From positions 18,389-82,388 of the forward strand of contig JAFQEM010000018.1 in NCBI GenBank assembly GCA_017399035.1: a DNA stretch of 64,000 nucleotides, in the 5' to 3' direction. Shown here one piece after another: positions 1 to 64,000 of the stretch (positions are counted from its first letter, which is position 1; each line of letters opens with the position of its first letter). Below the pieces are notes generated by a model. The model searched no databases. It saw only the letters and a list, made by a program, of their open reading frames with translations, and was not told the origin of the DNA. The position numbers and the translations under genes are program-made. The DNA is from Clostridia bacterium (GTDB lineage Bacteria > Bacillota > Clostridia > Christensenellales > Borkfalkiaceae).

Positions 1-189
1 TTGACCTAACAAAACCACCTTAACGTTTTCAAACGACGTATATTTCATACTGTTGAATATATCGTACATTGAGGGATAAACGGTATATTGAGAATATTCT
101 TTTTTCAAAAATTCCCTTAGTGCAAGATATTCTGCGCTAGAAAATTCTTCTTCTAAAATTGCATCCCACTCGCTTGAAATTTTTATCAT
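1..189 (-). CDS. ung: Uracil-DNA glycosylase, N-terminal 63 codons (gene runs off the window start)
   Basis: Minus-strand translation from ATG at 189: MIKISSEWDAILEEEFSSAEYLALREFLKKEYSQYTVYPSMYDIFNSMKYTSFENVKVVLLGQ. This matches the Ung N-terminus up to the VilGQDPY motif. Confidence 0.8.
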   Translation of the reverse strand, partial: MIKISSEWDAILEEEFSSAEYLALREFLKKEYSQYTVYPSMYDIFNSMKYTSFENVKVVLLGQ

Positions 190-265
190 TTGATAGTCCC
201 TTTTTACTTTAAGACTTTGCACAACAAAGTCAACTTCTAGTTTCTAATATAATAACATATTTTCT

Positions 266-294
266 TTGACAAAAGCAATATAATTTTATATAAT
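266..294 (+). promoter_or_regulatory. Sigma-A type promoter for mntP
   Basis: TTGACA (266-271), 17-nt spacer, TATAAT (289-294), about 50 nt upstream of the ATG at 347. Confidence 0.55.
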
Positions 295-346
295 ATTTTA
301 ATGTATATATACAATATTTTAATATATTTTCACTTAAAAGGTAAGT

Positions 347-934
347 ATGCAAATTTACGAAATAGTTTTAATAGGCTTGGTTTTAGCCATTGACGCGTGC
401 GCAGTTACCATTGCAAACTGTTCAACCCACAAAAACTGCTTGACTAAAGCGCAAGAGTGGTCTATGCCCATCACTTTTGCCATATTCCAAGGCGTTATGC
501 CACTAATAGGATATTTAGTCGGCTCGCTTTTTTCTTCGGTTTTAGCGTCTATAGCCAAATATTTAACCACAACTATTTTCTTTATATTAGCCATAAAAAT
601 CATAGTGGATATAATAAAAGAAAGTAAAGAAGAAATTATAACTAAAGACAGTTGCAAAAGAAAATCTGCTTTTACGTTATCTTTAGTTATTCTGCAAGCG
701 GTTGCAACAAGCATTGACGCGTTGGCGATAGGCGTAACGTTTATCGATTTAACTTTTTCAGTTTTTATTGCCGTTTCAATAATTGCCGGCGTTACCTTTT
801 TGTTAGTTACGCTTGCTCTATTTTTTGGAAAAACGCTTGGAAAAATTTTCGGAAAATATGCAGAGTGGGTTGGCGCAGGTATTTTATTATTGCTTGCAGT
901 AAAGGCCTTTTTAGAGGCATTAGGCGTTTTATAA
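347..934 (+). CDS. mntP: Manganese efflux pump MntP family (DUF204) membrane protein
   Basis: 195 aa with six hydrophobic segments. Duplicated LAIDAxAV / TSIDALAIG motifs are typical of MntP/YebN. Confidence 0.75.
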   Translation: MQIYEIVLIGLVLAIDACAVTIANCSTHKNCLTKAQEWSMPITFAIFQGVMPLIGYLVGSLFSSVLASIAKYLTTTIFFILAIKIIVDIIKESKEEIITKDSCKRKSAFTLSLVILQAVATSIDALAIGVTFIDLTFSVFIAVSIIAGVTFLLVTLALFFGKTLGKIFGKYAEWVGAGILLLLAVKAFLEALGVL

Positions 935-951
935 ATTAAATAACGGAACAA

Positions 952-1002
952 AAAATCCCTAACGGTTTAGTTTTTTATAAGCCATTAGGGATTTTGTTTT
1001 TT
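952..1002. terminator. Hairpin plus T-tract between convergent mntP and yihY
   Basis: aaaatccctaa (952-962) pairs with ttagggatttt (985-995), followed by tgtttttt. The right arm overlaps the last codons of the minus-strand gene. Confidence 0.55.
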
Positions 1003-1838
1003 AATTTTTTAGAAAATTTATATTTAATCGGCTTTTCCTTTTTTAATAAAATTTCGGTTTCTTTTAGTCTTGCGTTTATTATTACGCCAACCACCATGCC
1101 CAACATCAAAATATACACCCACAACAAAAACACTATTACCCCTGCAAGACTTCCGTAAAAAGCGTTATAAGAATTAAAAACTCTGATATATACGGCAAAG
1201 CCTATCGTTCCCAACACTATGGCAAAAAGCGAAACCAACGAACCTATTGCAACCTGACTAAAGTTGGTTTTTTGCGGACAAATAAACTTGTTGAGCAAAA
1301 CTATAATCACAAAAGATATTGCAATAACCATAAAACAGCCGATAACGGTTGTTATAAGTTTTTTAGCACCGCCAACTAAAAATGAAAAATTAAAAAGTTC
1401 ACTGCCAAAAGCAACCAAAAAAGCCCCGCCTAAAAAAAGCGCAAACAACGCGCCAAGCGATAACAGCGCAAACACCCTTCTCATTATACCTCGCTTATAT
1501 TGAGATTTTTGCCCGTAAATAAAATCACCGTCTTTTGACATTTGATTTAACAATCTTATGCAAGAATAAGTTGCGGTTAAAACAAACAATAAAGTTGCGC
1601 CGTTCGACGCGCGACTTGCCGTGCTAACAATCACTTCGCCTGCGCCACGAAACTCTTCGGGAAGTCTAGAAACCATATCGGTTGAAAACTCTACGCCAAA
1701 CACGCCAAAAGCAGTTATTATTAAAAAAACTAGCGGAATTATTGCAGTTAAAAAATAAAACACCCACGCGCCAGCAACGGTAGACAATCTTTTTTGTGCA
1801 AACAATTCGTAAAAGTTTTTTACAGATTTTTTGACCAT
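975..1838 (-). CDS. YihY/BrkB (virulence factor BrkB / RNase BN-like) family membrane protein
   Basis: N-terminus VKNFYELFAQKRLSTVAGAWVFYFLTAIIPLVFLI plus 5-6 TM helices is characteristic of the family. I prefer the ATG at 1838 because the track start (1865) lies inside the 1841-1875 hairpin. Confidence 0.7.
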   Translation of the reverse strand: MVKKSVKNFYELFAQKRLSTVAGAWVFYFLTAIIPLVFLIITAFGVFGVEFSTDMVSRLPEEFRGAGEVIVSTASRASNGATLLFVLTATYSCIRLLNQMSKDGDFIYGQKSQYKRGIMRRVFALLSLGALFALFLGGAFLVAFGSELFNFSFLVGGAKKLITTVIGCFMVIAISFVIIVLLNKFICPQKTNFSQVAIGSLVSLFAIVLGTIGFAVYIRVFNSYNAFYGSLAGVIVFLLWVYILMLGMVVGVIINARLKETEILLKKEKPIKYKFSKKLKNKIPNGL

Positions 1839-1840
1839 AA

Positions 1841-1875
1841 TATAAACAGTTTGCGAATTTCGCAAACTGTTTATA
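1841..1875. other. Perfect 15-bp inverted repeat (hairpin or operator) between the 1-PFK gene and yihY
   Basis: tataaacagtttgcg (1841-1855), loop aattt, cgcaaactgtttata (1861-1875). No T-tract on either side. Confidence 0.5.
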
Positions 1876-1892
1876 CTTTGTATTGATTTTAA

Positions 1893-2819
1893 TTACATTT
1901 TTTGTGAGAATATTTTAGAATAAATTTCGTTATATTTATCCTTATAGAAAAGGTTTGTTCCGCTAGTAGTAACCGACGCCGTGCCTGCAGCAACCGACAT
2001 TTTTAAGAGTTCGTGCATAGGTACGCCTTTAAGCAACCCTACGCACGCAGCGGCCACCATACTGTCGCCTGCGCCAACCGTAGAATTTACGGCAACCGAC
2101 GCAGATTTGCAAAAATAACTTTCCTTTCCGTCAGTCAAAATTGCGCCGTCTGCCCCTAAAGACACAAGTACGTTTTGAACGCCTTTGTCGATATACTTAT
2201 ACGCCGCTCTAACCATATCTTTAAGGTCAACCACCGTTTCCCCTGCAAAACTTTCAAGTTCACGAAGATTTGGTTTTGCCATAAAAATTTCACGGCTACC
2301 TATGGCAGAAAGCATATTGTTTTTTTCAGTATCTACTATAACTTTAACGTGCTTGGGAATTACCGACAAAACTTCGCCGTAAAACTCGTGCGAAACGCCC
2401 TTTGGTAAACTTCCGCTCATAACTGCAATTTCACTTTCGGGGGCTATTTTTTCAACGAATTTTATAAGGTCTAATTGTTTATCTCTATCAACAGTTTCGC
2501 CCCTGTCGTTTATTTCCGTAAGCATTGAGCGTTTGTCAATAATTTTATAGTTTACCCTTGCGCTACCTTTATTGTAAATAAAACCGTGTTTTACACCCTC
2601 TTTATCAAGAACGTGTTCAAACATCCTACCGTGGTCTTCAGACATAAACCCCGTTGCAAAACTTTGTTCACCAAGCCTTGCCACGCCAACGGCAACGTTT
2701 AACGCTTTGCCCGAATAAGTTTCTACCTTGCTGTCTATCTTGTTGAGTTTGCCTACATTTAAACTGTCTAATTCTATAGTACAGTCAATGCTAGGGTTCG
2801 GACATATCGTAAGTATCAT
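1893..2819 (-). CDS. 1-phosphofructokinase family hexose kinase (PfkB/ribokinase superfamily)
   Basis: 308 aa. N-terminus MILTICPNPSIDCTIELD and C-terminal NSTVGAGDSMVAA (GAGD anion hole) are typical of FruK/LacC-type kinases. Confidence 0.85.
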   Translation of the reverse strand: MILTICPNPSIDCTIELDSLNVGKLNKIDSKVETYSGKALNVAVGVARLGEQSFATGFMSEDHGRMFEHVLDKEGVKHGFIYNKGSARVNYKIIDKRSMLTEINDRGETVDRDKQLDLIKFVEKIAPESEIAVMSGSLPKGVSHEFYGEVLSVIPKHVKVIVDTEKNNMLSAIGSREIFMAKPNLRELESFAGETVVDLKDMVRAAYKYIDKGVQNVLVSLGADGAILTDGKESYFCKSASVAVNSTVGAGDSMVAAACVGLLKGVPMHELLKMSVAAGTASVTTSGTNLFYKDKYNEIYSKIFSQKM

Positions 2820-2855
2820 TATACCATCTCCTATGCGTTTTAATTTATAAACGCT

Positions 2856-4916
2856 TTATTTATTTGCCTCTGCAATAATTTTTTCTTGAGCAGAGAAAGG
2901 AACTTCTTCATAGCCTAGCAGTTCGCTTGAGAATTTTCCACGGCCCTGCGTCATACTTCTTAAATCGGTTGCATATTTAAGCATTTCAACCAAGGGGGCT
3001 TCTGCCGTAATTTCTTGCAAACCGTCTACAGTTTCCATACCCAAAATTCTACCGCGACGTTTGTTCATATCGCCCAAAATATCGCCGGTATAATTATCAG
3101 GTATTGTAATCTTATAAGTATAAATAGGCTCTAAAATTACGGGTTTTGCCTTGCGGATTGCCTCGTCATAAGCAAGTTTTGCAGCAGAGACGAACGCAAC
3201 TTCTTTACTATCAACAGGGTGATATTTACCGTCGAACAAGGTGCACTTTAAGTTGACCATAGGATAGCCTGCAAGCACGCCCTTTTGAATTGCCTCTCTC
3301 AAACCTTTTTCAACCGCAGGTATAAATTGTTTTGGAACAGAACCACCAACCGTTTCGTCAACGAATTCAAACATACCGTCAGACGCACCCGATTCAAACT
3401 TAATATTTACCACACCAAATTGACCTGCGCCACCAGTTTGTTTCTTATGCTTACCTTCAGCCTCTGCCTTGCCGGTTATAGTTTCTTTAAATGCAACCTT
3501 TGGTTCACTTAAAACTGCTTCACAACCAAATTTTGCTTTAAGTTTTTTGCAAAGAACTTCTAAATGTGTTTCGCCTTGACCACGAATAACCGTTTCTAAA
3601 GTATCTTTATCTTTTTCTACCTTAAACGTTAAATCTTCTTCAGCCAAACGGTTAAGACCTTGGAAAACTTTATCTTCTTCGCCAGATTTAGCGGCAGAAA
3701 TCTTCATAGTAAGCACGGGTTTTGGGAAAGCAATATCAAAGAACTTAACCTTTACTTTCTCGTCGCACAACGTGTCGCTAGTGTTAGTATTTACAAGTTT
3801 ATTAACCGCGCCTATGTCGCCTGCAACAAGTTCGTCAACGGGTTCTTGTTTTTTGCCTTTCATAACGTAAAGACCGTTAATGCGCTCTTTTTCGCCCGTG
3901 GTGGAATTAAGCACGGTCATACCACTCTTAAGCGAACCTGTAAACACCCTTATCATATTAAGTTTACCAACGAACGGGTCGGCAACGGTCTTGAAAACTT
4001 GCGCAGCAAAAGGCTTATCCGCATCACAAACGATAGATTGAACGTCGCCGTTAGCGTCGGTAGCAAGCACGGGTCTTCTTTCAAAAGGCGACGGCAACAA
4101 GTCAACTATTTCATACATAACGTTAAGAACGCCCATATTTTGAAGTGCCGAGCCACCCATAATAGGAATTGTTTCCCCCACGCAAAGACCTGCGCGAATA
4201 CCCGCAACAACTTCGTCGTTAGAGAGCGTGCCTTCTGCAAAGAATTTATCAAGAAGTTCTTCACTAGTTTCTGCGGCAGCCTCTATTAGCGCATCTTTCA
4301 AAATTTTAACGTCGTCAGCCATAGCGGGCGGAACTTCAACGGCAGTTCTGCCACCTGGTGAAAATTCAAAAGCCTTGCCTGAAATAACTGAAACGTAACC
4401 TTTCATCTTTCCGTCACGCATAATAGGCAAGTGCGTTGGTGAAATTTTTCTGCCGTATTTAGCGCGGAACGCCTCAACGGTTGCAACGTAATTGCTGTTT
4501 TCTTTATCAACGCCGTTTACAAAAATCATAAGCGGAATGTGGCGACGCAAGCAATAATCAATGGCTTTTTCTGAACCTACGCTCAAAGCCCCGTTAGCGT
4601 CTGCAACTAAAATTGCAGAACCTACCGCACGCATTGCCTCTTCAAATTCGCCCTCAAAATCATAAAAACCTGGAACGTCAATAATGTTAATTTTACAATC
4701 TTCCCAGTAAGTGTAGGCGCAAGCGAGAGAAATAGAAATTCCCCTTTGCATCTCTTGTTCGTCATAATCCATAACGGTATTTTTATCAGTAGTTTTGCCT
4801 AATCTGTCAATACTTTTGCCGTTAAACAAAATTGCTTCTGCAAGAGAAGTTTTGCCCGAACCACTGTGGCCTATAATCGCCACGTTTCTTATTTTATCAG
4901 AAGTTATTTTACCCAT
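2856..4916 (-). CDS. Elongation factor G paralog (EF-G2-like translational GTPase)
   Basis: 686 aa. G1 motif GHSGSGKTS, DVPG (G3), NGVD (G4), and EF-G domains II-V are visible. The P-loop is non-canonical (not AHxDxGKT), as in EF-G2 paralogs. RBS aagggggA precedes the start. Confidence 0.85.
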   Translation of the reverse strand: MGKITSDKIRNVAIIGHSGSGKTSLAEAILFNGKSIDRLGKTTDKNTVMDYDEQEMQRGISISLACAYTYWEDCKINIIDVPGFYDFEGEFEEAMRAVGSAILVADANGALSVGSEKAIDYCLRRHIPLMIFVNGVDKENSNYVATVEAFRAKYGRKISPTHLPIMRDGKMKGYVSVISGKAFEFSPGGRTAVEVPPAMADDVKILKDALIEAAAETSEELLDKFFAEGTLSNDEVVAGIRAGLCVGETIPIMGGSALQNMGVLNVMYEIVDLLPSPFERRPVLATDANGDVQSIVCDADKPFAAQVFKTVADPFVGKLNMIRVFTGSLKSGMTVLNSTTGEKERINGLYVMKGKKQEPVDELVAGDIGAVNKLVNTNTSDTLCDEKVKVKFFDIAFPKPVLTMKISAAKSGEEDKVFQGLNRLAEEDLTFKVEKDKDTLETVIRGQGETHLEVLCKKLKAKFGCEAVLSEPKVAFKETITGKAEAEGKHKKQTGGAGQFGVVNIKFESGASDGMFEFVDETVGGSVPKQFIPAVEKGLREAIQKGVLAGYPMVNLKCTLFDGKYHPVDSKEVAFVSAAKLAYDEAIRKAKPVILEPIYTYKITIPDNYTGDILGDMNKRRGRILGMETVDGLQEITAEAPLVEMLKYATDLRSMTQGRGKFSSELLGYEEVPFSAQEKIIAEANK

Positions 4917-5084
4917 AATGTTTGTCCCCCTTGATTAAAAAATCTAAAAAATATGGTAAAATTCAAACCGCCACTTGCGGTTAATCTTATTATAAACCAA
5001 AACTTAAGATTTTTCAAGGGGGTTTTTAAATTTAGCCAAATTTTTTTAACAACGGCAATGTAGGAAAAAAATAATTATTAAAGT

Positions 5085-5471
5085 TTAATAATCGCCGTCG
5101 TCTATTCTACCATCAAAAGAAGATGCAAAATCTTCTGCCGAAAAATTAGAAGAATGATTACCACAAGGTGGTGGGCAAGGCGGTTTTTTGGGCGGTTTAA
5201 TAGGTCTTGGCGGACGGTTATCCCCATCAAAGCACCTAACGTCAACCAAAATAACGTCGCCACCTATTTTTATAATTTTGCTCTCTTCAATGTAAACTTG
5301 CGTTTTATCAAAACACTTAAAAAGTCCCCTAACCTTTCGCCCAGGTACAATAATCCCCACCAACTTGCCTTCGGGAAATTTAAGTTTAATATCGGTAATA
5401 CGCCCCAAACATCTTCCGTCTGAAATATTTATAACGTCTCTTTTTGTAAGTTCGCTGTAAGAAAGTTCCAT
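5085..5471 (-). CDS. YlmC/YmxH family sporulation protein (PRC-barrel) with a Pro/Cys-rich C-terminal tail
   Basis: From M14 of the track ORF: MELSYSELTKRDVINISDGRCLGRITDIKL...GKLVGIIVPG matches the YlmC/YmxH pattern. The tail is NRPPRPIKPPKKPPCPPPCG. Confidence 0.8.
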   Translation of the reverse strand: MELSYSELTKRDVINISDGRCLGRITDIKLKFPEGKLVGIIVPGRKVRGLFKCFDKTQVYIEESKIIKIGGDVILVDVRCFDGDNRPPRPIKPPKKPPCPPPCGNHSSNFSAEDFASSFDGRIDDGDY

Positions 5472-5504
5472 ACTTTCATCATATGCAACAAACAATCTGA
5501 AATA

Positions 5505-5538
5505 TAACAAAAACCGCGCTTAAAACCATAAGCGCGGT
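5505..5538 (-). terminator. Rho-independent terminator ending the SipW operon
   Basis: Minus strand: accgcgctta-tggttt-taagcgcggt (10-bp stem, 5513-5538) followed by ttttgtt. Confidence 0.8.
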
Positions 5539-5562
5539 AAAATTTAATTTATAATCAATTCG

Positions 5563-6549
5563 TTAAGCCTGCGTTATTGAGAATACGGCGGACGAAGAAC
5601 CAACCACTTTTATATAATAAGTGTTAGTATTGTTGCCCGACCTAAACCTTAACGATTGCGACCCTTGACTTCCGGAATCTAAAGATAACAATTTCTCGTT
5701 ACTATCGTATGCGTAAATAGTGGTATTTTCCGTTTCGGTGGTAAGAGTTATATAAATTCTTGAAGTTGTGGTAATTTTATACCACATTTCGCCATAACTT
5801 CCAAAGTCTACGCTAACATCTTGCCCTACAAAAGCATTGATTGCTGTGCCTTTTTGACTGCCGATATATCCAGCAACCCAGTTATCAATGTTAAAACCAG
5901 GGTCAACCGCTACACCCAAGATAGGGTTTTGATAGTACGCCGACGGCGCACTGCCTATTTCGGTAAGAATTGCTTCCCAACGTCCGTTTTCATTAAGTTT
6001 AAGCGTTGTGCGATATATCGGATATATAGTTTGACCTATTGCTATGTTGGGGTTTCTTCTTGCGCCCAAAGGTACGCTTGTGGTAAATAAATAATAAAAA
6101 TCATCAGAACCGTCTGGGAAGTTAAGCACGAACGAAACTTCAGAAGTTGCCTCGTTCAAGTCAAAATAGTTATTTATGGTATCGTCTTCCCAAATATCCA
6201 TACTACCAAGCATATCAGCATCTCGCCACCAAATGCTTTTTCTTTCGGATATTTGCTCAACCAAATAAGAACCTTCCGTGTTAAGCCCAACGCCTACCGT
6301 TTGACCATTTTCCGTTGTAGTTCCGTTCAAGATATTATCAATAAGTTTATGGTGGTCTTGACCAGCCTGATTGTTAGGCAAGCCCTCTGAACCTTTCCAT
6401 TGAAACAAACTTATATCTATATTTAAGTTAAGTTGTTCTGGCGCAGCCCTATAATAAAGCCACGCACCGTGAACGCTAAAATTAGAAAGAAGGAATGCCA
6501 AAAAACACACTAACGCGACTATATAACTAGTTAGTTTTAATTTTTTCAT
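5563..6549 (-). CDS. Secreted protein of unknown function; candidate SipW substrate
   Basis: 328 aa. The N-terminal signal MKKLKLTSYIVALVCFLAFLLSNFSVHGAWLYY ends in a G-AW-Y motif shared with the 211-aa protein. The C-terminal ~75 aa (YKITTTSRIYITL...YYIKVVGSSSAVFSITQA) resemble a PPC-type beta-sandwich pattern; this last point is inference only. Confidence 0.6.
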   Translation of the reverse strand: MKKLKLTSYIVALVCFLAFLLSNFSVHGAWLYYRAAPEQLNLNIDISLFQWKGSEGLPNNQAGQDHHKLIDNILNGTTTENGQTVGVGLNTEGSYLVEQISERKSIWWRDADMLGSMDIWEDDTINNYFDLNEATSEVSFVLNFPDGSDDFYYLFTTSVPLGARRNPNIAIGQTIYPIYRTTLKLNENGRWEAILTEIGSAPSAYYQNPILGVAVDPGFNIDNWVAGYIGSQKGTAINAFVGQDVSVDFGSYGEMWYKITTTSRIYITLTTETENTTIYAYDSNEKLLSLDSGSQGSQSLRFRSGNNTNTYYIKVVGSSSAVFSITQA

Positions 6550-6580
6550 AGCGTACCTCCTTTTTAATTTTTTTAGTTTT

Positions 6581-9055
6581 TTACCAAATGCTTTCTATTA
6601 TCTTTTTAACGTTTTTAACTTTTCTGTTCGAAGTTATTTTAACTTGCAACGGATAATTTGCGTGCGTTTTTATCAAAGAAACGTCTTTTGCGCCAAGATG
6701 AGCAGACGTAAATTGTGCAGGGTTTGCGCCGATAAATGCGTAAAGCGACTTACCCTTAATTGCAAATTTAACCACAGGTTTAAGCCCTTTCTTGAACGAC
6801 ACGCCTTTTTTGCTATCGTATCTAGTCAACTTTTCATTTTGTTTCAAGAATGAAGTCAACTCTTTATACCACGCCTTGCGCTCGTCGGAAAGTAAAGACA
6901 ATTTTTTCTTGAAAGAATAATTTTTTCTTCCGTAATAAGTGTTGCCAAAGTCTTTTTGTCTTACGCCACCAAACTTATCGTAAACGATATCAGTTACGTA
7001 GCCTACTCTACGTTCGCTTGTAAGTTTAAACTGCGTAGGTACGGTTGCAAACGCTTTAACCAAAGACACGTCTTTTATGCCGTATTTAGGCTCTGAATAT
7101 TCGCTAGGTTCAACCGCCATACAAATTATTATAGTCTTTCCACGAATTGTTAGTTTTGCAAGAGTTTTATTGCCCTTGCGGAAAGTTATTCCACGTTTAC
7201 CTAATATCTCTTTAACGTCTTCAATCGTTTTGAAAGCGGATATAAGTTGGCTATACCAAGCCATACGCTCGCTATCAAGCAATGCAAGTTTTTGTTCAAA
7301 AGTCTTTCTTTCGCCACTAAAATTAAAACCGTTATTTTCAGAAGTTTGAGAAAGGTCTTCAATAAACTTTTCTTTATTTATTTTGAATTTATCTCTATTG
7401 CCACCCAACTTATCAAAAACGACGTCCATAGTATAGCCTAACCTACGTTCACTTGTAAGTTTAAACTGTGTAGGTACGGTTGTATACGCTTTAACCGAAG
7501 ATACGTCTTTTGCGCCGTATTTAGGTTCTAGATATTCGCTAGGTTCAACAGCCATACAAACTATTATCGTCTTTCCACGAATTGTTAATTTAGTAAGCGT
7601 TTTGTTGCCTTTGCGGAAAGTCATACCACGGTTGCCAAGCAATATTTTTACATTTTCAATAGTTTTGAACGCACCCACAAGTTTGTTAAACCAAACCATA
7701 CGTTCATTATCAAGCAAGGCAAGTTTTTGAACAAAGGTTTTTCTTTGACCACCAAAGTCAAAACCATTTTCAGGTTCAACGGCAGTTGTTGCAACTTCTT
7801 GAACGGTAAAGTGCTCTGTGTATAGATATTTATCTCTATTTCCGCCAAGTTTGTCAAAAATAACGTCTTTTACGTAACCAACCCTGCGCTCGCTTGTAAG
7901 TTTAAACTGCGTGGGTACGGTTGCATACGCTTTAACCGAAGACACGTCTTTTGCGCCGTATTTAGGTTCTAGATATTCGCTAGGTTCAACGGCAGTGCAA
8001 ACGACTATGGTTTTACCGCTGATTGAAAGTTTTGCAAGCGTTTTGCTACCCTTTCTAAAAGTCATACCACGCTTACTTTCACTAACCCTTAAGCCGTCTA
8101 TGGTATATAACGCGCTTAAAATTTGATTAAACCAAATTAAACGTTCTTTATTTAATTTTGCAAGTTTTTCTCTAAACGTAAGCCTATTTCCCGTACCAAA
8201 AGCAAGTGTAGCGTCGGTTGAGGTTGCGCCGTCGGGAACGTTTGCCGAACCTTCCGCAACAGGCGTTGCCAACGAAAGAATAAGTTGATAGCGTTCACTG
8301 CGCGCACCGTTTATTTTTTTCTCAATAATAGGCAATGCAATGGTTGCAAACACTATCAAAATAAAACACAATATTCCTGCGGGGCTTTGCATAAAATACA
8401 CAAAACTACCAATGCACGGAACTCTTTCCCCACGATAAATACTTCTCATTTGACTGTATCTAACGGGAAAACGGTCAGGATATTGCACCGCATCACCCTG
8501 CAACAAAAAATGCCTTTCATTAGGGTGCTTTTCGTTAGGTTCTTCTATACCTACGATACGGTGAACGAGCATATACCCCTCAACTTCGTAAACGACTATA
8601 TCGTAAAGTTTAAGGTCTTCTTCTTTAGGAAGTTGATGCAAAACTATTAGGTCGTAAGTGTCAATTTGATTATCTAATTTGTTATCAAACAAATATTTAT
8701 TCTTTTCGTATTTTGAAGACATTGACGGACTGGCAACAACCTTAACTGCGGGAATATTTTTAACCAAACCGTCGCCAAATAAAGAAGTATAGGCAGAAAA
8801 AATAAAAACAACCGATAAAAGGGTACACAAAACTATAGGCACAATCTTTTCAACTATCCCTAAAAAATTACCCTTTTTGCGATTGTTTTGTTCGCTATAT
8901 TCTTTTTTAATATCTTCGTCGTCAAGTCCGCCCCTAATTATGCGTAATTGCGTTTTTACCATAGAAACTATTATGCAAGTAAAAAGCGCCGTAAACGCAG
9001 AAAATACGAACAAGCACAACAAAAGTACGTAAGTTTTAAATTCCATATTAGACAA
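6581..9055 (-). CDS. SipW/archaeal-type (S26B) signal peptidase I fused to four tandem ~145-aa C-terminal repeats
   Basis: 824 aa. Motifs VASPSMS (Ser), LVHRIVG (His) and LQGDAVQYPD align with B. subtilis SipW SGSMEP / THRIV / KGDNNxxxD. TM helices at aa ~8-33, ~72-92 and ~227-245. Then come four repeats of the type F-x-KL-x-L...GMTFRKGxKTLAKLxIxGKT...EPKYGAKDVS. The track start is TTG at 9055; the alternative ATG is at 9046. Confidence 0.8.
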   Translation of the reverse strand: MSNMEFKTYVLLLCLFVFSAFTALFTCIIVSMVKTQLRIIRGGLDDEDIKKEYSEQNNRKKGNFLGIVEKIVPIVLCTLLSVVFIFSAYTSLFGDGLVKNIPAVKVVASPSMSSKYEKNKYLFDNKLDNQIDTYDLIVLHQLPKEEDLKLYDIVVYEVEGYMLVHRIVGIEEPNEKHPNERHFLLQGDAVQYPDRFPVRYSQMRSIYRGERVPCIGSFVYFMQSPAGILCFILIVFATIALPIIEKKINGARSERYQLILSLATPVAEGSANVPDGATSTDATLAFGTGNRLTFREKLAKLNKERLIWFNQILSALYTIDGLRVSESKRGMTFRKGSKTLAKLSISGKTIVVCTAVEPSEYLEPKYGAKDVSSVKAYATVPTQFKLTSERRVGYVKDVIFDKLGGNRDKYLYTEHFTVQEVATTAVEPENGFDFGGQRKTFVQKLALLDNERMVWFNKLVGAFKTIENVKILLGNRGMTFRKGNKTLTKLTIRGKTIIVCMAVEPSEYLEPKYGAKDVSSVKAYTTVPTQFKLTSERRLGYTMDVVFDKLGGNRDKFKINKEKFIEDLSQTSENNGFNFSGERKTFEQKLALLDSERMAWYSQLISAFKTIEDVKEILGKRGITFRKGNKTLAKLTIRGKTIIICMAVEPSEYSEPKYGIKDVSLVKAFATVPTQFKLTSERRVGYVTDIVYDKFGGVRQKDFGNTYYGRKNYSFKKKLSLLSDERKAWYKELTSFLKQNEKLTRYDSKKGVSFKKGLKPVVKFAIKGKSLYAFIGANPAQFTSAHLGAKDVSLIKTHANYPLQVKITSNRKVKNVKKIIESIW
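6584..8209 (-). repeat. In-frame tandem coding repeat, 4 units (period 435-441 nt for the three best-conserved units)
   Basis: The landmark gtaagtttaaactg recurs at 7020, 7455 and 7896, with long near-identical flanks. The 3'-most unit (about 6584-7000) is more diverged. Confidence 0.85.
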
Positions 9056-9125
9056 TCCGAGGCGACAAAAACACTTTTGCCGCCTCTAAAATTATTGATT
9101 TCTTCAGTATTTTACTATGTAAAGA

Positions 9126-9761
9126 TTATCCTTGTTGAGCAGGTGCTTCAGTGATAGTCAACGTGATAATGTACGTTGCAAGAGCAGCCTCAAAAGCTTT
9201 GTTCTTTTGGTAAGTATCTAAAACAATCGCGTTAGGATTTGATACACCAGTTGAATCGGGCAAGAACGTTAAGCATTCAAAAATTTGAGCACAACTGATT
9301 GACGCTCTAAACGTTCCGTCTGCTTGCTTTACAGTACTACCTTTAGGAATAGTGATGGTATTTTCATCCTCCTTAGCGGTGAAAATTGTAACACCTTCAT
9401 ACGCTTGTTTACCACCTTCAACGGTAACCTCAATAATCATATCGATACCATTATCAGCAATGTCTGCGCTTACACCGTCAGCAGGGTCAAAATAGAATTC
9501 TAAATTGCCAGAAGTTTCAACTTCAGGTACATATGCACCAGCGTCGTCAATATGGAAAGCCAAAGTGTCTTTTGCAGAGTCTACGTGAATAGCACCCTTG
9601 CTATCTGCCCACTCAACCGTGGTCATGTTACCGGTTAAGGTTTTGTCAGCAGTTGCAACACTTGCATCTGTTCCGGGATAAACCCACGCTGCGTAAACGC
9701 CACCGATTGTAACTATCAACGCAAGGCTGATAATTAAACTCATTTTCTTCATAAATTTCAT
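9126..9761 (-). CDS. Secreted protein with a SipW-cognate (TasA/camelysin-like) signal peptide; candidate fibre/matrix subunit
   Basis: 211 aa. N-terminus MKFMKKMSLIISLALIVTIGGVYAAWVYPG compares with TasA ...LALVGGGTWAAFND. RBS aggag lies 9 nt upstream. It is the first gene after the operon promoter. Confidence 0.6.
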   Translation of the reverse strand: MKFMKKMSLIISLALIVTIGGVYAAWVYPGTDASVATADKTLTGNMTTVEWADSKGAIHVDSAKDTLAFHIDDAGAYVPEVETSGNLEFYFDPADGVSADIADNGIDMIIEVTVEGGKQAYEGVTIFTAKEDENTITIPKGSTVKQADGTFRASISCAQIFECLTFLPDSTGVSNPNAIVLDTYQKNKAFEAALATYIITLTITEAPAQQG

Positions 9762-9814
9762 AGTCTTTATCTCCTATAATGTTTTTTGCGCGCACGCGCT
9801 TAATTTGTAATGCA

Positions 9815-9844
9815 ATTATACCCCCCCACCGCACCAAAAGTCAA
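9815..9844 (-). promoter_or_regulatory. Sigma-A type promoter of the SipW operon
   Basis: Minus strand: TTGACT (9844-9839), 18-nt G-rich spacer, TATAAT (9820-9815), about 55 nt upstream of the ATG at 9761. Confidence 0.6.
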
Positions 9845-9961
9845 GTGTTTTACATAAAAATTTTTACGCTTTATATAGCGTTATTATTTTTTTAACAAAA
9901 AACATAAAACGGTGTGGTTTTTTCATTACAAATTTGCTTTGACAAATTTTAATTTTTTAAA

Positions 9962-10008
9962 ATAGAACCGCCACGAGTGCGCTAAAAGGCGTGCCGTGGC
10001 GGTTCTAT
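9962..10008 (-). terminator. Terminator hairpin after sigG
   Basis: 14-bp stem atagaaccgccacg / cgtggcggttctat, 18 nt after the sigG stop. It is followed on the minus strand by ttt then an A/T-rich run. Confidence 0.6.
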
Positions 10009-10025
10009 GCTGTTTTGTTATGACA

Positions 10026-10799
10026 TTATACCCTTATTCTTTCTTTTATGTCTTTTAGGGCGTTTTTTTCAAGCCGTGAAACTTGCGCTTGCGATATACC
10101 CACTTCTTTAGATATTTCAGTTTGAGTTTTGCCCTCAAAATATCTTAAATAAATTATTTTCTTTTCTCTGCCCTCAAGCGTGCCAAGTGCAGTTGTTAGA
10201 GCAACTTTATCAGTCCAGTTTTCGTCGGTGTTTTTTTCGTCGCCTATTTGGTCAACCAACAGTAGTTCGTCGCCAGACTTGTTATAAACGGGGTCGTAAA
10301 GCGAAACGGTGTCTGATATAGCGTCTAGCGCGTAAACCACTTCGGACAGGGCAACGTTCATCTCTTTTGCAATTTTTTCAAGGCTTACCTCTTCATCTCG
10401 CTTTTCAAGTTCACCACGTGTTTTTAACGCTAAATAAGCCGTGTCGCGTATACTTCTTGCAACGCGCATACTGTTACCCTCACGCAGTAACCTTTTTACG
10501 TCGCCTATTATCATAGGCACGGCGTAGGTGGAAAATTTTACGCCAAAAGACAAATCAAAATTATCTATTGCCTTTATAAGTCCTATGCACCCTGCTTGAA
10601 AAACGTCGTCTGAACAAAAGTTTTTCAAATGAAAACGCTTTATAATAGATAACACTAAACGCATATTACCAACTATAAATTCTTCTCTTGCACGCTCGTC
10701 GCCTTGTTTTATGCGTTTTAACAAGGCGGTTGCCTCTTCATCACTTAAGTGTGGCAAAGTTGCGGTGTTTATTCCGCAAATAACAACTTTACTGTTCAT
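10026..10799 (-). CDS. sigG: Forespore RNA polymerase sigma factor SigG
   Basis: 257 aa. KVVICGINTATLPHLSDEE...GNMRLVLSIIKRF...QAGCIGLIKAIDNFDLSFGVKFSTYAVPMIIGDVKRLLRE is near-collinear with B. subtilis SigG (KVEICGVDTSKLPVL...FSTYAVPMIIGEIRRYLRD). Confidence 0.9.
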   Translation of the reverse strand: MNSKVVICGINTATLPHLSDEEATALLKRIKQGDERAREEFIVGNMRLVLSIIKRFHLKNFCSDDVFQAGCIGLIKAIDNFDLSFGVKFSTYAVPMIIGDVKRLLREGNSMRVARSIRDTAYLALKTRGELEKRDEEVSLEKIAKEMNVALSEVVYALDAISDTVSLYDPVYNKSGDELLLVDQIGDEKNTDENWTDKVALTTALGTLEGREKKIIYLRYFEGKTQTEISKEVGISQAQVSRLEKNALKDIKERIRV

Positions 10800-10837
10800 A
10801 TTTCCTCCTTTATGTAAAACGACTCAAGGGGGTTTTT

Positions 10838-10867
10838 TAAGTATGCTCGTTATTTTTGTTTTTATAC
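10838..10867 (-). promoter_or_regulatory. Candidate forespore (sigma-F/sigma-G type) promoter of sigG
   Basis: Minus strand: GTATA (10867-10863), 17 nt, CATACTTA (10845-10838). This resembles GnATA-N17/18-CATnnTA. It lies between the upstream terminator and the sigG RBS aaggagg. Confidence 0.35.
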
Positions 10868-10884
10868 CCTTGCGTTTAACTATA

Positions 10885-10920
10885 TAATAAAAATTTAAGG
10901 CGGTAGAAAATTCTACCGCC
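10885..10920 (-). terminator. Rho-independent terminator ending the AAA+/TGase/MBG operon
   Basis: Minus strand: ggcggtag-aatttt-ctaccgcc (10899-10920) followed by ttaaattttta. Confidence 0.75.
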
Positions 10921-10950
10921 CGTACGACTTTAATTTTTATTAAGTTAAAT

Positions 10951-13900
10951 TTAGTTATAAGTGAGCGTTCCGTTAAATACTTTGATGTTGTAATTTAATA
11001 AGTCTTCGTACAATACGTCTTCGTTTTGCGTATAAACTCTTTCGCCGTCAACTTCTACGTACCAAATGTTACTGGTTGAAGTGCCTTTTTCTAAACAACT
11101 TCCGCTAACGTAAACTTTAACTTCGTCCCCCGCCATAAATTTACCGTAAGTTATGGTATAGGCGTCTTGCAGTTGTTCACTATCTATAGGCTCGTCACTA
11201 GTTATGCTATTTGCAGTTAGATAAACTTCTTGCTTTCTTATTACGTATTGAGCAGAAGTTACTTCAAATACGTAATTTCCAGCCTCTTCATAACCAACTT
11301 CTTGACCGTTATAACGCATTCTCATTGAAGATAAATCTACACCAACTTCATATTCGCCTGCGTTTACAATTTGGTCAACGTATTGCATAGAGTTTTTATC
11401 GTATGCAGTATACGTGTCAAATCCTAAAATTTCATCACCCTCGGCAAGTTGACCGTAACCCTCTCTTATTTTTTCCACAACGAACTTTCTTCCGGTAAAT
11501 GCGTGCGACTGACCATTGTAATAAGCCTCGTAACCAAAAATTACTATTGATATTTTTGTCAAATCTATAGAAAGCGTACCATAATCGTAAGCAATTTCAT
11601 AATAGTTGCCAGTTTTATCATTGCCAAATGCGTCTATTATTTTATAAGATATTTTATTATCAACCCTGCCGTCTTCTCTTGTTAAAGCAAAGGGTAAATT
11701 GCTTGGGTCTTGTGGAACTATTTTGTGCCCATCTACAAGCGCATTACCATAATCTTCATTAACTAATATTTTATCGTTTGTCAACGGCGTGCCGTCATAC
11801 TCTTTATTCATATTGTCTGAATAAAGATATATGCTTAATTGATTTATAGTTAAATCGCCCAAAGCGGTGGTGTTTATTAAAAAGTTTCTACTTACGTTTT
11901 CGTTTTGTCCGTCGGTTATTTGAACACCACTACACTCTACAACGCCCAAATAAGTTCCCGCATCTATACATTGCTCTTTCAACGTGCAATCAACTTTCAT
12001 ATTATAAAGTGGCATAAGTTCAAAAAATTCGCCATCAGCAGTATAATAACTTAAAACTGCGTTTTCTAAACTTGTGGTATCATCATAATCTTTTTCAATA
12101 TCCACTTTAAGCGACATTTCGCAAGGGGTTATTGTAAGCGTTCCGTTATTTAGCGTTTTTATAACGTAATTTTGCGTTTGGTCTTTGCCGTCGGCACTTA
12201 AGTTGGCAACACGCCATCGATACTCGCCGTTTCTTATAGTTATTGCAGTATTTGTGTCATCAACGTTTATTGCGGAACTAAATAAATCCGCATAAAAAAC
12301 GTGTTCATCTAAAAGATTTTCTACGGTTATAGTTTGCGTTTGGTTAAGAGCGAACGGTTGTGAATAATTGTTTTCATATTCAACGGAATATGCCGAATAT
12401 TGCCCACCATCGTAAACCTTGGTAAAATCTGAAATAGTTACCGTAAGTTCTCTTTTGGTAATTTCAAGTTGCACGTTATCAGTTAAAACTATATAGTTGG
12501 AAGAACAGTCGTTTCCATCTTCGTCAAAGATATAGTATTTTATCTTTTCGCCTTTGTATTCACCCACATTTACGCCGTCCGTCCAAACTTTTATTGTATG
12601 ATTATCAACCACTTCAAGAGAACTTTCCGCATAATCGATAGAAGTTGCATAAAACTCTTGTCCGTTATACTGTTTATTTTCGTCAATAACTAAACTAATT
12701 TCTCTCAACCCAACGGTTATTTCACCATATTCGTAAATAATTTTGTAGTTATCTTTTACCGTTTGATTTACGCTATTTAACACGTCTTTCACGGTAACCT
12801 CATTAGGTCCAGAACCTTGCAAAAGTTCCGTCCAGTCGTCGTTAAGTTCTATCTTATGACCGTCAACAAGCCCTTCTTGGTCTATAACACCGTCTTTAAA
12901 CTTAAAGGTATGAACTTGCCCGTCGTAAATGATACTTGCTTTTGGCGTTTTTATCGTAAGCGGTCTTTTTTCAATAGTTAAATCGCCAGCATTGATAGTA
13001 ATGTTATAATTATCCTTGTTTCCACTTTCAATATCCCACTCAAGAATTTTTACGCTTTCTAAATATGTGCCTGCATTTATGCAACCTGTGGGCAGTTCGC
13101 ATTTTGCAACTCGGATTTTTTGATTTCCGTAAAGATTTTCGGTTAAAACGCCCTCGTCTTCTTCCTTTAATACGGATACAGAAACATCCTTAGCGTGGAT
13201 TTCCGCGCTATCATCATAAGTTTTAACTGCGTTTGCAAAAACAAAAACCTGCCTTGGTGTTACTGTAAGCGTGCCTGCCGTTACTGTGTAGTTAAAGTTT
13301 TCTAACGCGCTCTCATTATTTTGGTTTTTAATATCGTTTATGATTATGGTGTTTTCTGCACTGCCAACGTCGGTTATACTACCCGTAACGCTCACGTCTA
13401 AAGTATGGTCGCTAGGCATATTGTAGTAAACGTATTCGTTGAGAGTAAATGGTTCTGCATTATAGATTGCGCTACCGTCATAAGACTCTATAGTTATATC
13501 ACGCTTGTTTATGATTAAAGCAGAGTCCTCTTCAATGATAACTTGATAGTTTGTGGTAACTTCTTTTGTAGGCTCAAAAATATGTAAGTCAACACTTTCT
13601 TTACCGTAAGTTTTTGCCTTTACGTCATTTGAACAAACAGTCATATAATGGCTGTCAACTAATTCCCCACTAATAAATTCAAAATTATCTTCCATTAAAA
13701 GGGCATAGCCGTCATAATTTTTTTCATTATTAAACTTTAGTCTAATAGGGCGGGGCGTTACGGTCAACTTACAATCTTCAAAATTATCCGTTATCTTGTA
13801 ATTGTTTGTAACGACAAGGTCGCCACGAGAAGAACTTTTTATGCTATAACTTGGCACGTTATCAACCGAATTAACGTCGGTTATAGAACTAGAAAATTGA

Positions 13901-15492
13901 ATATCTAATCTATCGCCAAACCCAAGTTCGCTATAATAAACCTTGTTATCCGCCACAAGTTGCTCTAAAGTTTCGCCAACGAACGTGAGTTCAGTGCCGT
14001 CGTAAACCTTTTCGTCATCAAAAACGGTAATTGTGAGTGGTTTAGGCGTTATTTTTAAGTTGCCAAAATTTTCAGTTATAAGGTAGTTTGATATAACGCT
14101 ATTTCCGTATGCATTTGTAATATAGTAAATAGGCGTGTTTTGAATTTCGTCAACGTCTATTATTGACTCGTCAAACACAATTTCTATATTATCGTCGTCG
14201 GCAAGTTGCCCAAGTTCAATTTTTCCTTGCGATATAAGTTCTTCTTTCGATAAACCAACAAACGTGAGTTCAGTGCCGTCATAAACTTTTTCTTGGTCTT
14301 TGACGGTAATTGCGAACGGTTTAGGCGTTATTTTCAAGTTGCCAAAATCTTCGGTTAAAACGTAATTTGATATAACACTTTCGCCTTGAGAATTTAAAAT
14401 ATCGTAGTCAGGCGTGTTTTGCTCGGTAACCGCATTTATTATAGATTTTGTAAACTCAACGTCTATCCTGTCGCCCTCTGCAACGTTGCCAAGCATAAGT
14501 TTTCCGCTTTCAATTAGCGTGTCAATATTTTCGCCTACAAAAGTGAGCGGTGTTCCATCATACTCTTTACTTACTTCGTTTACCTTTATTATAAACGGGC
14601 GTGGCAATATTTCTAACGTACCAAACTGTTTGTTTATATTATAGTTCGCAGAAACGTCTTGTCCGTCTGCATTTTTAATAGCGAAAACAGGGGTATTTTC
14701 CACAAAACCAACGTTTGTTATTGACTTATTAAACTCAATTTCTATTTTATCGTCAAAAGCAAGTTCACCAAGCGCAATCTTGCCCTGTTCGATAAGTTGT
14801 TCTTTTGAAAGATTTGTAAAAGTTAATTCTTTTCCGTCGTAAGTTTTATTTTCGTCAGCGACCTTAAAAGTAAATCTTTTTTGCGCAACGTATACGTTTT
14901 TTTCTGACGCGTTAATATTATAACAATGCGTTACGTCGTTACCTAATTTGTCTTGTATAACAATGCTATCTTTTAGCGCAGATATTTTTTGAGTTCCAAC
15001 CGTCTTTTGTAAATTATAATCTATTTGACTAATTTTGTCGCCGTTTTTAAGGTCAGCAACGTAAGTGGGCATATCGCCGTAAGTAAGGTTATTTTCTTTA
15101 ATTTGAACGTCAAGACTTGCAGGTTCTATCACAAGCGGAACGGCACGACTATAATTTTTTATACCGAACGTACGCTTTGAATATGCGCGCACACTATAGT
15201 CCCCCGTCTGCGTAGGCAGACCGTCAATCCACTCGTTACCGTCTGCTAACTTATGTTCATAACCCACTTTGCTAAACAACGCCCCTGCGCTACACTCAAC
15301 GCGTTGACCATAAACTATTTGCGGTGTAGAAAGGTTTATATCGTCAGTAAAAATTCCACGCACGGATAAAAATGCAACGTACAACGCCAAAATAGCCCCG
15401 ACAACTGAAAGTATCAGAACTTTATGCTTTTTTATCTTATCGACTATTTTAGCGATTTTTTCAATTTTTGTTTGATAATTTTTGTATAACAT
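10951..15492 (-). CDS. Giant signal-anchored surface protein made of ~13 YDG/MBG-like beta repeats
   Basis: 1513 aa. One N-terminal TM (VLILSVVGAILALYVAFLSV). Repeated units have the form K-x-YDG-x-x-L-T ... G-D/H ... NY-x-I ... G-x-L-x-I-x-P-R/K-P. No LPXTG motif, no catalytic motif. Confidence 0.75.
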   Translation of the reverse strand: MLYKNYQTKIEKIAKIVDKIKKHKVLILSVVGAILALYVAFLSVRGIFTDDINLSTPQIVYGQRVECSAGALFSKVGYEHKLADGNEWIDGLPTQTGDYSVRAYSKRTFGIKNYSRAVPLVIEPASLDVQIKENNLTYGDMPTYVADLKNGDKISQIDYNLQKTVGTQKISALKDSIVIQDKLGNDVTHCYNINASEKNVYVAQKRFTFKVADENKTYDGKELTFTNLSKEQLIEQGKIALGELAFDDKIEIEFNKSITNVGFVENTPVFAIKNADGQDVSANYNINKQFGTLEILPRPFIIKVNEVSKEYDGTPLTFVGENIDTLIESGKLMLGNVAEGDRIDVEFTKSIINAVTEQNTPDYDILNSQGESVISNYVLTEDFGNLKITPKPFAITVKDQEKVYDGTELTFVGLSKEELISQGKIELGQLADDDNIEIVFDESIIDVDEIQNTPIYYITNAYGNSVISNYLITENFGNLKITPKPLTITVFDDEKVYDGTELTFVGETLEQLVADNKVYYSELGFGDRLDIQFSSSITDVNSVDNVPSYSIKSSSRGDLVVTNNYKITDNFEDCKLTVTPRPIRLKFNNEKNYDGYALLMEDNFEFISGELVDSHYMTVCSNDVKAKTYGKESVDLHIFEPTKEVTTNYQVIIEEDSALIINKRDITIESYDGSAIYNAEPFTLNEYVYYNMPSDHTLDVSVTGSITDVGSAENTIIINDIKNQNNESALENFNYTVTAGTLTVTPRQVFVFANAVKTYDDSAEIHAKDVSVSVLKEEDEGVLTENLYGNQKIRVAKCELPTGCINAGTYLESVKILEWDIESGNKDNYNITINAGDLTIEKRPLTIKTPKASIIYDGQVHTFKFKDGVIDQEGLVDGHKIELNDDWTELLQGSGPNEVTVKDVLNSVNQTVKDNYKIIYEYGEITVGLREISLVIDENKQYNGQEFYATSIDYAESSLEVVDNHTIKVWTDGVNVGEYKGEKIKYYIFDEDGNDCSSNYIVLTDNVQLEITKRELTVTISDFTKVYDGGQYSAYSVEYENNYSQPFALNQTQTITVENLLDEHVFYADLFSSAINVDDTNTAITIRNGEYRWRVANLSADGKDQTQNYVIKTLNNGTLTITPCEMSLKVDIEKDYDDTTSLENAVLSYYTADGEFFELMPLYNMKVDCTLKEQCIDAGTYLGVVECSGVQITDGQNENVSRNFLINTTALGDLTINQLSIYLYSDNMNKEYDGTPLTNDKILVNEDYGNALVDGHKIVPQDPSNLPFALTREDGRVDNKISYKIIDAFGNDKTGNYYEIAYDYGTLSIDLTKISIVIFGYEAYYNGQSHAFTGRKFVVEKIREGYGQLAEGDEILGFDTYTAYDKNSMQYVDQIVNAGEYEVGVDLSSMRMRYNGQEVGYEEAGNYVFEVTSAQYVIRKQEVYLTANSITSDEPIDSEQLQDAYTITYGKFMAGDEVKVYVSGSCLEKGTSTSNIWYVEVDGERVYTQNEDVLYEDLLNYNIKVFNGTLTYN
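13755..14880 (-). repeat. Four highly similar ~279-nt (93-aa) tandem coding repeats inside the 1513-aa gene
   Basis: For example, 13977-14100 and 14257-14380 are near-identical (caacRaacgtgagttcagtgccgtcRtaaac...ggtttaggcgttatttt). The protein units begin FTFKV / FIIKV / FAITV / LTITV. Confidence 0.8.
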
Positions 15493-15514
15493 TTTTTACC
15501 CGTTTATTTAACGT

Positions 15515-18500
15515 TTACACATCAACCGTGATTGTGCCAAATGCAATTTCTATGTGGTAGTTTTTAGTAACGTCTTTACCACTTGCGTCAAGTATCTTTA
15601 ACGTATTGCGCTCAAAACTATTTGGGCATTCACCGTAATAAGATATTTTACCAGTAAATACAAGTTCGTTTGATATTTTATGCCCAGCAACAAGCCCGCT
15701 AACGACTAAATCTTCCATTTCACCATTAAACGTTGTTATTCCATCGTAGGAATACTTTACGTCTTTAGTTTTAACAGTTATTTCCTTTTGAGTAATTTTC
15801 AAATTTCCTACAACGGTAACTTTATAATAATCTTTAGTAACGTCGTTACCACTTGTATCTACAACTTTTACGCTTACGCTCTTCTTTGTGCCTACGTCGG
15901 TTATACTATTGAATTGAACGTCAATGGTATGTCCGTAAAGCGTTGTTCCCACCGGTGTATATCCCTTATCATAAACTAACGGTGTTCCGTCGTAAACTTT
16001 AGACATATTTTCAGCCGTTACCTTTATAGATTTATAAAGGAACAATTCTCCATTATAACCTTTTTTCGTTTCGTACTTTATTTTATAATTTTGAGTTACC
16101 GTATCGCCGTTGCTATCTACAATGCCAAACTCGCACTCGTTTTTATGTCTTCCGCACGTTGAAACACTAAATGATTTTGCTAATTCTACCTTGTGTCCAT
16201 CTAACAAGTCGTTTTCATCTTGTAATTCAAAATCATAACTATATAATTTTGCAGATGCAACAAATTCCTTCTCTGCGTCTTTGCGATATATAACGATATC
16301 TCTAGGTTCTACTTTGACGGTACCATATTCGTATTTAATTTCGTAATACTTGTCAGTTACGTCTATTCCGTTTTCAAAAATTATAATCTTAAATTCATTT
16401 TCAGTAGTTTCACCAACGTTAGTAGGATTGAATTCGCCTTCAAATTCACCTTTTTGCACCTTATGTCCGTCAAGAACTTTTCCATAAGGCATATCGTCTT
16501 GGTCTAAACCGGTGTCAAACCAGTACACTTGCCAAGATTCTTTATTGTCTTGGCGGATTGCATAATTAGCGTCGTATTGATGATTATAGTTATCAGTATT
16601 AACGCATAACTTTATTCTAACTATTTCAAACGCGCCTTCTTTTGCGTCAATCTCATAGTTGTTAGTTACGTCTTCTCTATAATTAGTACAGTCAACTATT
16701 CTATACGTTTGAATATTTTTGTGTACACCGATATCTTTTGCCTCAGTCGTGGTCAACAACTCAACGCTGTGGTCGTTAAGTAAACCACGCGATTCTTCAT
16801 AATTTATACCTTCAAAGTCGTAATTTTCACTCTTTTGCAATTCACCAGTATAAGGCAACTTTATTTCTTTTTTGTAATACGGGCTGTCAACATTTCCGCT
16901 TGCCCAAATGGTTATGGGGCGCTTGCTTATTTGCAGAGTGCCATATTCAACTCGCTTTATTTCATATTCTTCTGTAATATCGTTTCCAAACTCGTCGCGT
17001 ATAACGTATTCAAATCCGTTATTTTGATAGGGCGCGCAAGCGTTGACGGGCATTTGAATATCTTGCCCACCAACTACTTCAATATAATGACCACTCTTAA
17101 GATAGCCGTCGTATTCCCATTTAATAGCCTCTGAATAATCAATAGGTATTCCGTCATAAACCTTAGACACGCTAGGCGTTTTAAGAACAAGTTCGTTCTT
17201 TCTAACTTCGTCAAACGCACCACCAGTAACTTCAACTTCTACCCAGCCCATACCGTCAACGTAAATTTCCACCCACGCGTGAGCGTATTTACCCGTAACA
17301 ACGGTAACGTTATAAGGTTCTGCCGTAACTTTATATCCACAAGTATATCTTGCAGGTATTCCGTAAGCGCGGAATATCATTGTTGCGGCGGCTGCAAAGT
17401 GTTGGCATATACCCTCTTTACCCTCTTTCAAGAAGTATAAAACCATATCTTCGCCCGCAGGGAACGTATCAAACTCAAGGTTATAACCTGCGCAATTTTG
17501 AACGTAATCACGAATTTGTCTAGCAATAGACAGTTTATCCCCCCAAAAATATCCAGTCAAATCTAACAACTCGTTTTTCAACCACTCGTCAATATTTAAA
17601 TAGTTATTATAAACGAAATTGCGGTATCTGCCCTCTTGCGAAGTTAAATCAGATGGCACTAAATAAGTTTGCCCTTCTGCCAAATAGTCGTAATTACTAG
17701 CCTTTGTCATATATATAGGCAAAGATTGAGAAAAACGAATGTCCCCCGTTTCTTTTATTCCGCCAGTTATTGAATAATAAGGCAAATAATATGCGTTTGA
17801 ACCGTCAAGATTTTCTATAACTATTTGGTCCATAACCCTGCCCGCGTTATTCAATGCCGTTCCAGTAAAATACAACGGACTAACTACCGACTGGTCATAC
17901 TCTTGAGCATAATCAAAACCACTGCCGTTATAATCACCAAAATTTTCGTAACGAAGATAATATTCGCTAGCAACGTTTGAATAAGAAATTAAACTTAAAA
18001 CTTCAACGTCTGCATTGTCGCCAAAACCGTTGCCCTGCTGTTGAAGATTATTATCAAACCGTTGATTACCTGCGCCACCTAAACCGCCTTGCCCAACACC
18101 TACGCTTGCGCCGTTGGGGTCGTCGTCGTTTTCATTGAGAATACCGTCGCCGTCTATATCGTTATCTATATCGTTAGGCATACCATCGCCGTCTACGTCG
18201 TCGTCTTGACCGTTGGGCAAACCGTCGCCGTCTACGTCTGCGTCTTGACCGTTAGGTGTGCCGTTTCCGTTTACGTCGTTATCTTGATAATTAGGTATGC
18301 CGTCGCCGTCGGTGTCTAAATTTTGATTTGCCATCATTGACGCCATAACTTTTGCGGCTATCGCTTGCATCAACTGCTCTCTTTGTTCCTCTGTCAGGTT
18401 TGAATTTTCTAACTGTTTGAGCAAATCTTCTATATTCATATTTTCAAGGTCGAGTGAAGAAAAATCGTAATTGCCAAATCTATCAATTAAATCTTCAATT

Positions 18501-18898
18501 TTTTCTTTGTCAAGTTTATCCCAGTCAATCCAACCCTCTTCGTGCACAATCAATAGCCCTGGCGTTTCAATTATTCTGTATTCGTTAGTAACCGAATTAC
18601 CTGCTTGGTCTACGATAGTGTAGTGGAAATAGTTAAAAGACGCGCCTTTTTCCGTCTGTGAACCATAAGTTTCAACTATAAGCGAATGTCCGTCTTTGAG
18701 TTTGCCGTGTCTAATACCAAAACTCTCGCTAGTTAGCGGTGTTCCATCGTAAGCCTTTTCAGCAATACCCGAATAAATTACTAGTCTTCTAGTGTCAACG
18801 TAACCGGTAGAAATAACGGCAAAACACGCGCAAATCGAAACGAAAAGCGCGACTAATACACCTATTAAAAAATAATATAAACGTATTTTATTTTTCAT
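15515..18898 (-). CDS. Signal-anchored transglutaminase-like protein with thrombospondin type-3 Ca-binding repeats and YDG/MBG-like repeats
   Basis: 1127 aa. N-terminal TM, then one MBG-like unit. D-x-D-x-DG repeats at aa ~195-262 (DTDGDGIPNYQDNDVNGNG...DIDGDGILNENDDD). TGase core: GICQHF (Cys498), YAHAWVE (His540), GWVEVEVTG. Then ~6 further MBG-like units. Confidence 0.8.
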   Translation of the reverse strand: MKNKIRLYYFLIGVLVALFVSICACFAVISTGYVDTRRLVIYSGIAEKAYDGTPLTSESFGIRHGKLKDGHSLIVETYGSQTEKGASFNYFHYTIVDQAGNSVTNEYRIIETPGLLIVHEEGWIDWDKLDKEKIEDLIDRFGNYDFSSLDLENMNIEDLLKQLENSNLTEEQREQLMQAIAAKVMASMMANQNLDTDGDGIPNYQDNDVNGNGTPNGQDADVDGDGLPNGQDDDVDGDGMPNDIDNDIDGDGILNENDDDPNGASVGVGQGGLGGAGNQRFDNNLQQQGNGFGDNADVEVLSLISYSNVASEYYLRYENFGDYNGSGFDYAQEYDQSVVSPLYFTGTALNNAGRVMDQIVIENLDGSNAYYLPYYSITGGIKETGDIRFSQSLPIYMTKASNYDYLAEGQTYLVPSDLTSQEGRYRNFVYNNYLNIDEWLKNELLDLTGYFWGDKLSIARQIRDYVQNCAGYNLEFDTFPAGEDMVLYFLKEGKEGICQHFAAAATMIFRAYGIPARYTCGYKVTAEPYNVTVVTGKYAHAWVEIYVDGMGWVEVEVTGGAFDEVRKNELVLKTPSVSKVYDGIPIDYSEAIKWEYDGYLKSGHYIEVVGGQDIQMPVNACAPYQNNGFEYVIRDEFGNDITEEYEIKRVEYGTLQISKRPITIWASGNVDSPYYKKEIKLPYTGELQKSENYDFEGINYEESRGLLNDHSVELLTTTEAKDIGVHKNIQTYRIVDCTNYREDVTNNYEIDAKEGAFEIVRIKLCVNTDNYNHQYDANYAIRQDNKESWQVYWFDTGLDQDDMPYGKVLDGHKVQKGEFEGEFNPTNVGETTENEFKIIIFENGIDVTDKYYEIKYEYGTVKVEPRDIVIYRKDAEKEFVASAKLYSYDFELQDENDLLDGHKVELAKSFSVSTCGRHKNECEFGIVDSNGDTVTQNYKIKYETKKGYNGELFLYKSIKVTAENMSKVYDGTPLVYDKGYTPVGTTLYGHTIDVQFNSITDVGTKKSVSVKVVDTSGNDVTKDYYKVTVVGNLKITQKEITVKTKDVKYSYDGITTFNGEMEDLVVSGLVAGHKISNELVFTGKISYYGECPNSFERNTLKILDASGKDVTKNYHIEIAFGTITVDV

Positions 18899-18917
18899 CT
18901 TTCTACCTTTTACATTG

Positions 18918-19286
18918 TTAATCGTAAACGACCAACTGCCCGTAAGTTTTGATAATTTGATAACTTGAAGTTACGTTTTTGCCTTCTGCATCAGTTATAA
19001 CTACTCTAAAAACGTTATCGGATGTTCCCTCTTGAGTTCTAGTGCCAACAAACATAACCTTTATGGTATGACCTTCTTTTAAGTTACCCTTGGTTACTTC
19101 ATAACTTTCACAAGTGAGAGGCGTTCCGTCGTAAAGTTTGCTTGCGCTTGCTGACTTTATTTCAATAATTTCTCTAGGCATAGATACAACGCCCGTCAAA
19201 ACAAGCGTAAAACAAATGATTATTGCTAGGACCATAGTGATTACGAATCCTGACATAACATAAAACCATTTTTCTTTTTTCTTCAT
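18918..19286 (-). CDS. Small signal-anchored protein with a single YDG/MBG-like domain
   Basis: 122 aa. TM (FVITMVLAIIICFTLVLTGVV) followed by ASKLYDGTPLTCESYEVTKGNLKEGHTIKV...SSYQIIKTYGQLVVYD. It is paralogous to aa 1-120 of the 1127-aa protein. Confidence 0.75.
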   Translation of the reverse strand: MKKKEKWFYVMSGFVITMVLAIIICFTLVLTGVVSMPREIIEIKSASASKLYDGTPLTCESYEVTKGNLKEGHTIKVMFVGTRTQEGTSDNVFRVVITDAEGKNVTSSYQIIKTYGQLVVYD

Positions 19287-19305
19287 ATCTTTTGCCTTCT
19301 TAACC

Positions 19306-20703
19306 TTAAATAGTTCTTTCTAAATGTCTTAAATAATCTTTGGTTAACGTCATCTTTTCTTGTCCGAAAGTCTCTTCTATGTGCGCACATAATCCGTCTA
19401 TCGCATTTCTTACGTATACGGGGTTTTGCATCTCTAACTTTCTCATTATCTTCTTTGCTATGATGTCGTCTACCGCCTCTTCTTCCGTTCCACCGCACGC
19501 TATGTACGCTGATACGTATTCTTTTAACTGTTTCATTATACGGTTACCAAACGTTATATGAAAGTTCTCTATCATATATCTGTCTAACTCTTTTATCTGC
19601 CTTAACTTCCTGCCCGTTATTCCGTATTCTCTCTTCGCTTTTGCTATTAGTTTCTTAAACCTATCGTACGTTATTCTTACGCCTTCCGTATCTTCTGCGT
19701 AAAATACGTGCGTCTTTTTATCTAGATTCATTATCATTGCTCTATCGTATACCTTATCCGATATCGCAAACGTTGAGTCGTCGTTATTTGCAGTCCCTAT
19801 AAACCACATATTTTCGGGTAGTTTTAGTTGTCCTTTCTTTAATAACTTCGGGTCGTTATCCCACTTGTCCGTTACTACGTCTATATATCTTCCCTCTGGG
19901 TTTGGTAACTCTAATAACGACAAGAATTCTGCAAAGTAATATTCTACCCTTGCTATATTCATTTCGTCTAGTACCGTTATGTATATCTCTTTACTATAGT
20001 TTGCCTCGTACATCTTTTGCAACAAGGTTGTTTCGTTAAACTTTTTTGTAAATTCGTTATAATACCCCACTAGGTCGGTTCTCTCTTTCCACATAGGTTG
20101 TATAGGTACTATTACTGAATGATTACTTAAAAATTCACCAAACGCATACGCTAACGAAGTTTTACCCGTACCACTCATACCTTGCATTATGATTATATGT
20201 GATACTGCTAAACTTGCTACGAATCTTCTTATCTCTCTTATATCGTAATATAACTTCAATCTGCTTGCGGCAAAGTTTCTAAACCTTTCGCAAAACTCTT
20301 TCATTGTTATTTCTTCATCAAATCCGCCCTGCGGTTTATTGCGCATTACTCTATCCGTTTCGGTTAACATATAGAAACGTGAGGGGTGCTCTTCACTATC
20401 TTTTTCTTTTTCCTCTGCGCTAGCACCCACCGCCGTCGTGCTTGCGATTGAAGAAGTGGCGGTTACAGGTTTACCGTTGTTTACCTTTTCAACGTAATCA
20501 CGAAGTTTATCTAACTCTTCGGTTTCTTCCGCACGCCTACCGTGGTCAAAAACCACCGCAACCACTAGGATAACTACGGCAAGAAGAAGAACTACAACGT
20601 AAATTAAAATTGCTATTTGGCTAGAGAGCGCAGTCCAAATTGTATCCGCAACGGGATTGTCGCTTACAGCCATTAAATTATTTAACGCATCAAACTTATA
20701 CAT
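19306..20703 (-). CDS. Membrane-anchored McrB-like (AAA_5 type) AAA+ NTPase
   Basis: 465 aa. TM at aa ~29-52. Walker A QGMSGTGKTS, Walker B ITVLDEMNIARVEYYFAEFLSLLE, then WFIGTANNDDSTFAISDKVYDRAMI. This is the McrB/dynein-related AAA pattern (DEINRAN...FGEL..LLE; IGTMNtaD...RRF). Confidence 0.75.
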   Translation of the reverse strand: MYKFDALNNLMAVSDNPVADTIWTALSSQIAILIYVVVLLLAVVILVVAVVFDHGRRAEETEELDKLRDYVEKVNNGKPVTATSSIASTTAVGASAEEKEKDSEEHPSRFYMLTETDRVMRNKPQGGFDEEITMKEFCERFRNFAASRLKLYYDIREIRRFVASLAVSHIIIMQGMSGTGKTSLAYAFGEFLSNHSVIVPIQPMWKERTDLVGYYNEFTKKFNETTLLQKMYEANYSKEIYITVLDEMNIARVEYYFAEFLSLLELPNPEGRYIDVVTDKWDNDPKLLKKGQLKLPENMWFIGTANNDDSTFAISDKVYDRAMIMNLDKKTHVFYAEDTEGVRITYDRFKKLIAKAKREYGITGRKLRQIKELDRYMIENFHITFGNRIMKQLKEYVSAYIACGGTEEEAVDDIIAKKIMRKLEMQNPVYVRNAIDGLCAHIEETFGQEKMTLTKDYLRHLERTI

Positions 20704-20722
20704 TTAATCTCTCCACCCGTAA

Positions 20723-23110
20723 TTATTTTTTCAATCCGTAAACGGAGATTGCTTGTTTTGTTAAAGGAATATTTTCAAACCCGAAAAGTTCGTCTAGTTT
20801 GAAAGAAAAATCTTGCTCGGGAACTGCCAAAATTTTATCTTTTTCGGTAGCAACAAGCGGAATTATTTTTTCACAAAGTATAGCGTCTAGAGCCTCTGCC
20901 TTGTTCATACCGCACGCGATAAACGCCGCAATATTTTCTTCCATTTGTCTTATAAATCTGTTGTCAAAACGGATATCGGTGTTCTCTTCAAGATATTCTT
21001 CTAAACGGTCTATCTTTCTCCAGTAATCTTCAGTTAGATAACAGGTTTCTTGAGCCTCTTCAAGCGATTCTTTAATCATACCGAAAGAAGTTCCGCTCTT
21101 TATAAACAACTGACTATCTGCGTCGTTTCTCATTGTGAGTGGCAAGTCTACGATAGAAGAATATTTAATCCACTCGGGTTCTAGCGCCGTAGCCTTATCT
21201 TCCCCTATAAATACTACCATTCTTAAGTTGTCTGAAATTTTAACGCTACCACGTCCGTAATATTCAGTTTCTGGTAAACCTTTTATCTTGCCTACGAACA
21301 CTTTTTCTTCGTTACCAGCGATTGCGGTAATTACGTCTGCATCAAAGTCGCCTATTGCATCAACGGCGGTGTTATCAACGAACACCAAACCGAAAGTGTT
21401 GTAAAGATAGTTTGCAACGAATAACCCACCCGCAACACCGTATTTAAGTTCTCTCTTCTTCTCTTCGTCCGTTTTGGGTTTATAAACGTAAACGGGTTTT
21501 TCAACGGGCTTAACCACAGGTTTAACTTCGGCAGGCGTTAATTCGTCTTGCGTAGACGCAACCTCTTCCGCATTTTCTTGTTCAGAACTGCTTTGCGAAT
21601 TTATACCTGCAAGAAGGTCTGCAATAGACGTTCCACCCGAACTTTGCTCTTCGGGTTTTTCTTCGGTTGAAAGGTCGCCAACAAGAGCGGATAGAGAATT
21701 GCTTTCGGGTTTTTGTTCTTGCGCGCTCTCAATAGACGCAGCAAGGTTAGTTACAACCGATTTATATTCTTCTTCAGGATTTTCTCTTCTCTCATAGAAC
21801 AAGTCTTCACCAAAGAAGGTAGATATGGTGTCTGCAAATTCCCTTAAAACGTCAGAATTTGCGCCACTTTTTATAAACGTAACTTTTGACGAAAGTATTG
21901 CCGCAAGAACTTTTTGCATTTCGCCTTCGTCAGTTATAATGCCACGGTCGTTAACTGCAATACACAAGTTTTTGCACATCTTGTCAATAGAAGTTTTATC
22001 TTTAAAGTCAAGATTTTCGTTACGAATTTCAAGTTCGGTTTCACTCCAAGCCCTAGGCTCTTCTTTAGCCGTTTCGGTCAACGGTTTTGAAACGTCATTA
22101 GTTGCAGGTTGTTCGTCTTTCTTGAAGAAACCCTTAAATTTAGGAACTTCTTCAACGTACATTTTACTGCTTACTAATTTGTTGTAAACTTTTGCGCCAA
22201 CTATATCTAAAACGCCTATCAAAACTAGCAAAATAATTGACCAAACTTCTTCATAACCGTTTGCGATAATCATATTGATTATGAGTGAAGAGCAAGCGAT
22301 TAAATATATAACGTGTTGCCAAATAGGTAAGGGACTATATTTTGAATGTTTGCGACCTCTTGTGGTCATATAAGAAAAAGCGTTGTTCAAGGGCATACAA
22401 ATTTTAACGGTTGATAGCACCAAAATGAACAAGTAAATTACGCTTGCTGTGTTATAAACACCCGCAACCCAGTCTTGCCTAGCAGTGTCGAAAATAATAT
22501 GATGTTGAGAACCATCAAACCAACTTTCCATCATATAACGAGTGCCAACGGTATCTCTTCTATGCAAAACGAAAAAGAGCATAAATATTTTTGAACCCCA
22601 AGACAAAAGGTAATATAAAACTTTACCTTTACTTGGGCGCAAGTCGTAATTACATAGTTGAGCGATAAGCGCAAATATAAGACCTATCGCATAAAGAATA
22701 AGCACTATAAACCAGTATTCAATGCCGTAACTGGTGCTGAGCGCTTCCATATTGTTGGTAAGGAAAAACCCTACAAATACGCCAAGCGTCAAATTTATAG
22801 TGTTTGCAAACAATTTATAAAAACTATATCCCACACCAGCGCGGTATTTTTTTAGGTTATTAACCATAACCACAGCGACTACCAACAAAATAATTGAGTG
22901 GCATAGCATAGATATAGTTGCAATTAGGTTACCATATTCGCCCCTACCAAACCTTTTTAAGCCCGATTCAAAAAGCGAACCGTCTTTACCAGTCGGTAAA
23001 AACGGAATAACCATAATTATGAATAATGCGATAAACCCGTAAATGGCGGTAGCGTATAAACTTCTAGATTTTTTGATTGAACTTACGCCACCTTTTGTAG
23101 TCGTTGACAT
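20723..23110 (-). CDS. Polytopic membrane protein (~8 TM) fused to a degenerate McrB-like AAA+ domain
   Basis: 795 aa. aa 1-320 are hydrophobic helices, followed by an acidic S/E/P-rich linker. The C-terminal ~330 aa are collinear with the 465-aa ATPase but have lost the P-loop (IKSGANSDV vs QGMSGTGKTS) and Walker B (VFVDN vs VLDEMN). The shared tail is FxNRxxxQxxExxxAxIACG. RBS aaaaggag. Confidence 0.75.
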   Translation of the reverse strand: MSTTTKGGVSSIKKSRSLYATAIYGFIALFIIMVIPFLPTGKDGSLFESGLKRFGRGEYGNLIATISMLCHSIILLVVAVVMVNNLKKYRAGVGYSFYKLFANTINLTLGVFVGFFLTNNMEALSTSYGIEYWFIVLILYAIGLIFALIAQLCNYDLRPSKGKVLYYLLSWGSKIFMLFFVLHRRDTVGTRYMMESWFDGSQHHIIFDTARQDWVAGVYNTASVIYLFILVLSTVKICMPLNNAFSYMTTRGRKHSKYSPLPIWQHVIYLIACSSLIINMIIANGYEEVWSIILLVLIGVLDIVGAKVYNKLVSSKMYVEEVPKFKGFFKKDEQPATNDVSKPLTETAKEEPRAWSETELEIRNENLDFKDKTSIDKMCKNLCIAVNDRGIITDEGEMQKVLAAILSSKVTFIKSGANSDVLREFADTISTFFGEDLFYERRENPEEEYKSVVTNLAASIESAQEQKPESNSLSALVGDLSTEEKPEEQSSGGTSIADLLAGINSQSSSEQENAEEVASTQDELTPAEVKPVVKPVEKPVYVYKPKTDEEKKRELKYGVAGGLFVANYLYNTFGLVFVDNTAVDAIGDFDADVITAIAGNEEKVFVGKIKGLPETEYYGRGSVKISDNLRMVVFIGEDKATALEPEWIKYSSIVDLPLTMRNDADSQLFIKSGTSFGMIKESLEEAQETCYLTEDYWRKIDRLEEYLEENTDIRFDNRFIRQMEENIAAFIACGMNKAEALDAILCEKIIPLVATEKDKILAVPEQDFSFKLDELFGFENIPLTKQAISVYGLKK

Positions 23111-23175
23111 TTGAGTTTCTCCTTTTCCGCTATGAAAGCAGATACCTTTGCGTATTTATTTGCTGAAAAACCGTT

Positions 23176-23246
23176 ATAAAAAAACAGAAACGCCGTTTGC
23201 AACGGGCATAACGGCGAATGGAAAATATCCGAATAAAAATCGGATA
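23176..23246 (-). promoter_or_regulatory. Two tandem terminator-like hairpins in the 5' leader of the five-gene operon
   Basis: Minus strand: tatccga-tttttat-tcggata + ttttcc (23226-23246), then cgccgtt-atgcccgttgca-aacggcg + tttctgttttttt (23176-23216). Both lie between the promoter and the ATG at 23110. Confidence 0.55.
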
Positions 23247-23323
23247 AAAATTAAACTTTTTCCTTTGCGCACACTCACGATTCTTCAAGTGTATTAGTTA
23301 TTATAAATAACTATCCGTGTGCT

Positions 23324-23352
23324 ATTATATATCTGTAAAGTAAAAATGTCAA
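23324..23352 (-). promoter_or_regulatory. Consensus sigma-A promoter of the AAA+/TGase/MBG operon
   Basis: Minus strand: TTGACA (23352-23347), exactly 17 nt, TATAAT (23329-23324). Predicted TSS near 23317, giving a leader of about 205 nt. Confidence 0.7.
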
Positions 23353-23403
23353 GTGTTTTAACACGCTAACGCCATATAGCCTTATTAGAGTTTCAAAAAC
23401 CTT

Positions 23404-23442
23404 AAAAATTGACAAAACCGCAACCTTTTTAAGATTGCGGTT
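23404..23442 (-). terminator. Terminator hairpin after sigE
   Basis: Minus strand: aaccgcaa-tcttaaaaagg-ttgcggtt (23416-23442), starting 12 nt after the sigE stop and followed by ttgtcaattttt. Confidence 0.6.
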
Positions 23443-23453
23443 GAAAATATATT

Positions 23454-24161
23454 TTAAATCATTTTTGCAAACTCTTTTTTCAATCTTACTATAATTTTCT
23501 TTTCCAAACGAGATATGTAACTTTGTGAAATTCCTAGCATATCGGCAACTTCTCTTTGCGTTTTTTCTTCTGAACCTTTAAGCCCGTATCTCAATTCCAT
23601 AATCTCACGCTCTCTATCGTTAAGTTTAGTGAGCGCAACCCCCAAAAGTTCACTCTCTACGCCGTTTTCTATTTTTTTATAAACCACGTCGCCGTCAGTA
23701 CCCATAACGTCTGAAAGCATAAGTTCGTTGCCTTCCCAATCGGTGTTGAGCGGTTCGTCAAAAGACACTTCACTTTTAATTTTAACCGTGCGCCGTAAAT
23801 GCATCAAAATTTCGTTCTCTATACAGCGCGACGCATAGGTTGCAAGTTTTATATTTTTATCTGCATTGAAAGAATTTACCGCCTTAATTAGCCCTATAGT
23901 ACCCACCGAAACCAAGTCGTCTAAGTCTACGCCAGTGTTTTCAAAACGCCTTGCGATATAAACTACCAAACGCAAATTATGTTCTATAAGTTGGTCGCGT
24001 ATTTGCTTTTCGCCCTCACCCAACTTTTTTAGCATATCCGCCTCTTCTTCCCCACTATAAGGCAAGGGCAAAATTTCACCGCCACCTATAAATCTTAAAA
24101 GATTTTGACTTAAAGAAAATTTTTCAAGAAACTTTTTCAACTTGCTTAATACGTTCATCAC
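23454..24161 (-). CDS. sigE: Mother-cell RNA polymerase sigma factor SigE (pro-sigma-E)
   Basis: 235 aa. Pro-sequence, then [16 protein letters not shown]...[64 protein letters not shown], near-collinear with B. subtilis SigE. It sits immediately downstream of spoIIGA. Confidence 0.92.
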
Positions 24162-24948
24162 TGTTCTCCTTATAAAACGCTGGGTGTAAAATTAAATCGT
24201 AGCCGTCGCCTACGGTATCGGCAACGCACAGCGTTACTTTATTAAATATATTCGCTTGTTCTTCAATATATATCTTTATTTGGTCAAGTTCTACTGCTAT
24301 ATTTTCAACACTTCCCGACACGGTTTTTACCATAATTTTTTTAAGTTTTATTTTATGCAAGTTTTCACCCACAAAATCAACAAAAAACTTTTTTTCGCAC
24401 AAAACCACAGGGTTTTCGCCGTCGTAAAGCCCGTTTCCCGTATCCAAAAAACCGCGAACGGTTGCAGTTTTTTTGCGCAAGGTTATATCCACCTTAAAAA
24501 TAAACGCCTCTATATCTTTACGCCTATAGATATACTTAATTGTAGAATTTACACACGCTATTAAAACCCAAACAGGCAACACCATAATTGCAACTGAAAA
24601 TTGCGCCGAATAATCAAGACCAAATATATTATAAATGCCAACTATTGCTCCACCCACGGCAAAGGTTAAAAGGAAAAATATTAAGGTGTTTAGTAGGTAC
24701 GCGCGTTTTGACGGATAAACGTTAGCAACAAGCGTCAACAAAAAGCCCGACAATATTCTAACCATAAGCGAAATAAACTTAACGTGAGCAATAAGCGGAT
24801 AAACAAGCGCAATGACCGCACCTAAAAAAGAGCAAAATAAAAGCCTACCCTTACTATATCCGTTTCCGGTAAGCGCAAAGGTGGCTTTAAGTAATAAATA
24901 ATCGATTATAACGTTGTCAATTAAAACGTATTCAATATAAACGGTCAT
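24124..24948 (-). CDS. spoIIGA: Sigma-E processing peptidase SpoIIGA
   Basis: From M11 of the track ORF: [21 protein letters not shown], five TM helices, then [11 protein letters not shown] (aspartic protease DTGN motif). Adjacent to sigE. Confidence 0.88.
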
Positions 24949-25089
24949 CTTTGCCCCCGCGCCTTTAGATTGTAGCATAAGGGTAAAAGCCGTTTAAGTA
25001 AGTTTTTTATGTATTTTAATTTATTTTGTAGAAAAGATAAACCGCCCGAAAAATTTCAAGCGGTTTGTTCTTAAATTTGTATTTTTAAT

Positions 25090-27012
25090 TTATTTAATGT
25101 TTTTTAACAGTTTATAATACTCTTCAAAATTACCCCTTGTATCTATAGGTTCTGTAGAAAAACTTTCTGGTCCAAAAGTATCTAAATCAAGTTGTTCTTC
25201 TACGTTCAAATACCCTACCCCGTCAATATATAAAGTTCCGCCTCTGTGTGGAATAACGTGTTCGGTATGACCATTAAACGACGTTTCTTGCCCCGTTCTA
25301 ACGTCTCTTAAAATAATGCGACTACTTCCTTCAAAATACAGCATTTGGGTCTTACCCACCAAAATAACGCCGTAATCGCGGTCTTGGGGAAGACCTTTAT
25401 ATGCAAATTCTTCAATAAAATCTCTTATAGTGGTATCGCCTTCACTAAATCCGTCAACAGGCATTTTTACAACGCCTATATAATTATCCGTAACATTGTT
25501 AAAAAATGCTTGTTGCCAAATGATTCCGCCGTCAGACTGCGCTGCGGTTGAAAAAAATGCGTTGCCGTCAATTATGCAAGTTAATCTTAAACAGTCAAAT
25601 CGGGTTGCAACTGCGCCAACCTGCCAAACTACGTATGCGTAAGAAAAATCTACGCTTATATTCTTTTCTACGGCTTGCCACTCACAGTTTTCGTTAAGAA
25701 CGGACATAGAAATGTTATTTAAATCGCCAGAGAAATTTACACGATAAAGTCTTCCGTCGCTACCGTTGTGATAAAGGTTTGCTTTTCTATAATTATTTGC
25801 GCCAAACCTATCGTTGGTATTGTTAAGTTTATCGAATACTGCTTGATTCTTTTGCGCAAGTATAATTTTTTGACTTACTTTTCTTTCTGCATTACTATCC
25901 AGATTATCAGAATTCTTTAAATTGTTGTTCGCAAACAACATATTGCCATAAATATCGGTATACGCCCTACAAGAACCCACCGCCAAAAGAAATTCGCTAT
26001 CGTTAGGAAATTCCACCTTGTTAAAAGTTATTCCGTTTTCAGTCGCTAAAGGTCTATAATAAATAAACCCACCGGGCGCAGTTTTATCGTAAAGTTTGAT
26101 AATTCCACCACTTACCGAATAAATATATCCGAATTGACTTAAAGAACAAGTAAGCCCAGTTGAATTGTCTATGATGTAACTTTGATTAAAGTCGTCTGAC
26201 CAGTAGTTTATTTTGTGATAGTTTTCTTCGTCTTGATAAACTTTTATAGGTATCATACCCTTTTTACCATTTGAAGACTGAACGGTTATCCAGTTAAAAC
26301 CATATCCCCTTTCGCCATTGTTATCAATAATGTTTACGTAAGTGGGAAAACCACGTTCAGGGCCACAGTCGTCAGGAATCCTTGAATAATGTTGTATAAT
26401 CTTAATTTTACCTTCAACTGCGCTACTAATTGAAACGAAGGTAAAATTACCAACGGTATAAAGTTTATTTACCCTTGCGCCAAGAGATAAAACCGTGCCT
26501 ACAGCACCGCTCTCTTCTTCTTGAGTTATTTCATCTGAAATTTTGTCACAATCAACTTCTGCACACTCAACGCTTTTATGGTGATGTTTTTGATATTTTT
26601 TATTCAAATGTTTATAACTCTTCTTTACGCCACCGCCAAGATTATGAAAGTGTATATCCGAAACACCTTCTTCTGTCTTTTTTGCAAATTCGTTTTTTTT
26701 CTGTTTAGTATTATCACTATCATAAGTTTGTGCAGAAAAAGAACTTGTGTCTGCAGAAAAAGTACCTGCACTTGCAGACATAGGGTTTGCACTTGCAGTC
26801 GCTGGTGTTGTTTCTTTTTCTAAAATACCAAAACCTTCTGCTTCCATAAAATTTGCTACTTTGCCGTCAAGCATACTCGCTGAAATTTTGTTAACGGTTG
26901 ATGATTGCGGAGTAATATCGTTATTATTATTGTTGTTGGTTATACACCCTGCACTAGTAACCATTAAACACGTTGCCATTGCTAAAGAACAAAACTTTTT
27001 AACTATTTTCAT
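25090..27012 (-). CDS. Lipoprotein of unknown function
   Basis: 640 aa. Lipobox LMVTSAGC followed by a poly-Asn linker (ITNNNNNND) and an S/A/T-rich low-complexity segment. I recognise no catalytic motif. Confidence 0.6.
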   Translation of the reverse strand: MKIVKKFCSLAMATCLMVTSAGCITNNNNNNDITPQSSTVNKISASMLDGKVANFMEAEGFGILEKETTPATASANPMSASAGTFSADTSSFSAQTYDSDNTKQKKNEFAKKTEEGVSDIHFHNLGGGVKKSYKHLNKKYQKHHHKSVECAEVDCDKISDEITQEEESGAVGTVLSLGARVNKLYTVGNFTFVSISSAVEGKIKIIQHYSRIPDDCGPERGFPTYVNIIDNNGERGYGFNWITVQSSNGKKGMIPIKVYQDEENYHKINYWSDDFNQSYIIDNSTGLTCSLSQFGYIYSVSGGIIKLYDKTAPGGFIYYRPLATENGITFNKVEFPNDSEFLLAVGSCRAYTDIYGNMLFANNNLKNSDNLDSNAERKVSQKIILAQKNQAVFDKLNNTNDRFGANNYRKANLYHNGSDGRLYRVNFSGDLNNISMSVLNENCEWQAVEKNISVDFSYAYVVWQVGAVATRFDCLRLTCIIDGNAFFSTAAQSDGGIIWQQAFFNNVTDNYIGVVKMPVDGFSEGDTTIRDFIEEFAYKGLPQDRDYGVILVGKTQMLYFEGSSRIILRDVRTGQETSFNGHTEHVIPHRGGTLYIDGVGYLNVEEQLDLDTFGPESFSTEPIDTRGNFEEYYKLLKNIK

Positions 27013-27066
27013 TTTTATCCTTCCTAACTTTTATTTTATATATAAAATTTTTTTTAATATTAAAAT

Positions 27067-28176
27067 TTACTTCATAAATTCTAAAATTATATCGTTCTGC
27101 ACGTATAAATATTCGTCTTTTATAGTTAGAATATCGCCCTTTCTTTCCATAAAGCGCATTTTCTTTGCCAAAACTTCTTTATATTCATTATCAAAATCAA
27201 CCGAAAAATTTTGGTTAAACTCTTTTATATTAAGCCCGTCTGAAGTGCGAAGCGCAAGCATAATTTGTTCAAACTGCGCGTCTGAACCCTCTATAACGTC
27301 GCTAGAAATTTCGGGTGATTTATTATAAATTACCGCATTTATATATTCGTCAATCTTGAAAGTGTTTGTAAATCTTCTGCCGTCTACGAAAGAACTTGCA
27401 GAAACGCCCACCCCGATATATTCGCCACGTTTCCAGTAATTCATATTATGGCGCGACCTAAAGCCTGCCTTTGCAAAATTAGAAACTTCGTATCTCTCAA
27501 ACCCTTTTTCTTTTAAATAAGCGCGAACACCGTCGTAAACGTCGGCAGTTTCGTCATCAGATAGAAGTTCACCGTTAAGATAGTCAGTGTAAATAGGCGT
27601 CCCCACTTCGGGGGTAAGCGCATAAACGGAAATATGGCTTACGCCACCTGCCAACGCTAAATCAACCGTCTTTTTAACCTGCTCTAAAGTTTGGTCGTGC
27701 AAACCTATTAGCACGTCTGCGCTAATATTTTCACCTTTTAAAAGATTGCAACACTGCAAAAAATCTTTTGCAGTATGTATTCTGTTCAACTTTTTTAACT
27801 GCTCGTCAAAACCAGTTTGCAAACCTATTGAAAAACGATTTATGCCAACCTGTTTATAAAGTTTAATCTTTTGTTCGTCAACCGTGCCTGGATTAAGTTC
27901 AATGGTGATTTCCGCATCTTTTTTGACGGTAAAACACTTTTTAACCTGCCTTATTGCGCCCGCAATTAAATTAGCGTCAACAACCGACGGCGTGCCACCG
28001 CCGATATAAACCGTGTCAATAATTTTATTAGGATATTGTTTTGCCCTGCCCTGAATTTCACGATATAAACAAGCAAAATAACTTTCAGCCTTTGAGAGTT
28101 CACGAGGATAAGATGCAAAGTCGCAATAAGTGCATTTTTGTTTACAAAAGGGAACGTGAATATAAATTCCTGCCAT
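27067..28176 (-). CDS. hemW: Radical SAM family heme chaperone HemW (oxygen-independent coproporphyrinogen III oxidase-like)
   Basis: 369 aa. MAGIYIHVPFCKQKCTYCDF (CxxxCxxC). The position immediately downstream of lepA is conserved in Firmicutes. Confidence 0.88.
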   Translation of the reverse strand: MAGIYIHVPFCKQKCTYCDFASYPRELSKAESYFACLYREIQGRAKQYPNKIIDTVYIGGGTPSVVDANLIAGAIRQVKKCFTVKKDAEITIELNPGTVDEQKIKLYKQVGINRFSIGLQTGFDEQLKKLNRIHTAKDFLQCCNLLKGENISADVLIGLHDQTLEQVKKTVDLALAGGVSHISVYALTPEVGTPIYTDYLNGELLSDDETADVYDGVRAYLKEKGFERYEVSNFAKAGFRSRHNMNYWKRGEYIGVGVSASSFVDGRRFTNTFKIDEYINAVIYNKSPEISSDVIEGSDAQFEQIMLALRTSDGLNIKEFNQNFSVDFDNEYKEVLAKKMRFMERKGDILTIKDEYLYVQNDIILEFMK

Positions 28177-28179
28177 AAT

Positions 28180-29991
28180 TTACCTGTCGTTATCTGTTTT
28201 AAGTATAGATATAAACGCCTCGGACGGAATTTCAACCGTACCGATAGAACGCATTTTCTTTTTACCTTCTTTTTGCTTTTCAAGAAGTTTTTTCTTTCTG
28301 GTAACGTCGCCACCGTAACATTTAGCAAGAACGTCTTTTCTAAACGCCTTAACCGTTTCACGCGCAATAATCTTTCCGCCTATTGCCGCTTGAATAGGGA
28401 TTTCAAACATTTGACGTGGGATAACGTCTTTAAGTTTTTCGGCTATCTGTCTACCACGCTCATACGCTTTGTCTTTATGAACGATAATTGAAAGCGCGTC
28501 GCAAATATCGCCGTTTAAGAGCATATCCATCTTTACTAAATCACTTCTTTGATAGCCCGCAATTTCATAATCGAAAGATGCGTAGCCTTTGGTGCGCGAT
28601 TTTAAACTGTCGAAAAAGTCGTAAATAATTTCGTTAAGCGGTAAAGTATATTTAAGTTCAACCCTAGTTTTATCTAAATACACCATATCCTTATAAACGC
28701 CACGCTTAAATTGACAAAGTTCCATAATAGGTCCAACGTAATCAGGTGGGGTAAATATGCTTGCGTTTATAACTGGTTCTTCCATATAGTCAATTTCGGT
28801 TACGGGTGGTAAGTGCGTGGGATTTTCTATAACCAACTGCGTGCCGTCGGTTTTATAAACCTTATACGAAACGGACGGAGCGGTGGTTATTATATCAAGG
28901 TCGAACTCTCGCTCTATTCTCTCTTGAATAACGTCCATATGCAGTAACCCCAAAAATCCGCAACGGAAACCAAAACCAAGAGCGGCAGAGTTATCTGGTT
29001 CAATAGACAACGCAGCGTCGTTTAGTTTTAATTTCAAAAGCGCGTCTTTAAGGTCGTTAAATTTGCTACCATCTAACGGAAACACGCCCGAGAAAACCAT
29101 AGGCAAAGCCTTTTTGTAACCTGCAAGCGGTTCTAACGCAGGGTTTTCCACTTGAGTTATAGTGTCGCCAACCGCAGTATCTTCAATACTTTTAATACTT
29201 GCGGCAATATAACCAACTTCGCCTGCGCAAAGTTCGTCTTTGGGTTGCATTTTTGGCGAAAATACGCCAACTTCAGTAACGTCGAACTGCTTATCCGACA
29301 TAAAGGTTTTAATCTTCGTGCCTATTTTAACCTTTCCGTCCATAATGCGCACGAAACAAATAACGCCCTTAAAATTATCGTAATAACTATCGAAAATAAG
29401 CGCTTTAAGAGGTGCGTTTTCATCACCCTTTGGGGCAGGTACTTTTTCTATAATCTGCTCTAAAACTTCTTCAATATTATAACCGGTTTTTGCAGATATA
29501 CGAGGCGCGTCAGTAGCCTCTATCCCTAAAATTTCTTCCACTTCCATAGCCACGTCGTCAGGGCGCGCGCTTGCAAGGTCTACCTTATTTATAACCGGCA
29601 TAATCTCTAAATCGTTATCAATGGCAAGGTATGCGTTAGCAAGCGTTTGAGCCTGAACACCTTGAGTTGCGTCTACAATTAAAATTGCCCCCTCGCACGC
29701 TTTAAGCGAACGTGAAACTTCATACGTAAAGTCCACGTGCCCAGGGGTATCTATAAGGTTAAAAACATACTCTTTGCCGTTCTTTGCCTTGTAAAACATT
29801 CTAACGGGCGTAAGTTTTATGGTTATTCCGCGTTCTCTCTCTAAATCCATTGAGTCAAGAAGTTGTTCTTCCATATCACGCTCGCTAACCTGCCCAGTCT
29901 TTTCCATAAGACGGTCTGCAAGCGTACTTTTACCGTGGTCGATATGCGCCACTATACAGAAATTTCTAACGTTTTCTTTGTTGATTGACAT
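28180..29991 (-). CDS. lepA: Translation elongation factor 4 (LepA)
   Basis: 603 aa. [31 protein letters not shown] and the LepA-specific C-terminal domain (IPQEAF-like IPSEAF). Confidence 0.95.
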
Positions 29992-30075
29992 ATATTACCT
30001 TTTAATGTATAATAATCTCATATAGTATATATCATTGACAAAAATTTTGCAAGTAAATTAAAAACGGTGTTAAAA

Positions 30076-30798
30076 ATGAGAATAAATAATGATTGTTGGC
30101 TGTTAAATAAACCTATTGCCCACAGGGGGCTTTGGGGAAACGGTATAATTGAAAATTCTTTACCCGCATACGAAAACGCAATAAAACACGGCTACCCTAT
30201 TGAAATTGACGTTTATCAGTCTAAAGACGGCGTGCTTTTATCTTTTCACGACCAAACCTTAAAGCGTATGACTGGCGCAGACGGTTATATTTTTGAAAAT
30301 ACTTACGAAGAGATAAAAAAACTAAACCTTAATGGTAGCGAGCATAAAATACCCACGCTAAAACAGGTGTTAGATTTAGTTGACGGCAAAGTTCCGCTAC
30401 TTATAGAGTTTAAAGATATGCCAGATAAAAGTTACGTAAATAGCGCAGTTAAAATGCTCAAAGAATATAAAGGGGAATTTGCAGTGCAGTCGTTTAATCC
30501 CCTAATACTAAAGAAGATTAAAAAACTTGCGCCCGAATTTTTAAGAGGAATTTTGGCAACCGCAAGCCACGGCAAAAACTTACCCTTTTTAAAGCGTCAA
30601 ATTATAAAAAATATGTCGCTCAACTTTTTAATTAACCCCGACTTTATAAGTTATTCTTTTCAAGACTTACCGCTAAAAAAGAGTAAAACAAAAAATCTGC
30701 CCGTTATAACTTGGACGGTAACCGACCAACAAACCGCAGATAAAATTAAACCTTTTGCAAAAAACATTATTTTTGAAAAATTTATTCCCAACCCTTAA
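30076..30798 (+). CDS. Glycerophosphodiester phosphodiesterase family protein
   Basis: IAHRGLWGNGIIENSLPAYENAIKHGYPIEIDV (HRG ... E-x-D signature). The ATG at 30076 is preferred; the track uses GTG at 30067. Confidence 0.8.
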   Translation: MRINNDCWLLNKPIAHRGLWGNGIIENSLPAYENAIKHGYPIEIDVYQSKDGVLLSFHDQTLKRMTGADGYIFENTYEEIKKLNLNGSEHKIPTLKQVLDLVDGKVPLLIEFKDMPDKSYVNSAVKMLKEYKGEFAVQSFNPLILKKIKKLAPEFLRGILATASHGKNLPFLKRQIIKNMSLNFLINPDFISYSFQDLPLKKSKTKNLPVITWTVTDQQTADKIKPFAKNIIFEKFIPNP

Positions 30799-30924
30799 AA
30801 CTTAATATTTTTATAAAAATCAACAAAATACTTACAAAAACAACGCTTGCGACTTTATAAAGGCGTATTTTTGACGGCGCAAGTTGATAAACTTAATACG
30901 ATAACTTTTGGGGGTGATTGTATT

Positions 30925-31167
30925 ATGACTATTAACGACGCCGTTGCAAAGAGAATAAAAAAACTTTTAAAACAACAAAATAAAACTCAATATCGGCTTG
31001 AAAAGAGTTCTTTTATTGCACACGGTGCAATGAACAATATTTTAGCAGGCAAAAACAAAACGGTAACTCTTACCACCGTTTATAGACTTGCGCAAGGTTT
31101 TAATATGAGCATAAACGAATTTTTAGACGATAAAGTTTTTCGTTCTGAAGAACTTGAACTAGAATAG
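30925..31167 (+). CDS. XRE-family helix-turn-helix transcriptional regulator
   Basis: From M27 of the track ORF (RBS ggggtga): MTINDAVAKRIKKLLKQQNKTQYRLEKSS...LTTVYRLAQGFNMSINEFL, a Cro/C1-type HTH. Confidence 0.75.
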   Translation: MTINDAVAKRIKKLLKQQNKTQYRLEKSSFIAHGAMNNILAGKNKTVTLTTVYRLAQGFNMSINEFLDDKVFRSEELELE

Positions 31168-31249
31168 TTTAAAAAATTAAAAGGACTAAACCAAAATTTA
31201 GCGTTTTTTGTAGTTCCTATAAGGGAATTAAATTTAATACAAAAGTAAA

Positions 31250-31287
31250 GCCCACTATACTTCGCAAAAAAGCGAAATATGGTGGGC
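31250..31287. terminator. Bidirectional terminator between the XRE gene (+) and spoIIID (-)
   Basis: 16-bp stem (one mismatch): gcccactatacttcgc / gcgaaatatggtgggc around an a6 loop. T-rich on both flanks. Confidence 0.75.
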
Positions 31288-31315
31288 TTAATCTTTGCCA
31301 CAAAAGATAAAAAAT

Positions 31316-31564
31316 TTATTTTTTTAAGTATTTTAATCTTGTAGCCTCACCGCCACGGATATGGCGTTCTGAAAGATTTTTTTCTAGCACAGACTTTACC
31401 TTTTTATGTAAATCACGGTTGATAAAATAAAGCCGTTCGGTTACGTCTTTATGCACGGTAGACTTTGAAAAATGAAAAACTTTAGCCGTTGCCCTGACCG
31501 TTGCACCCGTCGTTGCAATATATTCTGCCTCGTCTAAAATTCTATCGGTAATATCTTCACGCAA
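31316..31564 (-). CDS. spoIIID: Sporulation transcriptional regulator SpoIIID
   Basis: 82 aa. ...TVRATAKVFHFSKSTVHKDVTERL...SERHIRGGEATRLKYLKK matches B. subtilis SpoIIID (TVRVIAKEFGVSKSTVHKDLTERL...IRHLRGGEATKLKY). TTG start with RBS aaggggg. Confidence 0.9.
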   Translation of the reverse strand: MREDITDRILDEAEYIATTGATVRATAKVFHFSKSTVHKDVTERLYFINRDLHKKVKSVLEKNLSERHIRGGEATRLKYLKK

Positions 31565-31595
31565 AACTGCTATTCCCCCTTTTATAGAATAGTTT

Positions 31596-31624
31596 AAGTT
31601 ATGCGTTTTTTCGACAAAATATAA
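31596..31624 (-). promoter_or_regulatory. Candidate sigma-E type promoter of spoIIID
   Basis: Minus strand: TTATATT (31624-31618), 14 nt, CATAACTT (31603-31596), compared with consensus kmATATT-N14-CATACAnT. The spacer contains TGTCGAA. It lies about 30 nt upstream of the start codon. Confidence 0.4.
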
Positions 31625-31692
31625 CCAAAGGCGCGCTCAAGTTTTGAGTGCGCCTTATTTTTTAGTTAAACTAACGCCGATATGCTGTAATA

Positions 31693-32337
31693 CTATTTTT
31701 TAGTTATAACTTTTATAATATCAAAGTCCGTAAAGAACTTGCAAAACTTTTTATCTTGATTTTTGTCAATAAGATTATATAGCCACTTCACAATAAAGTA
31801 TGAACATACACCGCATATTCCACCTATGATTGCCCCCGCAATAACGTCGGTTGTATAATGCACGGTAAAATAAACTCTAGTTAAGCACATCACGGCAACT
31901 AAAATAAACCCTAACCAACTCCATTTTTTGTTAGCAGTTAAAAACAGGGCGGTCATTGCCGTAGCCGTTGCTGTTGCATGCCCTGACGGAAAAGAAGATT
32001 CCCCCACCTTAAGTGCTCCTGCGAATTGCCAAAACTCTCTGTACTTTTCATCAGCAAGAAAAGGTCTAGTTCTATCCACCAAGTTTTTAAGGATAACGTT
32101 AGTTAAAATTCCGCCAAGCATAAGCGAAACGCCTATGGCAAGCCCAACTTTTCTACTCTTTTTAAAGAGTAAACATATAACGGCAAGCACGATAAACGCC
32201 CAACCGCCGTTACCTAAAAATGTAATAAACTTAAATAAAGGCGTAAACACGCCCCCTGCGTTTTTGCAGAGCGCGTGCATAGAAAAAAATATTTTTCTGT
32301 CAAAAGAATAGAAAGCCGAATCTAGCCAACTTGCCAT
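31693..32337 (-). CDS. PAP2-family membrane phosphatase (undecaprenyl-diphosphatase/lipid phosphatase type)
   Basis: 214 aa. Motifs KNLVDRTRP, PSGHA and TRVYFTVHYTTD (KX6RP / PSGH / SRX5HX3D). Confidence 0.8.
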   Translation of the reverse strand: MASWLDSAFYSFDRKIFFSMHALCKNAGGVFTPLFKFITFLGNGGWAFIVLAVICLLFKKSRKVGLAIGVSLMLGGILTNVILKNLVDRTRPFLADEKYREFWQFAGALKVGESSFPSGHATATATAMTALFLTANKKWSWLGFILVAVMCLTRVYFTVHYTTDVIAGAIIGGICGVCSYFIVKWLYNLIDKNQDKKFCKFFTDFDIIKVITKK

Positions 32338-32349
32338 AATTTGCCCCTT

Positions 32350-33111
32350 TTAGATTATATCCGATAAGGCGTTAAACCATTCACGGTATTGAAAAGCAAT
32401 ATTTTCTTTGCTATGAGAATCGCTTGACATTATAAACTTTGCGCCACGGGCTTTAAGGTATTTTATTACGTCTAAAGATGGATAAGGCGTAGTTTTATAC
32501 CCGCGTGATATTGCGCCCGTGTTTATTTCAAACGGCTTGCCACTTTTTAAAATTCTATCCGCCGCCGTTTGCCACGCCTTGACGTATCTAGGATTATTTT
32601 GGTCAAAATAACGGTTACCCTCGTTAAACTTTATAATAAGGTCAAAATGCCCAACTATATCTGCTTTGGTTTTTTCCATAACGGTTGCAAGCGTTGAATA
32701 ATAATTTTCTACCGCACAATAATAATCCCCGTTAAAAACCTTTTTAACCACGTTTTCAAAATATTCCCTACTATGGTCCACGTGATAAAACTTTCCGTCC
32801 ACAAAAAAATAGTGCAACGAACCTATTGCATAATCAAACTCTTCAATAGGGTAATTTGAAAAATAATCTTGTTCTACACCGCATAAAACTTCAATCTTAT
32901 CAGCGTATTTGTCTTTAAGCCTTGCCATTTCTGCTATAAACGGCTTAATATTTTCAAATTTTATGCAATAAGTTCCGTCCATATCCGTATACGAATGCAC
33001 GCACACGCCCACACGCTTAAGTCCTTTTTCTATTGCACAAACCACCATATCTTCCGGACTATCTTTTCCGTCGCAAAAACTAGTGTGCATATGCAAATCA
33101 GAATAAATCAT
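32350..33111 (-). CDS. hisJ: Histidinol-phosphatase, PHP (HisJ) family
   Basis: 253 aa. [16 protein letters not shown] ... SDSH. It is the last his-operon gene and overlaps the hisIE stop by 4 nt. Confidence 0.85.
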
Positions 33112-33758
33112 TTGGTCATTTTCTCCTGCTTAACTTTGTGGTCGATAATATGCCTTGACGCAAGTTCTTTATGCACTTCTTCAAGCGATATACCCATCTC
33201 GGTCATAAGCACCATAACGTGATAAGTTAGGTCGGCAATTTCGTAAACCGTTTCTTTTTTATCGTTTGCTTTTGCCGCTATAATTACTTCAGTATTTTCT
33301 TCGCCAACCTTCTTTAAAATTTTATCTATACCCTTTTGGAAAAGATAAGTGGTATAAGAACCCTCTGGCAATGTTTCTTTTCTTCCCTTTAAAAGGTCCA
33401 TAAGCCCTTCAAGTGAAAAACTTTTAAGTTCTGGATTTTGATGCACAGGGTTATGAAAACAACTATCTTGACCAAGGTGGCAAGCAGGCCCGTCTTTTTC
33501 TACTTCTACAACCAAAGCGTCGTAATCACAATCAGCGGTTATCGAAACCACGTGTTGATAGTTTCCACTTGTTTCGCCCTTTAGCCACAACTCTTTTCTT
33601 GACCTACTCCAAAAACAAGTAAGGTTTTTTTCTAAAGTGATTTTAAGGCTCTCTTCGTTCATATAAGCAAGCGTCAAAACCTTTTTGGTTACGGTGTCAA
33701 CGACAACCGCGGGGATAAGTCCGTTTTCATCAAATTTGAGTTTTTTAATATCTAACAT
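33108..33758 (-). CDS. hisIE: Bifunctional phosphoribosyl-AMP cyclohydrolase / phosphoribosyl-ATP pyrophosphatase HisIE
   Basis: From M20 (RBS aaaggtga): LIPAVVVD...LAYMNEESL...FWSRSR..LW.KGETSGN...DCD (HisI), then the EE..E..YH HisE half. Confidence 0.9.
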
Positions 33759-33772
33759 AATTTCACCTTTAA

Positions 33773-34327
33773 TTATTTTTCTATAGTTAATAGTTCGCAA
33801 TATTTTAAGTGGCACAACGTTTCTATAGTAAATTCGTTTAGTTTAACCTTTTTTTCGCTTTCAACCTTTAGCCACTCGCCGTCTTGCCAGTAACAGATTA
33901 TTTTCATTTGCGGAACTTCGTTAAGTATGCCTTCTACAAACGAACGAATATCCGCATACTCTTTAAGCCCGTCTTTCTCGCCCGTGGTTTTTGATAAGTT
34001 GTCAATTAAATCGTAAATGCACAGTGAGGGAAAATCTAATTCAACACTCTCTTCACCATCAACGGATAACGCCTTAACTTTCTTTTTCTTTGCGCGTTTT
34101 TTTGTTAGCGCATAAGTTTCCCACATAACGCGATTTTCTTCTAAAAAAGCGTAATACCTTTTAACCCTTTCGTCCTTTTCAACCTCTTGCATCAATTCGT
34201 TTACTTTAGGATAAACTTCTTCGCTCATAAGTTTGCTTTTTTCTTGGTCGGAAAGGTTTTTATTTTCCATAATTTCACACGACTTTTCTTGTTCAAACTT
34301 ACGAACGGAATCAAACGCAGAGTTCAT
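33773..34327 (-). CDS. Hypothetical protein embedded in the his operon
   Basis: 184 aa, charged and helical. No recognisable motif. Its start overlaps the upstream ORF's stop (ATGA). Confidence 0.55.
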
Positions 34328-34680
34328 TTCTTTTGAATACTTTTGTAAAGTTTATCAAACGCCTTTTTTTCACTTTCGTATTCTTTTCTTTCCATAAACT
34401 CTTTTAGAGTGTTAAACTTTTCAAACTGGTCGTCTATAATCTTTTTCCAACACTCACTATAAGTCAACTGCGGTTGGTCTTGAAATTTACACGGCAGAGA
34501 ATCACAATTACAGCGCATACCACCGCTAATGTAAAAAGAATATTGCTCTTTAAGGTCGTCTAAAATTTGTTCGTCGTCAATACATTCGGCAACTTCAAAC
34601 CCCATAAGTTCTTTCATAAGGTTTAAAACCTTTTGCTTTTCAAGGGTTTTTGGCACGCAATATACGTTAAGTTGGCACAT
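34324..34680 (-). CDS. Hypothetical Cys-containing protein embedded in the his operon
   Basis: 118 aa. It contains GGMRCNCDSLPCKF and starts 2 nt after the hisF stop. Confidence 0.55.
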   Translation of the reverse strand: MCQLNVYCVPKTLEKQKVLNLMKELMGFEVAECIDDEQILDDLKEQYSFYISGGMRCNCDSLPCKFQDQPQLTYSECWKKIIDDQFEKFNTLKEFMERKEYESEKKAFDKLYKSIQKK

Positions 34681-34682
34681 AA

Positions 34683-35441
34683 CTATCTCCTTACGGCAAT
34701 ACCGCTTTCATAAAGCCTATCTTTCAAATCTTTAATTTTAACTTCGCCAAAATGGAAAATCGAGGCGGCAAGCCCTGCGTCTACCTTTGGTAAAGTTTTA
34801 AACAATTTTATAAAATGGTCAATATTACCCGCACCGCCTGATGCAATTACCGGTACGGACACGGCGTTGCAAACTGCCGATAGCATCTCTAAATCAAACC
34901 CGCCTTTAACGCCGTCAGTGTCAATAGAGTTAAGCACAATTTCGCCTGCACCGTTATCTACGCCACGCTTAATCCACTCTACTGCTTCCATACCCGTGTT
35001 TTCTCTACCACCTTTTGCGAATACACGGAATACGCCGTCTACGCGTTTAACGTCTGCCGACAATACTACGCATTGATTTCCGTAACGCTTTGCCGCTTGA
35101 TAAATTAGGTCGGGATTTCTTATTGCCCCCGAATTTACGCTTACCTTATCTGCGCCACACTTAAGCACCCTATCAAAATCATCAAGAGTATTGATTCCAC
35201 CGCCAACGGTTAAGGGGATAAAAATAGTGCTTGCAACTTCTTTTAAAATATCCGTAAATAACGCGCGCCCTTCTGCAGATGCGGTTATATCGTAAAAAAC
35301 CAACTCGTCTGCGCCACAGTCGCTGTAATATTTGCCAAGTTCAACGGGCGAAGACACGTCGGATAATCCTTCAAAATTTACACCTTTAACGACCCTGCCG
35401 TTCTTTACGTCAAGACAGGGGATAATTCTTTTAGTTATCAT
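34683..35441 (-). CDS. hisF: Imidazole glycerol phosphate synthase cyclase subunit HisF
   Basis: MITKRIIPCLDVKNGRVVKGVNF...ADELVFYDITAS...GGGI...ASGGAG. Confidence 0.95.
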   Translation of the reverse strand: MITKRIIPCLDVKNGRVVKGVNFEGLSDVSSPVELGKYYSDCGADELVFYDITASAEGRALFTDILKEVASTIFIPLTVGGGINTLDDFDRVLKCGADKVSVNSGAIRNPDLIYQAAKRYGNQCVVLSADVKRVDGVFRVFAKGGRENTGMEAVEWIKRGVDNGAGEIVLNSIDTDGVKGGFDLEMLSAVCNAVSVPVIASGGAGNIDHFIKLFKTLPKVDAGLAASIFHFGEVKIKDLKDRLYESGIAVRR

Positions 35442-36150
35442 TTGATACCTTTATTGCCTTTTCTAAATCTATTGCTTTGGTATAATAAGCCTTGCCTATT
35501 ATTGCGCCGTAAATATTTAGCGCAGTTAGTTTTTCTACGTCTTCCATTGACGAAACACCGCCAGACGCAATTACGTTTATATTGAGTTTTTGGGCAAGTT
35601 GGCGATAGAGCAAGTGGTTTGCGCCCTGCATTGCGCCGTCTTTACTGATATCCGTGCAGATTATAGTTTTAACACCTAAATCTTGCATCTTCTTGCAAAA
35701 TTCAAAGCCCTCTGCGTTAGATTTTTCCGTCCACCCTTTTATTGCAACGTAGCCGTCTTTAATGTCTACGCCAACGGCAATTTTATCGCCAAACTTTTTG
35801 AGTGCGATAACTAAAAATTCAGGGTCAGTTACCGCCGACGTACCTAAAATTACCCTTTTAACACCTGCGTTAATATACCTTTCGATAACTTCTATACTGC
35901 GTATTCCACCGCCCACTTCTACGAACAAATCTGGAATAGACGCAAGTTTTTTAATAGTTTCAATATTAGGCGTTTGACCGTTTTTTGCGCCCTCTAAATC
36001 TACAACGTGCATATATTTTGCACCGCATTTTTTAAAATCAAGCGCAATTTCAACGGGGTTGTCGCTATAAACCGTCATATTTGCATAATCGCCTTTATAT
36101 AATCTAACGGCTTTTCCGCCAAACAAATCTATTGCTGGAAAAATTTTCAT
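35431..36150 (-). CDS. hisA: ProFAR isomerase HisA
   Basis: MKIFPAIDLFGGKAVRLYKGDY...HVVDLEGA...VGGGIRS...TDISKDG...ASGGVSS. Confidence 0.93.
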   Translation of the reverse strand: MKIFPAIDLFGGKAVRLYKGDYANMTVYSDNPVEIALDFKKCGAKYMHVVDLEGAKNGQTPNIETIKKLASIPDLFVEVGGGIRSIEVIERYINAGVKRVILGTSAVTDPEFLVIALKKFGDKIAVGVDIKDGYVAIKGWTEKSNAEGFEFCKKMQDLGVKTIICTDISKDGAMQGANHLLYRQLAQKLNINVIASGGVSSMEDVEKLTALNIYGAIIGKAYYTKAIDLEKAIKVSNDN

Positions 36151-36180
36151 AATTAGTTCCTCTATTTATACTTAACTGCG

Positions 36181-36822
36181 TTAAACATCGCCAGGAAGCG
36201 CAGTGCTAATACTACCCAAATAGTCGTCTTTACCGTAATTGATAAGTTCAAAATTTCCGTTTACGTAATCAACTTCAGTCAACGAACAGTTGTTTGCCCA
36301 AGGTATTTCGGAAACACCGTGTTTACCCTTGCCCGTACAGTAACCGGCAAAACATCTAATTGACGTTGCGTGTGAAAAAATGAGTATGGTTTTTCCGCTA
36401 TTACTATCTGCAATTTTTCTTATGGTTTCAACCATTCGGTTTTGAACTTCTTCAACGCTTTCACCACCATCACAACGCGCCTCGGCAACGTTGTTTACCC
36501 AAACGTCAAAACTGTCTTTGAACTTTACGCGTAAGTCGTCAAATTTCATAAAGTCCCACTCACCGCAATCAATTTCCCTTAAGCCTTTTTCTTTTATTAC
36601 GGGTAAATTTTTTAACTTTGCAGTGGCTTGCGCAGTGTGATAAGCCCTAAGCAAATCACTCGAATAAATAGCGTCTACGCTGATAGTGGATAAGTGGTTT
36701 GCAAGCAGTTGCGCTTGGTCAAACCCTTTTTGAGTTAAATCCATATCGCCGTGTCCCAAAAACAAATCTAGTTCGTTTGCTTTTGACTGACCGTGTCGCG
36801 CCAAGTAAATTTTAGTAACCAT
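36181..36822 (-). CDS. Histidine phosphatase (phosphoglycerate mutase-like) family protein inside the his operon
   Basis: From M6 (RBS gaggtg): MVTKIYLARHGQSKAN (RHG motif) ... SHATSIR (second catalytic His). Confidence 0.8.
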   Translation of the reverse strand: MVTKIYLARHGQSKANELDLFLGHGDMDLTQKGFDQAQLLANHLSTISVDAIYSSDLLRAYHTAQATAKLKNLPVIKEKGLREIDCGEWDFMKFDDLRVKFKDSFDVWVNNVAEARCDGGESVEEVQNRMVETIRKIADSNSGKTILIFSHATSIRCFAGYCTGKGKHGVSEIPWANNCSLTEVDYVNGNFELINYGKDDYLGSISTALPGDV

Positions 36823-36824
36823 AT

Positions 36825-37433
36825 TTACACCTCGCAAAACGCTTTTAATATTTTAAGCCCCACTTGTCCGCTCTTTTCAGGGTGGAACTGACAGCCATAA
36901 ACGTTATCTTTTGCAACGGCGGCTGTCAAATGCGCGCCGTATTCTGCCGTTGCTATAACGCTTTCACTGCAGTTTGCGCCGTAATATGAGTGAACGAAAT
37001 AAACGTGGTCGCCCTCTTTCAAATATTTAAACAGAGAATTTTTTTGAGTAAACTTTAATGCGTTCCAACCTATATGCGGAATTTTATAATCTTTAGGGAT
37101 TACTTCGGATATGGCGCGTATTTCACCCTTTATTAAACCAAGACCTTGGTGAACGCCGTATTCATAACTTCTTTCAAACAAAAGTTGCATACCTAAACAT
37201 ATGCCTAAAAGTGGTTTGCCTTTTTTAGTCTGTTCAATAACCACCTCTTTAAGCCCCGACGAAACAAGTTTTTCGGCTGCGTCGCCAAACGCGCCAACGC
37301 CGGGCAGAACTATTCTGTCCGCACTCTCGATAACGCTTTTATCTTTGGTTGCAACAGCGTCAACCCCGATTGCCTTAAATGAACTTACAAGCGAAAACAA
37401 ATTGCCCACGCCGTAATCAACGATAGCGACCAT
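36825..37433 (-). CDS. hisH: Imidazole glycerol phosphate synthase glutaminase subunit HisH
   Basis: MVAIVDYGVGNLFS...LPGVGAFG...GICLGMQLL...FVHSY...QFHPEKS. Confidence 0.95.
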   Translation of the reverse strand: MVAIVDYGVGNLFSLVSSFKAIGVDAVATKDKSVIESADRIVLPGVGAFGDAAEKLVSSGLKEVVIEQTKKGKPLLGICLGMQLLFERSYEYGVHQGLGLIKGEIRAISEVIPKDYKIPHIGWNALKFTQKNSLFKYLKEGDHVYFVHSYYGANCSESVIATAEYGAHLTAAVAKDNVYGCQFHPEKSGQVGLKILKAFCEV

Positions 37434-38020
37434 TAAAGCACCCCTTTGGTTGACGGAATTTCGTTGCTAAAATCTTTATCGATAGAAACGGCGGTTTTAA
37501 GTGAACGCGCAAGCGACTTGAACGTGCCTTCTATTATGTGGTGAGCGTTTGAACCCGACAACTGGCGAACGTGCAATGTGCAGTTTGCAGTTCTTGTGAA
37601 CGCAAGCAAAAATTCTTCAAGTAACTCGGTATCAAAATCGCCAACCTTGTTAGCCTTTATGTCTAATTCTTTAACGAGCATACTTCTGCCTGATAGGTCA
37701 ACCGCAGTTAAAATTAAAGCCTCGTCCATAGGTAAAATAAAACTGCCGTAACGCACTATACCTTTTTTGTCGGCAAGCGCTTTTTCAAAGGCTTGACCAA
37801 GACATATGCCAACGTCTTCGGTGGTGTGGTGATAATCAACGTCAACGTCGCCCACACAGTTTATATCTAAATCAAATCTGCCGTGTTTTGCAAACAAGGT
37901 AAGCATATGATTTAAAAATCCGCAACCCGTTTCAATTTTACTTTCGCCCTTACCGTCAAGGTTAAGTTTTAGCGAGATATCCGTTTCCGCCGTTTTTCTT
38001 AAAATTTCAGCACTTCTCAT
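37433..38020 (-). CDS. hisB: Imidazoleglycerol-phosphate dehydratase HisB
   Basis: RKTAETDISLKLNLDG...GFLNHML...HHTTEDVGI...NAHHIIEG.FK. Confidence 0.95.
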   Translation of the reverse strand: MRSAEILRKTAETDISLKLNLDGKGESKIETGCGFLNHMLTLFAKHGRFDLDINCVGDVDVDYHHTTEDVGICLGQAFEKALADKKGIVRYGSFILPMDEALILTAVDLSGRSMLVKELDIKANKVGDFDTELLEEFLLAFTRTANCTLHVRQLSGSNAHHIIEGTFKSLARSLKTAVSIDKDFSNEIPSTKGVL

Positions 38021-39081
38021 TTTAATTCCTCCAAAATTTCTTTAACTGCCCCTATTAGCATTTGCATTTGTTCAAAACTACCTATGGTAATTCTGTTATA
38101 ATCTTTTATTCGCTCTTTGCTAAAATGTCTTACTAGCACGCCCTTTTCTTTTAATTTCAAATATAATTCTTCGCCACCTATCTTATCGTTTTTAACGAAA
38201 ACGAAGTTTGTTTTAGACGGCGTCGATATAAAGCCCAACTCTTTAAGTTTTTCTATCGTCCACTCTCTATTTTTAATAATTTTATTGCAATTCTCTTCAA
38301 AATATCCTTTATCCAAAAGCGCGCCTATGCCTGCGCACGCCGTCATTGAATTTACGTTATACGGATTTGTTGAATATTTGATAGAAACAAGGTCGCTAAT
38401 TATCTTACTATCGGCAACGCCAAACCCAAGCCTTGCTCCAGCCATTGAACGTGATTTTGAAAAGGTTTGCGTAACCAACAAATTATCGTATTTTTTTACG
38501 AGCGTGGTCGCGCTTTCGCCACCAAAATCTATATACGCCTCGTCTATAACCACAACTCTTTCTCTATCCGCCTTAACTAGCCTTTCTATTTCAGATAGTG
38601 GTAACAATATACCCGTGGGCGCGTTGGGGTTTGCAATAAACACCGTTCCCTTTTTGCCTATGTAATCGTCTACGCACACCGAAAAATCTTCTCTTAACGG
38701 AATTTCTTCATAGGGGATATTGTTTATTTGAGCGAACACTTTATAAAATCCGTAAGATATGTCAGGGAAAAGCGCAGGCGAATTGTTATCACAAAATGCC
38801 ATAAAAGCAAAGTTCAAAATTTCGTCAGAGCCGTTAGTCATCAAAACGTTATCTCTATCAACACCGCAAGTATCTGCAACCTTTTGGGTGAGTTCTTTGC
38901 AGTCAGGGTCAGGATAAAGATAAAGTTTTTTTGCCACTTCACTTGCTAACCTTACCGCGCTTTCTGACGGCGGGAAAGGGGATTCGTTTGTGTTAAGTTT
39001 AACGTATTCACGCTCTTTTGGTTGCTCACCCGGAACGTAAGGTGTTAAATTTTTATATTTTTCGCTAAAAAATTTACTCAT
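38017..39081 (-). CDS. hisC: Histidinol-phosphate aminotransferase HisC
   Basis: 354 aa. KLNTNESPFPPS...NGSDE...NPNAPTG...TFSKSRSMAGARLG (PLP lysine). Confidence 0.92.
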   Translation of the reverse strand: MSKFFSEKYKNLTPYVPGEQPKEREYVKLNTNESPFPPSESAVRLASEVAKKLYLYPDPDCKELTQKVADTCGVDRDNVLMTNGSDEILNFAFMAFCDNNSPALFPDISYGFYKVFAQINNIPYEEIPLREDFSVCVDDYIGKKGTVFIANPNAPTGILLPLSEIERLVKADRERVVVIDEAYIDFGGESATTLVKKYDNLLVTQTFSKSRSMAGARLGFGVADSKIISDLVSIKYSTNPYNVNSMTACAGIGALLDKGYFEENCNKIIKNREWTIEKLKELGFISTPSKTNFVFVKNDKIGGEELYLKLKEKGVLVRHFSKERIKDYNRITIGSFEQMQMLIGAVKEILEELK

Positions 39082-39082
39082 A

Positions 39083-40354
39083 TTATTTTTTCACCCTTAC
39101 GACTGCAGATTTTGCGTGAGCCGTAAGTCCTTCTTGTTTTGCAAAATACTCAACGTCGAACGCTGATTTATTGAGCGCATCTTCAGAATAATAAATATAT
39201 TGCGTTTTCTTAATAAAATCGTCAACGGAAAGCGCAGAAGAAAACCTTGCCGTTCCACTAGTAGGTAAAGTATGGTTTGCGCCTGCCATATAATCACCCA
39301 TAGCCTCTGGGCAATTTCTACCTAAAAACACAGACCCTGCGTGTTTAATCTTTTCTAAATATATGAAAGGATTATCAATGCACAATTCTAAATGTTCTGG
39401 GGCTATTTCGTTGGCGATATCTATGGCGTCTTCAATATTTTCCGCAATAATAATTTTTCCGTTATCATCAATAGATGTTCTAGCAATTTCACTTCTCTCA
39501 AGTAAGGGAATTTGCTTTTCAAGACTGTTTGAAACTTCGTTTGCAAATTCAAAATTGTCAGTTATTAAAACCGCGCTTGCCATTTTATCGTGTTCGGCTT
39601 GAGAAAGAAGGTCGGCTGCAATATGGTCGGGGTTGTTTTTTGCGTCTGCCACGATTAAAATTTCACTAGGTCCTGCAATCATATCTATAGAAACCACGCC
39701 GAAAACTTGCTTTTTTGCCTCTGCAACGAAAGCGTTACCCGGCCCGACAATTTTATCTACCTTTGGTATACTTTCCGTACCGTAAGCAAGCGCGGCAATG
39801 GCTTGCGCGCCACCCACCTTAAAAATTTTATCTACGCCTGCAACGTAAGCCGCCGCCAAAATTACGGGGTTTATTTTACCTTCTTTGTTTGGTGGGGTAA
39901 CCATAACGACCTGTTCACACCCCGCTATTTTTGCAGGTATTGCGTCCATAAGCACGGTTGAAGGATACACAGCAGTTCCCCCCGGAACGTAAAGCCCTGC
40001 ACGCTCTATAGGTATAATTTTTTGACCGACTGTTGCGCCGTCAAGATTTTTTATTTCAAATCCTTTGCGAACTTGCGCAGAGTGAAAAAGCCTTATGTTT
40101 TCCGCAGCCTTTTTCAAAACTTGCAAAAACTTTTCGTCAACGCTCTCTAAAGCCTGTTCAATTTCTTCTTTACTAACTACAAGGCTATTTAGTTGTGCTT
40201 TATCGAATTTTTTTGCGTAATCAAACAACGCTTTGTCGCCGTTTTTACGCACCGTATCAATAATTTCAGTAACGATTGCGCTAACGTCAAACTTGCTTTC
40301 TGCCCTAGCAAATATTTGACTTGGGTTTTCTTTTCCGTTAATAATTCTTATCAT
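39083..40354 (-). CDS. hisD: Histidinol dehydrogenase HisD
   Basis: 423 aa. VYPSTVLM..IPAKIAG...GPGN.FV..AK...GPSE...SQAEHD...HLEL. Confidence 0.95.
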   Translation of the reverse strand: MIRIINGKENPSQIFARAESKFDVSAIVTEIIDTVRKNGDKALFDYAKKFDKAQLNSLVVSKEEIEQALESVDEKFLQVLKKAAENIRLFHSAQVRKGFEIKNLDGATVGQKIIPIERAGLYVPGGTAVYPSTVLMDAIPAKIAGCEQVVMVTPPNKEGKINPVILAAAYVAGVDKIFKVGGAQAIAALAYGTESIPKVDKIVGPGNAFVAEAKKQVFGVVSIDMIAGPSEILIVADAKNNPDHIAADLLSQAEHDKMASAVLITDNFEFANEVSNSLEKQIPLLERSEIARTSIDDNGKIIIAENIEDAIDIANEIAPEHLELCIDNPFIYLEKIKHAGSVFLGRNCPEAMGDYMAGANHTLPTSGTARFSSALSVDDFIKKTQYIYYSEDALNKSAFDVEYFAKQEGLTAHAKSAVVRVKK

Positions 40355-40983
40355 TTTTGCTCCGTTTGTATTGCAAGCGAACTCATAAGTTTTTCTATGC
40401 GCTCGCTTTTGAATTTAAAGTTTGCTTTGTTGGCTATAAGCCTTGCCGATATAGGCATAAACCTTTCAACCACTACCAAGTTGTTTTCTTTTAGGGTAGT
40501 TCCCGTTTCAACGATATCCACTATAACGTCTGAAAGCCCTAAAATAGGCGCAATTTCTATTGAACCGTTTAGGTGGATAATATCAATATCTCTACCAAGC
40601 GACGCATAATGCGCCTTTGCTATGTTTGTGAACTTTGTTGCAACCGTTAGCGTGCGCGACCTATCGTCTTTAAAATCCGCTTTTGCCGCAACGCACATAT
40701 CGCATTTGCCCATTTTCATATCTAAAAGTTCATAAACGTCAGGCTTATATTCGTCTAAAATATCTTTACCTGCAACGCCAACGTCTGCAGAGCCACGTTC
40801 AACGTAAATTGCAACGTCTGACGGCTTAACCCAAAAATATCTTACGCCAACTTGCTCGTTTTCAAAAATTAGTTTTCTGTTATTTTCTTTAATAGACGGA
40901 CAAGCAAACCCCGCCTTTTCAAACATATCGTAAACCTTTTCGCCCAGCCTGCCTTTGGGCAATGCAACGTTAAGCATTTTCAT
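40351..40983 (-). CDS. hisG: ATP phosphoribosyltransferase, short (HisZ-dependent) form
   Basis: 210 aa. LNVALPKGRL...D.GV.G.D...VETGTTLKEN. The short length is consistent with the adjacent hisZ. Confidence 0.93.
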   Translation of the reverse strand: MKMLNVALPKGRLGEKVYDMFEKAGFACPSIKENNRKLIFENEQVGVRYFWVKPSDVAIYVERGSADVGVAGKDILDEYKPDVYELLDMKMGKCDMCVAAKADFKDDRSRTLTVATKFTNIAKAHYASLGRDIDIIHLNGSIEIAPILGLSDVIVDIVETGTTLKENNLVVVERFMPISARLIANKANFKFKSERIEKLMSSLAIQTEQK

Positions 40984-42082
40984 TATCTTTACCCCCTAAA
41001 ACTATAAGTCTTTTATACTTTATTTTTTCGGGAATTTTTTTAGACGCAAACACGCTTTCGCCCCCGTCGGTAATTTCCTTTACCTTTCTATTTATAAGCG
41101 CAACGTCGCTTAAACTGCCGTATTCCACAGCCACGTCCACGTCAAATTCGTTTGCGCCACTAGAGAGTTTTTCAAGTTCGTCAAGATAAACGGCAAACCC
41201 TATTGCTCTATCTTTTCTGCCAAACTTTGCCATAAGGTTATCGTATTGCCCACCCGAAATAATGCTAGTGGGAATACCCGAAACAAAACCGTTGAAAACT
41301 ATTCCGTTATAATAATTCATATCGTTTACAACTGAAAAATCTATGCGGATTTTATCACTAACGCCAAGCGCAGAAAGGGCAACCATAATTCTTTCTAACT
41401 GAATTATTGCGTTGTTTGCGCATTTGCCTAAATCTAAAGCCTTAAATTCGTTTATAACTTTATCGGGCGCGCCGTAAACGGTAACCAACTTTTTAACTAG
41501 TTCCGCATCATTATCGCTTAAACCTTCTTCTTTGCAAGCGCTAAACACACCTTGCGCATTTTTTTCGGCTAAATAAGCGGTAACCTTTTTAACACCATCT
41601 GTAGAAAGATTAAAGTTTTCCATTACCCCTTTAACCACAGCAAGATGCGAAAGGTCTAATATATAATCTTTAGAAACCGTTTCAAGGCTCTTAACTGCAA
41701 GAAAAACCACTTCGGAAATTTCATATTCGTCAATATCCCCAAAGCACTCTAAACCAACTTGCATAAACTCTTTGAACGAACGAGTTCCCTTTGAAACACG
41801 ATAAACGTTTTCGTTATAATAAACTTTTTCAACGCCTGCACCGTCTTTGCCGTTTTTAATTATAGACAAAGTAACGTCAGGTTTTAACGCCATAAGCACG
41901 CCGTCAGTGTCGGTAAAAGTTATAACGTTATCCGACACTAAAAAATCTTTATTTTTAGCGTAAAGGTCATACTTTTCAAACTTACTCATTCTATATTGCT
42001 TAAAGCCGTAGTCCCCGTAAAGAGCGCGCAACTGATAGACCGCCCTATCCGTGCCGTTAAACACACGATTAAACTCTTTCAT
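40970..42082 (-). CDS. hisZ: ATP phosphoribosyltransferase regulatory subunit HisZ
   Basis: HisRS-paralog pattern (YGFKQYRMSKFEKYDLY...LKPDVT...). The ATG at 42082 is preceded by RBS aaggaga; the track start (42103) is an upstream TTG. Confidence 0.88.
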   Translation of the reverse strand: MKEFNRVFNGTDRAVYQLRALYGDYGFKQYRMSKFEKYDLYAKNKDFLVSDNVITFTDTDGVLMALKPDVTLSIIKNGKDGAGVEKVYYNENVYRVSKGTRSFKEFMQVGLECFGDIDEYEISEVVFLAVKSLETVSKDYILDLSHLAVVKGVMENFNLSTDGVKKVTAYLAEKNAQGVFSACKEEGLSDNDAELVKKLVTVYGAPDKVINEFKALDLGKCANNAIIQLERIMVALSALGVSDKIRIDFSVVNDMNYYNGIVFNGFVSGIPTSIISGGQYDNLMAKFGRKDRAIGFAVYLDELEKLSSGANEFDVDVAVEYGSLSDVALINRKVKEITDGGESVFASKKIPEKIKYKRLIVLGGKDNENA

Positions 42083-42368
42083 ATTTTTTCTCCTTGTCGT
42101 CAATGACTAAAGAATAACCGCCACTACCATAATTTAAGCATTTGTTTACTCTGCTAATGGTTGCCGTGCTTGCCCCAGTCTCTTTAGAAACGCTTTGATA
42201 ATTAAGCCCTTCTTTGAGCAAACGAGCCACTTCTAAACGCTGTGAAATATCTTGCATCTCTTTAATAGTGCAAACGTCTTCAAAAAACTTTCTGCAATCT
42301 TCTATATTTTTAAGTTTTAAAACCGCCTTAAACAAATCGTCAAAAGCGTCCATACGGAAATTTTCCAT
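42069..42368 (-). CDS. yerC: YerC/YecD family TrpR-like DNA-binding protein, first gene of the his operon
   Basis: 99 aa. FFEDVCTIKEMQDISQRLEVARLL..G.NYQSVSKETGASTATISRVNKCLNYGSGGY is the YerC/YecD signature. Confidence 0.85.
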   Translation of the reverse strand: MENFRMDAFDDLFKAVLKLKNIEDCRKFFEDVCTIKEMQDISQRLEVARLLKEGLNYQSVSKETGASTATISRVNKCLNYGSGGYSLVIDDKEKKYERV

Positions 42369-42401
42369 TATTCCCTCACTTTTTCGTTTTAATCTTTTAA
42401 C

Positions 42402-42430
42402 ATTTTAGCACGGTAAAGTGATAAAGTCAA
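42402..42430 (-). promoter_or_regulatory. Sigma-A promoter of yerC-his operon
   Basis: Minus strand: TTGACT (42430-42425), 17 nt ending in TGc, TAAAAT (42407-42402). Confidence 0.6.
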
Positions 42431-42552
42431 CTGTTTTAATACCGTACAACAAAAGTTTTAAAAAAAGTTACCTATACATTATAAAAATAAAGCGCCCGAA
42501 AATCAAGCGCTTTAATGTATAAACCGAGCAAATACCCTTTTCTTTTATTTTG

Positions 42553-42581
42553 TTGCATTTAAAATATAAAAGTGCTATAAT
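42553..42581 (+). promoter_or_regulatory. Sigma-A promoter (extended -10) upstream of the LRR lipoprotein leader
   Basis: TTGCAT (42553-42558), 17 nt ending in TGc, TATAAT (42576-42581). Confidence 0.6.
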
Positions 42582-42587
42582 AAAACT

Positions 42588-42697
42588 GCGACTCAGTTTA
42601 ATATTTTCAAGAACAAGTATACTTATAGGGCATAAGTGTACCGTTTTCGCAACGCATAAATCTTGTTCTTGGGATTTTTTGTTAAACTGAGTGTCGC
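42588..42697 (+). promoter_or_regulatory. Structured ~110-nt RNA element starting at the predicted TSS (nested stems); candidate riboswitch, attenuator or sRNA
   Basis: Outer 14-bp stem, 42588-42601 with 42682-42697 (2-nt bulge). Inner 10-bp stem caagaacaag (42608-17) / cttgttcttg (42662-71). Internal hairpin acttat-agggc-ataagt (42621-37). Confidence 0.45.
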
Positions 42698-42724
42698 AAC
42701 TTGAGCGAAATGTGCATTTTTGCT

Positions 42725-42759
42725 AGTGTCGTTTCGTTTGAGACGGCACTTTTTATTTT
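42725..42759 (+). terminator. Intrinsic terminator in the leader, 29 nt before the LRR gene start
   Basis: agtgtcgt (42725-32) pairs with acggcact (42743-50), including one G-U pair, followed by ttttatttt. RBS aaggag is at 42775-80. Confidence 0.65.
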
Positions 42760-42787
42760 AAAAAATTTATTTAAAAGGAGAACTTTT

Positions 42788-44392
42788 ATGAAAAAAACTT
42801 TACTCTTAAAACTTTTAACTTTAGTTTTTACTTTGTGTAGCGTGCTTTTTATTGCAACTGGTTGCAATTTTGAATGTACAGAGCATAAAGAAAAATGGAT
42901 TATTGACAAAAAGGCTACTTGCACGTCGCAAGGGATAATGCACGCAGAGTGTGAATTGTGTGGGCGTTATATGGGCGCAGAAATAATAGAGCAAAGTGAG
43001 CATAATTACGTTAATCACGTTTGCAAGGATTGTGGGCAAAGTGAAGGCACTGAAGGGTTATCGTATATGAAAAACGCCGATGGCACAGGCTATATTTTAA
43101 CAGGTATCGGCATGGCAACGGAAAGTGAGATAATTGTCCATAGCGTTTATAAAGATTTACCAGTTGTTGGCATAGCGAAAGAATCGTTTCTTGACAATGA
43201 TTTAATAACTAAAATAACGATACCAAATAGCGTAACTAGTATAGGTGAACAGGCGTTCTCGAATTGCAGTAGTTTAACGAGTATAGAAATACCAAATAGT
43301 GTAACTAGTATAGCTGAATGGGCGTTCTTTTGTTGCTCTAGTTTAACGAGTGTAACGATAGGTAACGGCGATATAGGTTCTAGTGCGTTCGGGTATTGCC
43401 GTAGTTTAACGAGTGTAACGATAGGTAATGGCGATATAGGTTCTAGTGCGTTCGAGGATTGCAGTAGTTTAACGAGTGTAACGATAGATAATGGCGATAT
43501 AGGTTCTGGTGCGTTCTATAATTGCAGTAGTTTAACGAGTGTAACGATAGATAATGGCGATATAGGTTCTAGTGCGTTCTATAATTGCAGTAGTTTAACG
43601 AGTGTAACGATAGGTAACGGCGTAACTAGTATAGGTAATTTTGCGTTCTATAATTGCAGTAGTTTAACAAAAATAAATTATTTGGGAACTATAGATGAGT
43701 GGGTACAAATTAGTTTTAGTGGCTCAATACTACCATCTTCTACAGCAAAACTATATATAAACGATGAATTAATAACGAATGCAAATATAACTACAGCAAC
43801 AAGAATATCTAGTTATGCGTTCTGTAATTGCGATAGTTTAACAAGTATAACAATACCTAATAGCGTAACTAGTATAGGTGATTATGCGTTCAGGAATTGC
43901 AGTAGTTTAACGAGTATAACAATACCTAATAGCGTAACTAGTATAGGTGATTATGCGTTCAGAAATTGCAGTAGTTTACAATATAATATAGAAAATAATT
44001 TAAAATATTTAGGAAACAGTGTTAATCCATATTTATATTTGGCAGATACAACTTCTACTTCAATAACTACAGCAACAATTAACGAAAATTGTAAGTTTAT
44101 AGGTGATTCTGCGTTCAGCGATTGCAGTAGTTTAACGAGTATAAAAATACCAAATAGCGTAACTAGTATAGGTGAACAGGCGTTCGAGGATTGCAGTAGT
44201 TTAACGAGAGTATATTATAATGGAACGGCTCAAGAGTGGAATAACATCTCTATCAGTGGAAACAACTCACATTTAAAAAGTGCAACGCGTTATTATTATA
44301 TTGAAAATCAAGAAGATTTGCCAAATGATGGTGGCAATTACTGGCATTATGTAGACGGTGTTCCAACAGTTTGGACAAAAACTGAAAACTAA
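42788..44392 (+). CDS. BspA-type leucine-rich repeat (LRR_5) surface lipoprotein
   Basis: From M30 of the track ORF (RBS aaggag): lipobox LFIATGC, then a Cys-rich CxxC region. After that come ~14 units of the type IPNSVTSIGexAFxxCSSLTS. Confidence 0.85.
   Translation: MKKTLLLKLLTLVFTLCSVLFIATGCNFECTEHKEKWIIDKKATCTSQGIMHAECELCGRYMGAEIIEQSEHNYVNHVCKDCGQSEGTEGLSYMKNADGTGYILTGIGMATESEIIVHSVYKDLPVVGIAKESFLDNDLITKITIPNSVTSIGEQAFSNCSSLTSIEIPNSVTSIAEWAFFCCSSLTSVTIGNGDIGSSAFGYCRSLTSVTIGNGDIGSSAFEDCSSLTSVTIDNGDIGSGAFYNCSSLTSVTIDNGDIGSSAFYNCSSLTSVTIGNGVTSIGNFAFYNCSSLTKINYLGTIDEWVQISFSGSILPSSTAKLYINDELITNANITTATRISSYAFCNCDSLTSITIPNSVTSIGDYAFRNCSSLTSITIPNSVTSIGDYAFRNCSSLQYNIENNLKYLGNSVNPYLYLADTTSTSITTATINENCKFIGDSAFSDCSSLTSIKIPNSVTSIGEQAFEDCSSLTRVYYNGTAQEWNNISISGNNSHLKSATRYYYIENQEDLPNDGGNYWHYVDGVPTVWTKTEN
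43341..43592 (+). repeat. Four near-identical 63-nt (21-aa) tandem units inside the LRR gene
   Basis: gtttaacgagtgtaacgata recurs at 43341, 43404, 43467 and 43530 (next at 43593). It encodes SLTSVTI(G/D)NGDIGS(S/G)AFxxC(S/R), two residues shorter than the flanking 23-aa LRR units. Confidence 0.9.
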
Positions 44393-44409
44393 TTACTTTT
44401 ATAAACACT

Positions 44410-44452
44410 ACACGCCCGACGGAATTTTTTCCGTCGGGCGTGTTTGTTTTTT
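44410..44452. terminator. Bidirectional terminator between the LRR gene (+) and rsmI (-)
   Basis: 13-bp stem acacgcccgacgg / ccgtcgggcgtgt followed by ttgtttttt. Confidence 0.88.
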
Positions 44453-44460
44453 AACAATTT

Positions 44461-45255
44461 TTATATGGTGTATTTATAAAGTGAAGATTTTGAAACACCA
44501 CGCTCTTTTGCAACTTTCTTTAGGGCATCTTTTTTATCAAGCCCTTGAGCAATATACAGTTCTATATGCTCTTTTTCTGAAAGTTTAAGGTTTTCGTTCT
44601 CTATTTTTGCGCCTTCAACAAGCAAAACGTATTCCCCTTTAGGCTCGCTTTTAATTCCGTCTTCAAGGTTAAACTGTTCTGCCCTTTCGTAAAGTTTGGT
44701 TATTTCTTTAACGGCAACCGCGCGCCTTTGACCAAACACGGAATAAACGCTTTCAATATCTCTTTTTATATCGTGGGGCGCACAATAAAAAATGAGCGTT
44801 AAATCAAGGTCTTTATATCTTTGTAAAAACTCTTTTCTTTCGCTCTGTTTTTCTGGCATAAACCCTAAAAAGCAAAACTTTGAACTATCAAGCCCACCAA
44901 GCACCAAAGCGGAAACGAATGCGCACGCCCCAGGTATAACGGTAAATTCTAACCCGTTTTCTATTAGCATTTGGGCAAGCACGTTGCCAGGGTCAGAAAT
45001 AACGGGCATACCAGCGTCTGATATAACGGCAATGTTTTTGCCATCTTTAAGTTTTTCAATAATTTTTTCGCTACACTCTTTTTCGTTAAACTTGTGATAA
45101 GAAAACAAGGGTTTTTTAATCTCGTAAGCATTTAAAAGCCCCAAAGAGTGGCGTGTATCTTCACAAGCAATTTCGTCAACGCTTTTTAATACTTCTAATG
45201 CGCGTAACGATATATCTTTTAAGTTGCCGATAGGCGTTCCAACAAAATACAGCAT
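44461..45255 (-). CDS. rsmI: 16S rRNA (cytidine1402-2'-O)-methyltransferase RsmI
   Basis: MLYFVGTPIGNLKDISLRALEVLKSVDEIACEDTRHS... with a C-terminal HTH-like tail. Confidence 0.9.
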   Translation of the reverse strand: MLYFVGTPIGNLKDISLRALEVLKSVDEIACEDTRHSLGLLNAYEIKKPLFSYHKFNEKECSEKIIEKLKDGKNIAVISDAGMPVISDPGNVLAQMLIENGLEFTVIPGACAFVSALVLGGLDSSKFCFLGFMPEKQSERKEFLQRYKDLDLTLIFYCAPHDIKRDIESVYSVFGQRRAVAVKEITKLYERAEQFNLEDGIKSEPKGEYVLLVEGAKIENENLKLSEKEHIELYIAQGLDKKDALKKVAKERGVSKSSLYKYTI

Positions 45256-45267
45256 AACTGATAACCC

Positions 45268-45933
45268 TTAATTTTTGATTGAATTATGCACGGTCAAACC
45301 GCTTTTTCCACCTTTAACACCTTCTAAAAGAAAAAGGTAAGGTTCTTTTTTTCCGCCGTTGACAAACTGCAAACGTTTTGGCTCTATGCCGTGCGATTTT
45401 AATTCATAAATTACTTCTGCAAGCCTATCCGCGCGGTGAACTAAATTGACCCTTCCGCCAAACTTAAGCGCGGTAGATATTGCGCAAACCAACTCTGAAA
45501 GACTTAATTCTACCTCTGCCCTGCAAATTGCAATATGGTCCTTTTCGTCTTTAAACCCTCTGCCTATTGCCATATAAGGGGGGTTGCAAGTTATAAGTGA
45601 AAATTTACCTGCGTATTGAGTGCCAAGGTCTTGCAGTTTAGCGTTTACCGCAACGAACTTTTTGCCCAAATTATTATATTCTATGCTTTTTTGAGAGAGT
45701 TCATATAGCGGTTTTTGCATTTCAAACAGCGTAACCGATTCAATTAAATTAGCGTTTAACGAATAAAGATTAAAGCCAACGATACCGCAACCTGCGCAAA
45801 AATCCGCAACCGTATCGCCTTTTTTTACACGCGTAAACTCGGATAGCAAAATTGCATCCGAAGTAAAACAATAAAGACCGTCGTCTTGATATACTTTTAT
45901 ATTTTCACGCTGTAAATCTTCTAATCTTAACAT
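45268..45933 (-). CDS. Class I SAM-dependent N6-adenine methyltransferase (YabB / tRNA1(Val) m6A37 type)
   Basis: DFCAGCGIVG (SAM motif I) and CNPPYM (NPPY motif IV). It sits upstream of rsmI, as in B. subtilis yabB-yabC. Confidence 0.75.
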   Translation of the reverse strand: MLRLEDLQRENIKVYQDDGLYCFTSDAILLSEFTRVKKGDTVADFCAGCGIVGFNLYSLNANLIESVTLFEMQKPLYELSQKSIEYNNLGKKFVAVNAKLQDLGTQYAGKFSLITCNPPYMAIGRGFKDEKDHIAICRAEVELSLSELVCAISTALKFGGRVNLVHRADRLAEVIYELKSHGIEPKRLQFVNGGKKEPYLFLLEGVKGGKSGLTVHNSIKN

Positions 45934-46041
45934 AATTTTTAGTTTTATATATCGTTAGTATAAACGAATTAAAATTTTAAAACTGCCGATAAACTTAAAA
46001 TGACGGTGCGAAAATCGCACCGCCATTTCTTTTGCTATTCT

Positions 46042-46212
46042 TATTCTTCTGAAATAGCCTCTACGGGGCAACCTGCTGCGCACGCTCCGCAACTCATGCA
46101 AGCTTCTGCATCAATAACGTATTGACCTTCGCCTTCGCTGATTGCGCCACAAGGACAGGTGTCTGCACACGCACCACAAGAGATGCATTGGTCACTAATC
46201 TTATAAGCCATG
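46042..46212 (-). CDS. Clostridial-type 2x[4Fe-4S] ferredoxin (56 aa; absent from the ORF track)
   Basis: Minus-strand translation: MAYKISDQCISCGACADTCPCGAISEGEGQYVIDAEACMSCGACAAGCPVEAISEE. It has two CxxCxxCxxxCP motifs and RBS aaaggaggt. A hairpin at 46004-46022 follows. Confidence 0.9.
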
Positions 46213-46272
46213 AGAAATTACCTCCTTTTGTTATACTTATATTGTATCACAAACTTTTCCATTTGTAAACAA

Positions 46273-47169
46273 CTAATCTAAAATTTTTTTCATATCTTCA
46301 GAAACCTTTTCGTCGTCATCATCTTCGCCGTTTTTAGAGTTTCCATTTTTTGCTCTGTTAAATTGCAATCTATCAACGGGAAAATCTTTATAAACTTCAC
46401 TTCCGTCGCCTTTGGCAATTTTCACCTTGGAAATTAGTTTCAACATATCGTTAGAAACCACCACGCCTTGCCCCTCGGGTGTTCCAACCGTTCCGCCAAC
46501 CTTGGGCATTTTTTTATAAACTTCAGCGTAATAGTCGTTTTCATATTCTAAACAACACATTAATCTTCCGCAAAGTCCGCTAATTTTGCCAGGGTTAAGG
46601 TGCAAACCTTGTGTTTTTGCCATTTTTATTGAAACTTTGCCAAAATCACTCATACAACTTGCGCAACAACAAGTTCTTCCGCACGGCGCAATTCCACCTA
46701 AAATTTTTGTTTCGTCTCTAATACCAACTTGGCGAAGTTCTATGCGAAGATGAAATCTGCCCGCTAGAACTTTAACAAGTTCTCTAAAATCTACTCTTCC
46801 GTCAGAAGTAAAGTAAAACACGAGTTTTTTTCCGTCAAACGCATATTCACACCCGATAAGTTTCATATCGAGTTTCATTTCACGAATTTTTTCGTTTGCA
46901 AATTCCATTGCCTCTGGAATTTTTTTCTCGTTATCTCTGATAATTTTTTCGTCTTTTTCGTCAGCCTTGCGCAATATGGTTTTTAAAGGATGAACTATTT
47001 CACTATCTGGCACTTCTTTTATACCAAAAGCAACCGTTCCGTATTCTAAACCCTTTGCAGTTTCTACCACAACACCCGAATCTTTTTCATAAATTTCGTT
47101 TTCAGATGCGGGTGCAAAATAATATACTTTGGCAGTGTTTTTAAACTTTACGCCTATAATTTTTGCCAT
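46273..47169 (-). CDS. ricT: PSP1-domain protein YaaT/RicT (stage 0 sporulation protein)
   Basis: 298 aa. VKFKNTAKVYYF...GLEYG.V and a Cys cluster (CGRTCCC...CGRLMCCL). It lies downstream of holB, as in Firmicutes. Confidence 0.85.
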   Translation of the reverse strand: MAKIIGVKFKNTAKVYYFAPASENEIYEKDSGVVVETAKGLEYGTVAFGIKEVPDSEIVHPLKTILRKADEKDEKIIRDNEKKIPEAMEFANEKIREMKLDMKLIGCEYAFDGKKLVFYFTSDGRVDFRELVKVLAGRFHLRIELRQVGIRDETKILGGIAPCGRTCCCASCMSDFGKVSIKMAKTQGLHLNPGKISGLCGRLMCCLEYENDYYAEVYKKMPKVGGTVGTPEGQGVVVSNDMLKLISKVKIAKGDGSEVYKDFPVDRLQFNRAKNGNSKNGEDDDDEKVSEDMKKILD

Positions 47170-48137
47170 TTATATTTTCCCTCCAAAATTTGGAACAACA
47201 GCCACTCAATCAGCATAGTTGAGTTTGCATTGAATTTTTTTCGCTTTTGCGCTTGAGTTATTTTCTCTAACGCGCCAACTAGCGCGCCCACGCAATAGCC
47301 CTTTGCATCTTTTATTCTTATATAAGTTTGTTTATCTAACACTAAATCTTCTCTGCCCTGCTTTGCCGTAAGCAAATCTCTAAACATAAGTTCCGTTACA
47401 GACAAAAAGTCAGACACTTCGCACTTTAATGCTGTAAGTTTTGCAGAATATTTTAAAACGTCTTTACTAGATTGCATATTGCAAATCATATCGCAACAAA
47501 AATCAGTTAAGTCTTTTAAACCCTCGTCTGCGTAGAGCGCAGATGCCCTACCCACAGTTCCGTCACCACACGCAATAGCCGAAGAAAGTTTAGCCGTGTC
47601 TGGATAATCTTGTTGCATTGCCGAAAACAATTTGTCTGCCGAATAAGGGGGAATTTCTAACTTTTTGACCCTTGATTTTACCGTTGCCAGTAAAGGAAAT
47701 TCACTTGTTGCGCCTATTATAATATGCACGCCTTCAGGGGGTTCTTCAAGAGTTTTTAGCAACTTGTTTTGCGCAGACGCATTCATATTTTGCGCTTGCG
47801 AAAGCACGAAAAACTTTTTATCCCCTTCAATAGGCTTTAAATAACTTTCTTCAATGAGTGAATTTATATCTTCACTGTTTATAGATTGACCGTTTTTAGG
47901 ATAAAACACCACGTCTGAAAAAGCGTTTTCCCCTATTAGTCTACAAGCGCGACAATTAAAACACGGGTGCTCTTTTCCACAAACCATAAGGCGCGCAAAA
48001 ATTTTAAGATATTCGTCAAGATTTTCGCCGTCTGCCGTCAAAATTAGATAGGCGTGAGATAACCTTCCGCTTAAAAGTTCGCCTCTAACTGTTTTATACG
48101 CACCCGTTTGTTTAACGAGCGAAAAAAGGTCTATCAT
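47154..48137 (-). CDS. holB: DNA polymerase III subunit delta'
   Basis: 327 aa. SHAYLI... with no intact P-loop, a CxxCxxC Zn module (CFNCRACRLI), LLKTLEEPP and SRV. It follows tmk with a 4-nt overlap. Confidence 0.78.
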   Translation of the reverse strand: MIDLFSLVKQTGAYKTVRGELLSGRLSHAYLILTADGENLDEYLKIFARLMVCGKEHPCFNCRACRLIGENAFSDVVFYPKNGQSINSEDINSLIEESYLKPIEGDKKFFVLSQAQNMNASAQNKLLKTLEEPPEGVHIIIGATSEFPLLATVKSRVKKLEIPPYSADKLFSAMQQDYPDTAKLSSAIACGDGTVGRASALYADEGLKDLTDFCCDMICNMQSSKDVLKYSAKLTALKCEVSDFLSVTELMFRDLLTAKQGREDLVLDKQTYIRIKDAKGYCVGALVGALEKITQAQKRKKFNANSTMLIEWLLFQILEGKYKWQKL

Positions 48138-48757
48138 AAAACTCCCTTTTCTTTGAGCGCAGATATAACTTTAGCGTGAGTTTGTTCTTTTTCACCGCTA
48201 GCGTCTATGACTATAAAGCGTTCGGGGTATTTTTTTGCCAAATCTAAATAGCCACCGTATACTTTGTTGTGAAATTCTGCGCCAGACAATTCAACTCTAT
48301 CAGTTTTATCTACGCCACCTTTTCTCTTAAAAGCCTCTTCGGGGGTAAGATTAAGAAAAATAGTGTAATCGGGCATAAAGTTCTTTATGGCAAAATCGTT
48401 AATTTTTTCAATGAACTCTACGCCTAGACCTCTAGCGTAACCTTGATATGCAAGCGAAGAATCTACGTATCTATCGCAAAGCACCAACTCACCGTTAGCA
48501 AGTTTTGGCGCAACTACTTCTTTTAAGAGTTGCACACGCGCCGCCGCGTAAAGAAGAGCCTCGCATTCGTCAGTCATAGAAACGTTTTTACCGTCTAGAA
48601 TAACGTTTCTAATTTGTTCTGAAACGGGCGTGCCACCCGGCTCACGGGTGAGGTAATATTTTATGTTGTTATTTTTAAGATAATCTTCTAAAAGTTTTAT
48701 TTGGCGAGATTTACCCACCCCTTCACAACCTTCAAAAGTAACGAAAGTACCTTTCAT
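48134..48757 (-). CDS. tmk: dTMP (thymidylate) kinase
   Basis: FVTFEGCEGVGKS...TREPGGT...DRY.DSSLAYQG. Confidence 0.93.
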   Translation of the reverse strand: MKGTFVTFEGCEGVGKSRQIKLLEDYLKNNNIKYYLTREPGGTPVSEQIRNVILDGKNVSMTDECEALLYAAARVQLLKEVVAPKLANGELVLCDRYVDSSLAYQGYARGLGVEFIEKINDFAIKNFMPDYTIFLNLTPEEAFKRKGGVDKTDRVELSGAEFHNKVYGGYLDLAKKYPERFIVIDASGEKEQTHAKVISALKEKGVL

Positions 48758-48775
48758 AATTTTATCCTGATTTTA

Positions 48776-49822
48776 TTAAATATTAACGTTATCGTAAATG
48801 TTACTGCACTCTCTTACGATAGTATTTATAAACGAAATACACTCGTATTGCAAATGCGGTTGATAAGAACGGAAATTAAAAGCCATTATGCAAACGTCTT
48901 TTGCAGTAGCCTCTTCTGCGCCCCTAACTGTAAAATATTTAGAGGGGTTTGAGTGTTCAGTTGTTGCGTGTTTAGTAAGCCCCTCAACCTTGAGTGCGTA
49001 AACCAAATTTTCTCTGCCGTTATCTTTTTCTTCTTGAACAGCCTTTTCCCAGTACTCTTTATCTTCAGAATTTTCATCAAGCCTATTAAAAGTTTGTTCG
49101 TATTTAGTATACTTTAAAAACAAACCGTCGTACGCTGAATCGTTTTTATGAGAAAGCAATTCTTCAAAATAAATAAGTTCTTTATAAAGTTGTTTAACAC
49201 GCTCGGTTTCAAGTTTTATTCCGTCTTTAATTTGTGATTCTTTTCTAAAACGGTTGTCCTTTTTCATACGTGCACGGAACACCGATTCTATCTTTGCTTG
49301 GTCAAGGTTACTTTCATTGTAAGTGTCAAACACACTTTGAGTGCTATTATCTTTCATAAAAGTATCTAGAAGATATTTTTGCCCGTCTGCAAGCATTTGT
49401 TCAAAAGAATATCCGTAATAGTTGTCAATCATTGTTTTTGCCCTGATTTCTTTTGGTTTATCTTCAGGGTTTTCAGGAACGTCGTCAATACCTTTGCAAT
49501 CGGTAATCAAAATATCGCCCTCTTGTACGGTAAGTCGGGTTGCTAAAACGTTATATTCGGAAGTAAGCGATTCACTGCTTACAGACAAAACGTCGTAACT
49601 AAAAGTATTTTTATCTTCAAACAAATCGTGCAAAACACTTGAATCGCCCATTATAGTTTGGTCGTAATAAAACTTAAATTCTTGACCTACGGTAAGTCTT
49701 ACTGCGCCTATGGTATAAGCAAGTTCCCACACCACGATGGCAACTATTGATATTACAATCATCAAAATCCACTCGTAAGCAAGAAAGTCAGACAACCTTC
49801 TTTTGGTAATTTTATTATCCAT
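48776..49822 (-). CDS. Membrane-anchored hypothetical protein
   Basis: 348 aa with one N-terminal TM (WILMIVISIVAIVVWELAY). The remainder is charged and has no recognised motif. Confidence 0.55.
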   Translation of the reverse strand: MDNKITKRRLSDFLAYEWILMIVISIVAIVVWELAYTIGAVRLTVGQEFKFYYDQTIMGDSSVLHDLFEDKNTFSYDVLSVSSESLTSEYNVLATRLTVQEGDILITDCKGIDDVPENPEDKPKEIRAKTMIDNYYGYSFEQMLADGQKYLLDTFMKDNSTQSVFDTYNESNLDQAKIESVFRARMKKDNRFRKESQIKDGIKLETERVKQLYKELIYFEELLSHKNDSAYDGLFLKYTKYEQTFNRLDENSEDKEYWEKAVQEEKDNGRENLVYALKVEGLTKHATTEHSNPSKYFTVRGAEEATAKDVCIMAFNFRSYQPHLQYECISFINTIVRECSNIYDNVNI

Positions 49823-49897
49823 TTTACTCCTTTAAATTAGGGGATTAAAAAGTTTTTTTAAGGCGGATAAGCGTTACAACTTAACCGCCTATTTAAA

Positions 49898-51400
49898 TTA
49901 TTTTTTCAAAGGACGCATTGTGGGGAAAAGTATAACGTCTCTAATAGACGCGCTGTCGGTTAAAAGCATAACCAACCTGTCCACACCAAAACCAAGTCCA
50001 CCCGTTGGGGGCAAGCCGTATTCTAGTGCCGTAACAAAATCTTCGTCTACCTTTGCGTCGTTACCACCGCGCGCACGCTTTGCCTCAACCTGTTTAACAA
50101 ACCTTTCTTTTTGGTCAATCGGGTCGTTAAGTTCAGAGAACGCGTTACCCATTTCTCTTGCGTAAATAAAGTATTCAAATCTTTCCGTAAACGCAGGATT
50201 TGACGGCTTACGTTTTGCAAGCGGTGAGTTCTCTACTGGGTAATCGTAAATAATAGTAGGTTGAACGAGTTTTTCTTCAACGAAAGCATCAAAGAAAGCA
50301 ATGAGAACGTGCCCTTTAGTAGCCTCGTCGCCCTCTTCAACAACAACGCCTTTTTCTTTTGCAACCGCTCTTGCATCTTCGTCGGTTGCCCAGTCGTTAT
50401 AATCTACGCCAGCGTATTTTTTAACAGCGTCAACCATAGTAAGTCTTTCCCACTTTTTGCCCATATCAATGTCAACGCCTTGATATGTGATTTTATCAGT
50501 TCCGCAAACCTGAACGGTTATGGTGCGATACATATCTTCAATCAAATTCATCATATCAAAGTAATCGCTATACGCTTGATACATTTCAACCGTGGTAAAC
50601 TCTGGGTTGTGCGAACGGTCCATACCTTCGTTACGGAAAATTCTACCAACTTCGTAAACCTTATCAAAACCGCCTACTATAAGACGTTTTAAATAAAGTT
50701 CGGTTTCTATACGCAAATACATATCAATGTCAAGAGCGTTGTGATGAGTTTTGAAAGGTCTTGCAGCCGCGCCTATTTCAAGGGGTTGCAAAACAGGCGT
50801 ATCAACTTCTAAATAGCCAACCCCGTCAAGATAACTTCTGATAGCAGAAAGTATTTTTGAACGCATAACGAAAGTCTTTTTAACTTCTGGGTTAGCGATA
50901 AGGTCAATTTCTCTTTGACGATATCTCGTGTCTTCATCTTTTAAGCCGTGATATTTTTCAGGCAACGGCAAAAGTGATTTAGCAAGCAATTCGATACTTC
51001 TTGCGTGGATAGAAACTTCACCCGTGCGAGTTGTAAACACTTCGCCAGTTATACCCACGATATCGCCGATATCGTATTCTTTAAACGCAAGATAGTCGTC
51101 GCCTAAATCGTTAATTGAAAGGTAAGATTGAATAGTTCCCTTTCCGTCAAGTATAACGGCAAAAGACGCTTTGCCCATTATACGTTTTGATATAAGTCTA
51201 CCAGCAATACCAACCGACTTTCCCTCGTAAGACGCATAGTCGTCTTTTACGTCTTGAGAGTACGCCGTTCTGTCGTATCTAACTTTTTCAAACGGATTTT
51301 TGCCTGCGCTAACAAGAGCGTCAAGTTTATCACGTCTGATTTTTAATATTTCATTTAAATCTTGTTCTTCCGTTACCGGAACGTTTCTCTTTTCTTCCAT
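49898..51400 (-). CDS. lysS: Lysine--tRNA ligase (class II)
   Basis: 500 aa. OB-fold N-domain, then FLEVDTP, RIFRNEG, and GLGFGVDRLVMLLT (class II motifs 1-3). Confidence 0.95.
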   Translation of the reverse strand: MEEKRNVPVTEEQDLNEILKIRRDKLDALVSAGKNPFEKVRYDRTAYSQDVKDDYASYEGKSVGIAGRLISKRIMGKASFAVILDGKGTIQSYLSINDLGDDYLAFKEYDIGDIVGITGEVFTTRTGEVSIHARSIELLAKSLLPLPEKYHGLKDEDTRYRQREIDLIANPEVKKTFVMRSKILSAIRSYLDGVGYLEVDTPVLQPLEIGAAARPFKTHHNALDIDMYLRIETELYLKRLIVGGFDKVYEVGRIFRNEGMDRSHNPEFTTVEMYQAYSDYFDMMNLIEDMYRTITVQVCGTDKITYQGVDIDMGKKWERLTMVDAVKKYAGVDYNDWATDEDARAVAKEKGVVVEEGDEATKGHVLIAFFDAFVEEKLVQPTIIYDYPVENSPLAKRKPSNPAFTERFEYFIYAREMGNAFSELNDPIDQKERFVKQVEAKRARGGNDAKVDEDFVTALEYGLPPTGGLGFGVDRLVMLLTDSASIRDVILFPTMRPLKK

Positions 51401-51415
51401 AATGTAACCCTTAAA

Positions 51416-51886
51416 TTAGTAAACTTTTTTGATTGTAAGACTTGTGATGCCTGCAGGAACAACAACTTTAACCGTTTCACCTGCTTTTCTACCCAAAAGA
51501 GCGTTGCCGATAGGCGATTCGTTAGAAATTCTTCCAAGTTCAACGTCTGCCTCGGTAGTACCAACTATTTCGTAAGTGAATAATTCATTCAAATCGTCGT
51601 CAATAAAATCAACCTTGCTACCAAGCGATACCGTTCCCTTTTTAGTGGCTGAATCTTTGATGATAACCGCATATTTGAGTTTGTGTTCAATCTCAAGTAT
51701 TTCGCCTTCAATCATAGCCTGTTCGTTTTTAGCCGCATCATATTCTGCGTTTTCTGACAAGTCGCCAAATTCTCTTGCGGTTTTAATTCTTTCAGTGATT
51801 TCAGGACGTTTTACAAGTTTTAAAAACTCTAAACGTTTTTCAAGTTCCTCTTTGCCTTCTTTAGTAAGCATTACTTCTTCTGCCAT
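51416..51886 (-). CDS. greA: Transcription elongation factor GreA
   Basis: 156 aa. LTKEG...L..EL..L...RPEI...I..ARE.GDLSENAEYDAAK; C-terminal VSL.SP.G.ALLG. Confidence 0.93.
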   Translation of the reverse strand: MAEEVMLTKEGKEELEKRLEFLKLVKRPEITERIKTAREFGDLSENAEYDAAKNEQAMIEGEILEIEHKLKYAVIIKDSATKKGTVSLGSKVDFIDDDLNELFTYEIVGTTEADVELGRISNESPIGNALLGRKAGETVKVVVPAGITSLTIKKVY

Positions 51887-51963
51887 AAATGACCTCCGTG
51901 TTAAATCGGTTTTTTTTAATATAAAATTTTAGGCGGTTTTCCGCCCCTTAATTCGACTTAAAT

Positions 51964-51992
51964 ATTATATCGTTTAAGTGCCATTTTGTCAA
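51964..51992 (-). promoter_or_regulatory. Consensus sigma-A promoter of greA-lysS
   Basis: Minus strand: TTGACA (51992-51987), 17 nt, TATAAT (51969-51964). Confidence 0.65.
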
Positions 51993-52104
51993 CCTTATGA
52001 TAAAGTTTGCACCCCGTCGGTAACTTTTAGGGGTACAAAAATGCATTTTTTAAAAAATATTTTGAAAAAAATGATAAAAAAGTGAAAAAAATTTTCAAAA
52101 CCCC

Positions 52105-52132
52105 TTGACAAACGCATTTTTTGTGATATAAT
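52105..52132 (+). promoter_or_regulatory. Near-consensus sigma-A promoter with no downstream plus-strand ORF (orphan)
   Basis: TTGACA (52105-52110), 16 nt ending in TGa, TATAAT (52127-52132). Confidence 0.55.
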
Positions 52133-52220
52133 TACCTATGTAATAAGGGATTTATGATTTTTTATGTCAGTCGGTTTTTACCGACACGTTAAAGGCTTTT
52201 CCGAATAATATATGAAAAAA

Positions 52221-52252
52221 GAAGGTTGCTTTGAGCGACCTTCTTTACTTTT
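52221..52252. terminator. Bidirectional terminator (DUF1540 gene on the minus strand; orphan transcript on the plus strand)
   Basis: gaaggttgc-tttga-gcgaccttc (52221-52243). T-tracts on both strands (tttactttt / ttttttc). Confidence 0.7.
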
Positions 52253-52278
52253 AAATTTCTTTTGTTAAAATTAGATAA

Positions 52279-52425
52279 CTATTCTTTTTCAGAATAATCA
52301 CCGCAACAAGTGCAAGATTCACCGCAACCGCAAGTTACTTTAATGCTGTCTAGTTGACAATTACAACCGTCTGCGTTATGTTTGCACTTTTCTACGTCGC
52401 ATTTGATACAATAATTTTTCTTCAT
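52279..52425 (-). CDS. DUF1540-type small Cys-rich protein (48 aa; absent from the ORF track)
   Basis: Minus-strand translation: MKKNYCIKCDVEKCKHNADGCNCQLDSIKVTCGCGESCTCCGDYSEKE with RBS aaggagc. The C.V..C.H......C....I.V pattern is typical of DUF1540 in spore formers. Confidence 0.75.
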   Translation of the reverse strand: MKKNYCIKCDVEKCKHNADGCNCQLDSIKVTCGCGESCTCCGDYSEKE

Positions 52426-52483
52426 AATACGCTCCTTGTAAAAATATTATGCACGCAAAATTTGAAAAGTATACCTCATATTA

Positions 52484-52512
52484 TTGACTTTACACCCTTA
52501 AAGCGTTAAAAT
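52484..52512 (+). promoter_or_regulatory. Sigma-A promoter of rplI
   Basis: TTGACT (52484-89), 17 nt, TAAAAT (52507-12). Confidence 0.55.
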
Positions 52513-52588
52513 ATAAGCGTAAAAATATTCTTTTGAAAGCACAAAAATTTAGTTTTTAACTACAAAATATTTAAAAGGGAGACAAGTT

Positions 52589-53029
52589 ATGAAAGTCGTT
52601 TTATTAAAAGACGTTAAAGGCTCGGGCAAAGCGGGCGACATTATAGAGGCTAAAGATGGATTTGCGCAAAACTTCCTTATAAAAAAGGGCTTGGCCAAAC
52701 CTGCCGACGCACAGGCTTTAAGCGAAAATAAATCACAAAAAGCAGCGCAAGAGTTTCACAGACAAGAAACCTTGAAAGCAAACAAAGAACTTCGCCTAAA
52801 ACTTGACGGAACAGAAATTACCGTTCAAGTTAAGAGCGGTGCTAACGGCAAATTTTTTGGTAGCGTAACCAACAAAGAAATAGCGGACAAACTTTTTGAA
52901 CTAGGTTTTGATATCGACAAAAAGAAAATCAATATTCAAGCAGGCGTTAAAACCGCTGGCATTTACCCCGTAACCATTAGAATTTCAGCAGAAGAAACTG
53001 CAAAAATTTCCGTAAACGTTATAAATTAA
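52589..53029 (+). CDS. rplI: 50S ribosomal protein L9
   Basis: [36 protein letters not shown]... Confidence 0.95.
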
Positions 53030-53043
53030 GTTGCAAAAAACAT

Positions 53044-53080
53044 AAAACGGTGCGTAAAATTACGCACCGTTTTTTATTTT
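53044..53080. terminator. Bidirectional terminator between rplI (+) and the GT4 gene (-)
   Basis: aacggtgcgta (53046-56) pairs with tacgcaccgtt (53061-71), followed by ttttatttt. Confidence 0.88.
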
Positions 53081-53089
53081 TGTAAAAAA

Positions 53090-54214
53090 CTATTCGCCTT
53101 TTTTCTTTGCAATTTCTTCTTTATATATATCAACGTATTGCCGTGCAATTTCATCCCAACCAACGAACACGCTGTCTGCCCTACTGCCAACTTCGGCAAC
53201 CAGTTCACGCTTATCCATAAGTTCTAAAATTCTTTGGGCAACCTTGACTTTATCGTTTTCGGCAAAGAACCCAGTAACGTTATCTTCATATCTTTCAGAC
53301 GCACCCGTGTCTTTGATAACTAAAGAGGGCGTGCCTGCCTCGGCAGCCTCTAAAAGAACCAAACCGTCGGTATCAAATATACTAGTGAAGAACATTGAAT
53401 CTGCTTGAGAATAAATTTCGTAAAGTTTTTTTCTATCGGCAATTCTACCTGTAAAAATTACGTTATCACCTAGTCCTATCTTTTTAGCGTATTTTTCATA
53501 ACTTTTTTTATGCGGACCGTCGCCAACGACGTAAAATAAAAAGTCCGAACGTGTTTTTTTAACTTCTTCAAGTACTTTTAGCGAAAATTTTATGTTTTTA
53601 AAGTCAACGATTAAGCCAACGTATAAAAGAGTAAAGGGTTTTTCAAAAGTTTTCACAGCCTTTTTCAACCCTAAATAATCGTGGCCGTTTCTCACAACGG
53701 TCATCTCTTTTTTTAGACCGTAACTTCTCATTTCGTCAATCATTGATTGAGAAACTGCGCAAACTCTATCTGAATTTTTAGCACGCCTAACCACTCTTTT
53801 TACCATAATATTTACGATAAAAGGCACCCAAATTGCCGAAACAAAGCAATATTTATACTTTGTGTGAGCCGTGGATATTGAGGGTATACCGTGTTTTTTA
53901 GCGTATTTGTTAGCAAATTCCGCCATCATACCTTGCGTATGAGAATGAACAACGTCGGGCTTAAATTCTTCTAACGCCCTTTTACACTCTTTAGTAAGCG
54001 ATGGCAACGCCCAAAAATCGTTATCGGTAAAACCTATACTTTTTGCCCGCACAACCTTAAACGGAAACTGATTATCGTCAAAAGGTCTATGATAATTAGG
54101 CGCAAAAACCATAACTTCGTGTTCTTTTGAAAGTTCTCTGCCCAACCTTAAAACCACGTTTTCAGTTCCGCCCGTGCCCGGCAAAAAACTGTCTGCAAAA
54201 ATCGCTATCTTCAA
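53090..54214 (-). CDS. Family 4 glycosyltransferase (GT-B)
   Basis: 374 aa. KIAIFADSFLPGTGGTENVV ... EAAEAGTPSLV (E-x7-E region). TTG start. Confidence 0.8.
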   Translation of the reverse strand: MKIAIFADSFLPGTGGTENVVLRLGRELSKEHEVMVFAPNYHRPFDDNQFPFKVVRAKSIGFTDNDFWALPSLTKECKRALEEFKPDVVHSHTQGMMAEFANKYAKKHGIPSISTAHTKYKYCFVSAIWVPFIVNIMVKRVVRRAKNSDRVCAVSQSMIDEMRSYGLKKEMTVVRNGHDYLGLKKAVKTFEKPFTLLYVGLIVDFKNIKFSLKVLEEVKKTRSDFLFYVVGDGPHKKSYEKYAKKIGLGDNVIFTGRIADRKKLYEIYSQADSMFFTSIFDTDGLVLLEAAEAGTPSLVIKDTGASERYEDNVTGFFAENDKVKVAQRILELMDKRELVAEVGSRADSVFVGWDEIARQYVDIYKEEIAKKKGE

Positions 54215-54355
54215 AAACTTTATTCTCCTGTATTACAGAGTAAAACTTAAGAAAAGTATTTACTTGTATTTAATTGTACCTTTTAATTTTGCACTTGTCA
54301 AGCCTTTTAGAGAAAAGGTGTTTTTTCGTTGACTTTTAAATATGTTTAGAATATA

Positions 54356-55867
54356 ATGTATCGTATGAGTATTGAGAAAAATAAAGTTCCCAACGAAAAC
54401 ATAGAGCAAGCAAGTTCTAAAAAGCGCAAAAAAAAGCTTGAACTTGCAAGCGAAATTATTGACAGGGCAAAACCTTATGAAACCCCGAAAATTGAAGAGG
54501 CGGACTTTATTGAACAAAAATCGAATAAAGATATAAGGCGCAAAGACGTTCAAGACAAATTTTTTGGCTTAAATAGAGATAAAGATAAAAAAATTGATAA
54601 ACGCCAAAAAACTTACAAAACGATATTATCTATTATTTTTATCGTCTTTGTAGTAGGCGTTTTAATTTACACGGCCTATAGAGATTTCTTTGCACCAAAC
54701 AAAGATTTCCCCTCTTGGGAAAGTTTGTTTGATATACTTAAAGAAAGTTGGAAATATCTTGCGTTTGCATTAGGTGCGCTTTTGCTTTACTATTTAAGCA
54801 AGGCGGTAAAATGTTCGCTTATGTGTAGGGCTCTAACTAAAAAGTTTCACTTTTGGACTTGTGTAGAAACTAGCATTATCGGTAGTTACTATAACAACGT
54901 TACGCCACTTGCTGTTGGCGGTCAGCCCTTTGAAATTTATCACCTTTCAAAACACGGCGTTCACGGTGGCGCAGCGGCGGCAATACCTATCGGTTCGTTT
55001 ATTTTGAGCCAAATTGCATTTGTAATTTTGGGTTTTGTTGCGTTATTTTTATTCAAAGATAACAAATTAGAAATTGCAGCAAACGTTTACGGTATATTTC
55101 CAAATACAATTAGGTTGTTTGCAATTATAGGGCTTTCAATGTGTACGCTTATGCCCTTGTTAGTTATAGTGTTTTGCCTAACGCCACGAATAGGCGCAAT
55201 GGGCGTAAATTTTGTAATGTGGCTAGGCGGTAAATTGCGCATTGTAAAAAAACCGCGCGAAACCACAATGAAAACGATTAAAAACGTTATTCACAATGCA
55301 GAGTGCTTAAAAAAGATTTGCCGTAAACCTATAACGTTTATTTTAAGTTTTATTTTAAGTTTTATTGAACACTTGGCAAACGCATCTTTGGCGTTCTTTA
55401 TTCTTAAAGCCTTTGGCTACGACGTTGTTTCAACGATAAACGGCGTGGAAGTTGACGTAACGGTTATGAAAGAGTGGCTACAAACCGTGCAAATTTCACT
55501 CATATTGCTCGCATCTATTTCGTTTATTCCTACCCCAGGTAACTCGGGTGCAGCCGACCTTTCTTTCTATAACTTCTTTGAAGTGGGTCTTAAAGCAGGT
55601 CTTGCTTTCCCCGCAACGCTTATTTGGAGATGTTTCTGCTTTTATAGCCATATAGTCGTAGGTTTTGTTTTTGCAACTATGAAGAAACGTTCTGACTATA
55701 AAAAAGACTTGAAAGCAAAAAAGTTGAGAAAAGAAAATCCCACGCAAGAGAACACAGAAGAGATTTTAACGGATGAGAACGGACCCCCGCCAGACGTAAC
55801 GAGTAACACAGACGCTAATTTAGAAACTGTCGTTTCTCAAACGCCGGAAAATACAGAAAATAATTAA
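54356..55867 (+). CDS. Flippase-like / lysylphosphatidylglycerol-synthase TM-region (UPF0104) family membrane protein
   Basis: 503 aa, multi-TM. YYNNVTPLAVGGQPFEIYHLSKHGV is the family signature. It is divergent from a GT4 gene, which is a common pairing. Confidence 0.7.
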   Translation: MYRMSIEKNKVPNENIEQASSKKRKKKLELASEIIDRAKPYETPKIEEADFIEQKSNKDIRRKDVQDKFFGLNRDKDKKIDKRQKTYKTILSIIFIVFVVGVLIYTAYRDFFAPNKDFPSWESLFDILKESWKYLAFALGALLLYYLSKAVKCSLMCRALTKKFHFWTCVETSIIGSYYNNVTPLAVGGQPFEIYHLSKHGVHGGAAAAIPIGSFILSQIAFVILGFVALFLFKDNKLEIAANVYGIFPNTIRLFAIIGLSMCTLMPLLVIVFCLTPRIGAMGVNFVMWLGGKLRIVKKPRETTMKTIKNVIHNAECLKKICRKPITFILSFILSFIEHLANASLAFFILKAFGYDVVSTINGVEVDVTVMKEWLQTVQISLILLASISFIPTPGNSGAADLSFYNFFEVGLKAGLAFPATLIWRCFCFYSHIVVGFVFATMKKRSDYKKDLKAKKLRKENPTQENTEEILTDENGPPPDVTSNTDANLETVVSQTPENTENN

Positions 55868-55880
55868 AGAGTAAATTTAA

Positions 55881-55918
55881 AACCTCGCGGTAATTTTAGC
55901 CGTGAGGTTTTTTGTTTT
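55881..55918. terminator. Terminator between convergent genes
   Basis: aacctcgcgg (55881-90) pairs with ccgtgaggtt (55900-09), followed by ttttgttttt. Confidence 0.8.
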
Positions 55919-55935
55919 TAATATAGCGTTGATTA

Positions 55936-57090
55936 TTATTTCAAAATTTCAGTTGCAAGAGCATCTATCTGCGACACGTTTTCTTCGTTCATAGCAGATA
56001 AAATTTTAACACCACTTTCAGTAAAGGTAAGGTTTTTGCACTTTTCTAGCATACCTTTCATTATTTTTGTTGCAACGGGCGCCCACGTTCCGTTTTCTAT
56101 AAAACCTATTTTTCTATTTGCAAAATTGCGTTCGGTAAGGTGTTCTATAAACGTTTTCATAAACGGGAATATATCGCCGTTATAAGTTGTGGTGGCAAGA
56201 ATTATTTTTCCATAACGGAAAGCGTCTTCAACAGCCTCTGCCATATCGCAACGCGCAAGGTCGTTTATAACTACCTTTTCACAACCTTTTTCTTTAAGGT
56301 TTTTTTCTAATTCATAAACGGCTTTTTTGGTGTTTCCGTAAACTGAAGTATACGCAATTAAAACGCCTTCACTCTCTACGCCGTAACTAGACCAAATATT
56401 ATATAAATTTAAATAATATCCTAAATTTTCAGTTAACACGGGTCCGTGCAAGGGGCAAATTGTTTTTATATCAAGCGCAGAGGCTTTTTTGAGAAGTGAT
56501 TGAACTTGCGCGCCGTATTTTCCAACTATACCTATATAATATCTTCTTGCCTCACAAGCCCAGTCTTCATCAGCGTCTAACGCACCAAACTTACCAAACC
56601 CGTCAGCAGAGAACAATATTTTTTGTGTACTTTCATAAGTAACTATAACTTCTGGCCAGTGAACCATAGGCGCAGTTACGAAAGTTAGTTTATGCTCGCC
56701 TAAATCAAGTTGGTCGCCCTCGCCCACAGAAAGGTTACGACCTGCAAAATCCGTGCCGAAAAAGTTTTTCATCATAACGAACGCTTTAGACGACGCAACT
56801 ATTTTTGCCTCGGGATATTTTTCAGCAAAAGTTTTAACGTTTGCAGAATGGTCTGGCTCCATATGCTGTACGATTAAATAGTCGGGCGCTCTATCACCGA
56901 TTGCGTTTTCAAGATTATTTAGCCACTCTTGTCCAAACCCTTCGCTAACCGTATCAAAAACCGCTATTTTTTGGTCAATAATAACGTAAGAATTATAAGC
57001 CATTCCGTTTGGAACTACGTATTGCCCTTCAAATAGGTCAACCGTTTTATCATTGACACCTACATATTTGATGTTTTTAGAAATTTCCAT
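55936..57090 (-). CDS. FprA-family flavodiiron protein (metallo-beta-lactamase fold plus flavodoxin)
   Basis: 384 aa. YNSYVI.D.K.A.FDTV, HMEPDHSA (di-iron H-x-E-x-D-H), and the C-terminal flavodoxin segment IAYTSVYGNTK. Confidence 0.85.
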   Translation of the reverse strand: MEISKNIKYVGVNDKTVDLFEGQYVVPNGMAYNSYVIIDQKIAVFDTVSEGFGQEWLNNLENAIGDRAPDYLIVQHMEPDHSANVKTFAEKYPEAKIVASSKAFVMMKNFFGTDFAGRNLSVGEGDQLDLGEHKLTFVTAPMVHWPEVIVTYESTQKILFSADGFGKFGALDADEDWACEARRYYIGIVGKYGAQVQSLLKKASALDIKTICPLHGPVLTENLGYYLNLYNIWSSYGVESEGVLIAYTSVYGNTKKAVYELEKNLKEKGCEKVVINDLARCDMAEAVEDAFRYGKIILATTTYNGDIFPFMKTFIEHLTERNFANRKIGFIENGTWAPVATKIMKGMLEKCKNLTFTESGVKILSAMNEENVSQIDALATEILK

Positions 57091-57099
57091 AACAACTCC

Positions 57100-57846
57100 C
57101 TAGTTAGTAACTTTTATATTTTGTTTCTTTTGATATTGTTTTAAAATCCAGTGTGATGCAAGCACCATATCCATTTCGTGGCAACCGTCAAAAATATCTA
57201 AATAAACCCTTGATTGTGGATATTTTTCAACGATTGCACGATAGAGTTTTTCGCTTTGCTCTAGTGGTACGAACGGGTCGTGTTTGCCGTGAAAAATTTT
57301 AGTGTTTGACGTTGCAATTCCATCTATATAATTCATAGGGGAACGCCTAAACATCTCTTCTTCAGTACCGCAACAAGCCTTAATATGTTCGCCATAACCG
57401 TGTTTTTGCCACTCAACAAGATTACACACGGGAACGAACGCGCCCACCGCCTTAAACGATTTGGGGTGTTTACCTGCAAGAAGAAGTGCCATCATTCCAC
57501 CACCGCTTGCGCCAAGCAAAAATACGTTTTCGCTATCCACGTTATAATTTTCTATCACGTATTCTATAGCGTCCATAACGTCTTGACACGCAAACTCTGA
57601 ACCGCACGCCTTTTGCCCCTCTGGGTTGCCTTTTACGTTTGCCCCACGAAAATCAGGCAACAACAAATTAAAATCGTTTTTTTCAGCAAACGGCAACATA
57701 TTATCTATTTGATTATACCTATTAAAACTCCAAGTATGTAGCCCCACCAAAAGCGGACGCTTTTTCTCGCTTTTACTTTCGTAAAATAGCGAAGGTTGCA
57801 AAGTGTTATCCAGCGTGGACTTAACATTGATTTCAATCTGTTCCAT
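57100..57846 (-). CDS. Alpha/beta hydrolase (prolyl oligopeptidase/esterase-like)
   Basis: 248 aa. Nucleophile elbow LGASGGG, with a distal Asp and His (HGKHDPFVP, GCHEM). Confidence 0.7.
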   Translation of the reverse strand: MEQIEINVKSTLDNTLQPSLFYESKSEKKRPLLVGLHTWSFNRYNQIDNMLPFAEKNDFNLLLPDFRGANVKGNPEGQKACGSEFACQDVMDAIEYVIENYNVDSENVFLLGASGGGMMALLLAGKHPKSFKAVGAFVPVCNLVEWQKHGYGEHIKACCGTEEEMFRRSPMNYIDGIATSNTKIFHGKHDPFVPLEQSEKLYRAIVEKYPQSRVYLDIFDGCHEMDMVLASHWILKQYQKKQNIKVTN

Positions 57847-58050
57847 ATTTCACCTCTAAAAATGCAAAAAAATACAAACGGTAAACTTTTTTATTCGCAA
57901 AACGTTTACTATAGTTATTATAATTTGCTTAAGTTTACGTATATATTTTATCACATTTTTTTGCGTTTGTACATAGTGATTTCTATCATAAACATTATAA
58001 TTTATGAACCAGCATTAAGCAATCGACTAAATAACGATATTTATTAAAAC

Positions 58051-59151
<1,101 letters not shown>

Positions 59152-59343
59152 TTATAATATCACAAAAAGCCTAAAATATCAATAAATTAAAGGGCAATCA
59201 AACAACTTTATACGCCAAGCAAGTACATTTTTTGCAAAAATAGTTACTTTTTCTTGCTATTAGACATATTTTATGATAGAATAATATGCAAGTATGTTTT
59301 TGTGCATACTATTAAAAATAACATTTTTTTATAGGAGGATTTT

Positions 59344-60621
59344 ATGCCAGACGGCTCTGTTCCGTTACTAATCGCGATTATCGCATTAGTAATAATGTCA
59401 GGTTTCTTCTCATCAACGGAAACCGCGTTCTCGTGCGCTAATCGCATCAAACTTCGTTCGCTAGCAGCGAACGGCAACAAGAGGGCACAAAAAGTGCTTG
59501 ACCTTGCGGAATCAAATTACGACAAGTTTATTTCTACCGTACTAATAGGTAACAATATCGTAAACATTTCCGCATCAACCATTGCAACTATATTTTTTGC
59601 AATGTTAATAACTTCGGGTTCGTCAGAAGTGGTTTCAACCGCTGTTATGACGGTTGCGGTGCTTATTTTTGGTGAAATTACACCAAAGTTTATCGCAAAA
59701 ACTTACCCCGAAAAGTTAGCAATGGCATTTTATCCAATTATTAAACTATTTTATTATATATTCTATCCGCTCAATATGATTTTTGGCGGTTGGAAGTGGA
59801 TTTTATCTAAAGTGTTCCGCTTTAAAAATACGGATATCGTTACTGAAGATGAAATTATGACCATCGTTGAAGAGGCTGAAGAAGACGGAACGTTAAAAGC
59901 AGAAGAAACTGAACTTATCCGCTCAGTTATTGAATTTGACGATTTGGAAGTTGGCGATATTTTAGTTCCACGCGTCAATATCGTTGCAGTAGATATTACA
60001 GATTCTATGGACGATATTAGAAAGGTTTTTGATAACGAAGGTTATTCACGTATCCCCGTTTATAAAGATAGTATTGACACGGTTATCGGAACAATTCACC
60101 AAAAGGATTTTTATTCTGCTTATCTTAAAGGTAAAAAAGGTATTGACGGAATTATGCAAAACGCGCTGTACACCACAGAACACGTTAAAATTTCCGACCT
60201 TTTGAAACTGTTGCAGAAAAAGAAAGTTCATCTTGCAATCGTTTTAGACGAATATGGTGGAACGCTTGGTCTAGTTACGATGGAAGATATCATTGAAGAA
60301 CTTGTGGGCGAAATTTTTGACGAACACGACGAAGACGTCAACTATTTCAAACAGATAGGCGAAAACGTTTGTTTGGTAGATGGCAACGCTAACATATCCG
60401 ACACTTTTGAATATTTTTCACTTGGAGAAGATGAGGCGGTTGAATCAAACACGGTTAGTGGTTGGGTTATTGAAACGCTTGGCGAAATACCCCACGCAGG
60501 TAAAAAGTTTGAATATAAAAACCTTGATATAGAAATAACTAAGTCTACCGTAAAAAAAGTTCTTCAAGTTAAGATTACCTTAACCGAACGTGAAGAACAA
60601 CAAGAAACTGAAGAAGAATAA
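59344..60621 (+). CDS. CNNM/CorC-HlyC family (DUF21 + CBS pair + CorC_HlyC) putative divalent cation efflux protein
   Basis: 425 aa. N-terminal 4-TM DUF21 (GFFSSTETAF), CBS region (VPR..I...D), and C-terminal TVSGWVIE.LG.IP. Confidence 0.85.
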   Translation: MPDGSVPLLIAIIALVIMSGFFSSTETAFSCANRIKLRSLAANGNKRAQKVLDLAESNYDKFISTVLIGNNIVNISASTIATIFFAMLITSGSSEVVSTAVMTVAVLIFGEITPKFIAKTYPEKLAMAFYPIIKLFYYIFYPLNMIFGGWKWILSKVFRFKNTDIVTEDEIMTIVEEAEEDGTLKAEETELIRSVIEFDDLEVGDILVPRVNIVAVDITDSMDDIRKVFDNEGYSRIPVYKDSIDTVIGTIHQKDFYSAYLKGKKGIDGIMQNALYTTEHVKISDLLKLLQKKKVHLAIVLDEYGGTLGLVTMEDIIEELVGEIFDEHDEDVNYFKQIGENVCLVDGNANISDTFEYFSLGEDEAVESNTVSGWVIETLGEIPHAGKKFEYKNLDIEITKSTVKKVLQVKITLTEREEQQETEEE

Positions 60622-60666
60622 TTAAAATTTTTACTGCCGCTTTTCATTTTTGAGAGCGGCAGTTAT

Positions 60667-60743
60667 GCACCCGTAGCGCAACTGGATAGAGCATCAGATT
60701 CCGATTCTGAAGGTTGTAGGTTCAAATCCTGTCGGGTGCGCCA
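60667..60743 (+). tRNA. tRNA-Arg (anticodon CCG), CCA encoded
   Basis: Hand-folded cloverleaf. 7-bp acceptor gcacccg/cgggtgc. Anticodon stem tcaga/tctga with loop ttCCGat. T-arm gtagg-ttcaaat-cctgt. The D-stem has one G-A mismatch. Confidence 0.88.
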
Positions 60744-60747
60744 TTTT

Positions 60748-60798
60748 AAGGTCAAAATAGTCTATACTAAATTAGACAACTTGACCTTTTTTATTTTT
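60748..60798 (+). terminator. Terminator after tRNA-Arg
   Basis: aaggtcaa (60748-55) pairs with ttgacctt (60781-88), followed by ttttattttt. Confidence 0.65.
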
Positions 60799-60892
60799 AA
60801 AGATAACTAAAAATGCTAATAAAATATAAACTCTTTATTTACGCCAAATAATAATTTAAGTTATACACATTATTACAAGTTAAAAAAAGGTA

Positions 60893-60921
60893 TTGAATTT
60901 TTTATAAATGTGTGTTATAAT
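60893..60921 (+). promoter_or_regulatory. Sigma-A promoter (extended -10) of the metalloprotease lipoprotein gene
   Basis: TTGAAT (60893-98), 17 nt ending in TGt, TATAAT (60916-21). Confidence 0.55.
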
Positions 60922-61003
60922 TAAAATATAAGTTGATAATTTTAATTTAACACAAAACTACTATGGTTAGGCATATTTATTTTTTCAAAGAGAGGAAATA
61001 GTT

Positions 61004-63775
61004 ATGAAAAACATTAAGTTTTCACTAAAGAATAAGTTTTTGGTTGTAACGATGGCAATTTGCTTTTTAATTTCAACGTTATTTTCGGGCTGTAGTTTTT
61101 TAGAATATTTAGCAAACGAAGACGCTCTGCCCGAAACGTCAACCCCAACGTTAAATATTATTACCGACGACCTGCTTGTTTATAGTGAAGAAAATAGTCG
61201 CTACGAAATTACCCTTTACGCAGGCGCAACTTATACTCTTAACCTTAATCTTGGTGATTATACAGGCAACGAATATAGCGTTGTTTATTCTTGGAATTCT
61301 AGTGGAAATAATTATGCAAGTATAGAAAATAAAGTTATTACCATAAACTCTAACGCGCCAACCTATCTTCACCCGCAACTTACAATTAAACTACAAAAAA
61401 ACGGCTCTTCGAGTGCGATAGAAACAAAGAAAATTTATATCACTATTACCGAAAGGGCTTTAGTATCATTACTTACTAACAGTAATGACGTAAAAATTAA
61501 AAAATCTAATCAATACGGCGTTGATTATGAAATAAAAGTTCCACTTGCCTACAGATTCTATCAAATGCCGACTGTTATTGTAGACGGATATGATAAATAT
61601 GAAGTATTCTATCAAAGGAGTGAAGACGAGTTTTCAAGTGATATGATAGAATTTAAACTAGACGACGACAAAACTTATTTTAGACTTTTAGATGAGTTTG
61701 ATTTTTTGTATCCTATTAAGTTTTATATTTTAGTTAAAGACGAAAACGGCGTGTTAATTAAACAACTTACTTGCGAAGCCGTTGAAACTTTAGAGAGTGA
61801 TGAAGTTATAGAAGTTTATTATGGCAACGAAATGACGAAAATTGCCAACAATGAAACTATTTACATCGAAAAAAATGATACAAACGTTGTTCCGCTTAAG
61901 TTCTTTTTCAATGGAACGGAAGTGTTGACGTACCAATCGTGCTACGAACTAGAAAACTCTAATAGTGATATAGAAGTTAAAACGGGTTCTACCATTTTTG
62001 GTTATGACTGGAGAATTAAATCTCTTGGAAAGGTTGCCGACACAGTTATAACCTATACGTATAAATGGGATACGCCGTCTGCAGAAGAAAATATAACTGA
62101 ATACGTGTTCAAATTAAACGTTTCGGTTATAGACACAAAAACACTTGAAGATTTGGTTGTTCCTTTAGGGGCCGACGCATTTAGCATTGTTGATAACAAC
62201 GTGTTCGTAAACGGAAAAATTTATGCAATTTATAGTGTAGGGAATCCCGAGGCAATAAACGGAAAAGACAACCTGTCAATACAAGTTGCTAACACTGCAA
62301 ACGCCAACGTTAAAAGGGTTACTTTATCTTATAAATATAAAGACGTAACGAAAGAGGTATATTTTGACGTTGAAATAAACAAAACGGCAGGTTTTACAAA
62401 AACACAAATTACACAAAACTATCAAAAATACTGGCAAAAAAATGGATACGTTACAACGGCTTACAAAGGAGAAGTAAAAGTTTTAGCAATACCTATTTGG
62501 TTTACAGATTCTAACGAGTTCATAAGCACGGACGATACAATTAAAGACAGTAATAACAAAACTCAAAGAGAACAAATAATTGAAGATTTAAACACTGCCC
62601 TTTTTGGGGAAAATGAGGACCTTACTTTCCGCAGTTTAAGAACTTATTATTTAGAAGAATCTTTAGGTAGACTAAAAATAAGCGGTAAAGTTACGCCTTG
62701 GTATGAGTCAAACACAAAATCAACCGATTATAGCGATAAAGACCCTGCGATTACAACACTTACCGTAGATGCTGTAAAGTGGTATTTTGACCAAAGTGGC
62801 ACAAATGAAACCAGAGCAGACTATGATGCAAATAATGATGGAAAAATAGACCATATTATGGTTTTCTATGGCTCTAATTATCACTGTTTTAGAAATGGGC
62901 TTTCAGTGGCTTCTGGCTGGTGTAGAAAAGTTGGTGATACAACTGATAGTTATATCTCTCGCTCAAGTTTTAGTTGGATTTCGGCTTTAGACCCATATGG
63001 AATAAACGGGGTGTCGCCAAACGTATATAGCCAACTTACCAAAAACGACCTATCTACAATTCACGGAATAAAAGCAAAAACAATTATTCACGAATTTGCT
63101 CACGCTATTGGCATTTTAGATATATACGACACGTCAATGAAAAACGAACCAGCAGGTGGATTTAGCATGCAATCGGGTAAAACTGGTGGACACGACCCCT
63201 ATAATATGATGGCTATGGGCTGGGCAAATCCTTACGTGTTTGATAGTAGTGATACAACACTTTCAAATGAAATAAGTATAACAATAAACGATTTTCAATC
63301 AAGTGGCGACGTTATACTCTTAACACCTCACTGGAATAGTGAAAATCAAATATTTGACGAGTATATCTTGCTTGAATTGTTTACCGCTACAGGCTTAAAT
63401 CAATATGACGCTAATGCTGGAAATATACACAACTTGATAGGTATAAGACTTTGGCACGTAAACGCAACAATAGATAGTTCTACAAATAGGCATTACAATT
63501 CAAACAATTCGTTAGAGAGCAACTACAACCTTGTTCACTTTATAAGAAACGACGTTGAGTGTGAATATAGGTCTCTTACCGCTCTAGACAAGCAAGAATA
63601 TTTGTTTGGCGAAGGCGATATATTTGATATGCAAACCTATAAATCGCAATTTTATAATGCAGACGGCAAACTTGATAACGGCAATTCTCTTGGTTGGAGT
63701 TTTGAAGTTATTAACATTACGCCAAATTCTTACGGCAAGGCAACGGCAACGATAAAACTTATTAAAACTGCGTAG
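61004..63775 (+). CDS. Large lipoprotein with a C-terminal M6/immune-inhibitor-A-like zinc metalloprotease domain
   Basis: 923 aa. Lipobox LFSGCS. aa ~480-800 contain VLAIPIWFTD and TIIHEFAHAIGILDIYD (HExxH followed by an acidic D-x-Y-D, as in M6 HEYGHxLGLPDEYD). The N-terminal ~450 aa are unassigned. Confidence 0.65.
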   Translation: MKNIKFSLKNKFLVVTMAICFLISTLFSGCSFLEYLANEDALPETSTPTLNIITDDLLVYSEENSRYEITLYAGATYTLNLNLGDYTGNEYSVVYSWNSSGNNYASIENKVITINSNAPTYLHPQLTIKLQKNGSSSAIETKKIYITITERALVSLLTNSNDVKIKKSNQYGVDYEIKVPLAYRFYQMPTVIVDGYDKYEVFYQRSEDEFSSDMIEFKLDDDKTYFRLLDEFDFLYPIKFYILVKDENGVLIKQLTCEAVETLESDEVIEVYYGNEMTKIANNETIYIEKNDTNVVPLKFFFNGTEVLTYQSCYELENSNSDIEVKTGSTIFGYDWRIKSLGKVADTVITYTYKWDTPSAEENITEYVFKLNVSVIDTKTLEDLVVPLGADAFSIVDNNVFVNGKIYAIYSVGNPEAINGKDNLSIQVANTANANVKRVTLSYKYKDVTKEVYFDVEINKTAGFTKTQITQNYQKYWQKNGYVTTAYKGEVKVLAIPIWFTDSNEFISTDDTIKDSNNKTQREQIIEDLNTALFGENEDLTFRSLRTYYLEESLGRLKISGKVTPWYESNTKSTDYSDKDPAITTLTVDAVKWYFDQSGTNETRADYDANNDGKIDHIMVFYGSNYHCFRNGLSVASGWCRKVGDTTDSYISRSSFSWISALDPYGINGVSPNVYSQLTKNDLSTIHGIKAKTIIHEFAHAIGILDIYDTSMKNEPAGGFSMQSGKTGGHDPYNMMAMGWANPYVFDSSDTTLSNEISITINDFQSSGDVILLTPHWNSENQIFDEYILLELFTATGLNQYDANAGNIHNLIGIRLWHVNATIDSSTNRHYNSNNSLESNYNLVHFIRNDVECEYRSLTALDKQEYLFGEGDIFDMQTYKSQFYNADGKLDNGNSLGWSFEVINITPNSYGKATATIKLIKTA

Positions 63776-63853
63776 TAACTTTGCAAATAGAATTAAGCGT
63801 TAAAATCTGCAAATATATTGCAAAATATATTTAATAATTTAACAACAAAAAAC

Positions 63854-63886
63854 AATACGGTGGCAAGTTTTTCTTGCCACCGTATT
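63854..63886. terminator. Bidirectional terminator between the metalloprotease gene (+) and maf (-)
   Basis: 14-bp stem aatacggtggcaag / cttgccaccgtatt with loop ttttt. A/T tracts on both flanks. Confidence 0.85.
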
Positions 63887-63894
63887 TTATTTAA

Positions 63895-64000
63895 TCATTT
63901 CATCAACTCGTCAATTATAGGTTTAAGCGTTTCTATCGGTAACCCTATAACGTTGTTTAAGCTACCCTTATAGCACTTAACAAGCGGAAAGCCGTCTTGT
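63895..64000 (-). CDS. maf: Maf-like nucleoside triphosphate pyrophosphatase, C-terminal 34 codons (gene runs off the window end)
   Basis: Minus-strand translation: ...QDGFPLVKCYKGSLNNVIGLPIETLKPIIDELMK*. The I.G...NV.GLP motif matches the Maf C-terminus. Confidence 0.6.
   Translation of the reverse strand, partial: QDGFPLVKCYKGSLNNVIGLPIETLKPIIDELMK

Follow-up and report, generated by a model that had tools for sequence, protein, structure and literature searches.

Escherichia coli McrBC, a type IV restriction system (PDB 6hz4, 6ut6, 7vsr), has an AAA+ motor with Walker A and B motifs, a sensor-1 Asn within an Nx(x)D motif and an Arg provided in trans, together with a DNA-binding N-terminal domain and an activator partner of the DUF2357 family. 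The NxD branch of McrB GTPases was interpreted as a set of defence systems by Bell et al. (PMC11090510). Close to the operon described here are the CoCoNuT-type McrBC systems (CnuB/CnuC) and the PADLOC candidate PDC-M26; on plasmids, Deinococcus sp. AJ005 (p96k) and Rhodoferax antarcticus provide examples in which the gene after that of the AAA ATPase encodes a DUF2357 protein. The 465-aa motor of the operon (p465) has all the McrB motor features listed above, and the operon an activator of the DUF2357 family. p465 is unlike the E. coli protein, to which its similarity is weak (~20 bits), in being membrane-anchored and devoid of the DNA-binding domain; the operon differs by a partner in which a nuclease domain is undetected, and by a dead paralog (p795) and a second motor copy that have no counterpart in McrBC. 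The nearest named class is CoCoPALM, which is barely described; the operon is only a candidate member. Shared with CoCoPALM are an McrB-like GTPase from the NxD branch, an N-terminal TM helix extending into a long helix (in p465), a coiled coil on the McrC homologue and a genetic link to surface-structure genes rather than methyltransferases. Differences are that no signal-peptidase-family gene was detected in any locus examined and that ten N-termini gave no Pfam match to FtsB or DivIC. The published text on CoCoPALM is silent on a dead copy of the AAA protein, on motor genes in duplicate and on giant YDG/transglutaminase proteins.

The locus lies within a 64,000-nucleotide stretch of DNA (the window) and is a conserved operon of uncultured gut bacteria, in which a restriction-enzyme motor was seemingly turned into a cell-envelope machine. 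Its features are listed in Table 1. The genes are separated by gaps of 19–22 bp. The same perfect promoter consensus is found 50–250 nt upstream from the orthologous first gene in ~20 divergent loci. Gene order is shared by ~45 loci, all relatives found being derived from metagenome-assembled genomes (MAGs), and the complete operon is present in a conspecific scaffold and in ~40 other species. Most of these MAGs carry the labels Christensenellaceae, Borkfalkiaceae or unclassified Clostridia on the one hand, and Anaeroplasmataceae, Acholeplasmatales or Bacilli on the other. The paralogous pairing of p795 and p465 types is kept in all loci, and giant YDG-repeat or transglutaminase proteins with N-terminal anchors always close the operon.

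Table 1. Features of the operon in the window (all on the minus strand).
Feature	Position	Description	Basis or remark
Promoter	23324..23352	perfect sigma-70-type consensus TTGACA-17-TATAAT	12/12 match; precedes the 795-aa gene by ~210 nt
p795 gene, 795 aa	20723..23110	polytopic membrane domain and catalytically dead McrB-like AAA+ module	
p795 residues 20-306	22193..23053	eight hydrophobic segments	Kyte-Doolittle scan and loop charges
p795 residues 352-444	21779..22057	N-terminal half of pseudo-AAA fold	hhalign; AlphaFold pLDDT 87-94
p795 KSGANSDV	21848-21871	occupies the P-loop position	hhalign
p795 residues 445-555	21446..21778	acidic low-complexity insertion, predicted disordered	pLDDT 27-44
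p795 residues 556-795	20726..21445	C-terminal half of pseudo-AAA fold and lid	
p795 VFVDN	21371-21385	replaces Walker B hhhhDE	hhalign
p465 gene, 465 aa	19306..20703	predicted single-TM, catalytically intact McrB-like AAA+ NTPase of the NxD branch	
p465 residues 30-48	20560..20616	TM helix	hydropathy: sole hydrophobic segment
p465 GMSGTGKT	20158-20181	Walker A	read from sequence, re-translated
p465 VLDEMN	19957-19974	Walker B	read from sequence, re-translated
p465 NNDD	19777-19788	sensor motif	read from sequence, re-translated
1152-bp repeat unit	19306..20457	common to both active AAA genes of the complete locus	site of collapse/deletion in the window
p122, 122 aa	18918..19286	basic tail, one TM helix, one YDG-like domain	
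p1127, 1127 aa	15515..18898	YDG-like repeats, DxDxDG calcium-type repeats, transglutaminase core	
p1513, 1513 aa	10951..15492	YDG-domain repeats	
Terminator-like hairpin	10898..10921	intrinsic type, 10 pairs, 6 GC	closes the operon before a sigG-like gene

The ORFs and coordinates of p465 and p795 are those of a preliminary description of this DNA, which had also read the three p465 motifs of Table 1 as intact and the protein as McrB-like. Direct reading confirmed the motifs, and Arg321 is likewise intact. McrB-like character is supported by PDB sequence matches, which are to McrB only, by a weak NCBIfam match to McrB (in Pfam the match is AAA_5), by a Deinococcus plasmid AAA ATPase of 39% identity (E=7e-67) and by the DUF2357 partner encoded in the complete locus. 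The similarity with the plasmid protein extends over motor and lid, FGNR...ACGG tail included, and in both an acidic residue follows NxD (NHDE in the plasmid protein). Among McrB GTPases, p465 falls in the NxD (“CoCoNuT-like”) branch. Its AAA+ module stands at the cytoplasmic face of the membrane, held by the single N-terminal TM helix, which runs on as one long helix to residue 75 in the AlphaFold model.

A DUF2357 (McrC N-domain) gene follows the Deinococcus ATPase gene, and a pair of this kind is found on a Rhodoferax plasmid. The plasmid DUF2357 partner is recognised by the operon's McrC-like profile. These nearest annotated relatives are plasmid-borne pairs in four-gene cassettes and, together with the strong match of the motor domain to the PADLOC phage-defence candidate PDC-M26A (E=3.6e-48) and the reading of the NxD branch by Bell et al. 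(PMC11090510), they favour an anti-phage function: a membrane-located relative of the CoCoNuT/CoCoPALM McrBC-type systems, with an NTPase that would sense or block infection at the envelope and giant surface proteins acting as shield, decoy or effector. We regard this as unlikely, given that no nuclease or other recognisable effector was found in the operon, that its chromosomal place is fixed (the window has it between sigE and sigG, and in four relatives spoIIGA-sigE immediately precedes it) among ordinary housekeeping genes rather than in defence islands, that the consensus housekeeping-type promoter is conserved, and that gene order is strict over two bacterial classes. A PADLOC scan of the other operon proteins, p1127 and p1513 excepted, yielded coiled-coil noise only. 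The plasmid relatives also differ in architecture: their AAA proteins are ~800 aa long and match p465 only in their C-terminal part (residues 469-773), and the cassettes are mobile, whereas the operon has a chromosomal site beside surface-protein genes and a motor cut to TM anchor and AAA module, duplicated and joined by a dead paralog.

In p795 no Pfam or NCBIfam family matched the membrane domain (residues 20-306). The AAA module that follows is placed in the cytoplasm because the N-terminus is basic and the number of hydrophobic segments even; hydropathy agrees with the membrane tethering described earlier for both proteins. Collinearity of the C-terminal part with p465 had also been proposed. 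BLASTP aligns only the C-terminal 170 aa of p795 with p465 (25% identity, E=1e-14), in agreement with hmmsearch of the AAA-family profile against p795 itself (E=1e-18). Profile-profile comparison (hhalign in local mode; query profile built from p795 residues 330-795 and 54 orthologues, against the AAA-family profile) covers 343 columns that relate p795 356-792 to p465 115-462 (probability 99.9, E=1.7e-33). The similarity is far above chance by each method. The insertion at residues 445-555 falls between beta2 and the Walker B strand, opposite a gap in p465. The alignment puts KSGANSDV and VFVDN where the preliminary description had them, and substitutes GEDK for NNDD and Tyr for Arg321, the Arg finger. 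The Walker A Lys, Walker B Glu, sensor-1 Asn and Arg finger are thus gone, likewise in ~50 relatives, and GxxxxGK[ST] is absent from all of the ~50 p795 orthologues. The FDNRFIRQMEENIAAFIACG tail is kept in the C-terminal half; the form of the common tail is FGNRIMKQLKEYVSAYIACGG in p465 and FDNRFIRQMEENIAAFIACGM in p795. Strand and helix order matches in the AlphaFold models of p795 (pTM 0.70) and p465. p795 is an ancient, collinear and degenerate paralog in which the AAA+ fold is preserved, as is the C-terminal lid specific to the family.

The best PDB matches of the p795 model in Foldseek are all AAA+ proteins (RavA, MoxR-like ATPase, MCM, dynein, ChlI). The fold search with p465 returns dynein, MCM, NorQ, BrxL and Lon, McrB not being ranked above the first three. 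McrB, dynein, MCM, NorQ, BrxL and Lon are commonly grouped in the helix-2-insert AAA+ proteins. By itself, the fold search fails to single out McrB among AAA+ matches. The RavA and MoxR-like matches, NorQ (one of the top fold matches of p465, which we take to be a MoxR-family ATPase) and the Transglut_core protein of the operon would fit a chaperone module of the MoxR type, serving to mature or activate the surface protein that carries the transglutaminase. MoxR-VWA-transglutaminase operons, the model for such a module, occur in other bacteria. We find this assignment very improbable here: sequence searches match McrB and not MoxR, the NxD(D/E) signature is present, the partner is a DUF2357 protein with no VWA or DUF58 gene in the operon, and the downstream YDG/MBG proteins of many relatives have no recorded transglutaminase match.

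As assembled, the window has no AAA genes besides those of p465 and p795, and two other short contigs likewise have only this pair. The conspecific scaffold L071 has a longer order: 795, 465, a protein of 554 aa that combines DUF2357 with a coiled coil, another AAA protein (474 aa, 2 TM), 122, 1127 and 1515. The window corresponds to L071 minus 3110 bp between two repeats, whose copies in L071 are 99.0% identical with an identical 906-bp core. The p465 gene of the window is a hybrid whose 5′ end comes from copy 1 and whose 3′ flank is that of copy 2, and the DUF2357 and second AAA genes are absent because the inter-repeat sequence is missing. The missing segment is either an assembly collapse or a true recombinational deletion; if the deletion is real, the strain runs the system without its McrC-like activator and an McrBC-type mechanism is weakened for this genome.

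The second active copy has a 2-TM anchor and a motor domain ~99–100% identical to the first. Near-identity of the two motor domains is found in 40/40 loci, a case of concerted evolution. Pfam DUF2357 is detected in 8/9 orthologues of the McrC-like protein (best E=1.8e-9), the conspecific one scoring 25–27 bits for a cut-off of 23.3, and the McrC-like profile matches the RefSeq DUF2357 proteins adjoining plasmid AAA homologues (E=5e-13). Its C-terminal half is a long coiled coil, not a nuclease, and gives coiled-coil matches only. No nuclease domain was detected by Pfam in this partner, which is weak evidence by itself because Pfam sees none in the plasmid DUF2357 relatives either; the mere ~50 residues beyond the coiled coil are the better argument. 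Another part of the genome could carry a nuclease gene. The absence of a nuclease noted earlier holds for the window, which lacks two genes of the natural operon.

The preliminary description had taken p795 and p465 alone for a catalytically asymmetric hetero-hexamer on an 8-TM platform that energises or gates repeat-protein export. The adjacency of the genes (20 bp apart), their paralogous pairing in all loci, the anchoring of both proteins with AAA modules on the same side (hydropathy) and their being the only AAA genes in the window and two short contigs are in line with it, but the natural operon adds a second active copy and an McrC-like activator, so that the pair makes up only part of the module. 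The 8-TM domain is restricted to this lineage; in most p795 orthologues its place is taken by GH3_C and an Fn3-like domain, without signal peptide and with a TM hairpin after them, or by a short anchor alone, which makes a conserved channel unlikely. By predicted topology, the helices of the repeat proteins are ordinary N-terminal signal anchors, which the general Sec/YidC pathway would normally insert. Without an Arg finger, the dead copy would moreover silence two ring sites, not one. This two-protein model is quite doubtful.

With moderate confidence, we favour a self-contained operon encoding a membrane-anchored McrBC NTPase derivative, nuclease undetected, that would act on the envelope or the giant surface proteins. 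By analogy with McrBC, both active copies may form hexameric rings beneath the membrane, with the DUF2357 stalk inserting in the ring and stimulating NTP hydrolysis as McrC does, and the coiled coil possibly dimerising or bridging rings. p795 would be a non-catalytic adaptor or ring-interrupting subunit tying the motor to the membrane platform. Non-catalytic paralogous modules occur in other AAA+ assemblies, such as dynein AAA5/AAA6 and clamp-loader delta/delta′. Like these, p795 keeps the fold and has lost nucleotide-site residues, and it is encoded beside an active paralog; it differs in the loss of the Arg finger, in the 110-residue disordered insertion and in its ring entry, which is hypothetical. 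The proposed ring, the place of the dead subunit in it, the nucleotide specificity and the target all derive from the analogy with McrBC. The motor presumably works on the cell envelope, where it would most likely place, assemble or turn over the giant YDG/transglutaminase surface proteins, to which gene order alone ties it.

The operon of the window is situated between sigE and sigG, and in L001, L045, L049 and L051 it comes right after spoIIGA-sigE. This location would fit a sporulation-specific module that uses the transglutaminase protein to build or cross-link a surface layer on the spore. There is very little to recommend such a module: a terminator and a perfect sigma-70-type promoter, the latter kept in many loci, belong to the operon itself, and in the Anaeroplasmataceae-, Acholeplasmatales- or Bacilli-labelled MAGs, as in most other loci, its neighbours are unrelated and do not include sigE.

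The downstream proteins p1513, p1127 and p122 have internal repeats in common. p1513 (Pfam YDG PF18657, E=2.4e-10) and p1127 (Transglut_core, E=2.5e-21) have N-terminal anchors with TM residues 25-43 and 11-29, respectively. In p122 the module with which the giant proteins begin stands by itself; its identity to the p1127 N-terminus is 40%. A p122-like anchor module opens the protein encoded after the last AAA gene in 40/53 loci, so that the link to the downstream repeat proteins, already pointed out in the preliminary description, is conserved.

The genes of interest in the window all lie on the minus strand (table below). Between a consensus promoter and a strong terminator-like hairpin, the five genes coding for p795, p465, p122, p1127 and p1513 (named after their length in amino acids) are spaced by only 19–22 bp, an arrangement from which they are predicted to form one transcription unit inserted between the sigE-like and sigG-like genes. 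In Bacillus and Clostridium, spoIIGA-sigE and sigG are adjacent; the operon sits between them here (region 10026–24978) and likewise follows sigE in the relative loci L001, L045, L049 and L051, labelled Christensenellaceae or Christensenella. The four sizeable ORFs flanking the sigma-factor genes have no Pfam match, and the one of 640 aa has a lipoprotein-like start.

Features of the operon and its surroundings in the window
Feature	Position	Strand	Remark
Flanking ORF	25090-27012	-	640 aa
spoIIGA	24124-24978	-	
sigE-like gene	23454-24161	-	
Promoter	23352-23324	-	TTGACA-17-TATAAT, perfect, in 343-bp gap
795-aa gene	20723-23110	-	p795
465-aa gene	19306-20703	-	p465
Repeat unit	19306-20457		
122-aa gene	18918-19286	-	p122
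1127-aa gene	15515-18898	-	p1127
p1127 N-terminal anchor module	18539-18898		
1513-aa gene	10951-15492	-	p1513
Terminator-like hairpin	10921-10898	-	strong
sigG-like gene	10026-10799	-	
Flanking ORF	9126-9761	-	211 aa
Flanking ORF	6581-9055	-	824 aa
Flanking ORF	5563-6549	-	328 aa

The Walker A (GMSGTGKT, residues 175–182) and Walker B (VLDEMN, residues 244–249) motifs of p465 are invariant across 65 homologues. N306-N307-D308-D309 (NNDD), at the sensor-1 position, is also invariant across the homologues, as is Asp320-Arg321 in the family. The p465 N-terminus consists of a transmembrane (TM) helix and a linker: a single hydrophobic helix (residues 30–48) is followed by basic residues and runs unbroken to residue 75 in the AlphaFold model (pLDDT 81.6, pTM 0.73). 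The N-terminus of p795 is basic and precedes eight hydrophobic segments between residues 20 and 306, an even number that would place its C-terminal part in the cytoplasm. The preliminary description had presented the two proteins as an active/degenerate pair of membrane-tethered McrB-like AAA+ proteins without a nuclease; the motifs it quoted are found in their places in both, and the predicted anchors, one helix in p465 and eight segments in p795, are as it claimed.

Sequence searches with p465 led to McrB. Pfam returned AAA_5 (E=8.7e-7) and NCBIfam a weak match to McrB, which was the only PDB family matched by the single protein (E=5e-4) and again the sole one found with a profile of 65 family sequences (E=6e-3). 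The NNDD of p465 aligns with NTAD of E. coli McrB. Foldseek returned dynein, MCM, NorQ, BrxL and Lon; dynein, MCM and NorQ dominate and McrB is not among the top 50 matches of the full p465 model, a mixture of AAA+ proteins that confirms the AAA+ fold and not the McrB identity. McrB is usually grouped with dynein, MCM, NorQ, BrxL and Lon. A major McrB branch is characterized by “NxD, usually followed by E or a second D” (Bell et al., PMC11090510). p465 appears to fit this NxD branch, so that there is no reason to move it to another P-loop clade, and the motif alone cannot tell NxD followed by D from NxxD. The comparative evidence is what we take to decide the clade. p465 matches the PADLOC model PDC-M26A with E=3.6e-48. 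The two-gene system PDC-M26 was put forward as a candidate for phage defence through “guilt by embedding”, and the supplement of the paper gives only family numbers for it (bioRxiv 10.1101/2024.01.29.577857). A tblastn search against plasmids retrieved AAA ATPases of ~800 aa that are 33–38% identical to p465 residues 130–465. In Deinococcus sp. AJ005 and Rhodoferax antarcticus this AAA ATPase gene is directly followed by one annotated in RefSeq as “DUF2357 domain-containing protein”. The Deinococcus AAA protein is 39% identical to p465 residues 148–448 (E=7e-67), the FGNR...ACGG tail included, and has NHDE opposite NNDD. Matches to McrB, the branch signature and the DUF2357-linked relatives all agree with the McrB-like nature originally proposed for p465. 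The two plasmid loci (L076, Deinococcus sp. AJ005 p96k 25751–38689; L077, R. antarcticus plasmid 42648–55484) carry the same conserved four-gene cassette, coding for a >1000-aa protein with an AAA domain, a 487–489-aa hypothetical protein, the ~800-aa AAA ATPase and the DUF2357 protein. This cassette is probably a CoCoNuT-type system.

The C-terminal part of p795 is collinear with p465 but degenerate, again as first described. BLASTP aligned only p465 290–455 with p795 620–785 (25% identity, E=1e-14) and the active-family HMM recognized only the last 115 residues of p795 itself (E=1e-18), both reaching no further than the C-terminal lid. The same HMM spans the whole module in p795 orthologues (L030, E=3.6e-33, profile positions 89–482; L003, E=1.8e-23), and a profile of orthologues was needed to establish homology in the Walker region. 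With hhalign in local mode, p795(330–795) plus 54 orthologues aligned to the active-family profile over 343 columns (probability 99.9, E=1.7e-33), pairing p795 356–792 with p465 115–462. KSGANSDV of p795 is found opposite the P-loop, VFVDN opposite Walker B (the Asp is retained and the catalytic Glu replaced by Asn), GEDK opposite NNDD and a Tyr opposite Arg321. Lacking the Walker A Lys, the Walker B Glu, the sensor-1 Asn and the Arg finger, p795 is predicted to be no active NTPase. A P-loop is present in none of its ~50 orthologues; its loss is therefore old and conserved and not a recent decay.

Residues 352–795 of p795 adopt an AAA+ fold with an alpha/beta core and a helical lid. The AlphaFold model of residues 330–795 (pTM 0.70; pLDDT >85 at residues 352–444 and 556–795) shows an acidic disordered insertion at residues 445–555; it was built on 10 sequences only, as the homology search with residues 560–795 returned none, its own cluster included, owing to a word-index limit. 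Strands and helices follow one another in the same succession in the p465 and p795 models. In Foldseek, the p795 model has only AAA+ proteins among its best PDB matches, with RavA (E=1.5e-3) ahead of a MoxR-like ATPase, MCM5, dynein and ChlI. A MoxR-type chaperone was considered as a rival explanation for the operon. MoxR–VWA chaperone systems include a VWA/DUF58 partner, whereas neither a VWA nor a DUF58 domain was found in any operon protein examined and the p465 sequence matches McrB, not MoxR. For want of a VWA partner, the MoxR-type reading was dropped.

The finding of an active/degenerate pair is thus confirmed and its description accurate, but the pair is not the whole module: it belongs to a larger McrBC-like operon that the window shows in truncated form. 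A 474-aa protein (P0003), which shares 99% identity with p465 across 82% of its length, pointed to conspecific contigs. Among them is L071, a 42.9-kb scaffold whose 795-aa protein (P0121) is 99% identical to p795 by BLASTP and whose gene order is 795, 465, a 554-aa DUF2357 protein, a 474-aa AAA protein, 122, 1127 and 1515. In a BLASTN comparison with L071, positions 24200–10001 of the window fall into two blocks of 98.7–98.9% identity, whose window coordinates overlap by 1155 bp. What the window lacks relative to L071 is the 3110 bp separating two copies of a 1152-bp repeat (L071:3254-4405 and L071:6364-7515), which are 99.0% identical with an identical core of 906 bp. The missing segment comprises the gene for the DUF2357-coiled-coil protein and the 5′ end of the second AAA gene, neither of which occurs anywhere in the 64 kb, and the 3′ flank of the 465-aa gene in the window is the one found behind the second copy in L071. 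A narrow export gate made of the two proteins p465 and p795 is a rival explanation that takes the pair as the window displays it; the larger operon of L071 argues against it.

The short form was also found in two short contigs from other samples (L073, L074), while the contigs L068–L070 begin in the repeat, no more than ~200 nt from the 3′ end of the first AAA copy. Conspecific contigs break at the repeat. An A-R-B-R-C loop is a classic case of collapse in short-read assembly, and homologous recombination yields the same product. We consider assembly collapse the more likely of the two and favour it, with some reserve, over a real recombinational deletion. The eleven differences between the L071 repeat copies were rejected as markers to distinguish collapse from deletion; they are unstable between strains, copy 2 of L068–L070 having “copy 1” bases. 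Near-identical motor repeats of 1.15 kb break or collapse short-read assemblies, so that many metagenome-assembled genomes (MAGs), probably including the one of the window, can be expected to show a truncated operon and to be misread.

A scan of species-representative genomes identified 67 loci, every one in the MAG of an uncultured bacterium; the labels of these MAGs are mostly Christensenellaceae, Borkfalkiaceae or unclassified Clostridia, and Anaeroplasmataceae, Acholeplasmatales or Bacilli. The gene order is the same in ~45 of them: a membrane protein ending in the dead AAA module (gene 1), a first active AAA copy with one TM helix (gene 2), a DUF2357 protein of 500–615 aa (gene 3), a second active AAA copy with two TM helices (gene 4) and, from gene 5 onward, one or more giant proteins opening with a p122-like module (basic tail, TM helix, YDG-like domain). 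Of the 53 loci with room for such a module, 40 have one behind the last AAA gene, and the exceptions are mostly truncated contigs. Ordinary housekeeping genes, different at each locus, flank the operon. A perfect 12/12 sigma-70 consensus promoter (TTGACA-16..18-TATAAT) is positioned just upstream of the first gene in ~20 divergent loci (among them L006, L010, L013, L022, L029, L034, L036, L038, L040, L045, L049–L051, L059, L065 and L071), and the operon appears to have its own housekeeping-type promoter. A sporulation module was the rival explanation for an operon beside sigE and sigG; a sporulation-specific role was set aside on account of the conserved sigma-70-type promoter and of the loci without sigE.

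The DUF2357 gene is located directly downstream of an active AAA gene in L071 and ~40 other loci. Pfam DUF2357 matches eight of nine gene-3 proteins (best E=1.8e-9; 25–27 bits for the conspecific protein vs a cut-off of 23.3), which settles the identity of the McrC-like protein, and a profile of the gene-3 N-domain recognizes the plasmid DUF2357 proteins (E=5e-13). Its C-terminal half (200–300 residues) gave coiled-coil matches only. No nuclease family was matched by the gene-3 protein, and the ~50 conserved residues remaining after the coiled coil leave no room for a PD-(D/E)xK domain. Searched against the PDB, the full-length McrC-like profile returned coiled-coil noise only and the N-domain alone nothing. 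The N-terminus of the dead-AAA protein varies: it can be the 8-TM domain of the window type (an exhaustive search found 17 representatives at E<=1e-30), a short anchor only, or GH3_C plus Fn3-like domains. The last form, without signal peptide and followed by a TM hairpin, is the commonest (e.g., L013:6599-9940, L045:2600-6601, L026:2663-5809) and is presumably a cytoplasmic glycosidase-like domain fused to the pseudo-ATPase.

Both active copies are present in 40 loci, for example L013:9953-11416 and L013:13322-14818. In every one of them the two genes are 93.5–100% identical over their last 1080 nt (median 99.85%) and their products 97–100% identical over the last 360 residues, while orthologues from different genomes share only 52–62% identity. 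The copies of L034, L050 and L029 differ by 4–6% in DNA and by no or almost no amino acids. The anchors of the two copies differ and the motors stay alike, a pattern that points to gene conversion combined with selection to keep the motors identical despite their different membrane anchors.

Among known systems, E. coli-type McrBC restriction relies on a DNA-binding domain on McrB and a PD-(D/E)xK nuclease on McrC, neither of which is found here. The McrBC-type motors known so far are soluble machines of restriction and defence, linked to nucleases, and a defence system, to which the match to a phage-defence candidate is relevant, is the most serious rival explanation; here an McrBC-type motor and its activator domain come without nuclease, membrane-anchored, in a conserved operon with giant surface proteins. 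The nearest named class is CoCoPALM, to which one paragraph is devoted with a fuller description promised (Bell et al. 2024, PMC11090510). In this class, the NxD-branch GTPase carries a fused FtsB-like domain made of a TM segment and a coiled coil, the McrC homologue has coiled coils as well, and the neighbouring genes belong to the signal-peptidase family (pilus assembly). No later, fuller description was found, and the text supplements of the CoCoNuT paper are silent on CoCoPALM. The likeness of the GTPase anchor is partial, the TM helix of p465 continuing as a long helix in the AlphaFold model. Pfam searches with 10 N-termini gave TM noise only, with no DivIC or FtsB match; the FtsB assignment by Bell et al. 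probably stems from more sensitive profile-profile searches (HHpred and HHalign are named elsewhere in their methods). The coiled coil on the McrC homologue is shared, in the DUF2357 protein of the conspecific L071 and not in the window. Signal-peptidase neighbours are missing at every locus examined (the window operon, L071, L075 and the flanks of L007, L022, L040 and L063). The published CoCoPALM text, for its part, has no dead paralog, identical twin motors, YDG/transglutaminase giants or fixed site beside sigE. For these reasons we file the operon as a variant of McrBC-derived NTPase modules whose CoCoPALM membership is unproven.

From these analyses, one intact and one dead McrB-like module are predicted on the cytoplasmic side of the membrane, and the full operon provides in addition a second motor, identical to the first and held by another type of anchor, as well as a coiled-coil protein with an McrC-type activator domain. 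Its linkage to N-terminally anchored giant surface proteins appears to be obligatory. By analogy with the McrBC architecture (PMC11090510), the active copies would build hexameric rings, into which the DUF2357 stalk would go to set off hydrolysis, while the coiled coil of the same protein may pair or bridge complexes. The dead paralog, having neither a site of its own nor an Arg finger for its neighbour's site, might act as an adaptor or ring-breaking subunit that ties the motor to a sensor domain in the membrane or the cytoplasm. Mechanical work, done on the envelope or on the giant proteins' anchors, is the probable output. Tentatively, and conceding that it may well prove wrong, we propose a new kind of envelope motor: an McrB ring and McrC stalk that lost the DNA-binding and nuclease parts, became membrane-bound, gained a dead paralog and a gene-converted identical second motor, and would now serve as a chromosomal, constitutive housekeeping device assembling, positioning or tensioning giant transglutaminase/YDG surface fibres in uncultured gut bacteria. 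The hosts belong to gut lineages known so far from MAGs alone. If the envelope role is true, the operon offers a clear case of a defence motor exapted for cell-surface biology, and a natural system in which to study what a dead AAA+ subunit contributes when its neighbours are active, and why identity between two motor genes has to be maintained.

In the window, p122 is a free-standing duplicate of the N-terminal anchor module of p1127 (40% identity), both being composed of a basic tail, a TM helix and one YDG-like domain. Upstream of its transglutaminase core, p1127 carries DxDxDG-type repeats at residues ~188–263 (DTDGDGIPNYQDNDVNGNG...), which resemble thrombospondin type-3 calcium-binding repeats and give a weak NCBIfam match to MtsC.
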